The notes below the pieces were generated by a model, which saw only the letters and a list, made by a program, of their open reading frames with translations, was not told the DNA's origin and did not search any database. A DNA stretch of 27,442 nucleotides from Rhodospirillales bacterium (GTDB lineage Bacteria; Pseudomonadota; Alphaproteobacteria; Rhodospirillales; Magnetospirillaceae): positions 1 through 27,442 of the forward strand of contig JASHSH010000365.1 of NCBI GenBank assembly GCA_030040955.1, written 5' to 3'. Positions within the stretch are counted from its first letter, which is position 1. Every line of letters starts with the position of its first letter. Of the stretch, positions 1 through 27,442 are shown one piece after another. Both the position numbers and the translations under genes were made by a program.

Positions 1-1124
1 CGGGCGGCGGCGGCGGCACGGAAGGCCGCGATGGCTTCCGCCGGCTGGCTGGTGCGATGCAGGAAGGCGCCAAGATTATTCCACGCTTCGGTATATCCGG
101 GTTTCACCGCGATCGCCTTGCGCAGCGCATGCTCGGCCTTGTCGACCCGCCCCAAATCGAACAACGCGAGACCAAGATTCGTCCATGCCTCGGCGGATTC
201 AGGATCTGCCGCCGTGGCCCTGGTCAGCGCCGCCTCGGCATCCGCCAAACGGCCCAGGTCGCGGTTCGCGCCTCGGAACTCGAACGATGTCGCGGAGTCG
301 TTGGCCTCGATCTCGGAGGAGCCGCGCGAGCCCGCCTCGGAGCGTTCCAGATCGCGCGTCTGCATCAGCGTGACGCCGAGAGCGTTGAGCGCGTCCGCAT
401 GGTCGGGACGCAAGTCGATGGCTTGGCGGAACGCGTCGATCGCCTCGACAAACCGCCCCGCGCCATGGAGCATCATTCCGAGTTCATAGTGCAGATCGGC
501 GTCGCCTGGCAGCGCGGCGACCACGCGGCGCAACTCTTCCGCCGCGTCGGCCAGCCTCCCTTGGACTCGCAGCAATCTGGCGAGGGTGGTGCGAGCTGGG
601 ATCAGCCCCGGATTCAGTTCCAGCGCCGCGCGGCATTCGCTCTCGGCCTCGACTTGCGTCCCTTGCTCGTGCAGTGCGGCGCCCAGATTCGCATGGGCCT
701 CGGCGAGAGAAGGCGCTATCGCGACCACCCGGCGAATTGTCGCGACGGCCATCTCGATCTTGCCGAGCTGGCGATAGGCCAGCGCCAAATTGTAGAGCGA
801 TTCGACGTGCCGGGGATCGATCGCGAGCCCGGCCTCGAATGTCTCGATCGCCGCTTCGATCTGGCCCAGCGCCATGCGAACATTGCCCAGCCAGCAGCGA
901 TACGCCGCCCGCGTTCCGTCGCGCGTGACGGCTTCGCCCAACAGATCGAGAGCCGCTTCGTGTCTACCGCTTTGCGCGGCGATCATGCCGAGACGGAACA
1001 GTACCTCGGCCCGGCCCGGCTGCTGGCGCTGCGCCTGACGGAACAGTGCCTCCGCTTCCGCCAGTCTTCCGGCACGTTGCTGCTCCAGGCCGATGACGAA
1101 AGGATCTTTGGTCGCCGATCCCAT
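1..1124 (-). CDS. TPR-repeat protein, partial (C-terminus runs off the left edge; possibly another TPR-glycosyltransferase)
   Basis: Absent from the ORF track because there is no stop in the window. Manual translation from ATG at 1124 gives MGSATKDPFVIGLEQQRAGRLAEAEALFRQ...EAWTNLGLALFDLGRVDKAEHALRKAIAVKPGYTEAWNNLG, a run of 34-aa TPR units open to position 1. It starts 14 nt after the stop of the upstream gene. Confidence 0.9.
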   Translation of the reverse strand, partial: MGSATKDPFVIGLEQQRAGRLAEAEALFRQAQRQQPGRAEVLFRLGMIAAQSGRHEAALDLLGEAVTRDGTRAAYRCWLGNVRMALGQIEAAIETFEAGLAIDPRHVESLYNLALAYRQLGKIEMAVATIRRVVAIAPSLAEAHANLGAALHEQGTQVEAESECRAALELNPGLIPARTTLARLLRVQGRLADAAEELRRVVAALPGDADLHYELGMMLHGAGRFVEAIDAFRQAIDLRPDHADALNALGVTLMQTRDLERSEAGSRGSSEIEANDSATSFEFRGANRDLGRLADAEAALTRATAADPESAEAWTNLGLALFDLGRVDKAEHALRKAIAVKPGYTEAWNNLGAFLHRTSQPAEAIAAFRAAAAA

Positions 1125-1138
1125 GCTCTCGAACAATG

Positions 1139-2863
1139 CTACCGAATTTGTTCGCGCGTGCCGCTCCAGGCCGCAAGCGCCGCTTCTACCACGGCCATCG
1201 CGCCGGCCCAGTCTCCGGGCTTGGACTGGCGAAACAGTCGCATGGTGGGATACCACGGGCAATCCTCGCGGTCGAGCAGCCACCGCCAGTCGGGAGCGAA
1301 TGTCAACACCACCCATGTCGGCTTGCCGAGCGCGCCAGCCAGATGGGCGACCGACGTGTCCACCGTGATCACCAGGTCTAGAAGACCGATCAAGGCCGCG
1401 GTCTCGGCAAAATCGGTCAGTTGAGTCCGATAATCAGAGAGTCCAGGTGTGGCAGCCAGAGCATCTTCGTCGACTCCATGCGGAGCCGGTTGAATCAGAT
1501 ACCAGGACGCGGACCGGTTTCGAAGCAGCGACGTGAATGCCGAGAACGGCGCGGACCGGTTGCTGTCGTTTTGCTGCGCCGGATTGCCCGACCAGGCGAA
1601 ACCGATGTGTGGACCGGGACCGACCACGCGTTCGCGCCACTTCGCCATCCGCGCGGGATCCGCGACGAGATATGGCGAACGCGACGGTATCGTCTCGAGT
1701 CTCGTGTCGAATAGTCTTGGCAGGCTCAACAGCGGACAGTGCAAATCGAACGGTGGCAGCGGGTCGCCGCGTCCGATGACGCGCCAAGCTCCGTCCAAGC
1801 CGGTCAGCAGCGGCATCAACGGCCGCTGCACCTCCAGCACAACGCGGGCGCCGCGCGCGGCAACCATTTCGACGTAGCGGCAGAATTGGATCGTGTCGCC
1901 CATGCCACCTTCAGCATGCAACAAGATGGTCCGGTTGGCGATGTCCCCTCCATCCCATTGCGGTTGGACCAGGCCGCGAGGCTTGAGTGCCTCGACTCCG
2001 CCCCGCCAGCGCCACTCGTGCAAATCCCATCCTTCCGCGAATTGTCCGAGTTGCAGTCGTACGAGCGCCTCGTTGTACCGCGCTTTCGGGAAGTCCGCAT
2101 TGGTAGGCAGGACCATCCGATACGCCCCGATCGCCTCCTGGTACCGCCCCAGCTTCTCCAAAATGAAGCCGAGATTGATGGGTGTCTCGTTGTGACCGGG
2201 ATCGATTTCGAGGGCGCGGCGATAGGCGTTCGCCGCCTCCTCCCGGCGGCCGAGCGCCTGCAAGGCGATGCCGAGATTGTATTGGGCGTCCGCGCTTTCC
2301 GGTCGCACGGCCAGCGCCGCGCGGTGGAATTCCTCGGCCTCGCGGTGCCGGCCAAGACTCGCGAGCACCACGCCGAGATTGTTGTGCGCGTCGAAATGGT
2401 GCGGGCGGACCGCGATCACCTTCCGATATTCCTCCATTGCCTGCGGAAGCCGCTCGAGTTTCGCAAGCACATTGCCCAGATTGTATCGCGCGTCGACATT
2501 GGCCGGATCCAATTCGAGCGCGCGGCGATAACTCGCGGTCGCCTCCTCGAACTTCCGCAACGACTCGAGCGCGACGCCCAGGTTCGAATGATAGGCACCC
2601 CGCGTCGGATCCGCGGCGACGGCGGCGGCAAGCAAGTCGGCCGCGAGCAAGTTTCGATCGGTCTGGAGGGCTATGACTCCCAGTCCATTCGAAGCGGCGG
2701 CATGACCGGGCTCGCCGGACAGAATGCGGCGATAGAGAGCCTCGGCATCGGACAGGTGGCCGCTCGCGTGCTGGTGCTGGGCGGATTCGAGAAGCCGCTC
2801 GATCGAAACCGAATGAGAACCGATACGCGCCAATTCTCCGCTCCGGCACCGGCTCCTGGCCAC
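1139..2863 (-). CDS. TPR-containing glycosyltransferase, GT9/heptosyltransferase-like GT-B C-terminal domain
   Basis: About 7 TPRs followed by EGGMGDTIQF...HCPLLSLP...LDLVITVDTSVAHLAGALGKP...DWRW...PWYPTMRLFRQ. The start is uncertain: GTG 2863, or TTG 2833 which has a GGAG just upstream. Confidence 0.88.
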   Translation of the reverse strand: MARSRCRSGELARIGSHSVSIERLLESAQHQHASGHLSDAEALYRRILSGEPGHAAASNGLGVIALQTDRNLLAADLLAAAVAADPTRGAYHSNLGVALESLRKFEEATASYRRALELDPANVDARYNLGNVLAKLERLPQAMEEYRKVIAVRPHHFDAHNNLGVVLASLGRHREAEEFHRAALAVRPESADAQYNLGIALQALGRREEAANAYRRALEIDPGHNETPINLGFILEKLGRYQEAIGAYRMVLPTNADFPKARYNEALVRLQLGQFAEGWDLHEWRWRGGVEALKPRGLVQPQWDGGDIANRTILLHAEGGMGDTIQFCRYVEMVAARGARVVLEVQRPLMPLLTGLDGAWRVIGRGDPLPPFDLHCPLLSLPRLFDTRLETIPSRSPYLVADPARMAKWRERVVGPGPHIGFAWSGNPAQQNDSNRSAPFSAFTSLLRNRSASWYLIQPAPHGVDEDALAATPGLSDYRTQLTDFAETAALIGLLDLVITVDTSVAHLAGALGKPTWVVLTFAPDWRWLLDREDCPWYPTMRLFRQSKPGDWAGAMAVVEAALAAWSGTREQIR

Positions 2864-2927
2864 CCTCGGTCATCTGCCGCACCGCGAACTCACTCGGCTC
2901 GCGGTAGGTGATTCGCGACGCCGGTTC

Positions 2928-2956
2928 ATCTAATCGGCGCCACCCGGAGGGTCAAG
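2928..2956 (-). promoter_or_regulatory. sigma70-type promoter candidate for the 1139-2863 gene
   Basis: The minus strand reads CTTGAC-N17-TTAGAT, close to the alphaproteobacterial RpoD consensus CTTGAC-N17-CTATAT, and lies in the intergenic gap. Confidence 0.45.
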
Positions 2957-2967
2957 CCCGGCCACCC

Positions 2968-4602
2968 TCAGCGCCCTTCGCCTCCTTCGGCCAGCTTAGC
3001 GTACGCGACCAGCGCGTTCCGTACCCGCCCGGCAACAGCACTCCAGTCCCCGCGCTTGGGTTGGCGAAACAAGCGCATCGTTGGATACCAAGGACTGTCT
3101 TCGCGTTCACGGAACCAGCGCCAATCGGGCGCGAAATCGAGCAATGCCCAGGTCCGGACCCCCGTCGCGCCGGCGAGATGGCAGACCGCGGTGTCGACGG
3201 AAATCACCACATCCAGGCTGGCCATGAGGGCCGCGGTATCCGCGAAATCGGCGAATTCCCGACCCGCGTCCAGCGTGCGCCGCCCCCCTCCGACCGCTGC
3301 CAGCTCATTCGGGCTCGCGTCTTTCTGCAAGCTGACCAAGGTGGCGGGAAGGTCGCCGAGCATGTAGGCAATTGCGGTCGGATCGACGGAACGATAGCGA
3401 TTGCGCGATTGCGTCGCCTTGCCCCTCCATACCAGGCCGACTTTCGGCCGTGGACCGTTTCCGACCCAATCCCGCCACTTTGCCGCAAGACTTGGATCGA
3501 TGCGTATATACGGTACCGCGGCGGGTATGGTCGCGAAGCGCGTGCCCAAGGCGAACGGCAGGGAAAGCAGCGGACAATGCGCATCGTAGGGCGGCAGCGG
3601 TTCGCCCTGCGTGACGGTCTCGATGCCTTCGATCGAGTGAAACAGCCGGGCAAGACTCCTAGGTGCCTCCACGACGACTCGCCAATCTCGGTCCGCGACC
3701 TGGCGAGCGAAGCGCACGAATTGAATGGAATCGCCCGCGCCTTGCTCCGGCCAAAGCAAAATCGTGCGCCCGCCGCCGACCTCTCCCGACCATAGGGGGC
3801 TGCCGTATCCGCGCATCCTCCGTTCGGCGTCCGCGTCGAGCCGCCAGCGCCATTCATGTTCTCCGAGACCATTCTCGAAGTCGCCCCGGAGCAGAAGACC
3901 CAGCCCCATGTTCCAATGCGCGTTCGCGTAGTCGGGTCGCTGGGCAAGGGCCGCGCGATAGCTGGTCAGCGCCTCGTCGTATCGGCCGAGTTCGCGCAAG
4001 ACGATGCCGCGGTTGTTGTGTCTCTCGGCGGAGGCAGGCGCCAGCTGGAGCGATCTGGCTAGGCTCGCCTCGGGCTCCTCCATCTGGCCCAGTTCCATCA
4101 AGGCAGCGCCCAGGCTGCCGTGGGCGGATGCCTGTTCGGGAGCCAAATCGACGGCGCGACGCAGAGCGGCCACGGATGGCTCCAAACTTCCCTGTTCCAT
4201 TGCCGCGATGCCGAGATTGTAATGCGCGGACGCCAGATCGGGTTGGAGCTCGACCGCACGGCTATAGGATAAGACGGCATCGGCGAGCCGGCCTAGACCC
4301 TTGAGCGCGTTTCCCAGGTTGACGTGGTAGGCAGCGACCGAGCCGCTTACCTGAATCGCACGTCCAATCCATTCGATCGCAGATTCGTGCGTACCGGCCC
4401 GCGACGCGATCACGCCGCGCAGATGAAGGGCATCGGGTTGATTTGGCTCGATGGCGAGAACTTCCTCGCACAAAGCGTCCGCGTCGGCCGAGTTGCCGTC
4501 TCGTTCCAGCCTCAGGGCGTCGGCTACGAGCCGTGGAATTGCCGCGGTGCCGCGAGCCCCGGACGCCGCCCGCTTCGCCACTTCCTTTTGTTCGCGAACC
4601 AT
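2968..4602 (-). CDS. TPR-containing glycosyltransferase, GT9-like
   Basis: TPRs followed by EQGAGDSIQF...HCPLLSLP...VDTAVCHLAGATG...DWRW...SPWYPTMRLFRQ. ATG 4602 (MVREQKEV) is preferred over 4716 because the extension is non-TPR and occupies the divergent intergenic region. Confidence 0.88.
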   Translation of the reverse strand: MVREQKEVAKRAASGARGTAAIPRLVADALRLERDGNSADADALCEEVLAIEPNQPDALHLRGVIASRAGTHESAIEWIGRAIQVSGSVAAYHVNLGNALKGLGRLADAVLSYSRAVELQPDLASAHYNLGIAAMEQGSLEPSVAALRRAVDLAPEQASAHGSLGAALMELGQMEEPEASLARSLQLAPASAERHNNRGIVLRELGRYDEALTSYRAALAQRPDYANAHWNMGLGLLLRGDFENGLGEHEWRWRLDADAERRMRGYGSPLWSGEVGGGRTILLWPEQGAGDSIQFVRFARQVADRDWRVVVEAPRSLARLFHSIEGIETVTQGEPLPPYDAHCPLLSLPFALGTRFATIPAAVPYIRIDPSLAAKWRDWVGNGPRPKVGLVWRGKATQSRNRYRSVDPTAIAYMLGDLPATLVSLQKDASPNELAAVGGGRRTLDAGREFADFADTAALMASLDVVISVDTAVCHLAGATGVRTWALLDFAPDWRWFREREDSPWYPTMRLFRQPKRGDWSAVAGRVRNALVAYAKLAEGGEGR

Positions 4603-4784
4603 CCGATCCAGGTGAGCTTCTCGGGCTCGGGAAACGAACGGTAGTGTACGTCGTCGGCGGAAAGTCAGTCGAGGGGACTCCCTTGATTCCGGCGCATGCA
4701 ATCGGCTACGTCTCACTCGGCGACGGCCGAACTCTTCCCGCTCGCCGCCAGCGAAATCGTACGGCAGAAAGAGAACGCAGGTTC

Positions 4785-6626
4785 ATGCCCGATCGTTCGG
4801 ACGACTTTCGGCGGCAGGCGCAACGAAACTCCAATGTTTCCGCCGACGCGGTGCGGGAACTCGTGGAAAGCGGCATGCGACTCGGCGAGTCGGGACAGTT
4901 GGACGGAGCCGCCGAGCGATTTCGCCAGGCACTGGACCTGGATCCCGATAATGCGGCGGCCCTGGGCGGGCTGGGCAACGTCGCGCAAAGTCAAGGGAGG
5001 CTCGACGAAGCCGTTGCAAGTTACCGCCGCGCGCTGGATGCGGACCCAGGACTAGGATTCGCGCGGGGCAATCTTGGAGTTACCCTGCTGACGCAGGGCA
5101 ACTACAGAGATGGCGCCGAGGCGCTTCGCCTGGCTTGCGAAGCAAATCCTGAGTCGGCGCTGTTGTGGATGCATTACGGCAACGCTCTTCTGTCCATTGG
5201 AGAGCTCGACGAGGCGGAGAGGAAATTCCACCGCGCCTTGGAAATCGTCCCCCGTTCCGCCGAGACGCGTTCGGGCCTGGCTGAAATTCTGCGCCGCCGG
5301 AAGCGCAATGAGGAGGCGATCGCCGAATACCGGCGCGCCATCGAAATCTCGCCCGACTTCTCGGCCGCGCAGCTTGGAATCGGCCTCGTCCTCCTCTCCA
5401 CCCGGCGCTTCGAGGAGGCGGCCGCGGCCCTTCGTCGTGCCATCGAACTCGCTCCGACGCATGCCGAGGCACGGTGCAATCTGGGTATGGCGTTCGCCGC
5501 CCTGAACCGGGTCGACGAGGCCATCGAATGCTACCGGCGCGCGCTGGCGCTCGATCCGCGACTGGCCGCCGCTCCGTACAATCTCGGCACCCTGCAGCAG
5601 AGTCTGGGCCGAGATGACGAGGCGATCGACAGCTTCCGGTCGGCGATCGCAATCCGTCCCGACTACGCCGAGGCGCACAACAACCTGGGGAACTCGCTTC
5701 TCCGCCGCGGCCAGCTCCTCGATGGTTGGGACGAAATCGAGTGGCGCTGGCTGTGCCCGGTATTGAACCTGGGCCCGAAGGAGCGGTATCCGAGGCCGCT
5801 ATGGTCGGGCGAGGCGGCTCCCGCGGGCGCCTCGATTCTCCTGTGGTCGGACACCAGATACGGCGACGTCATCCAGTTCGTTCGCTACGCGCCGATCGTT
5901 GCCCGGTCGGGATGGCGGGTCGTTCTTGGCGTTCCGCATCCGCTCAAGCGTCTGGTCGAGAGCATACCCGGCACCATCGTCGTCGCCGAGGGTGAGATCG
6001 TCCCCGGCTTCCATGTTCATTGCCCGCTGACCAGCGTGCCGCGCATGCTGCGAACCACGCTCGAGACGATACCCGCCGCGATACCGTATCTCCGGCCGGA
6101 GCCGCGCCTGGTCGACAGTTGGCGCGGGAAGCTCGGCGGGTTGCCGGGAACGAAGGTCGGCATCGCATGGAGGGGCGCGGCGGCGCATGCCCGGGATCCG
6201 GGGGGGTCACTGGAACCCGCCCTATTCGCGCGAACGTTCGAGGACGAGGAACTCTCGCTCGTGGTCTTGCAGACCGATGCGACGGCCGATGAGGTCGCGG
6301 CACTACGCGCGGGCGGACGAATTTTCGGCGCGGGCGAGGAGCTGACGGACTTCGCCGAGACCGCGGCGCTGATCGCCAATCTCGATTTGGTGATCACCGT
6401 CGATACCGCGATTTGCCATCTCGCCGGCGCGCTCGGCGCTCCGGTCTGGACGCTGCTCGAACACGTCCCCGATTGGCGCTGGATGGAAGGCCGCGCGGAC
6501 AGTCCCTGGTATCCAACCATGCGGCTGTTCCGACAGACTCGCCCGAAGGATTGGGATTCTGTGGTCGACCGGGTCCGCGCCGAGCTGCGGAGCTTTGTGA
6601 ATGACCGTGCATCTCCAAAGGGTTAA
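4785..6626 (+). CDS. TPR-containing glycosyltransferase, GT9-like
   Basis: Probable start ATG 4785 (MPDRSDDF). About 8-9 TPRs followed by DTRYGDVIQF...HCPLTSVP...VDTAICHLAGALG...DWRW...SPWYPTMRLFRQ. The ORF-track extension to 4443 overlaps the opposite-strand gene. Confidence 0.88.
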   Translation: MPDRSDDFRRQAQRNSNVSADAVRELVESGMRLGESGQLDGAAERFRQALDLDPDNAAALGGLGNVAQSQGRLDEAVASYRRALDADPGLGFARGNLGVTLLTQGNYRDGAEALRLACEANPESALLWMHYGNALLSIGELDEAERKFHRALEIVPRSAETRSGLAEILRRRKRNEEAIAEYRRAIEISPDFSAAQLGIGLVLLSTRRFEEAAAALRRAIELAPTHAEARCNLGMAFAALNRVDEAIECYRRALALDPRLAAAPYNLGTLQQSLGRDDEAIDSFRSAIAIRPDYAEAHNNLGNSLLRRGQLLDGWDEIEWRWLCPVLNLGPKERYPRPLWSGEAAPAGASILLWSDTRYGDVIQFVRYAPIVARSGWRVVLGVPHPLKRLVESIPGTIVVAEGEIVPGFHVHCPLTSVPRMLRTTLETIPAAIPYLRPEPRLVDSWRGKLGGLPGTKVGIAWRGAAAHARDPGGSLEPALFARTFEDEELSLVVLQTDATADEVAALRAGGRIFGAGEELTDFAETAALIANLDLVITVDTAICHLAGALGAPVWTLLEHVPDWRWMEGRADSPWYPTMRLFRQTRPKDWDSVVDRVRAELRSFVNDRASPKG

Positions 6627-6714
6627 CGTCCCGTGCGGCGGGGCGAACGCGAATTGGATCGGGCACCTCGCCTATGTTAATGTTTGCCCGCAACGGCCGG
6701 ATAACGAATCGCCG

Positions 6715-6996
6715 ATGAATCGCAAGGAAAGGCGCGCCGCAGCGAGTCAGCCGCCGGCCGGCGTGCGTCCGGCCGGTCAGCAGACCGGGCTGGCATCCGC
6801 GGCAAGTCCGCCGGCCAGGCCGAGTTTCGCGCTACGGATGGTATCGAGGATACTGCTATCGCCAATGGTGCTGTCCCGCGTGCGGCAGCGCGACCTCGAG
6901 CGCGTGCTCGCCGCCATCGCCGTCGAAGCCGGGCGGCCCGAGGTCGCCGACAGCCTGCTCCGCCGTCAGGCGATGCGCGATGCCGGAGGACGCTGA
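6715..6996 (+). CDS. small hypothetical protein (93 aa) beginning MNRKERRAA
   Basis: It fills the gap between two real genes. It has a basic N-terminal motif of the kind often seen at the start of TPR proteins, then a Pro/Ser/Ala-rich stretch and a predicted helical C-terminus. Confidence 0.6.
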   Translation: MNRKERRAAASQPPAGVRPAGQQTGLASAASPPARPSFALRMVSRILLSPMVLSRVRQRDLERVLAAIAVEAGRPEVADSLLRRQAMRDAGGR

Positions 6997-7014
6997 TCCG
7001 CGGGTGGCCGTCGC

Positions 7015-9123
7015 TCAATAGGGCACAATATCGAAGCTGTAGCTGATCCTTCGCCCGTCCGCGGCGAGCGGCACCGTCATGTGCCAGACGAAGGACGGAA
7101 AGGTGACCAGCAGACCCGGCCGCGGCAGGATCATGCGCTCGGCCGTGGGTGCGCCATTCCGCCGCCAGCGTTCTTCGCCCGGGCCGAGGCGCAGCCAGCC
7201 CTGGCGGGTCGGGTCGTCCGCGCGCACCGACGGCGGAACCTCCACATAGTAGACCCCGCTCAGCCAGCCTTCGGCGTGGATGTGGGGAATCTGGTGACCC
7301 TCGCGCTCCATGATCACGGTCCAGGCGTTCATCCGGTAGGTTTGGGGCGCGTGGGCGTCGAACGGATGCAGATTCGGCGCGACGGAATCGATGCGCTCCT
7401 CGACCGCCCGCAGAATCGCCGAATTCAGCGCCGCGATCTCCGGCTCGCCGCTGTCGGCCAGATTGCCGCTGTGCCATCCGGCCCGCGTGGCATGCCGGCT
7501 TGGGGACGGTTCGAGGCTCGACACCCGAGATAGCGCGCGCGCCAGCTTGGCGTTGAACTTGTCGATCCAGGCATAGCCCGCGGGCACGGGAAGTTCCTGC
7601 GTCACGACCAGACGGTCCAAATCGGCAAGCGCGGATTCCTCGGCGTGGCGGCCCAGTTCGGCCAGCGCGATGCATTCGAAGGCGAGCGCGCGGGCATCCC
7701 ATCTTCCGTCGGCCAGAATTCGCTCGGCCTGGGCGAGCGCCTGTCGTGCCTTGCCCTGTCCGAGCAGCGCCGGCATCAGGTTGTTGCGCGCACCGACATG
7801 CCGCGGGTCGCGTGCCTGCGCCCGACGGAACGCGGCAGCGGCGGCGCGATAATCGTGCAGCTCGAACCAGGCTTGGCCGAGCAGAAAGGCGGATTCCGCT
7901 GCGCCGTCGGCAACGGCGCGGCGCAAGGCGACGACGGCGTCGACCGGCCTTCCCGCCGCGAGCAGCGCCTCGCCGAGCACTCGTTGGACATAAGCCGATT
8001 TTGGCGCCGCGGCGGCCGCCTCCTCGGCCAGCGCCGTGGCCTCGGCTGGCTTGCCGAGCTGCAAGGCCGCGCGGGCCTCGCCGGCAAGGACGAAAGGCTG
8101 ACGCCCGCTTCGCGCGACCAGCTCTTCGCCGAGTCCGAACGCCATTTCGGGTTGACGGTGACGCAGATGCAGGTCGATCCGGCGCAGGTCGGGCGTCGAC
8201 CAGGCCTCGAACATGGATTTCGCGCGCGAAGACGGCAGCGGGAGCCAATGGCGGCGCCGAGGGGCGGCACGCGATTCCTCCTGTCGCGCCACATAATCGT
8301 AGAGCCGCTCCGCTCCTTCCGCGTTGCCCTCATGCAACCGGCCGTGCGCCACGGAGAGAATATCCGCGCGCGTACGCGCCTTGAAGGCGGGCAAGTGCAG
8401 GATGCGCGGGCGATCCCGATTGTTCTCCGGCAGGCGGGAGCCGCGATAGTTCCAGGAATAGTCCAGGGTGCGCAGCCGCAGGCCGAATTTGTTGCTTTCC
8501 GGGCCGAGAATTTCGACCAGGCTGATCTGATCCATGCACAGAAGTTTGCGGCGCACGTCCGGGTCCGCGACATGGGCAAGCGCGGGCAGTGTCGGCAGCG
8601 GATCGAGACCAGCGAGGCGGAAATTCCGCTCCGAGGATTCCGCCCATGCGCGCAGCCAGGACCACACCGCGTCGCCGCGGCGGAACAGCGCGAGGCCGGC
8701 GTTGAACATGCGCTTTCCGAATCGGCGCCGCGAATAGCTGTCGTCGGGCGCGGTCTCGACCATCGCCAGATCGCATTCGTCGAGCAGGTCGAACAGGCCG
8801 GGCAATTCGTGGGTGAAGATGCGCGTGTCGGTGTCGAGATGAAGGGTGCGCTCGTACGGGGTCAATGGAAGCGAGCGCAGCCGGTTGAGCTGGCCGGCCG
8901 CCCAATCCGACGCGATGCCGCTCACCCCCGCGATCCGCCGCACCTCGTCGAACCGCCCCACCCCGCACAGCGGGTGGTCGGGCCGATCGGTGAACAGGGT
9001 GACGGACAGGTCGGGGAATCGCCGCTTCACGCTGTCGGCGGAAAGGAACGCCTCCTCGACATAGCGGTCGTCCTGGCTCGCGACGTAGACGATGCCGCGC
9101 GCGGCGCCGGTGGCGGCGTTCAT
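7015..9123 (-). CDS. GT8-like GT-A domain + TPR + putative 2OG-Fe(II) oxygenase (TIGR02466/PF13759-like) fusion
   Basis: Start ATG 9123 (MNAATGAARGIVYV). The N-terminus has GT8-type motifs LHLDTD, FNAGL, DQ, LDYSWNY and ILH, followed by TPRs. The C-terminus has NAWTVIM...HQIPHIH...WLSGVYYV...PRPGLLVTFPSFVWH...RISYSFD. Confidence 0.8.
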   Translation of the reverse strand: MNAATGAARGIVYVASQDDRYVEEAFLSADSVKRRFPDLSVTLFTDRPDHPLCGVGRFDEVRRIAGVSGIASDWAAGQLNRLRSLPLTPYERTLHLDTDTRIFTHELPGLFDLLDECDLAMVETAPDDSYSRRRFGKRMFNAGLALFRRGDAVWSWLRAWAESSERNFRLAGLDPLPTLPALAHVADPDVRRKLLCMDQISLVEILGPESNKFGLRLRTLDYSWNYRGSRLPENNRDRPRILHLPAFKARTRADILSVAHGRLHEGNAEGAERLYDYVARQEESRAAPRRRHWLPLPSSRAKSMFEAWSTPDLRRIDLHLRHRQPEMAFGLGEELVARSGRQPFVLAGEARAALQLGKPAEATALAEEAAAAAPKSAYVQRVLGEALLAAGRPVDAVVALRRAVADGAAESAFLLGQAWFELHDYRAAAAAFRRAQARDPRHVGARNNLMPALLGQGKARQALAQAERILADGRWDARALAFECIALAELGRHAEESALADLDRLVVTQELPVPAGYAWIDKFNAKLARALSRVSSLEPSPSRHATRAGWHSGNLADSGEPEIAALNSAILRAVEERIDSVAPNLHPFDAHAPQTYRMNAWTVIMEREGHQIPHIHAEGWLSGVYYVEVPPSVRADDPTRQGWLRLGPGEERWRRNGAPTAERMILPRPGLLVTFPSFVWHMTVPLAADGRRISYSFDIVPY

Positions 9124-9127
9124 CGGT

Positions 9128-10876
9128 TCAGGCCCCGCCGGGCGGCGCGACCGCGAACGGCTCGGGCTGCATGCCCCGGCACGCGCGCTCCCACATCCGC
9201 GCGTAGGCCGCCTCGATGCCGCGCGCGAACCGGGGCGTGTCGAACAGCGGCAGCGACAGACGATCCCGTCGCAGCCCATCCCGGATGGCGGCCAACCTCG
9301 CCGGATCCGCGGCCAGAGACATCGCCAGCGATTCGTATTCTTGCGGCGATCGCGTCACCAGCTCGCCGAGGCCGGCGGCGTGCAGCAAGCTCGCGCCCAC
9401 CCGGCCGGCGAAGGTTTCCCCGAGGCAGGTGATCGCGGGCAATCCCGCCCACAGCGCGTCGCTCATCGTCGTATGGGCGCCGTAGGGGAGCGTGTCCAGG
9501 AACAGATCCGCGAGTCGATGCCGGGCGAGGTGTGCGGGCAGTTCCGTGCGCGGCGCGAAAACCACGCGCGCCGGATCGACCTCCCGAGCGCTGGCCTCGC
9601 GCCGCAAATTGGCCCGTACCTGATCGAGCAAATCGGGCGCGGCCGAGTCGAGCAGCCAGAGCACGCTTTCCGGGACCGCGCGAAGCAGCCGCATCCATAT
9701 CGCGAAGAATTCGGGCGTGAGCTTGACCGGCGCGTTGAAGCAGCAAAATACGAATCCTCGTTCCGGCAATCCGCATTCGACGCGGGTCGGCACGCGTTCC
9801 GCGATCGGGCGCATCCTGTCGTTCGGCTGATAGCAATGCGGCAGCTGCACGATCCGTTCGGAAAAATTGCGCTGCTCGGTTATCGGCAGGAGGTGGCGAT
9901 CCGCGAGCACGTAATCGATCCAGTCGGCGCCCGTCGTGCCCGGATAGCCGAGATAGGCGACCTGAATCGGCGCCGGATGTCGGCGCAAGATGTCCATCGC
10001 GTTCGGTTCCATATGCCCCATCAGATCGATGGCGATGTCCACGCCATCGGCGCGGATGCGCGCCGCCGCATCCGCTGCCGGAAGGCCGCCGATATCGACG
10101 AAGTCATCGACGCCCGAGCGCATGCGCGCGCGCATCGGTCCATCGTCGTCGGGGCCGATGGAATAGGCACGGACCTCGAAGCGGCCGCGATCGTGGCGCT
10201 CGAACAGCTCGGCGATGAGAAATGCGACGGCGTGCTCGCGGAAAGTGCCGGACACATAGCCGAGGCGAATGCGCCCGTTCTCCCGCGCGCGCAAGGACGG
10301 ACCAGCAATTGCGCGCAGACCGAGGGAATCAATCTGACGGCGCGCGCAGATATACTGGTCTCTCGACGTCGAGCGGAGGAACAGCAAGATCGTTGGCCGC
10401 AGGCAGGCGCCGCGCTCCCGCACCGCTTCGATAACCTCCTGTTCGTCGGCTTCGACGCGCGACCAATCGCAAACCGAGCGGTTCGCAATCGCCCGCTCCC
10501 CCAGCGCATCGCCATAGCAGGAGCGATGCGCCGCGGAGGCGACCGCCTGGGAATTGATGGCGAGCGCCTTGGCGTATTCGCCCAGCGCCTGGTCGCGCCG
10601 GCCGAGGCGGAACAGGGCATCGCCCAACCCGACCAGTGCCGCGGCGTCGCGCGGTTCCAGCTCGTGCGCGCGCAGGTACAGCGCGCCCGCCTCGACGAAG
10701 TTTCCCTTGCGCCACCGGCCTTCGGCGAGCGCGCGACACTCCGCCGCCGATCGGGGCTCGTGTGGCGGAGACGTCTCGGAGACCGCGACGGATCCGTCCA
10801 TGGCTCGCCGCGGTTCTTCCGCCGAATTCGGACCGGCGGCCATAAGACCCTTCAATTTTCCAAGCAGCGATGGCAC
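9128..10876 (-). CDS. GT41 O-GlcNAc transferase/SPINDLY-like glycosyltransferase with a short TPR region
   Basis: Motifs LGYVSGTFREHAV, DIAIDLMGH, PAPIQVAYLGYPGTTG, FNAPVKL and DLFLDTLPYGAHTTMSDALWAG. The GTG start has GAGG upstream. Confidence 0.9.
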   Translation of the reverse strand: MPSLLGKLKGLMAAGPNSAEEPRRAMDGSVAVSETSPPHEPRSAAECRALAEGRWRKGNFVEAGALYLRAHELEPRDAAALVGLGDALFRLGRRDQALGEYAKALAINSQAVASAAHRSCYGDALGERAIANRSVCDWSRVEADEQEVIEAVRERGACLRPTILLFLRSTSRDQYICARRQIDSLGLRAIAGPSLRARENGRIRLGYVSGTFREHAVAFLIAELFERHDRGRFEVRAYSIGPDDDGPMRARMRSGVDDFVDIGGLPAADAAARIRADGVDIAIDLMGHMEPNAMDILRRHPAPIQVAYLGYPGTTGADWIDYVLADRHLLPITEQRNFSERIVQLPHCYQPNDRMRPIAERVPTRVECGLPERGFVFCCFNAPVKLTPEFFAIWMRLLRAVPESVLWLLDSAAPDLLDQVRANLRREASAREVDPARVVFAPRTELPAHLARHRLADLFLDTLPYGAHTTMSDALWAGLPAITCLGETFAGRVGASLLHAAGLGELVTRSPQEYESLAMSLAADPARLAAIRDGLRRDRLSLPLFDTPRFARGIEAAYARMWERACRGMQPEPFAVAPPGGA

Positions 10877-10908
10877 TCGTTTCCTCGAGGTCCGACGTTG
10901 TCAGCGCG

Positions 10909-11880
10909 CTAAAGGTCACCGATGGCGATTCGTGACGCAGAAAGGACGGCGGTTTCCCGAATCGCCGAACGGAGGTAATCGACCTGATCGCGGCGGCAAA
11001 ATATCTCGAAGCCATGCTCCTCGACCTCGCGTCGGCGGGCATCGGAGCGAACAAGATCCACGCAGGCGGCGACCAGGCGGTCCAGCGGTACGTCGACGAT
11101 CGCTTGGCGAACATCCGGCTCAACGTCCGTGCCGGGATAGCATTCGCTTACCACGACTTTTCGGTTCGCCAGCGGATAGGAGGTTCGCACGATCTCGTGA
11201 ATCAGACTGTCGTGAAACTGAATATTGACGACGACCTTGGATCGCGCAATCCAAGCGTCGCGGACGGCGCCATATGCGCCGTACAGACCGCGCACGCGAA
11301 GGCCGGCCTGTTGAAGCGCGAGCAGCACCATCCTGCGCCGGTCGTTGATCGAGCCATAGAAGAGCACGTCGACGTCCTGCTCGGGAACGGGCTCGATGCG
11401 CCGGAGCTGCGGAACATATCCGATGCGCAGAATTCGGACACCGTCGTGCCCTAGTTCATCTCTCCAAATCGAGGCATTTCGCGGGCTGTAGTCCCAGAGC
11501 GGGAATCCGCGCGTCAGCTCCAGGTACTCGGGGAGTCGGCCTTGCGAAGCCGGTCGGTCCATTGGCTCCAGATTGCAGATGACGGAGTTCGGCGGCAGCC
11601 GCAGGGGTTGTCCGACAAACGTGAGAAGATGCGCACCAAATACCAGGTTGATGCCTTCTCCGACGAGGGGCTCATTGACCGCGAAGTCGGTGGTCGCCCC
11701 GAGCGAGGGGAACGCACTCCGCAAGGCGAGAATCAGCTCGGCGAACGCACCGGTGTGCGGGTTGGTCGGCGGCTGGACAAGCAGCAGACGCACGCGCCTC
11801 CACGCCTCCGGGAGGACGAATTCCTCCGCCGGAGGGACCTCCGCGGACTTGACCTCGCCTGCGGTCCGCCACCAAGCCAC
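10909..11880 (-). CDS. putative GT-B-fold glycosyltransferase-like protein (CgeB/Glyco_trans_1_2-like C-terminus)
   Basis: DVLFYGSINDRR...YGAVRDAWIARSKVVVNIQFH...EIVRTSYPLANRKVVVSE. GTG 11880 lies 1 nt after the rfbD stop; GTG 11904 is an alternative start. Confidence 0.65.
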   Translation of the reverse strand: MAWWRTAGEVKSAEVPPAEEFVLPEAWRRVRLLLVQPPTNPHTGAFAELILALRSAFPSLGATTDFAVNEPLVGEGINLVFGAHLLTFVGQPLRLPPNSVICNLEPMDRPASQGRLPEYLELTRGFPLWDYSPRNASIWRDELGHDGVRILRIGYVPQLRRIEPVPEQDVDVLFYGSINDRRRMVLLALQQAGLRVRGLYGAYGAVRDAWIARSKVVVNIQFHDSLIHEIVRTSYPLANRKVVVSECYPGTDVEPDVRQAIVDVPLDRLVAACVDLVRSDARRREVEEHGFEIFCRRDQVDYLRSAIRETAVLSASRIAIGDL

Positions 11881-11881
11881 G

Positions 11882-12808
11882 CTAGCACTTGGACATCGCG
11901 GCACCGTCTCGGCTTGGGCGCGCGGTTTGACGAATTGCCTTCAAATATTCGTCGACCATCCTGGACAGCGAATCCCGCCAGGGCGGAGCATGGATGCCGA
12001 AGACTCGCGCGATCTTCCCGCAGTCGAGCCTCGAGTCCGCCGGTCGGCGCGCATGGGTTGGCATGTCCGCCGTTCCGACGCGGATCACCCTGGGTCGGCG
12101 CAAACCGAACGAGGCGGCACGCTCGAAAATGGCCTCGGCATATTCCGCTCGGCTCACGCCGCCGTCGCCGCAAAAATGATATGTGCCCCAGGCTCGACTG
12201 CCGGCGGCGAGCGCGGCGGCGAGGCGGACCAACGCGCCGGCGAGGTCGCGCGCCCAGGTCGGCGAGCCGTGCTGATCCCCGACCACGCGCATTTCGTCGC
12301 GCGTTTCGGCGAGACCGAGCATGGTGCGGACGAAGTTCGTCGTCGAATCGCCGTATACCCAGGAAGTGCGCAGCACGATGTGCCGTAACGCGGCCTCGCG
12401 CACCGCACGTTCGCCGGCCTCTTTGCTCGCCCCGTACACGGATAGCGGCGCGACCCTGTCGTCCTCGACATAGGGGGCGCCCTTGGCGCCATCGAAGACA
12501 TAGTCCGTCGAGAAATGAATCAGCGGGATGCCGAGTTCGGCGCTCGCCCGCCCGAGATTTGCCGGCCCCTGTGCATTGACCGCGTATGCGCGATCCCGTT
12601 CGCTCTCGGCGCGATCGACGGCCGTGTAGGCGGCGAGATTGACGATGAGGTCCGGCGATTCTCTGCGGGCGACCGCCGTCACCGCGTCAGCCTCCACAAT
12701 ATCCAGCGCGGCGTGGTCCAGGCCGATCACGGTCCACTCGCCCGGCCACGCGGCGGACATAGCCTCGCGCCCGATCAAGCCGGCGGCGCCGGCGATCAGC
12801 ACTCTCAT
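11882..12808 (-). CDS. rfbD: dTDP-4-dehydrorhamnose reductase
   Basis: GAAGLIG Rossmann motif, NLAAYTAVDRAE, STDYVFDG, YGASK (YxxxK), LRTSWVYG, DQHGSPT and RPADSRLD all match RmlD. Confidence 0.95.
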   Translation of the reverse strand: MRVLIAGAAGLIGREAMSAAWPGEWTVIGLDHAALDIVEADAVTAVARRESPDLIVNLAAYTAVDRAESERDRAYAVNAQGPANLGRASAELGIPLIHFSTDYVFDGAKGAPYVEDDRVAPLSVYGASKEAGERAVREAALRHIVLRTSWVYGDSTTNFVRTMLGLAETRDEMRVVGDQHGSPTWARDLAGALVRLAAALAAGSRAWGTYHFCGDGGVSRAEYAEAIFERAASFGLRRPRVIRVGTADMPTHARRPADSRLDCGKIARVFGIHAPPWRDSLSRMVDEYLKAIRQTARPSRDGAAMSKC

Positions 12809-12912
12809 GGCCCAATCACGCTCGCCTCGCCATCATTCAGCGCCGAACAATATCAGCGCCCCGGCGAACGAGGATAGCCAAAACTCGGACCGACCGTCTT
12901 GCCCGGCTTGGC

Positions 12913-14328
12913 GTGGGATTGGCGATGCGGGATGATGCCGGGGCGGCATGTCGTGTCGGCACGCGATCGGGCGAAGTACAGGGGACGGGCTTGGCGGCGG
13001 ACGACTACTACGAAGGCCTCAATCACCAGCTGCTCGAAGCGATACCTCCGTCGAGCAAGGTGCTGGAGTTGGGCTGCGGCGCGGGTCGATTGGGGGAGCA
13101 ATACAAGGCGCTGAACCCGTCGGTCATCTGGAACGGCGTCGACATTCACGGACCAGCCCTGAAGCTCGCCGCCGCTCGTCTGGACCGCGTTTGGCAGGCC
13201 GATCTCGATAGCGTCAGACTGGAGAAATTCGGGGACGATTACGATTGTGTGGTCGCCGGGGATGTTCTTGAGCACATCAAGGAACCCGAGCGCCTTCTTC
13301 TACAACTCCGCGAAATTACGGTGCCTTGGGCACATTTGGTTCTCTGTATACCCAATATGTCCCACATCTCGGTAATCGAGCGTCTGCTGCTCGGAGATCT
13401 CTGCTACGACGATCAGGGTCTTCTCGACCGAACCCATCTGAGATTTTTCTCCCGCGGCTCGCTGTTCAAGCTGCTGCTGGATTGCGGTTGGCTGCCGGAC
13501 CTCAAGGACCGAATCCTGGCCAGACACATGAATGGCGATCTGGCTGTCCGCCTGGTGGATAGCGCGGTCGAACTGGGCGCCTCGCCGGAGACGGCGAAGG
13601 GGATATTGTTCACCTTCCAGATGATCGTGGACTGCGTCCGAAGCGAACAGAGCGTATCTAGCGCCTCGGCCACCGTAAGCACCATCGTACCGGTCAACAA
13701 CGAATTGCAGCTCTCCCTGAATGTCGCCCGCTCGCCAGGGTTGGTCGAAATCGGCTCGGAACTGGTTACCTATGAGGGTGCCACAAGCGCGGCGGATGCG
13801 TTCGACTGGGCCCGCGTCCGCGCCAGCGGGGAATGGCTGCTGTACTGCCACCAGGACGTCTACCTTCCGGCCGGCTCGGGTCGGCTTCTCGTCGACATTT
13901 TGGACAAAATTCCGCGGGCGGAGCGCCCCCGCACCTTGATCGGATTCGTAGGCTTCGGCACCGAGTCGCTCGAGGACCCGTTTAGGCACGCGTTCGCGTC
14001 GGGACTGGTGATCGACCGGACGCGTCGCTTGGATTGGCCGGCGACTGATGTCGCGGTATCCATCGACGAGCTGGCCATCGTCGCGCATCGGGACAATCCC
14101 ATCCGCATCGATCCTTCACTGGGCTGGCACGCCTGGGCCACCGATCTGTGCTTGGCGGGGATCGTCGCCACTCCCCCTCGCTACACGAGGATCGTGCGCG
14201 TGCCGATTTTTCATAATTCGCTCAGCAACAACGAAGTATCCCAGGACTTCCGCGAGAGCGGCGCCAAGGTCGTGGCGAAATACCCACAATTTCGCGGGAT
14301 CAAATCGCTATGCGGCCGCCTGGGATAA
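12913..14328 (+). CDS. class I SAM-dependent methyltransferase fused to a GT2-like domain
   Basis: N-terminal VLELGCGAG, GDVLEH, PN and GLLDRTHLRFF. The C-terminal STIVPVNN...LLYCHQDVYLP resembles Glyco_tranf_2_5-type domains. The start is GTG 12913 or ATG 12925. Confidence 0.8.
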   Translation: MGLAMRDDAGAACRVGTRSGEVQGTGLAADDYYEGLNHQLLEAIPPSSKVLELGCGAGRLGEQYKALNPSVIWNGVDIHGPALKLAAARLDRVWQADLDSVRLEKFGDDYDCVVAGDVLEHIKEPERLLLQLREITVPWAHLVLCIPNMSHISVIERLLLGDLCYDDQGLLDRTHLRFFSRGSLFKLLLDCGWLPDLKDRILARHMNGDLAVRLVDSAVELGASPETAKGILFTFQMIVDCVRSEQSVSSASATVSTIVPVNNELQLSLNVARSPGLVEIGSELVTYEGATSAADAFDWARVRASGEWLLYCHQDVYLPAGSGRLLVDILDKIPRAERPRTLIGFVGFGTESLEDPFRHAFASGLVIDRTRRLDWPATDVAVSIDELAIVAHRDNPIRIDPSLGWHAWATDLCLAGIVATPPRYTRIVRVPIFHNSLSNNEVSQDFRESGAKVVAKYPQFRGIKSLCGRLG

Positions 14329-14364
14329 ACACGGAGGCGGCACCTAGGAGAGCGGCGTCGTCTT

Positions 14365-15330
14365 CTAGCCGCGATAACGCGCGAGCACTCCTTTGACAGC
14401 GGTCTCGAATGCGTCGCGACCGAAGTACTTCTGGGCAGCGATCCGTAAGCGAGCGCGGATCCCAAGGTCATTCCATTGTCGATCGAATTGCTCGAATCGA
14501 GCCGGGAATCCGTTCACATCCTCCGGATCGAAGAGCAATAGATCAGGCATAAGTTCCTTCAATTCGCGGTGCGCCGGAATATCGCTAAGCAACACCGGTC
14601 GCCCCAAGAGCATCGATTCGATCGCCGAAAGATTCTGGGCCTCGGATACGGCCGCGCTGATCAGGCCCCTCGATTTTTGAATAATCGAGATGGCATCGTC
14701 ATGAGGGACCTGGCCGACGAATTTGTGGAACGAGCTGGTAAGGCCGCTGGGCGCCTTGGCGCCCACGAAATATATCCTCGGAGTTACTGGAAGGTGGTTC
14801 AGCAATCGCAAAAGGCGGTCCTGCCCTTTTTGCTTGTTCCAGTACCCACTGCAAACATAGTATTTTTCGGGGCCGACGGTATCCGTCGAATTGGGGACCT
14901 CGACCCAATTTCTTAGCTGCAGGCGGGTCGTATCCGGTATCCACGCCGCGAACTCGTCGACTTGAAATCGGGATGGGAAGCCGGCGAACTTTAGCTCTCT
15001 CAACTGAAACCTGCCCGGTGCCGTGCGCATGACTTCGAAGAAGTACGCGGACTCGTGAATCCAGGCAAAGATCCGGTCCGCGCTCAAAGCTAGTTTCATG
15101 GCCAAGGGCACACTCACGACTGTATTGGCGACGATCAGCTCGGCGTCGCGCGCGCGCGAAATGTTGCACGGGGTCACTCCAAGCGCGCTGAACTCCTGCG
15201 CGAGCGGACCGCCTTTCAGCGAAATCAGCTCGACCGCGTGGCCCATCGTCCGGAGCGTCCTGGCTAATTGCAGCAGCGCGATCGGCGCACCCGAAAAATC
15301 GAGCTGATGGGATATGAGGACAATCCTCAT
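14365..15330 (-). CDS. GT4-family glycosyltransferase
   Basis: MRIVLISHQLDFSGAPIALLQLA, IVANTV, WIHES, KGQDRLL and SEAQNLSAIESMLLGRPVLLSDIPAHRE (EX7E-type motif). Confidence 0.85.
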   Translation of the reverse strand: MRIVLISHQLDFSGAPIALLQLARTLRTMGHAVELISLKGGPLAQEFSALGVTPCNISRARDAELIVANTVVSVPLAMKLALSADRIFAWIHESAYFFEVMRTAPGRFQLRELKFAGFPSRFQVDEFAAWIPDTTRLQLRNWVEVPNSTDTVGPEKYYVCSGYWNKQKGQDRLLRLLNHLPVTPRIYFVGAKAPSGLTSSFHKFVGQVPHDDAISIIQKSRGLISAAVSEAQNLSAIESMLLGRPVLLSDIPAHRELKELMPDLLLFDPEDVNGFPARFEQFDRQWNDLGIRARLRIAAQKYFGRDAFETAVKGVLARYRG

Positions 15331-16238
15331 ACGTGACGGGGCGGCCCCCCGACGGCGGGACGGCGGCTCTCAGGACCGCGTAAATACGCTGCGTAGCCAT
15401 GGGCGTGCTTCCCCCTGGCGAAGCGCGGGAGTTGGTCCGAATCGATGAATCCGCACCGCCAGGCGACCTCTCCGCTGCGTTCGATATCGAGGCCCTTCCG
15501 ATCCTCGGTCATACGCGCGAAAGCGCCGAATTCAGACAGCGCGCGCGGCGTTCCGGTATCGAGCCCGGGATCGCCAGGCTTGAGCATTTCGACCGTCATC
15601 TCGCCGCGCCTCGGATAGGTTTGATATACGTCGGCGATTTCAAGCTCACCGCGCGCAAAGGAATGCGACGCTGAAGCGAGATCGACCGCTCGCGGGTCGT
15701 ACAAGGAGCGGCACGTCGGAGCCCGGTTCGAACGCGGCCGGGCCCGCTTCTCCAAGATCTCGGCCGCACGGTCGCGTTCTTTGAGCAGGATTGCGCCGTA
15801 GCTGTGCGGAACGCCCACCCGATATGCGAATTCGGTCGTCGTTCCTGGCCACGCTGCGAAGTTCGCCAATCGGTCGCTAAACTGTGCGCCGAAGAACACG
15901 TTCGAGCCCGGTGTCGGCGCGCGGCTATTCGCCCCAATGAGCGACCGACAGACTAGAAAGGCGTCGGCCGAACTCCCGAGCTCGCCCGGCTCGGCATAGG
16001 ACGGATCGAGGCCCCGGTGGGGGGCGGTACGGAAAAACCAACGAAATAAAGGCAGATTCCGCAGCGTCGCGACGATCCGAATTCGTCGGATACCGACCAG
16101 CATCGACGTGATGAGCAGATACAGGAATGCTGGTCTGTCGTGAACCGGTAGTTCCCACATACAGATCAGCGGGGCGGCGTGATTGAGGTGAGAATCCGAT
16201 CTGCCCGCCCGGACGACCCTCTTCCACGCTTCGGCCAT
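15327..16238 (-). pseudogene. rfbA: full-length but degenerate glucose-1-phosphate thymidylyltransferase (RmlA-like pseudoenzyme or decaying gene with an intact frame)
   Basis: It is colinear with RmlA over about 300 aa (MLVGIRRI, ADAFL, FAYRV...YG, ARGELEIAD, LDTGT, GFID). Key motifs are altered: LAGGSGTRL becomes RAGRSDSHL, SKQLLP becomes CMWELP and LGDN becomes PGSN. There is no internal stop or frameshift. Confidence 0.8.
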
Positions 16239-16333
16239 CGACCCGCGTTTCCCGCCACGTTCAACTCTCGGGCTGAACATAGTATCTTCGCATGCTGCTG
16301 TCATGAGTTCGTCGGCGAATCGGAGCGAAGCGA

Positions 16334-16362
16334 ACACTACGGCCGCTGTAGAATTGACGCAA
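16334..16362 (-). promoter_or_regulatory. sigma70-type promoter candidate for the degenerate rmlA-GT4 pair
   Basis: The minus strand reads TTGCGT-N17-TAGTGT in the divergent intergenic region. Confidence 0.35.
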
Positions 16363-16400
16363 AGGATATGCGCGCTTGTTCGAATTGATCCGACGCGGTC

Positions 16401-16422
16401 TCGTGCAGTTGATCCTGCACGA
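16401..16422. repeat. perfect 8-bp inverted repeat
   Basis: TCGTGCAG-ttgatc-CTGCACGA, ending 16 nt before ATG 16439. Confidence 0.55.
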
Positions 16423-16438
16423 TCGTTCCAGCCCCGAA

Positions 16439-18262
16439 ATGAATTCGGCACGGGCCCAGACATCGGCCCAGCAGGGAAACTCGACCGTAGCGCACGCGCA
16501 TCTGGCCGAGGCGCGCTCGCGGATGACGCAGGGCCGGTGGGACGAGGCCGAAGCGTTGCTCCGGAAATCCGTCGATGCGGATGATTCCCTCGTCGATGCC
16601 TATGGCGCCTTGGCGGAGATTTTCTGGCGCCAGGGCCGCTTCCTCGAATCCACAGCGATGAGCCACCAAGTGGCAAGCCGCGACCCGCGCGACGCAATGG
16701 CGCGGTTCCACCTCGGCGATGGACTCATGCAGCTGGGCGATTTCGATGAAGCCGTCGCCGCTTTTCGGGCCTCGATCGCGCTGAAGGCGGACTATGCGCC
16801 GGCGCATGTTCGGCTCTCGGTCGCGCTCGAGCGGCTGGGACGATACGAGGATTCGGCTGCGGCGGCCTCGCGCGCCGTGGCGATCGACGCGAGTTCGCCG
16901 GCGGCGCGCTTTCGGCTTGCCTTTCTGCGCCGCTCCGTCTGCGATTGGCGGGAGTTCGCGTCCGACGCGGTATTCATCCGCCGGTCGATTCGAGACGGTG
17001 CGGGATTCTTCCCCGGCGCGATTTCGCTCATGCCGGCGACCGCGGCGGAGCAGCTGCGCAACGCGCGCGACTTCGTCGCCGGTCTCGATCTGCCTCCGCC
17101 CATGCCGATCGTCTCGCGCGAGTCCAGAAGCGACGTGCGCATCCGGCTGGGCTATTTGTCGAGCGGATTGCGCGAGCATCCGACGGGGCGTCTGATCGCC
17201 GAGCTGATCGAGCTGCATGACCGAAAACGATTCGAAGTGCTGGGATACTCGCTCGCCAGGGACGACGGCAGCCGCCTCGGCGCGAGGATCGCGCAGGCAT
17301 TCGACCGGATCGCGTATATTCAGGACGGCTCCCAGGCGGAGTTCGCCGCGCGCATCCGCGACGACGAAGTCGATATCCTGGTGGACCTCAACGGTCACAC
17401 GGACGGCAACGGAATTCGCATCCTGGCGCGGCGGCCCGCTCCGATTCAGGTGAACTATCTCGGCTATCCGGGGACGATGGGCGCGGCGTTCATCGACTAT
17501 CTGATCGCCGACAAAATCGTCGTTCCCGAATCCGATCAGGACTCCTACTCCGAAAAGCTGGCCTATTTGCCGCACAGCTACCAGGTGAACGATCGCCGGC
17601 GGCCCATCGGCGAACCTACGCCCGCGCGCGCCGAACTGGGTCTGCCGGAGCACGGTCTGGTGTTCGCCTGCCTCAACGACCCGCGCAAGATCGTGCCCGA
17701 ATTCTTCGATCTCTGGGTGCGTCTGCTCGCAGCGGTGCCGGACTCGGTGCTGTGGCTGATGGGAGGGCGCGATGCGGCCGCGCGGAATCTTCGCCGCGAG
17801 GCCGAGCGTCGCGGCGTCGCGGAATCGCGCCTGGTGTGGGCGCCGAGGCTGCCGGCGCCCGAACATCTGGCGCGTGTCCGCCGGGCCGATTTGTTCCTCG
17901 ACACGCTGCCTTGCGGCGGACATACCACCTTGAGCGACACGCTGTGGGCCGGCGTCCCCGCGGTAACCTGCCTGGGCGACGCCTTTCCCGGGCGCGTCGG
18001 CGCGAGCCTGCTGCGCGCCGTGGGCCTGCCCGAGCTGGTGACCGAATCGCTGGCGGAATACGAGGCGCTTGCGCTCCGCCTCGCCCGCGATCCGTCTCGC
18101 CTCGCCGAACTGCGCCGCAGATTGCATACAAACCGGGAGATGGCGCCGCTGTTCGATACGCCCCGTTTCGTCAGACATATCGAGGCGGCATACGAGGAAA
18201 TGTGGAGAAACTGGCGCGCACAGCGGCCGCCTCGCCCAATAATCGTAAGAGAAACTCCTTAA
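16439..18262 (+). CDS. GT41 O-GlcNAc transferase-like glycosyltransferase with about 4 TPRs
   Basis: Probable start ATG 16439 (MNSARAQ). Motifs LGYLSSGLREHPT, DILVDLNGHT, PAPIQVNYLGYPGTMG, LNDPRKI and DLFLDTLPCGGHTTLSDTLWAG. Confidence 0.9.
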   Translation: MNSARAQTSAQQGNSTVAHAHLAEARSRMTQGRWDEAEALLRKSVDADDSLVDAYGALAEIFWRQGRFLESTAMSHQVASRDPRDAMARFHLGDGLMQLGDFDEAVAAFRASIALKADYAPAHVRLSVALERLGRYEDSAAAASRAVAIDASSPAARFRLAFLRRSVCDWREFASDAVFIRRSIRDGAGFFPGAISLMPATAAEQLRNARDFVAGLDLPPPMPIVSRESRSDVRIRLGYLSSGLREHPTGRLIAELIELHDRKRFEVLGYSLARDDGSRLGARIAQAFDRIAYIQDGSQAEFAARIRDDEVDILVDLNGHTDGNGIRILARRPAPIQVNYLGYPGTMGAAFIDYLIADKIVVPESDQDSYSEKLAYLPHSYQVNDRRRPIGEPTPARAELGLPEHGLVFACLNDPRKIVPEFFDLWVRLLAAVPDSVLWLMGGRDAAARNLRREAERRGVAESRLVWAPRLPAPEHLARVRRADLFLDTLPCGGHTTLSDTLWAGVPAVTCLGDAFPGRVGASLLRAVGLPELVTESLAEYEALALRLARDPSRLAELRRRLHTNREMAPLFDTPRFVRHIEAAYEEMWRNWRAQRPPRPIIVRETP

Positions 18263-18274
18263 TCTACTGTCAAA

Positions 18275-18303
18275 CTTGCGTAAATCGCGGGTATCGGCTA
18301 TGC
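18275..18303 (+). promoter_or_regulatory. sigma70-type promoter candidate for the MBL-CNB-hemerythrin gene
   Basis: CTTGCG-N17-CTATGC, matching the CTTGAC-N17-CTATAT pattern. Confidence 0.5.
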
Positions 18304-18338
18304 ATTCCGCCGGGGACGGGGGCTGAGCGGGCGGATAC

Positions 18339-18362
18339 CGCGGCGCGTCTTTACGCGCCGCG
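18339..18362 (+). promoter_or_regulatory. perfect 10-bp hairpin in the predicted 5' UTR
   Basis: CGCGGCGCGT-cttt-ACGCGCCGCG, ending 2 nt before a GGAG Shine-Dalgarno-like site (18364-18367) and 15 nt before ATG 18378. Confidence 0.5.
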
Positions 18363-18377
18363 CGGAGTGCCGGGACG

Positions 18378-20990
18378 ATGTCGAGCTTGCGTAAGATTCA
18401 CGTCACCACCGGCGTGAGCTGGGTCGAGGCGCCCGAGGTCGGGTTGTACGTCCTGTGCGGCTGCCCGGCCGACTCGGTCAAGCATCTGATGCGGCGCGGG
18501 CTGATCGTCGAAACCGAAGCCGACGGGGTCTTCTTCGAGACCGGACCGAACGCGATCCTGCTTTCCGACGTCATGGTCCAGAACGGCGCGTTCTGCAATC
18601 TGGCCGAGTTCCCGGTCCTTCAGATGCTGTATCGCCAGGGGATGATCATCCCCGGCCATCCCAACAACAAGGGCGCCAAGCCCCTGCTCATCGGCCGGCG
18701 CGAGCAGGTGGACGCGCAGATGCGTTACATCCACCGCGGCAATTACGGCCTGCTCAGCCGCGACGAGATGGTCGCCGCCGGCACCACCCCCGAGACCGCC
18801 GACGAGTTGATGGCGATGAAGCTCGCCTTCGCCTTCGGCGCCATCCTCCATCCGGCCGACCTGATCGATTCGCTGACCGTCGCCGACTCGCCGGTGACGC
18901 TGCCCGGCGGCGTGATCCTGCGCCGTCTCGGGCTGAACCGATATCTGTTCGAACTGGGCGCGGATTCGATCGAGGTCGATCTCAACCTTCCACCCGGCAT
19001 CACGTACGAACCTCCCTACACGCTCGGCAATCACCGCATCGACCGGTCCTACTTCTCCGTGATCCATGTCGGCGAGGGCGACGGCTGGGACCCGAACCGG
19101 CCCTGCATGAGCAGCATCGTCGTGTTCCAGGGCAAGATCTACCTGATCGACGCCGGCCCGAACCTGCAATACAGCCTGACCTCGCTCGGCATCGGCATCA
19201 ACGAGGTCGAGGGCGTCTTCCACACCCACTGCCACGACGATCATTTCGCCGGTCTGACCACGCTGATGCGCGCGGACAAGCGCATCAAGTATTTCGCCAC
19301 GCCCCTGGTCTGCGCTTCCGTGAAGAAGAAGCTCGCGGCGCTGCTCACCATCGAGGAATCGGACTTCGCCGATTACTTCGACATCCACGACCTGGCGTTC
19401 GACGAGTGGAACAACATCGACGGCCTCGAGGTGAAGCCCATCCTTTCGCCGCACCCGGTCGAGACCAGCATCCTGATGTTCCGGGCGCTGTGGGAGAACG
19501 GCTATCGCACCTACGCGCATTGGGCCGACATCGCCTCGCGCGAGACGCTCTCGCGCATGGTCACCTCCGAGGGAGGCCCCGGCATCTCGCGCGATTTCTA
19601 CGAGCGGGTGATCGCCGACTATTCGGCGCCGGCCGACATCAAGAAGATCGACGCCGGCGGCGGCATGATCCACGGCCAGGCGGAGGATTTCCGCGACGAC
19701 GCCTCGCGCAAGATCGTGCTCGCCCATGTCGCCCGTTCGCTGACCGTCGAGGAGAAGCGCATCGGTTCCGGCGCGCCCTTCGCCACCGCCGAGGTGCTCA
19801 TCTCCGGCAGCCAGGACTTCATCTGGAGCAGCGCGTTCCAGCTGCTCGCCGCCTACTTCCCCAAGACCCCGCGTCACGATCTGCGGCTGCTCATCAATTG
19901 CCCGATCGCGGTGTGCAATCCCGAGACCATCCTTCTCCATCCCGACCATCTGGTCGACCAGATCCACCTCCTGGTCACCGGCGCGGTCGAGATGATCGAG
20001 GATACCTCGCATGTCAGCGGTGTGCTGTCGGCCGGCGCGCTGATCGGCGAGATGGCGGCGCTGGAGGGCGCGCCCGCCGGCAAGACCTATCGCGCGATCA
20101 GCTTCGTCCAGTCGTTGATGATTCCGGGCGATCTGTACCGCGAATTCGTGCGCCGCAACGGCTTGCTCGACGAGGTGATGACGCATGCGGAGCGGCGCAA
20201 CTTCCTGCGCGCGACCTGGCTGTGCGCCGAGGCACTGACCGAGACGACGCTGCACAACCTGGCCAAGGGGCTCACGGCGCGGGAGTATCCGGCCGGGGTC
20301 GACGTGCGCACCGGCGGATCGCTCGCCTTCCTGCGCTCGGGCACCGCCGAGCTGATGAGCGGCGGGCATTCGATCGAATCGCTCGGGCCCGGCGCGTTCT
20401 GGGGCGAGGAGTCCGCCCTGTTCGCCACCCCGCCCTTGTTCCGCGCCCGCGGCCGCGAGCCGATCCAGGTGTACCTGTCCGCGCCCGACGTGGCCCGTCA
20501 CGTGCCGGTGATGCGCTGGAAGCTGCTGGAATGCCACAAGCGCCGAGTCAACGCCGATATCGGCGAAGGCGGGCGGGCCAACGGCCGCGGCCTGCGCTGG
20601 CGCGAGGAGTACGGCGTGAACGTCCAGCGCTTCGACCATCATCACCGCAATCTCATCATGCGGGCCAATGCCGCGGTCGAGGCGATCGCCTGCGGCGACG
20701 GCCGCGCCGATGTCGATCACGCCTTCGAGGACCTGTTCGGCTATGCGAGCTTCCATTTCGGCGAGGAGGAGCGGCTGCTGGAGGCGACCGGCGCATCCTG
20801 GCTCGGCGAGCATCGGGTCAAGCATGCGAGGCTGCTCGAGCAGATATCGGAGCTCGAGCGCCGCTACCGGGGCCGAGGCCCGGAATCCGCCGGCGAATTG
20901 GCCGCCCAGCTCGCCGAATGGGTGGTCGGCCATATCGTGGCGGACGACCGGCGCACCGCCTCCTTCCTGAACGCCAAGGGCATCTACTGA
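18378..20990 (+). CDS. MBL-fold metallohydrolase + two cNMP-binding-like domains + C-terminal bacteriohemerythrin
   Basis: MBL motifs YLIDAG, HTHCHDDH (19221-19244), SPHPVE, ADI and AH. CNB-like segments GALIGEMAAL and GAFWGEESAL. The hemerythrin (about 20592-20990) has DHHH, HFGEEE, HRVKH and HIVADD. Confidence 0.88.
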   Translation: MSSLRKIHVTTGVSWVEAPEVGLYVLCGCPADSVKHLMRRGLIVETEADGVFFETGPNAILLSDVMVQNGAFCNLAEFPVLQMLYRQGMIIPGHPNNKGAKPLLIGRREQVDAQMRYIHRGNYGLLSRDEMVAAGTTPETADELMAMKLAFAFGAILHPADLIDSLTVADSPVTLPGGVILRRLGLNRYLFELGADSIEVDLNLPPGITYEPPYTLGNHRIDRSYFSVIHVGEGDGWDPNRPCMSSIVVFQGKIYLIDAGPNLQYSLTSLGIGINEVEGVFHTHCHDDHFAGLTTLMRADKRIKYFATPLVCASVKKKLAALLTIEESDFADYFDIHDLAFDEWNNIDGLEVKPILSPHPVETSILMFRALWENGYRTYAHWADIASRETLSRMVTSEGGPGISRDFYERVIADYSAPADIKKIDAGGGMIHGQAEDFRDDASRKIVLAHVARSLTVEEKRIGSGAPFATAEVLISGSQDFIWSSAFQLLAAYFPKTPRHDLRLLINCPIAVCNPETILLHPDHLVDQIHLLVTGAVEMIEDTSHVSGVLSAGALIGEMAALEGAPAGKTYRAISFVQSLMIPGDLYREFVRRNGLLDEVMTHAERRNFLRATWLCAEALTETTLHNLAKGLTAREYPAGVDVRTGGSLAFLRSGTAELMSGGHSIESLGPGAFWGEESALFATPPLFRARGREPIQVYLSAPDVARHVPVMRWKLLECHKRRVNADIGEGGRANGRGLRWREEYGVNVQRFDHHHRNLIMRANAAVEAIACGDGRADVDHAFEDLFGYASFHFGEEERLLEATGASWLGEHRVKHARLLEQISELERRYRGRGPESAGELAAQLAEWVVGHIVADDRRTASFLNAKGIY

Positions 20991-21033
20991 CACTCGTCCG
21001 CCAGCCCGGCCCCTGGCGCCCGCCGCGGTGCCG

Positions 21034-21063
21034 CTTGGCGGCTCTGTCCGCCTGACCTATTAT
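21034..21063 (+). promoter_or_regulatory. sigma70-type promoter candidate for the second MBL-CNB paralog
   Basis: CTTGGC-N17-CTATTAT (equivalently TTGGCG-N17-TATTAT) in the 143-nt gap between the paralogs. Confidence 0.5.
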
Positions 21064-21133
21064 TCGGTCGGAGGTAGGGCGCGGCCCACCGTGGGGGCGG
21101 GCGCGAACCAAAGGTGAACGTGAGTCGTCGCGT

Positions 21134-23368
21134 ATGGCGCGGCTGAGAAAGTTTCATGTCACGACCGGGGTTAGCCTGGTCGAAGCGCCCGAAGTCGGTC
21201 TCTCCATCCTCTGCGGCTGTCCCGGCGACGTGGTGAAACACCTCATGCGCCGCGGCCTGATCGTGGAGGCCGAGGCCAGCGGGGTGCGCTTCGAGACCGG
21301 GCCGAACGCGATTCTGCTGTCCGACGTGACGTTGCAGAACGGCATGTTCTGCAACCTGGCCGAATTCCCCGTTCTCCAGATGCTCTACCTCCAGGGCATG
21401 CTGCTGCCCGGGCATCCGAACAACAAGGGCCAGAAGCCGCTGCTCATCGGCCTGCGCGAGCAGGTCGAGACGCAGATGCGCTACATCCACCGCGGCAATT
21501 ACGGACTGACCAGCGTCGAGGAGATGATGGCCGCTGGCGCCGATCGCGCGCAGGCGGAAGAGCTGATGCGCATGAAGCTGCGCTTCGCCTTCGGCAGGAT
21601 TTTGCCGCCCGAGCAGCTGCTCGATACCCTCCATCTCGGCCGCGATCCGGTGACCGTGCGCGGCGGGCTCGAATTTCGCCGCATCGCGCTCAATCTGTTC
21701 CAGATCTCGCTCGGCGACGAGTCCGTCATCGTCGATCTCAACCTGCCCGACGAGCAGCACTATCCAGCGCCCTACACGCTCGGCAAATACAGCATCGACC
21801 GCGAATATTTCGCCGTGGTCCACAGCGGCGACGGCGACGGCTGGGACCCCAACCGGCCCTGCATGAGCAGCATGGTGATGTTCCAGGGCCGCGTGTACCT
21901 GATCGACGCGGGACCGAATCTTCACCACAACCTCACCGCGCTCGGCATCAGCGTGAACGAGCTGGACGGGTTGTTCCACACCCACTGCCACGACGACCAT
22001 TTCGCCGGGTTGACCGCCCTGCTGCACGCCGACCGGCGCATCAAGTATTACGCCACGCCCCTGGTGCGCGCCTCGGTCACCAAGAAGTTCGCCGCGTTGA
22101 TGGCGACCGACGACGAGGTGTTCTCGCACTGCTTCGAGCCGCACGATCTCGAGTCCGACCAATGGAACAACATCGACGGCCTCGAGGTGAAGCCGATCCT
22201 CTCGCCGCATCCGGTGGAGACCAGCTGCTACCTGTTCCGCGCGCCCTGGGAGGGCAGCTACCGCAGCTATGCGCATCTCGCCGACCTGGTCTCGCTCAAG
22301 GTGCTGGCCGGGATGCAGGCGACCAACGAGAAGCCGGGCATCGCCAAGAGCTTCTACGACAAGGTCGCCTCCGACTATTCGGTGCCGACCAATCTGAAGA
22401 AGATCGATATCGGCGGCGGGCTGATCCACGGGGTGGTCGAGGATTTCGTCGGCGACCAGTCCGACAAGATCGTGCTGGCGCACACTTCGCGCGAGCTGAC
22501 CGTGGCCGAGAAGGAGATCGGCTCCGGCGCGCCGTTCGGCTCGGTCGACGTCATCATTCCGGGCGACAATCATTTTGCCTGGCGCAATGCGTTCGAGGGG
22601 TTGCGCACCTGCTTCCCGTTCGCGCCGCATCACGACGTGCGCATGCTGCTCAACAGCCCCCTCGTCATCTACAATCCCGAGACCATCCTGATGCGCCAGG
22701 GTCAGGCGGTGACCCACATGTTCCTGGTGGTCACCGGCATGGTCGACATGTTCCGCGAGGGCTCGCCGGTGAACGGGCAGCTTTCCGCCGGCGCGCTGAT
22801 CGGCGACGCCGCCGCGATCCAAAGCGGCCAAGCCAACAAGACCTACCGCGCGGCGAGCTTCGTGCAGGCGCTGAAGATCTCCAGCGAGCTGTTCCGCCAG
22901 TTCGCCGAGCGCAACGGCCTGGTCGAGGAGGTGATGGCGATCGACGCAAGGCGCGACTTCCTCCGCTCGACCTGGGTGTGCTCCGAGGCGCTCACCCAGT
23001 CCAACCTGAACCGGGTCGCGCGCACCATGTCGGAGCGCAGCTACGCGGCCGAGGAGACGGTGGACACCGGCGGCCGGCTCGCCTTCCTCAAGGAGGGCAA
23101 GCTCGAGCTCTCCATCGGCAAGCGGGTGGTCGACACGCTGCTGCCCGGCGACTTCTTCGGCGAGGAGGACACGGTCCCCGAGTTCAACGGCTCGGCGCGC
23201 ATCCGCGCGCTCGGCCCCTCGCATGTCTACCTGACCGACCCCGACGTGGTGGCGCACGTTCCGGTGATGCGCTGGCGCCTGCTGGAGGGCTACCGCCGCC
23301 GCGCCCGCACCGGCGAGATCAAGGGCGTGAAGGCGCCCGCGACGTCCCCCTCGCCCGCCGCCGGCTAG
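21134..23368 (+). CDS. MBL-fold metallohydrolase + two cNMP-binding-like domains (paralog of 18378-20990 without hemerythrin)
   Basis: Colinear with the upstream gene, with HTHCHDDH at 21977-22000, GALIGDAAAI and GDFFGEED. It ends soon after the second CNB domain. Confidence 0.88.
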   Translation: MARLRKFHVTTGVSLVEAPEVGLSILCGCPGDVVKHLMRRGLIVEAEASGVRFETGPNAILLSDVTLQNGMFCNLAEFPVLQMLYLQGMLLPGHPNNKGQKPLLIGLREQVETQMRYIHRGNYGLTSVEEMMAAGADRAQAEELMRMKLRFAFGRILPPEQLLDTLHLGRDPVTVRGGLEFRRIALNLFQISLGDESVIVDLNLPDEQHYPAPYTLGKYSIDREYFAVVHSGDGDGWDPNRPCMSSMVMFQGRVYLIDAGPNLHHNLTALGISVNELDGLFHTHCHDDHFAGLTALLHADRRIKYYATPLVRASVTKKFAALMATDDEVFSHCFEPHDLESDQWNNIDGLEVKPILSPHPVETSCYLFRAPWEGSYRSYAHLADLVSLKVLAGMQATNEKPGIAKSFYDKVASDYSVPTNLKKIDIGGGLIHGVVEDFVGDQSDKIVLAHTSRELTVAEKEIGSGAPFGSVDVIIPGDNHFAWRNAFEGLRTCFPFAPHHDVRMLLNSPLVIYNPETILMRQGQAVTHMFLVVTGMVDMFREGSPVNGQLSAGALIGDAAAIQSGQANKTYRAASFVQALKISSELFRQFAERNGLVEEVMAIDARRDFLRSTWVCSEALTQSNLNRVARTMSERSYAAEETVDTGGRLAFLKEGKLELSIGKRVVDTLLPGDFFGEEDTVPEFNGSARIRALGPSHVYLTDPDVVAHVPVMRWRLLEGYRRRARTGEIKGVKAPATSPSPAAG

Positions 23369-24024
23369 ACCAGCACGACCAGCAGCCGCTTCGGCCCGTG
23401 GACGCCGTAGGCGAGCGTCTGCTCGATGTCGGCCGTCTTCGACGGGCCCGAGATCAGCAGCAGATTGGTGGGCATCGCGCGCGACCATTCCTGCTCGCGC
23501 ATCGCCTGCCACATCGTGTCGTAGATGCGCGCCACTTCGAGCAGGGCGATGTGCACCGGCGGCACGAGCGAGAGCGTGCGCGGCTCGTCGGCCGAGGGAA
23601 TGAGGATCAGGCTGCCGGTGGCGGCGATGCCGCCGAGCGTCGCGGTCAGCCCGGCGCCGTTCTCCGCGAACAGCGCGGCCTTCCACTCCGCCAACGGCCG
23701 GTCGTAGGGGATCAGACGCGGACCCGCGCCCAATCCCGGCCAGCGCTCGGCGATGCGCCGGCCCGGTTCGGTCCGGGGCGCCAGGATCAGCGAGGGCAGC
23801 GATTGCGCAACCATCCAGGCATGAATCGCCGGCACCCAGTCCGCTCCGCGCGCGTCCAGGAATTCGGTATGCACCGCCTCCATGGCGCGACGCAGGCGGG
23901 CGAGCCGTTCCTCCCCGCCCATGCCGATTCCGGCGACCGGGGCGAAATCCTCGTCCGGCGGCGTGACGGTCGCGGGCGCCCCGGCTCGAAGCCGGGTGAG
24001 AATGGCGGAGCGCGCGTCAGGCAT
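23365..24024 (-). CDS. lutC: lactate utilization protein C (LUD domain, YkgG-like)
   Basis: Start ATG 24024 (MPDARSAIL). Motifs IAATGSLIL, PRTLSLVPPVHIAL and LLISGPSKTADIEQTLAYGVHGPKRL. It overlaps the lutB stop. Confidence 0.92.
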   Translation of the reverse strand: MPDARSAILTRLRAGAPATVTPPDEDFAPVAGIGMGGEERLARLRRAMEAVHTEFLDARGADWVPAIHAWMVAQSLPSLILAPRTEPGRRIAERWPGLGAGPRLIPYDRPLAEWKAALFAENGAGLTATLGGIAATGSLILIPSADEPRTLSLVPPVHIALLEVARIYDTMWQAMREQEWSRAMPTNLLLISGPSKTADIEQTLAYGVHGPKRLLVVLV

Positions 24025-25438
24025 CGGGCAACCCCGCGCGGCGCGCCAGCTCGTGCAGGCTCCGCCGGGCGAATCGGGGCCGCGCGCGCACCCGCATCCA
24101 ATCGCGCAATCCGGGGAGCCCTCGCGGCAGCAGCCCGCCCAGACGGGTGAGCGTCCAGACCATCGGGCGATACAGAACCGGCGTGGCGTAGATCGCGGCC
24201 CAGGCCGACCAGACGAGCGACTCGAACGCGCTTCGCCGCGCTCCCGCGCCCTGCACCGCGCGGCTGTCCGCCCGCGTGCCCTCGCGGCGCAGCCGCACCA
24301 AGATGTCGCCGATGGGGATCGCCACCGGGCAGATTTCGGTGCAGGCCTCGCACAACGCGGAGGCATGCGGCAGATCGCCCACCTTCTCCAGTCCCAGCAT
24401 CTGCGGCATCAGGATCTTGCCGATCGGTCCCGGATAGGTGCCGGGATAGGCGTGGCCGCCCACCCGCGTATAGACGGGGCAATGGTTCATGCAGGCCCCG
24501 CAGCGGATGCAGCGCAGCACGTCGCGCAGCTCGGCATCGGCGTAGACGCGGGTGCGCCCGTTGTCGAGGATCACGAGGTGCATCTCGTCGGGCCCGTCCT
24601 TCTCTCCCGCGCGCCGCGGACCGGTGATCATGTTGACGTAGCCGGTGATCGGCTGGCCGGTGGCGGAGCGGGTGAGCAGCGCGAGCAACGCGGGCACCTG
24701 GTCGAGCCGCTCGATCACCTTTTCGATGCCCATCAGCGCGATATGGACCGGCGGAACCGTGGTGCACAGCCGCCCGTTGCCCTCGTTCTCGACCAGCACC
24801 AGCGTGCCGGTTTCGGCGACGGCGAAATTCACCCCGCTGATGCCGGCATCCGCCCGCTCGAACTTCTCGCGCAGCACGGCGCGCGCCAGCGCCGTCAGCT
24901 CGTCCACCTCCTCGGAATAGCGCGCCCCCTTGATCCGCTCGAAGAACAGCTTGGCGATCTGGCGCCGGTTCTTGTGGATCGCCGGCATGATGATGTGCGA
25001 GGGCGTCTCGTGGTCGAGCTGGATGATGTATTCGCCGAGATCCGCCTCCAGCACCTCGATGCCTTCGCCCTCGAGGAAGTGGTTGAGATGCATCTCCTCG
25101 GAGACCATCGACTTGCCCTTGACCACCAGGCGCGCGCCGCGCCGGCGCAGGATATCGCCGACGATGGCATTGCCCTGCTCCACCGTCTCCGCCCAATGGA
25201 CGCGCACGCCACGCTCGACCAGTTTGGCCTCGAGGCGCTCGAGCAGCTCGGGAAGCCGGGCCAGCGCGCGAAGGCGGGCGGCGGCGCCGAGGGCGCGCAG
25301 ACCGGCCCAGTCGCCCGCCCGGGCGAACAGATCGGCGCGGCGGCTCATCAGCCCGTCCATGGCGCGGCGGAAGTTGGCCCGCAGTTCGGGATCGGCCAGG
25401 GCCTTTCGCGCCGAGACGCGGAATTCAGCCGTCGCCAC
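24017..25438 (-). CDS. lutB: lactate utilization protein B (Fe-S subunit, YkgF-like)
   Basis: Probable GTG 25438 start. Motifs VKGKSMVSEE, EADLGEYIIQL, PSHIIMPAIHK, NEGNGRL, CIRCGACMNHCP and LCEACTEICP. Confidence 0.93.
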   Translation of the reverse strand: MATAEFRVSARKALADPELRANFRRAMDGLMSRRADLFARAGDWAGLRALGAAARLRALARLPELLERLEAKLVERGVRVHWAETVEQGNAIVGDILRRRGARLVVKGKSMVSEEMHLNHFLEGEGIEVLEADLGEYIIQLDHETPSHIIMPAIHKNRRQIAKLFFERIKGARYSEEVDELTALARAVLREKFERADAGISGVNFAVAETGTLVLVENEGNGRLCTTVPPVHIALMGIEKVIERLDQVPALLALLTRSATGQPITGYVNMITGPRRAGEKDGPDEMHLVILDNGRTRVYADAELRDVLRCIRCGACMNHCPVYTRVGGHAYPGTYPGPIGKILMPQMLGLEKVGDLPHASALCEACTEICPVAIPIGDILVRLRREGTRADSRAVQGAGARRSAFESLVWSAWAAIYATPVLYRPMVWTLTRLGGLLPRGLPGLRDWMRVRARPRFARRSLHELARRAGLPDA

Positions 25439-26171
25439 GCGTCCGCTCCCACAGGAATTCGGCGATGTGCATGGGGCGCACCCGTTCGCCACGCTTGGCG
25501 AGGACGCCGCCGATATTGAGCAGGCAGCCGCAGTCGCCGGAGATCAGCGCCTCCGCCCCGGTGGCGACCACCGCATCGGCCTTGTCGGTCGCCATCGCGC
25601 TCGAAATCTCGGGCTGACGCACCGAGAACACGCCGCCGAATCCGCAGCATTCGCGCTCGCGCGCGACCTCGACCAGGGTCACATTGGCGAGTTCGCGCAA
25701 CAGAAGCTTGGGCTGGTCGCCGACGCCCATCAGGCGCATCGCGTGGCACGAGCCATGCCACGCGACGGTGATCGGCGGACCGAGATCGCGCGGCTTCAGC
25801 CCGATCACGTCGACCAGGAACTGGGTGAGCTCGATGACCCGGGCCGCGACCCGATCCGCCGCCGCCGCATCTTGCGTGCCGGCGAACAGCGCGTGGTAGT
25901 GCGCGCGCATCATGCCGGCGCAGGAGCCGGAGGGGACGACGATCGGAAGGTCGCGCGGGAACAGGCCGAGCTGCGCCGTCGCGACCCGCCTCGCCTCTTC
26001 GGTCCGGCCCGCGCTGTAGGCCGGCTGCCCACAGCAGCTCTGGCCGCGGGGATAGATGACTTCGACGCCCTGCGCCCGCAGTAGCCGGATGCCGGCCATG
26101 CCGGCCTCGGGAAAGAACAGATCCGCCAGGCAGGTGCCGAAATAGTAGACCGCCGCTGGGCGCTCCGGCAT
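25425..26171 (-). CDS. lutA: lactate utilization protein A (CCG-domain Fe-S protein, YkgE-like)
   Basis: YFGTCLAD, CCGQPAY, PSGSCAGM, WHGSCH, CCGFGG and DCGCLLNI. There is a strong GGAGG upstream. Confidence 0.93.
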   Translation of the reverse strand: MPERPAAVYYFGTCLADLFFPEAGMAGIRLLRAQGVEVIYPRGQSCCGQPAYSAGRTEEARRVATAQLGLFPRDLPIVVPSGSCAGMMRAHYHALFAGTQDAAAADRVAARVIELTQFLVDVIGLKPRDLGPPITVAWHGSCHAMRLMGVGDQPKLLLRELANVTLVEVARERECCGFGGVFSVRQPEISSAMATDKADAVVATGAEALISGDCGCLLNIGGVLAKRGERVRPMHIAEFLWERTRGDG

Positions 26172-26246
26172 TCGCCTCCCTCCGATCCCTGGCCGGTGTT
26201 TGAATTATCGCGCATTATGATGGGGACCGCGCCGACGCAAAAGTCC

Positions 26247-27442
26247 ATGGCACCGCCGCCCTACGACCACATCGCCCAACGGCTCGCCGACCATCTGCCG
26301 CCCGAGCGCATCGTGACCGATCCGCTGCGCCTGATGACGTGGGGGACCGATGCGAGCCTCTACCGGCTGGTGCCCAAGATCGTCGTCGTGGTGGAGAGCG
26401 AAGAGGATGTCCGCCTGGTGCTGGAGACCTGCCGGGCGTTCGGCGTTCCGCTCACCTTCCGCGCGGCGGGAACGAGCCTGTCCGGCCAGGCGCTGAGCGA
26501 CTCCGTCCTCGCCGTGCTCGGCGACAAATGGAACTGGGCCGCGGTGGAGGCGGGCGGCGACCGGCTGCGGGTGCGCCCCGGCATGATCGGCGCCGAGGCC
26601 AATCGCCGGCTCGCGCCCTATGGCCGCAAGATCGGCCCCGACCCGGCCTCGATCGACGCCTGCAAGATCGGCGGCATCGTGTCGAACAATTCGAGCGGCA
26701 TGTGCTGCGGCGTGGCCCAAAACACCTACCACACGATGGAAGCGCTGCGCTTCATGCTGACCGACGGCACGGTGCTCGACACCGGCGACGAGACCAGCCG
26801 CGCGGTGTTCCGCCAGAGCCATTCGGGGCTCCTGAACGAGATCGACGCGCTCGCCCGCGACGTGCGCGCCGACGACGAGTTCGCCGCCCGCATCCGGCAC
26901 AAGTTCCGCATCAAATGCACCACCGGCTACAGCATCAACGCGCTGGTCGACTACGCCGATCCGATCGACATCCTCGCCCATCTGATGGTCGGCTCCGAGG
27001 GTACGCTCGGCTTCGTCTCCGAAGTGGTCTACCGCACCGTGCCCGAGCATGCGCACAAGGCCACCGCGCTGCTGTTCTTCGCCGACATCGTCGCCGCCAG
27101 CCGGGCGGTGATGGCGCTGGAGAAGGAGCCGGTGGCGGCGGTCGAGTTGTTCGACCGGGCGAGCCTGCGCTCGGTCGAGGGCAAGCCCGGCGTGCCCGAG
27201 CGGGTGCGCGACCTGCCCGACGAGGCGGCGGCGCTGCTGATCGAGACGCGCGCGGAATCGCCGGCGGCGCTCGGCGCCAACCGGGAATCGGTGGCGCGCG
27301 CGCTTGCGTCCTGCGAGATGCTGGACGCGCTCGCTTTCACGACCGATGCGGCCGAGGCCGCGCTGCTCTGGAACGTGCGCAAGGGGTTGATCCCATCGGC
27401 GGGCGGCGCGCGCCCCAACGGCACCTCGATGATCATCGAGGA
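26247..27442 (+). CDS. dld: FAD-binding/Fe-S oxidoreductase, Dld-II-type D-lactate dehydrogenase, partial (runs off the right edge)
   Basis: Absent from the ORF track. It reads MAPPPYDHIAQRL...WGTDASLYRLVPK...FRAAGTSLSGQA...GPDPASIDACKIGGIVSNNSSGMCCG...KCTTGYSINALVD...GSEGTLGF. In-frame ATGs also occur at 26217 and 26220, and it is divergent from lutABC. Confidence 0.85.
   Translation, partial: MAPPPYDHIAQRLADHLPPERIVTDPLRLMTWGTDASLYRLVPKIVVVVESEEDVRLVLETCRAFGVPLTFRAAGTSLSGQALSDSVLAVLGDKWNWAAVEAGGDRLRVRPGMIGAEANRRLAPYGRKIGPDPASIDACKIGGIVSNNSSGMCCGVAQNTYHTMEALRFMLTDGTVLDTGDETSRAVFRQSHSGLLNEIDALARDVRADDEFAARIRHKFRIKCTTGYSINALVDYADPIDILAHLMVGSEGTLGFVSEVVYRTVPEHAHKATALLFFADIVAASRAVMALEKEPVAAVELFDRASLRSVEGKPGVPERVRDLPDEAAALLIETRAESPAALGANRESVARALASCEMLDALAFTTDAAEAALLWNVRKGLIPSAGGARPNGTSMIIE

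What the first reader, a model, noticed from the sequence alone, without database searches (positions are those of the whole stretch)
7015..9123. GT8-like + TPR + 2OG-Fe(II) oxygenase in one polypeptide: candidate bacterial hydroxylate-then-glycosylate enzyme
Seen: an N-terminal GT-A domain with DxD (LDTD), FNAG, DQ, WNY and ILH motifs, central TPRs, and a C-terminal oxygenase with HxH (7276-7284), a distal His (VWH) and an RxSxSF 2OG-binding motif. All expected catalytic residues appear present. Established: lysyl hydroxylase 3 (PLOD3) and mimivirus L230 join an N-terminal GT-A domain to a C-terminal 2OG oxygenase to hydroxylate and then glycosylate lysine. Collagen prolyl 4-hydroxylase binds peptide through TPRs, and Dictyostelium Skp1 hydroxylation-glycosylation senses O2. 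TPR-oxygenase fusions alone are common in proteobacteria; the added GT8-like domain is the unusual part. Inference: the enzyme creates a hydroxyl on a TPR-bound protein or glycan and then glycosylates it, making the modification O2-dependent.
Basis: partly seen in the sequence, partly recalled or inferred. Interest (0 to 1): 0.85.

Follow-up and report, generated by a model that had tools for sequence, protein, structure and literature searches.

The report
Bacterial sugar-transferase fused to protein-type hydroxylase
An uncultured Magnetospirillaceae bacterium encodes one 702-residue protein that joins a glycogenin-like sugar transferase, a TPR protein-binding arm and a prolyl-hydroxylase-like iron oxygenase; the same parts travel together, fused or as neighbouring genes, with a second OGT-type sugar transferase, which points to an undescribed bacterial pathway that hydroxylates and glycosylates a target inside the cell.

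Summary
Window 7015-9123 (-) is one intact 702-aa gene.

- **N-terminal domain (aa 1-290):** a GT8-like GT-A fold. The model has pLDDT 95 and aligns to glycogenin at Z 18.2. The family profile hits glycogenin at E 1e-6. DxD, NAG, DQ, WN and the distal His are conserved.
- **Middle (aa ~300-505):** TPR repeats.
- **C-terminal domain:** PF13759 oxygenase (E 8e-21). Its nearest characterised folds are PHD-type prolyl hydroxylases (Dictyostelium PhyA, P. putida P4H, PHD2).

The fusion is real. About 15 collinear full-length homologue clusters exist, all from metagenomes or MAGs.

New evidence links the parts:
- In gammaproteobacterial MAGs they are separate adjacent genes: TPR-oxygenase, then GT8-like, then a convergent TPR-GT41.
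- The same GT8-like domain is also fused to a second oxygenase family (PF05118).
- A TPR-GT41 gene sits beside 12 of 17 informative GT8+oxygenase loci, but beside only 1 of ~57 TPR-oxygenase-only loci.
- A conserved 93-aa 'MNRxxRR' protein accompanies the module in 5 loci. It is predicted to dock on the TPR arm (score 0.67, best control 0.00).

Still inferred: the hydroxylate-then-glycosylate order, the target and O2 dependence. The metal motif is HxH...H, not the canonical HxD...H. The scan has noted similar TPR-enzyme islands in other genomes, but not this fusion.

Verdict: a new variant of a known kind.

The parts
7015..9123 (-). Whole gene, 702 aa plus stop: GT8-like domain, TPR arm, PF13759 oxygenase
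   Evidence: Continuous ORF. Fifteen collinear full-length homologue clusters at 44-52% identity and 99-100% coverage.
8254..9123 (-). GT8-like GT-A glycosyltransferase domain (aa 1-290). DxD D97/D99 lies at nt 8827-8835. N141, D198-Q199, W224-N225, H243 and K248 are also conserved.
   Evidence: Model pLDDT 95.3. Z 18.2 to glycogenin, 16.2 to LgtC, 15.5 to the Skp1 alpha-GalT Gat1. Profile hit to glycogenin at E 9.5e-7. Eight of 76 relatives hit PF01501.
7609..8253 (-). Helical linker and TPR array (aa ~291-505). Predicted docking surface for the 93-aa protein at aa 360-423.
   Evidence: TPR_19, TPR_16, TPR_1, TPR_2 and ANAPC3 hits at aa 349-470. Interface residues.
7018..7608 (-). PF13759 (2OG-FeII_Oxy_5 / TIGR02466-like) double-stranded beta-helix oxygenase domain (aa 506-702). 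H614-x-H616 at nt 7276-7284, H681 at 7081-7083, R692 at 7048-7050, S694 at 7042-7044.
   Evidence: PF13759 E 8.1e-21. Profile hit to 2rg4/3bvc at E 3e-13. Model pLDDT 95.3. Foldseek hits: 3bvc/2rg4, then PhyA 6t8m, P. putida P4H 4j25, PHD2.
9128..10876 (-). Partner gene directly upstream in the same operon (4-nt gap): short TPR array plus a GT41 (OGT-type) glycosyltransferase
   Evidence: PF13844 E 4.4e-76. A GT41 gene lies beside the GT8+oxygenase module in 12 of 17 informative loci, against 1 of ~57 TPR-oxygenase-only loci.
6715..6996 (+). Convergent 93-aa 'MNRxxRR' protein: basic N-terminus, Pro/Ala/Ser-rich linker, conserved helical C-terminal half
   Evidence: Homologues lie beside the module in L012, L019, L005 (overlapping the GT41 start) and L040. 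Single copy in the genome. Predicted to bind TPR aa 360-423 with score 0.67 against a best control of 0.00.
10909..12808 (-). Upstream operon members: a 331-aa GT-B-like protein (10909-11904) and RmlD, dTDP-4-dehydrorhamnose reductase (11882-12808)
   Evidence: RmlD_sub_bind E 1.9e-100. The 331-aa protein has no Pfam hit but gives feature-based look-alikes to 'Glycosyltransferase family 1 / Glyco_trans_1_2' clusters at score 0.98.

Best explanation
The gene encodes a soluble, cytoplasmic, bifunctional modifying enzyme with three parts.
- A glycogenin-like, Mn-dependent, probably retaining GT8-type sugar transferase.
- A PHD-like non-haem-iron oxygenase of the uncharacterised PF13759 family.
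- One TPR arm joining them, which holds the target or an adaptor.

It works in one pathway with the TPR-GT41 transferase encoded immediately upstream. The 93-aa MNRxxRR protein encoded downstream docks on its TPR arm through its helical half.

The most likely chemistry is as follows. The oxygenase hydroxylates a side chain of a TPR-bound polypeptide, proline being the best guess from the fold. The two transferases then build a short O-glycan on that polypeptide. One sugar is attached to a hydroxyl and the next to the first sugar.

Shown: the domain identities, the conserved catalytic residues, the recurrent fusion or adjacency of the parts, and a computational prediction of TPR-small-protein binding.

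Inferred: 2OG dependence, the hydroxylated residue, whether the new hydroxyl is the sugar acceptor, the order of the two transferases, the donors, and the identity of the target. A dTDP-6-deoxyhexose is plausible as a donor because rmlD is in the operon.
For: **Domain identity**
- Searches support the GT8-like GT-A domain.
- Searches support the oxygenase domain.

**Catalytic residues** are invariant across 15 full-length homologues.

**Coupling of transferase and oxygenase**
- 28 homologue clusters carry GT8-like plus PF13759. Four of these lack TPR. Three carry GT8-like plus PF05118 Asp/Asn-hydroxylase-type oxygenase instead.
- In nine gammaproteobacterial and other MAG loci, the TPR-oxygenase and a ~300-aa GT8-like protein are adjacent separate genes, in the opposite order to the fusion.

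**Coupling to GT41**
- The GT41 gene is adjacent in the window (4-nt gap), L012 (4-nt overlap), L005, L019, L036, L041, L045, L052, L057, L061, L066 and L072.
- It is adjacent in only 1 of ~57 TPR-oxygenase-only loci.

**Protein target favoured**
- The nearest characterised oxygenase folds are protein prolyl hydroxylases.
- PF05118 includes the TPR-bearing protein hydroxylase AspH (established knowledge).
- All characterised GT41 enzymes act on proteins (established knowledge; cyanobacterial Ogt-pilin, bioRxiv 10.1101/2021.07.06.449578).
- TPR-plus-transferase is the design of the flagellin glycosyltransferase FlmG (PMC7591256).

**Small protein**
- It is conserved beside the module in 5 loci.
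- The complex prediction scored 0.67 against a best control of 0.00. That mark was reached by 58 of 80 solved complexes and 2 of 110 mismatched pairs, and holds only roughly here because my own alignments were used.

**Cytoplasmic location:** the sequence shows no signal peptide or membrane segment.
Against: - No member of PF13759/TIGR02466 has a known reaction. The two solved structures are 'uncharacterised protein'.
- The metal motif is HxH...H rather than HxD/E...H, so 2OG-dependent hydroxylation is an extrapolation.
- The target's own N-domain does not reach any Pfam GT threshold.
- More distant fusions sit in different contexts. The PF05118 type lies next to GT4, UDP-galactopyranose mutase or a TPR-sulfotransferase. 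The TPR-less type has no clear neighbours.
- The closest stand-alone GT8-like relatives lie in unrelated contexts, including next to an NRPS condensation domain.
- Five fused loci show neither GT41 nor the small protein nearby: L004, L013, L014, L015 and L044. Some of these are short contigs.
- The gammaproteobacterial loci are mutually syntenic and so are not independent observations.
- The complex score is a model's confidence, not a measurement.
Confidence: 0.55

Rival explanations
1. Same target, independent marks. The TPR arm brings one substrate to two catalytic domains that modify different sites. The GT8-like domain (or GT41) glycosylates ordinary Ser, Thr or Tyr hydroxyls, and the oxygenase hydroxylates another residue. 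The hydroxyl is not the sugar acceptor.
For: Glycogenin-type GT8 enzymes and GT41 enzymes glycosylate existing Tyr, Ser or Thr hydroxyls or sugars without prior hydroxylation (established knowledge; structural neighbours). Related islands also carry TPR-sulfotransferases and methyltransferases, which looks like a toolkit of parallel modifications.
Against: The GT8-like domain is repeatedly and specifically fused to oxygenases of two different families, sometimes with no TPR between them. That is more than expected from merely sharing a substrate.
Confidence: 0.22
2. The target is not a protein. The module modifies a glycolipid or polysaccharide (LPS core, capsule) or a peptide natural product at the cytoplasmic face of the membrane. 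The TPR arms only assemble the enzymes into a complex.
For: Classical bacterial GT8 enzymes (LgtC, RfaI/J) act on LPS cores (one search lists them as structural neighbours). PF05118 also contains the lipid A hydroxylase LpxO (established knowledge). The GT8+PF05118 fusion P0019 lies beside GT4 and UDP-galactopyranose mutase. One stand-alone relative abuts an NRPS condensation domain and one is fused to AMP-binding_C. rmlD and rmlA-like genes are in the window.
Against: The window has no flippase, polymerase, lipid-carrier transferase or exporter. GT41 enzymes are known only as protein transferases. The oxygenase fold is nearest to protein hydroxylases. The protein has no membrane segment.
Confidence: 0.13
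3. The C-terminal domain is not a 2OG hydroxylase. Its three-His site does other chemistry (2OG-independent dioxygenation, demethylation) or only senses or binds a ligand. The protein is then essentially a regulated glycosyltransferase.
For: HxH...H replaces the canonical 2-His-1-carboxylate triad in the whole family. TIGR02466 is matched below its cut-off (44.6 against 62.5 bits). No biochemical study was found.
Against: The Arg-x-Ser motif that binds the 2OG C5 carboxylate is invariant (R692, S694). The distal His and Arg align with a PKHD-type hydroxylase (3dkq). The fold matches 2OG prolyl hydroxylases at Foldseek probability 1.0.
Confidence: 0.1

Closest known systems
Collagen lysyl hydroxylase 3 (LH3/PLOD3) and mimivirus L230
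   Same: One polypeptide carries a GT-A glycosyltransferase domain N-terminal to a C-terminal Fe/2OG oxygenase domain. It hydroxylates a residue and then glycosylates it (PMC5802723).
   Different: These are analogues, not homologues. Neither PLOD nor L230 appears among the 50 best structural matches of either domain. The transferase here is glycogenin/GT8-like. The oxygenase is PF13759 with HxH...H. A TPR arm replaces the accessory domain. The protein is cytoplasmic and bacterial, and it has a GT41 partner.
Skp1 hydroxyproline glycosylation pathway of protists (PhyA prolyl 4-hydroxylase plus Gnt1, PgtA, and AgtA or Glt1/Gat1)
   Same: It is a cytoplasmic pathway. A PHD-type hydroxylase makes the acceptor, and a glycogenin-like GT8 enzyme (Gat1) takes part in building the glycan (bioRxiv 10.1101/764241). 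Both PhyA (6t8m) and Gat1 (6mw5, Z 15.5) are structural neighbours of the two domains here.
   Different: There the enzymes are separate polypeptides. There is no TPR and no GT41, and the first sugar is added by a GT60 enzyme. The target Skp1 has no counterpart identified here. Sequence identity is only 14-16%.
TIGR02466 / PF13759 proteins 2rg4 and 3bvc (structural-genomics entries, function unknown)
   Same: They belong to the same family as the C-terminal domain (profile E 3e-13; best Foldseek hits). They share the HxH, distal His and Arg-x-Ser motifs.
   Different: They are single-domain ~210-aa proteins without TPR or transferase, and no reaction is known for them.
TPR-guided protein transferases and hydroxylases: FlmG (flagellin), OGT/GT41 enzymes, AspH, collagen prolyl 4-hydroxylase
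   Same: A TPR or TPR-like arm selects the protein substrate for a catalytic domain (PMC7591256 for FlmG; the others are established knowledge).
   Different: None of them carries two different catalytic domains on one TPR arm.
Glycogenin and LgtC (CAZy GT8)
   Same: GT-A fold, DxD, NAG, DQ and a distal His (Z 18.2 and 16.2; profile E 1e-6).
   Different: Identity is about 15%. The target's own sequence is below the PF01501 threshold, and the C-terminal helical extension differs. The donor and acceptor are unknown.

Membership tests
CAZy GT8 / Pfam PF01501 (retaining GT-A glycosyltransferases) | GT-A (Rossmann-like) fold superposable on glycogenin and LgtC | tested here: met
   Model pLDDT 95.3. 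VIA-align Z 18.2 to glycogenin 1zdg over 217 aa at 3.5 A, and Z 16.2 to LgtC. Foldseek probability 1.0.
CAZy GT8 / Pfam PF01501 (retaining GT-A glycosyltransferases) | DxD metal/nucleotide motif plus a distal His, and the NAG and DQ motifs | tested here: met
   D97-T-D99 aligns with the glycogenin DxD. D97, D99, N141, G143, Q199, N225 and H243 are at least 90% conserved in 76 relatives.
CAZy GT8 / Pfam PF01501 (retaining GT-A glycosyltransferases) | Scores above the Pfam gathering threshold for PF01501 | tested here: not met
   The N-domain alone has no Pfam hit at E<=10 apart from a chance DUF. Only 8 of 76 relatives match PF01501 (best E 1.6e-8) and 8 match PF03407. It is best called GT8-like, a separate subfamily of the same clan.
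CAZy GT8 / Pfam PF01501 (retaining GT-A glycosyltransferases) | Retaining transfer from a UDP-sugar | not testable with these tools
   Needs an enzyme assay.
Pfam PF13759 2OG-FeII_Oxy_5 / TIGR02466 | Scores above the family threshold | tested here: met
   PF13759 scores 74.7 bits against a cut-off of 27. TIGR02466 scores 44.6 bits, below its cut-off of 62.5, so the protein is a member of the Pfam family but not of the NCBIfam subfamily.
Fe(II)/2-oxoglutarate oxygenase superfamily | Double-stranded beta-helix fold | tested here: met
   Model pLDDT 95.3. Foldseek TM ~0.6 and probability 1.0 to PhyA, P4H and PHD2.
Fe(II)/2-oxoglutarate oxygenase superfamily | HxD/E...H facial triad | tested here: not met
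   The motif is H614-x-H616...H681. H616 is invariant in 45 family members. The carboxylate position is His throughout the family, including 2rg4 and 3bvc.
Fe(II)/2-oxoglutarate oxygenase superfamily | Basic residue (Arg/Lys, often RxS) that binds the 2OG C5 carboxylate, about 10 residues after the distal His | tested here: met
   R692-I-S694 lies 11 residues after H681. R is invariant in 45 sequences and aligns with the same region of the PKHD-type hydroxylase 3dkq.
Fe(II)/2-oxoglutarate oxygenase superfamily | 2OG decarboxylation coupled to substrate hydroxylation | not testable with these tools
   No biochemical report was found for the family.
LH3/PLOD3-L230 bifunctional collagen-modifying enzymes | Homology of both domains to the PLOD GT and LH domains | tested here: not met
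   No PLOD or L230 chain is among the 50 best matches of either domain model. This is a resemblance of architecture only.
Skp1-type hydroxyproline glycosylation pathway | A hydroxylated proline carrying the glycan on a defined target | not testable with these tools
   Only structural neighbourhood to PhyA and Gat1 was shown. No Skp1-like target is identified.

The most novel reading that the evidence does not exclude
Bacteria possess a cytoplasmic, O2-dependent 'hydroxylate, then glycosylate' protein-modification pathway built from non-homologous parts. These are a three-His PF13759 hydroxylase, a glycogenin-like GT8 enzyme and a GT41 enzyme, scaffolded by TPR arms and a detachable MNRxxRR adaptor. 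It would be a functional counterpart of protist Skp1 and animal collagen hydroxy-amino-acid glycosylation. The hydroxylated residue on a small protein or a pilin-like target would be the sugar acceptor.
Probability: 0.25. Interest if true: 0.85.

Novelty: new variant of a known kind. Interest (0 to 1): 0.68.

Why it matters
Glycosylation that depends on prior hydroxylation is known from animal collagen, plant extensins, protist Skp1 and a giant virus. As far as my searches reach, it has not been reported as a cytoplasmic system in bacteria.

This gene gives a compact, directly testable candidate. One soluble protein carries both activities, with a defined partner transferase and a 93-aa binding partner in the same locus.

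It would also give the first functional handle on PF13759/TIGR02466. That oxygenase family is widespread in proteobacteria, cyanobacteria and cyanophages and has an unusual three-His site and no known reaction.

It bears on the many 'TPR-tethered enzyme islands' that this scan keeps finding as well. If the oxygenase step limits glycosylation, the mark would report O2, iron or 2OG status, as in Skp1 and HIF signalling.

Tried and rejected
- **Longer start at 9279.** Rejected. It overlaps GT41 and is absent from homologues.
- **Assembly artefact or chimeric fusion.** Rejected. There are 15 collinear full-length clusters from independent assemblies, plus more distant fused clusters.
- **Single-sequence searches of the N-domain.** Pfam, NCBIfam and PDB gave nothing. 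Only the family profile and the fold revealed GT8.
- **Homology to PLOD3/L230.** Not found.
- **Flagellin as a linked target.** Flagellin-like genes exist in the genome but on other contigs (C188, C377), so there is no linkage evidence.
- **Pilin lead from earlier notes.** Prepilin-type motifs or pilus/T2SS genes lie within ~5-10 kb of the module in L005, L019 and L036, but not in the window or L012. This is suggestive only.
- **Word-index search and Atlas search with the 93-aa protein.** They found only the protein itself or nothing. Pfam found none.
- **Literature searches.** Searches for PF13759/TIGR02466 function and for bacterial hydroxylase-GT41 systems found no characterisation.
- **Context of the PF05118-type and TPR-less fusions.** There is no GT41 there, so the GT41 link is restricted to the PF13759+TPR clade.
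Full report
**What is there.**

The window is a complete 27.4-kb contig (66% G+C) of a 3.0-Mb, 88%-complete MAG. Its only same-genus relative in the species collection is a 'Magnetospirillaceae bacterium' MAG.

On the minus strand, 7015-9123 is an uninterrupted ORF of 702 codons. The longest possible ORF starts at 9279. Its first 52 codons overlap the end of the upstream GT41 gene and have no counterpart in any homologue. All homologues begin a few residues before the conserved GIVYVA strand. The ATG at 9123 lies four bases after the GT41 stop codon.

**The three parts.**

Pfam places PF13759 (2OG-FeII_Oxy_5) at aa 600-698 (E 8.1e-21, 74.7 bits, cut-off 27) and several TPR families at aa 349-470.

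The first 300 residues match no Pfam, NCBIfam or PDB sequence on their own. An exhaustive search of 1.84 billion representatives found 970 relatives of this domain, 60 of them at E<=1e-30. Several lines then identify it as GT8-like:
- A profile of 76 relatives matches glycogenin-2 and glycogenin-1 at E 9.5e-7 to 1e-4, with the target's D97-T-D99 on the glycogenin DxD.
- Eight of the 76 relatives reach PF01501 (GT8) and eight reach PF03407.
- The AlphaFold model (pLDDT 95.3, pTM 0.91) superposes on glycogenin at Z 18.2 (217 residues, 3.5 A), on LgtC at Z 16.2, on the UGGT catalytic domain at Z 16, and on the Skp1 alpha-galactosyltransferase Gat1 at Z 15.5.
- Foldseek gives the same families in the PDB and in Swiss-Prot models.

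D97, D99, N141, Q199, N225 and H243 are at least 90% conserved in the 76 relatives. These are the positions that bind Mn-UDP-sugar in GT8 enzymes (established knowledge for LgtC and glycogenin). The would-refute condition 'not GT-A fold' therefore fails, and the domain is a divergent GT8-like transferase.

The C-terminal domain model (pLDDT 95.3) is most like the two uncharacterised TIGR02466 structures 3bvc and 2rg4. Next come protein prolyl 4-hydroxylases: Dictyostelium PhyA (6t8m), Pseudomonas putida P4H with and without EF-Tu (4j25, 4iw3), and human PHD2, at E about 3e-8 and TM about 0.6. In Swiss-Prot models the hits are EGLN1 and PKHD-type hydroxylases.

The family profile hits 2rg4 and 3bvc at E 3e-13. 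H616, R692 and the FP pair are invariant in 45 family members, and H614 and H681 are nearly so. The metal motif is thus HxH...H with an Arg-x-Ser eleven residues after the last His. The 2OG-binding element is canonical, but the carboxylate ligand is replaced by His in the whole family.

I found no paper that assigns a reaction to this family.

**Is the fusion real, and how rare is it?**

Fifteen 90%-identity clusters have the same collinear architecture at 44-52% identity and 99-100% coverage.

In one genome per species of 185,579 species, 453 stretches encode a relative. Among the best 80 loci the split is as follows:
- About 57 encode only TPR plus oxygenase.
- About ten hold the full fusion. 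These are Magnetospirillaceae, Rhodospirillaceae, other alphaproteobacterial MAGs, and one Burkholderiales contig end.
- All are MAGs.

Among 40 relatives of the window's genome, only the same-genus MAG has the full-length gene, at just 51% identity and in a different neighbourhood. The fusion is real, rare and patchy.

1. *Other fusions.* Among the N-domain's relatives, 28 clusters are fused to a PF13759 domain. Four of those have no TPR between the domains (about 455 aa). Three are fused to a different oxygenase family, PF05118 (Asp/Asn beta-hydroxylase type, E about 1e-50), with or without TPR.

2. *Split genes.* In nine loci the parts are separate adjacent genes. Most of these are Chromatiales or other gammaproteobacterial MAGs, plus Thiohalobacter and one unclassified Pseudomonadota. 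The order is TPR-oxygenase, then a ~300-aa GT8-like protein, which is the reverse of the order in the fusion. This is the classical 'Rosetta stone' pattern. Five of these loci are mutually syntenic and count as about one lineage.

3. *A GT41 partner.* A TPR-GT41 (OGT-type) gene lies next to the module in the window (4-nt gap), L012 (4-nt overlap), L005, L019, L036, L041, L045, L052, L057, L061, L066 and L072. That is 12 of 17 informative loci. Only 1 of about 57 TPR-oxygenase-only loci has one within 10 kb.

In the window the operon reads rmlD, a 331-aa GT-B-like protein, GT41, and then the fusion.

**The 93-aa protein.**

The convergent gene at 6715-6996 encodes a protein with three features: an invariant M-N-R-x-x-R-R start, a Pro/Ala/Ser/Gln-rich linker with conserved prolines, and a conserved helical C-terminal half.

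Homologues lie beside the module in L012 (convergent, as here), L019, L005 and L040, a Burkholderiales MAG where the gene is again convergent. In L005 it overlaps the GT41 start, so the two are translationally coupled. It is single-copy in this genome and belongs to no Pfam family.

A complex prediction of the full enzyme with this protein passed. The score was 0.67 in all three runs, against a best of 0.00 for three controls. That mark was reached by 58 of 80 solved complexes and 2 of 110 mismatched pairs, and it holds only roughly here because my own alignments were used. The confident contacts lie between TPR residues 360-423 and residues 50-91 of the small protein. The model supports binding but does not show it.

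The same MNRxxRR-plus-basic-linker N-terminus heads many stand-alone TPR-oxygenases and TPR-GT9-like proteins in Proteobacteria and Nitrospira. In the fused enzymes that N-terminus is occupied by the GT8-like domain. The small protein may therefore be the detached N-terminal module, supplied in trans as an adaptor. Its free Pro-rich tail also makes it a candidate substrate. I cannot separate these two readings.

**How it most likely works.**

*Shown:* two intact catalytic domains on one TPR arm, recurrent genetic linkage of GT8-like, PF13759 oxygenase and GT41, and a conserved small partner.

*Inferred:*
- The oxygenase hydroxylates a residue of a TPR-bound polypeptide. Proline is the best guess from the fold neighbours.
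- The GT41 (inverting GT-B) and the GT8-like (retaining GT-A) enzymes build a short O-glycan on it.
- A dTDP-6-deoxyhexose is a plausible donor because rmlD is co-transcribed.

It is plausible by analogy with LH3/L230 (PMC5802723) and the Skp1 pathway, where a glycogenin-like GT8 enzyme acts on a hydroxyproline-linked glycan (bioRxiv 10.1101/764241). It remains untested.

*Rivals:*
- Independent marks on one target.
- A non-protein target (LPS, polysaccharide or a peptide natural product). This is supported by the contexts of the more distant fusions and stand-alone relatives.
- A non-hydroxylase role for the three-His domain.

**Comparison and verdict.**

The protein works like LH3/L230 in architecture and like the Skp1 pathway in its cast of enzymes, but it is a member of neither.
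- It is a member of PF13759.
- It is GT8-like by fold and motifs, but below the PF01501 threshold.
- It fails the canonical HxD/E...H criterion of 2OG oxygenases.

The scan has noted TPR-tethered enzyme islands with GT41, GT9, GT8 and cupin or 2OG oxygenases in other genomes. It has not noted this fusion on other DNA.

I rate it a new variant of a known kind. The domain assignments are well supported and the pathway linkage is well supported comparatively. The chemistry and the target are open.

Noticed in passing
window 6715-6740; L038, L043, L047, L050, L054, L062, L067, L071, L073, L076, L085, L090, L098-L100 (gene starts): An N-terminal motif M-N-R-x-(E/Q)-R-R, followed by a basic low-complexity linker, heads many stand-alone TPR-PF13759 oxygenases and TPR-GT9-like proteins in Proteobacteria and Nitrospira. 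The same motif heads the 93-aa protein here. Its role is unknown; membrane or partner targeting, or a self-modification site, are possibilities.
   Followed up: partly
A1 columns for aa 198 (P0008, P0013-P0016; locus L004): One clade of full-length fusions replaces the Asp of the GT8 'DQ' motif with Ala or Gly (MAQ/MGQ) while keeping the DxD. The same clade lacks GT41 and the small protein nearby. It may use another donor or have lost transferase activity.
   Followed up: no
L019:10007-12096: In a MAG labelled Marinimicrobia the fusion is read as two overlapping ORFs (GT8-like 10007-11026; TPR-oxygenase 10870-12096). This is a frameshift, an assembly error or a genuine split. Three GT41 genes and a small-protein homologue flank it.
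   Followed up: no
L017:1-1873 and protein P0091: Close stand-alone relatives of the GT8-like domain sit directly after an NRPS condensation-domain gene, or are fused to an AMP-binding C-terminal domain. This hints that some family members glycosylate peptide natural products.
   Followed up: no
L005:1-7234; L036:300-1900; L019:~22062: Prepilin-type (GFTLIE) genes, a secretin and a prepilin peptidase lie within 5-10 kb of the module in three loci. This agrees with earlier notes of the scan that link TPR-glycosyltransferase islands to pilins. No such genes are in the window or in L012.
   Followed up: partly
L041:3812-4552 and syntenic genes in L045, L052, L057, L061, L066: A conserved ~246-aa protein with no Pfam family sits between the TPR-oxygenase and the GT8-like gene in the gammaproteobacterial version of the module. 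A methyltransferase and sulfotransferases follow the GT41 gene.
   Followed up: partly
window 1139-6626 and 16376-18262: The contig carries three more TPR proteins with weak GT9-like C-terminal domains, plus a second TPR-GT41. It also carries a methyltransferase, a GT4 and an RmlA-like gene with a 150-aa N-terminal extension. Together they form an island of TPR-tethered transferases without any export or lipid-carrier genes.
   Followed up: partly
window 18378-23368: There are two tandem paralogues with a metallo-beta-lactamase fold and two cyclic-nucleotide-binding domains. Only the first ends in a hemerythrin domain. This could be an O2/iron-sensing link to the oxygenase island, or a coincidence.
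   Followed up: no

What the first reader, a model, noticed from the sequence alone, without database searches (positions are those of the whole stretch)
18378..20990. MBL hydrolase + 2 CNB + hemerythrin: candidate O2-gated cyclic-nucleotide phosphodiesterase resembling Dictyostelium GbpA/GbpB
Seen: a complete binuclear MBL site (HCHDDH plus downstream His, Asp and His), two CNB-like domains, and a hemerythrin with all seven iron ligands (H; HxxxE; HxxxH; HxxxxD). Established: Dictyostelium GbpA/PdeD and GbpB/PdeE are cNMP-stimulated phosphodiesterases built from an MBL domain followed by two CNB domains (catalytic motif recalled as HCHADH), and bacterial hemerythrin domains regulate fused signalling enzymes in response to O2. 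Similar domain strings exist as uncharacterised annotations in microaerophiles, but I know of no functional study. Inference: a bacterial member of that PDE lineage that couples O2 to second-messenger turnover.
Basis: partly seen in the sequence, partly recalled or inferred. Interest (0 to 1): 0.82.

Follow-up and report, generated by a model that had tools for sequence, protein, structure and literature searches.

The report
Hemerythrin-tagged twin-lobed metallo-phosphodiesterase
This intact bacterial gene encodes a probable breaker of cyclic-nucleotide signals, built like two slime-mould enzymes of known function but carrying an added iron-based oxygen/redox sensor; it belongs to a large bacterial family for which I found no functional study.

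Summary
Window 18378-20990 (+) is one intact 870-aa gene. It has a complete binuclear MBL site, two CNB-type domains and a bacteriohemerythrin with all seven iron ligands.

- Residues 1-216, which match no Pfam family, fold as a second, degenerate MBL domain. With the catalytic lobe they pack like long-form RNase Z.
- Both CNB domains lack the phosphate-binding Arg.

The AlphaFold model is confident (pLDDT 91.7, pTM 0.90). Its two best Swiss-Prot matches are Dictyostelium GbpB and GbpA (E about 1e-34). They align over N-lobe, MBL and both CNBs; every other match covers the CNBs only. The catalytic lobe's nearest solved fold is the cNMP phosphodiesterase Apyc1 (Z 24.0). Its motif fits the 'atypical class-II PDE' signature.

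Relatives swap in REC, GAF, CHASE2 or hemerythrin domains, and no neighbouring gene is conserved. That is the behaviour of a self-contained signalling output enzyme.

Best reading (0.55): an O2/redox-regulated cyclic-nucleotide phosphodiesterase. Substrate, direction of regulation and CNB ligand are untested.

This scan has met the same family before on other DNA (e1-4369754, e1-938090, e1-2372368). My independent tests agree with those follow-ups. Verdict: new variant of a known kind.

The parts
18378..20990 (+). Whole gene, 870 aa plus stop (P0001)
   Evidence: Open frame with GC3 0.90. Homologues of 867-873 aa share the start. AF2 model: mean pLDDT 91.7, pTM 0.90.
18378..19025 (+). N-lobe, residues 1-216: degenerate MBL-fold domain with no HxHxDH motif. 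C27, P57, E77 and Q87 are invariant.
   Evidence: No Pfam hit at E<=10. hhalign against the catalytic lobe gives probability 0.2%. Modelled alone (pLDDT 93.6), all top 50 solved matches are MBL folds: 8gyg Z 11.1, Apyc1 Z 11.0, ZipD Z 10.8. Conservation.
19041..19805 (+). Catalytic MBL lobe, residues 222-476
   Evidence: Pfam Lactamase_B and Lactamase_B_2. VIA-align: Apyc1 7u2r Z 24.0, rmsd 2.5, 220 of 244 residues; AMP-bound 3py5 Z 22.6; PhnP Z 21.8; ZipD Z 21.4; yeast PDE1 Z 19.5.
19221..19244 (+). Metal motif H282-T-H-C-H-D-D-H289
   Evidence: Read from the translation. T/S283 is kept in 100% of 64 relatives, H284 in 63, H286, D287 and D288 in 64, H289 in 63. It fits the signature [T/S]HxHxDH of atypical class-II PDEs (PMC9293780).
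19827..20168 (+). CNB-like domain 1, residues 484-597. Gly557-Glu558 are kept; the Arg position is Ala567.
   Evidence: Pfam cNMP_binding 515-594. In the HMMER alignment to PKG I (3shr) the RTA Arg falls on Ala. Only 2 of 64 relatives have Arg there.
20169..20576 (+). CNB-like domain 2 with a long C-helix (710-731), residues 598-733. Gly676-Glu677 are kept; the Arg position is Pro686.
   Evidence: Second Pfam stretch. Alignment to PKG I. Arg in 7 of 64 relatives. PKG II CNB-B 5bv6 Z 15.7. Helices.
20583..20987 (+). Bacteriohemerythrin four-helix bundle, residues 736-870. Ligands: H756, H793, E797, H812, H816, H852, D857.
   Evidence: TIGR02481 E 3.9e-25. DcrH-Hr 2avk: E 1e-09 and Z 18.8, rmsd 1.9, 132 of 133 residues. 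Ligand conservation. The linker at 731-735 is the only stretch with pLDDT below 50.
21134..23368 (+). Tandem paralogue (744 aa): same N-lobe, MBL and two CNBs, but no hemerythrin
   Evidence: 60% identity over 734 aa. Pfam. The tree places it inside an Hr-bearing clade. The same gene pair occurs in a 70%-identical relative.

Best explanation
The gene encodes a self-contained signalling enzyme that most likely hydrolyses a cyclic mononucleotide messenger (3',5'-cAMP and/or cGMP).

How it is built:
- The catalytic unit has two MBL lobes. The N-lobe is degenerate and has no metal site. It packs against an active binuclear lobe the way the two halves of long-form RNase Z do. I infer that it shapes or covers the substrate site.
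- Two CNB-like domains follow, as in Dictyostelium GbpA/GbpB. They lack the phosphate-binding Arg, so they more likely act as a conformational relay, or bind some other ligand, than give cNMP feedback.
- The C-terminal diiron hemerythrin hangs from the C-helix of CNB2 by a short flexible linker. [quoted passage not shown] This would tie messenger turnover to O2/redox conditions.

Shown: the anatomy, the conserved residues, and the fold relationships.
Inferred: the substrate, the direction of regulation, and the roles of the N-lobe and the CNBs.
For: - Whole-core match to enzymes of known function. GbpB and GbpA are the two best Swiss-Prot matches (E 2.9e-34 and 9.3e-34, TM 0.60), aligned from residue 1-5 to 718-743. 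All other hits (E about 1e-13) cover the CNBs only. GbpA/PdeD is a cGMP-stimulated cGMP PDE and GbpB/PdeE a cAMP-stimulated cAMP PDE, with motif HCHADHDS (PMC11988041; PMC3188802). Here the motif is HCHDDH.
- The catalytic lobe's nearest solved fold is the cNMP phosphodiesterase Apyc1 (Z 24.0). The top nine solved folds are mostly enzymes that act on phosphoesters.
- The motif fits [T/S]HxHxDH of atypical class-II cAMP PDEs such as Rv1339. All metal ligands are kept in 63-64 of 64 relatives.
- The core takes on N-terminal REC, GAF, CHASE2 or SBP domains, or a C-terminal hemerythrin with one or two CNBs. No neighbouring gene is conserved (best 8 of 80 loci).
- The host genome has at least 12 class III cyclase domain matches and about 14 other loci that match the CNB domain. 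It has no classical class II PDE.
- 50 of 50 family-bearing genomes carry a class III cyclase, against 118 of 151 in a sample of the phylum.
- The hemerythrin is complete and DcrH-like. [quoted passage not shown]
Against: - No biochemical data exist for any bacterial member.
- Identity to GbpA/B in the structural alignment is only 12-14%. I could not obtain their sequences for a phylogeny.
- Both CNBs lack the canonical Arg, so the defining cNMP activation of GbpA/B may be absent.
- By sequence, the best NCBIfam MBL hits are partial RNase Z matches. Both lobes superpose on RNase Z-long, so an RNA or oligonucleotide substrate is not excluded.
- Co-occurrence with cyclases is weak evidence. Cyclases are common (78% background), and related genomes are not independent observations.
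- The linker to the hemerythrin is flexible, so the coupling route is unknown.
Confidence: 0.55

Rival explanations
1. Same sensor-regulated two-lobed MBL hydrolase, but the substrate is a different phosphodiester: RNA or a tRNA-like 3' trailer (as for RNase Z), 2',3'-cNMP, a cyclic di- or oligonucleotide, or a linear dinucleotide.
For: - The N-lobe plus catalytic lobe superpose on human ELAC2 (Z 19.2, 377 residues) and yeast Trz1 (Z 17.3, 387 residues).
- All 30 close relatives give partial RNase Z model hits.
- Close structural neighbours include PhnP (a cyclic phosphate diesterase), an AMP-bound MBL and ZipD.
- The degenerate CNBs remove the argument from cNMP feedback.
Against: - The RNase Z model scores 41 bits against a cut-off of 293 and covers only model positions 14-73.
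- The catalytic lobe is compact (about 250 aa), like Apyc1.
- The only whole-architecture relatives with known activity are cNMP PDEs.
- Swappable REC, GAF, CHASE2 and Hr sensors are typical of messenger-metabolising enzymes, not of RNA-processing enzymes.
Confidence: 0.27
2. A cNMP phosphodiesterase that, like GbpA/B, is still allosterically activated by cAMP/cGMP at its CNB domains through a non-canonical phosphate contact. The hemerythrin would add a second input (logic gating).
For: - The Gly-Glu pair of the phosphate-binding cassette is kept in both CNBs.
- An Arg five residues downstream (R572) is kept in 42 of 64 relatives.
- The tandem aligns to the PKG and PKA-R tandems (PfPKG E 6.6e-38).
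- This reading overlaps the best explanation. It differs only in the role of the CNBs.
Against: - The canonical Arg is Ala567 and Pro686.
- Across the family the position holds Arg in only 2 of 64 (CNB1) and 7 of 64 (CNB2) sequences, and where Arg occurs it is not followed by the usual Ser/Thr-Ala.
- CNB homologues without this Arg commonly bind other ligands or none (general knowledge of CooA, FNR and KCNH channels; not tested here).
Confidence: 0.2
3. The MBL lobe is not a hydrolase but a redox or oxygen-using metalloenzyme (diiron oxygenase, flavodiiron-like, persulfide dioxygenase or PqqB-like). The hemerythrin would supply or sense O2 for that chemistry.
For: - MBL folds of CmlA, the flavodiiron protein FprA, PqqB and a persulfide dioxygenase appear among the structural matches.
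- A language-model look-up gave a weak lead to the CmlA N-terminal domain (score 0.80).
Against: - These matches score well below the phosphodiesterases: for the catalytic lobe, CmlA Z 15.4 against Apyc1 Z 24.0.
- The N-lobe aligns to CmlA's MBL part (chain 249-496), not to its N-terminal domain.
- The 0.80 atlas score is at chance level by the tool's own calibration.
- The motif is the hydrolase-type [T/S]HxHxDH with a bridging Asp.
Confidence: 0.04

Closest known systems
Dictyostelium discoideum GbpA/PdeD (Q8MLZ3) and GbpB/PdeE (Q8MM62), 'class IIb' cNMP-stimulated MBL phosphodiesterases
   Same: The core is collinear: N-terminal lobe, MBL lobe and two CNB domains (Foldseek E about 1e-34, TM 0.60, query 1-743). 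The metal motif is nearly identical: HCHADH in GbpA/B, HCHDDH here.
   Different: - Identity is only 12-14%.
- This protein adds a C-terminal hemerythrin.
- Both of its CNBs lack the phosphate-binding Arg.
- It is bacterial and belongs to a family with many swapped sensor domains.
- No activity data exist for it.
Atypical class-II PDEs and Apyc1 (Rv1339, YhfI, anti-Pycsar Apyc1)
   Same: It has the [T/S]HxHxDH signature and a Lactamase_B_2 match. The catalytic lobe is closest in structure to Apyc1 (Z 24.0, rmsd 2.5 A, 18% identity).
   Different: - Those enzymes are single-domain proteins of about 250 aa that form homodimers. Here a degenerate second lobe in the same chain appears to replace the partner subunit.
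- The Apyc1 Pfam model scores 18.4 bits against a cut-off of 50.
- Sensor domains are attached here.
Long-form RNase Z (human ELAC2, yeast Trz1)
   Same: A tandem of an inactive N-terminal MBL lobe and an active C-terminal MBL lobe in a similar mutual arrangement (Z 19.2 and 17.3 over 377-387 residues).
   Different: - It fails the RNase Z sequence model (41 bits against a cut-off of 293).
- The lobes are much smaller.
- CNB and hemerythrin domains are attached.
- There is no evidence of tRNA binding.
Bacterial hemerythrin sensors: DcrH, Bhr-DGC, Bhr-HD-GYP
   Same: A complete diiron ligand set and the DcrH-like four-helix bundle, fused to a signalling output in one polypeptide.
   Different: - The output here is an MBL/CNB core, not an MCP, GGDEF or HD-GYP domain.
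- The 2022 review calls Bhr-HD-GYP the only known hemerythrin sensor phosphodiesterase.
- The hemerythrin is C-terminal, as in DcrH.

Membership tests
GbpA/GbpB-type (class IIb) MBL cNMP phosphodiesterase | Collinear architecture: N-terminal region, MBL domain, two CNB domains | tested here: met
   Foldseek: GbpB aligns to query 5-743 and GbpA to query 1-718, at E 2.9e-34 and 9.3e-34, ranks 1-2 of Swiss-Prot.
GbpA/GbpB-type (class IIb) MBL cNMP phosphodiesterase | Metal motif of the HCHADH type | tested here: met
   H284-C-H-D-D-H289. The GbpA/B motif HCHADHDS is quoted in PMC3188802.
GbpA/GbpB-type (class IIb) MBL cNMP phosphodiesterase | Activation by cNMP binding to the CNB domains | tested here: inconclusive
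   Both CNBs lack the canonical phosphate-binding Arg (Ala567, Pro686). Binding was not measured, and the GbpA/B cassettes could not be inspected.
GbpA/GbpB-type (class IIb) MBL cNMP phosphodiesterase | Hydrolysis of 3',5'-cGMP or cAMP | not testable with these tools
   Needs an enzyme assay.
GbpA/GbpB-type (class IIb) MBL cNMP phosphodiesterase | Clustering with GbpA/B in a sequence phylogeny against RNase Z, Apyc1 and class II PDEs | not tested
   No tool gave me the GbpA/B sequences, and the primary papers are not held.
Atypical class-II PDE (Rv1339 group, PF12706) | Signature [T/S]HxHxDH with small or hydrophobic x | tested here: met
   T283-H-C-H-D-D-H. T/S is kept in 64 of 64 relatives and position 285 is C, A, S, I or V. 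The second x (287) is an invariant Asp, which is not small or hydrophobic. Definition: PMC9293780.
Atypical class-II PDE (Rv1339 group, PF12706) | Lactamase_B_2 match above the Pfam cut-off | tested here: met
   33.0 bits against a cut-off of 27.
Apyc1 (PF23023) | Family model above cut-off | tested here: not met
   18.4 bits against a cut-off of 50. It is nonetheless the closest solved fold (Z 24.0).
Ribonuclease Z (TIGR02651) | Full-length match above the curated cut-off | tested here: not met
   41.3 bits against 292.95; only model positions 14-73 are matched.
Classical class II PDE (PF02112, HxHLDH) | Pfam PDEase_II match | tested here: not met
   Not among the Pfam hits at E<=1. No match in the whole genome. 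Yeast PDE1 is only the ninth-ranked fold (Z 19.5).
Bacteriohemerythrin domain | Seven diiron ligands (H; HxxxE; HxxxH; HxxxxD) on a four-helix bundle | tested here: met
   H756, H793/E797, H812/H816, H852/D857. Helices 750-866. DcrH-Hr Z 18.8, rmsd 1.9. TIGR02481 scores 88.3 bits against a cut-off of 51.75.
Bacteriohemerythrin domain | Reversible O2 binding or redox-dependent control of the fused output | not testable with these tools
   Needs spectroscopy and assays in defined iron states.
Cyclic-nucleotide-binding domain (PF00027) | Domain model above cut-off, two copies | tested here: met
   48.9 bits against a cut-off of 27.5, two stretches. The PKG and PKA-R tandems align.
Cyclic-nucleotide-binding domain (PF00027) | Phosphate-binding cassette Arg (R-[ST]-A) | tested here: not met
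   Ala567 and Pro686 sit at the Arg position. The position is rarely Arg across the family.

The most novel reading that the evidence does not exclude
This family would be a widespread, unrecognised class of sensor-regulated bacterial phosphodiesterase for cAMP/cGMP or a related messenger, and the prokaryotic counterpart of the Dictyostelium GbpA/B enzymes.
- A pseudo-enzyme MBL lobe replaces the partner subunit.
- The CNB-like domains no longer read cNMP. Instead they relay signals from interchangeable sensors.
- In this gene the sensor is a hemerythrin, so cyclic-nucleotide levels would be set directly by O2/redox (or iron) status in microaerophilic and magnetotactic bacteria.
Probability: 0.4. 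Interest if true: 0.75.

Novelty: new variant of a known kind. Interest (0 to 1): 0.6.

Why it matters
Bacteria such as this one encode many class III cyclases and CNB proteins. Yet few regulated cNMP phosphodiesterases are known in bacteria.

If this family is what it appears to be, several things follow:
- It would supply the 'off' arm of bacterial cAMP/cGMP signalling in many phyla.
- It would add a second type of hemerythrin-controlled phosphodiesterase to the single one known (Bhr-HD-GYP).
- It would link O2/redox sensing to cyclic mononucleotides in gradient-dwelling organisms, including magnetotactic bacteria.
- It would give a prokaryotic context for the unusual Dictyostelium GbpA/B enzymes.

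It also offers a clean natural experiment. An Hr-bearing and an Hr-less paralogue lie side by side, and the same pairing recurs in a relative.

Tried and rejected
- **N-lobe as a sequence duplicate of the catalytic lobe.** hhalign gave probability 0.2%, so there is no sequence signal. The relationship rests on structure only.
- **Pfam on residues 1-235 at E<=10.** Nothing found.
- **ESM Atlas feature look-up for the N-lobe.** It gave only chance-level leads, including CmlA_N at 0.80. This lead is rejected: CmlA aligns through its own MBL part and at low Z.
- **Conserved operon partners.** I clustered all flanking ORFs of 80 loci. No neighbour occurs in more than 8 loci (ABC ATPase 8, REC-HD-GYP 6, MCP 3). 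ORF calling was crude.
- **Anti-phage defence.** P0001 has no PADLOC hit. The paralogue's CNB1 weakly resembles the CNB of PycTIR effectors, which is domain similarity only.
- **Eukaryotic relatives among distant library hits.** The cluster look-up returned no informative names.
- **Primary GbpA/B papers.** PMC133600, PMC133599 and PMC124474 are not held.
- **Literature on this architecture.** Three full-text searches returned nothing. The one Magnetospirillum transcriptome paper found does not concern this gene.
- **Hr labels on the tree.** My regular expression under-calls divergent hemerythrins. Only the local clade around the window's two genes is used.
- **Promoter for the second gene.** There is one sigma-70-like match in the intergenic region, against 0.6 expected by chance. 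This is not evidence.
- **Tool limits.** One NCBIfam call exceeded the size limit.
- **No complex prediction was run,** because I claim no protein-protein binding.
Full report
**The gene is real**

Window 18378-20990 (+) is a single open frame of 870 codons. Its GC3 is 0.90, the highest class in the window. The long ORF on the opposite strand translates to low-complexity Ala/Gly/Arg sequence. Close homologues are 867-873 aa long and share the N-terminus M-x-x-L-R-K, so the start codon is right.

**The reported features are present**

- Pfam finds Lactamase_B and Lactamase_B_2 (241-359), cNMP_binding twice, and Hemerythrin (749-857).
- NCBIfam finds the bacteriohemerythrin domain at E 3.9e-25.
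- The MBL site is complete: D258, T283-H284-C285-H286-D287-D288-H289, H359, D384 and H432. H381, K422, K423, D441 and H450 are also conserved. Each is kept in 63-64 of 64 diverse relatives.
- The seven hemerythrin ligands are H756, H793/E797, H812/H816 and H852/D857. They align with those of DcrH-Hr and are kept in 24-25 of 25 Hr-bearing relatives.

1. Residues 1-216 form a further domain that is more conserved than the rest. In the 64-sequence alignment, C27, P57, L61, E77, Q87, G106 and G124 are invariant; Y117 is invariant in the 62-sequence N-lobe alignment. The domain matches no Pfam family even at E<=10.
2. Both CNB domains lack the phosphate-binding Arg.
   - In the HMMER alignment with PKG I (3shr), the R of R-T-A falls on Ala567 in CNB1 and on Pro686 in CNB2. 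The Gly-Glu pair is kept in both.
   - Across 64 relatives the position is Arg in 2 (CNB1) and 7 (CNB2). Where Arg occurs it is not followed by the canonical Ser/Thr-Ala.
   - This agrees with another note by the first-stage reader on this window (e1-5332376).

**Structure**

With a 64-sequence alignment, AlphaFold2 gives a confident full-length model: mean pLDDT 91.7, pTM 0.90. Only residues 731-735 fall below 50. These lie in the linker between the long C-helix of CNB2 (710-731) and the hemerythrin bundle (helices 750-866).

*Whole model against Swiss-Prot (Foldseek).* GbpB/PdeE ranks first (E 2.9e-34; query 5-743 on hit 259-1089). GbpA/PdeD ranks second (E 9.3e-34; query 1-718 on hit 14-846; TM 0.60 both ways). 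Every later hit (E about 1e-13) is a PKA-R or PKG tandem CNB covering only residues 478-760. The match to GbpA/B is therefore collinear over four domains, including the unannotated N-terminal one, although identity is only 12-14%.

*N-lobe modelled alone (pLDDT 93.6).*
- All top 50 solved matches are MBL-fold proteins: arylsulfatase 8gyg (Z 11.1, 159 residues, 3.5 A), Apyc1 (Z 11.0), ZipD (Z 10.8), tRNase Z (Z 10.7) and ELAC2 (Z 10.0).
- In Swiss-Prot it hits Apyc1, RNase Z and Rv1339. It also hits residues 259-431 of GbpB, which give the highest TM of the list (0.51).
- It has no HxHxDH motif. C27 is its one invariant Cys, and H94 (57 of 64) is its only well-conserved His. It is therefore a degenerate, presumably non-catalytic MBL lobe.
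- Sequence profiles do not detect this relationship (hhalign probability 0.2%).

*Full model against representatives of the whole PDB.*

| Part of the model | Best solved matches |
|---|---|
| Catalytic lobe 225-474 | Apyc1 7u2r: Z 24.0, rmsd 2.5 A, 220 of 244 residues |
| | AMP-bound Brucella MBL 3py5: Z 22.6 |
| | ElaC homologue 1zkp: Z 22.1 |
| | PhnP-family diphosphatase 6b9v: Z 22.1 |
| | PhnP 3g1p: Z 21.8 |
| | ZipD 2cbn: Z 21.4 |
| | Yeast class II PDE1 4ojx: Z 19.5 |
| Both lobes 1-476 | Human ELAC2: Z 19.2, 377 residues |
| | Yeast Trz1: Z 17.3, 387 residues |
| Hemerythrin 736-870 | DcrH-Hr 2avk: Z 18.8, rmsd 1.9 A, 132 of 133 residues |

The superposition on ELAC2 and Trz1 indicates a pseudo-dimer like that of long-form RNase Z.

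**Family and context**

*Size and range.*
- An exhaustive HMMER search finds 262 clusters (at 50% identity) with E<=1e-30 and 990 with E<=1e-10.
- Named relatives come from Magnetospirillum, Paramagnetospirillum, Telmatospirillum, Phaeospirillum and Terasakiella. They are annotated only as 'bacteriohemerythrin' or 'cyclic nucleotide-binding protein'.
- Eighty genomic loci span Alpha-, Beta- and Gammaproteobacteria, Magnetococcales, Desulfobacterota, Planctomycetota, Spirochaetota, Bacteroidota, Nitrospirota, Latescibacterota, SAR324 and Campylobacterota.

*Domain swapping.*
- The two-lobe core occurs alone (about 480 aa).
- It occurs with N-terminal REC, GAF, CHASE2 or SBP_bac_3 domains.
- It occurs with a hemerythrin after one or two CNBs.
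- No flanking gene is conserved; the best candidate appears in 8 of 80 loci.
- This is how a self-contained signalling output module behaves.

*The host genome.* It is a 3.0-Mb assembly, 88% complete.
- It holds only the two tandem copies of this family.
- This is its only hemerythrin domain.
- It has at least 12 class III cyclase domain matches and about 14 other loci that match the CNB domain.
- It has no classical class II PDE.

*Co-occurrence with cyclases.* Fifty of 50 family-bearing genomes have a class III cyclase. The rate is 118 of 151 (69 of 98 genera) in a sample of the phylum. This is consistent with a cNMP role but weak, because cyclases are common and related genomes are not independent.

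**The tandem paralogue**

The gene at 21134-23368 is 60% identical over 734 residues and ends just after the CNB2 C-helix. The same Hr-plus/Hr-minus pair, in the same order, occurs in a 70%-identical relative. The Telmatospirillum siberiense copy stands alone.

In a maximum-likelihood tree of the core, three groups form one fully supported clade inside an Hr-bearing group: the window's Hr gene, its Hr-less neighbour, and a mixed Telmatospirillum group. The Hr-less forms are therefore best read as secondary losses. This depends on the root, and my Hr labels are unreliable for distant rows.

**Mechanism**

*Shown:*
- an intact binuclear MBL hydrolase site;
- a degenerate partner lobe;
- two Arg-less CNB folds;
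- an intact diiron hemerythrin on a flexible tether.

*From the literature:*
- GbpA/PdeD and GbpB/PdeE hydrolyse cGMP and cAMP, are stimulated through their CNBs, and carry the motif HCHADHDS (PMC11988041; PMC3188802).
- Rv1339-type 'atypical class-II PDEs' have the signature [T/S]HxHxDH and are related to RNase Z (PMC9293780).
[quoted passage not shown] Bhr-HD-GYP is described as the only known hemerythrin sensor phosphodiesterase (PMC9388753).

*Inferred:*
- The enzyme hydrolyses a 3',5'-cyclic mononucleotide.
- The N-lobe substitutes for the second subunit of dimeric relatives and helps form the substrate site.
- The CNB tandem relays conformational signals rather than reading cNMP.
- The oxidation/O2 state of the hemerythrin, acting through the CNB2 C-helix, switches activity. 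The direction of the switch cannot be predicted.

**Rivals**

- **Another phosphodiester substrate (0.27).** RNA/tRNA, 2',3'-cNMP or cyclic di/oligonucleotides remain possible, because of the RNase Z-long-like lobes and the partial RNase Z sequence hits. However, the RNase Z model scores 41 bits against a cut-off of 293, and sensor swapping points towards messenger metabolism.
- **Residual cNMP activation through a non-canonical contact (0.2).** This overlaps the main reading and differs only in the CNB role.
- **Redox or oxygenase chemistry in the MBL lobe (0.04).** This is unlikely given the fold ranking and the motif.

**Comparison and novelty**

It works like GbpA/B and shares their whole core. 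Membership in that lineage is supported by structure and motif, but has not been tested by phylogeny or assay. One defining property, cNMP activation, is doubtful here.

It is not a member of RNase Z, Apyc1 (PF23023, 18 bits against 50) or classical class II PDEs.

Three full-text searches found no paper on this architecture. The 2022 hemerythrin-sensor review does not mention it.

This scan has met the family before on other DNA (e1-4369754, e1-938090, e1-2372368 and first-stage notes). My structure-based tests independently reach the same reading.

I rate it a new variant of a known kind, interest 0.6. The enzyme family is plausible, widespread and unstudied, and there is a clear experimental path. 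But nothing here is biochemically shown, and the architecture is already visible in public annotation.

Noticed in passing
window 21134-23368 (+): A tandem paralogue (744 aa, 60% identical) has the same N-lobe, MBL and two CNBs but no hemerythrin. The pair recurs in a 70%-identical relative (L003). The tree suggests the hemerythrin was lost secondarily, at least three times in this clade.
   Followed up: partly
proteins P0123, P0131, P0155, P0133, P0129 (library hits): Relatives carry N-terminal REC, GAF, CHASE2 (membrane sensor) or periplasmic SBP_bac_3 domains in front of the same two-lobe MBL + CNB core.
   Followed up: partly
proteins P0154, P0156, P0162, P0169 (library hits): Variants of about 750-770 aa place the hemerythrin after a single detectable CNB or none. 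The MBL core and hemerythrin have therefore been joined in more than one architecture.
   Followed up: no
window 21035-21063 (+): The one sigma-70-like promoter match lies in the 143-bp gap between the paralogues. One match was found against 0.6 expected by chance, so it is not evidence for separate transcription.
   Followed up: partly
window 16376-18262 (+): The upstream gene encodes TPR repeats plus a GT41 (O-GlcNAc-transferase-like) glycosyltransferase (Pfam E 5.8e-86). It is the last gene of the glycosyltransferase-rich region noted elsewhere in this scan.
   Followed up: no
window 23365-26204 (-) and 26085-27440 (+): A LutC/LutB/LutA-like lactate-utilisation set (LUD, Fe-S and CCG domains; the listed ORF starts overlap and need trimming) lies next to an FAD-linked oxidase. 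A fused FAD-oxidase/Fe-S gene also follows the paralogue pair in the relative L003.
   Followed up: no
window 22667-22915 (paralogue CNB1): The paralogue's first CNB weakly matches the CNB region of Pycsar TIR effectors in PADLOC (E 3e-07 to 7e-06). I read this as shared domain type, not as a defence system.
   Followed up: partly
whole genome G000: The 88%-complete genome shows at least 12 class III cyclase domain matches and about 14 further loci that match the CNB domain. It has only this one hemerythrin domain and no classical class II PDE.
   Followed up: partly
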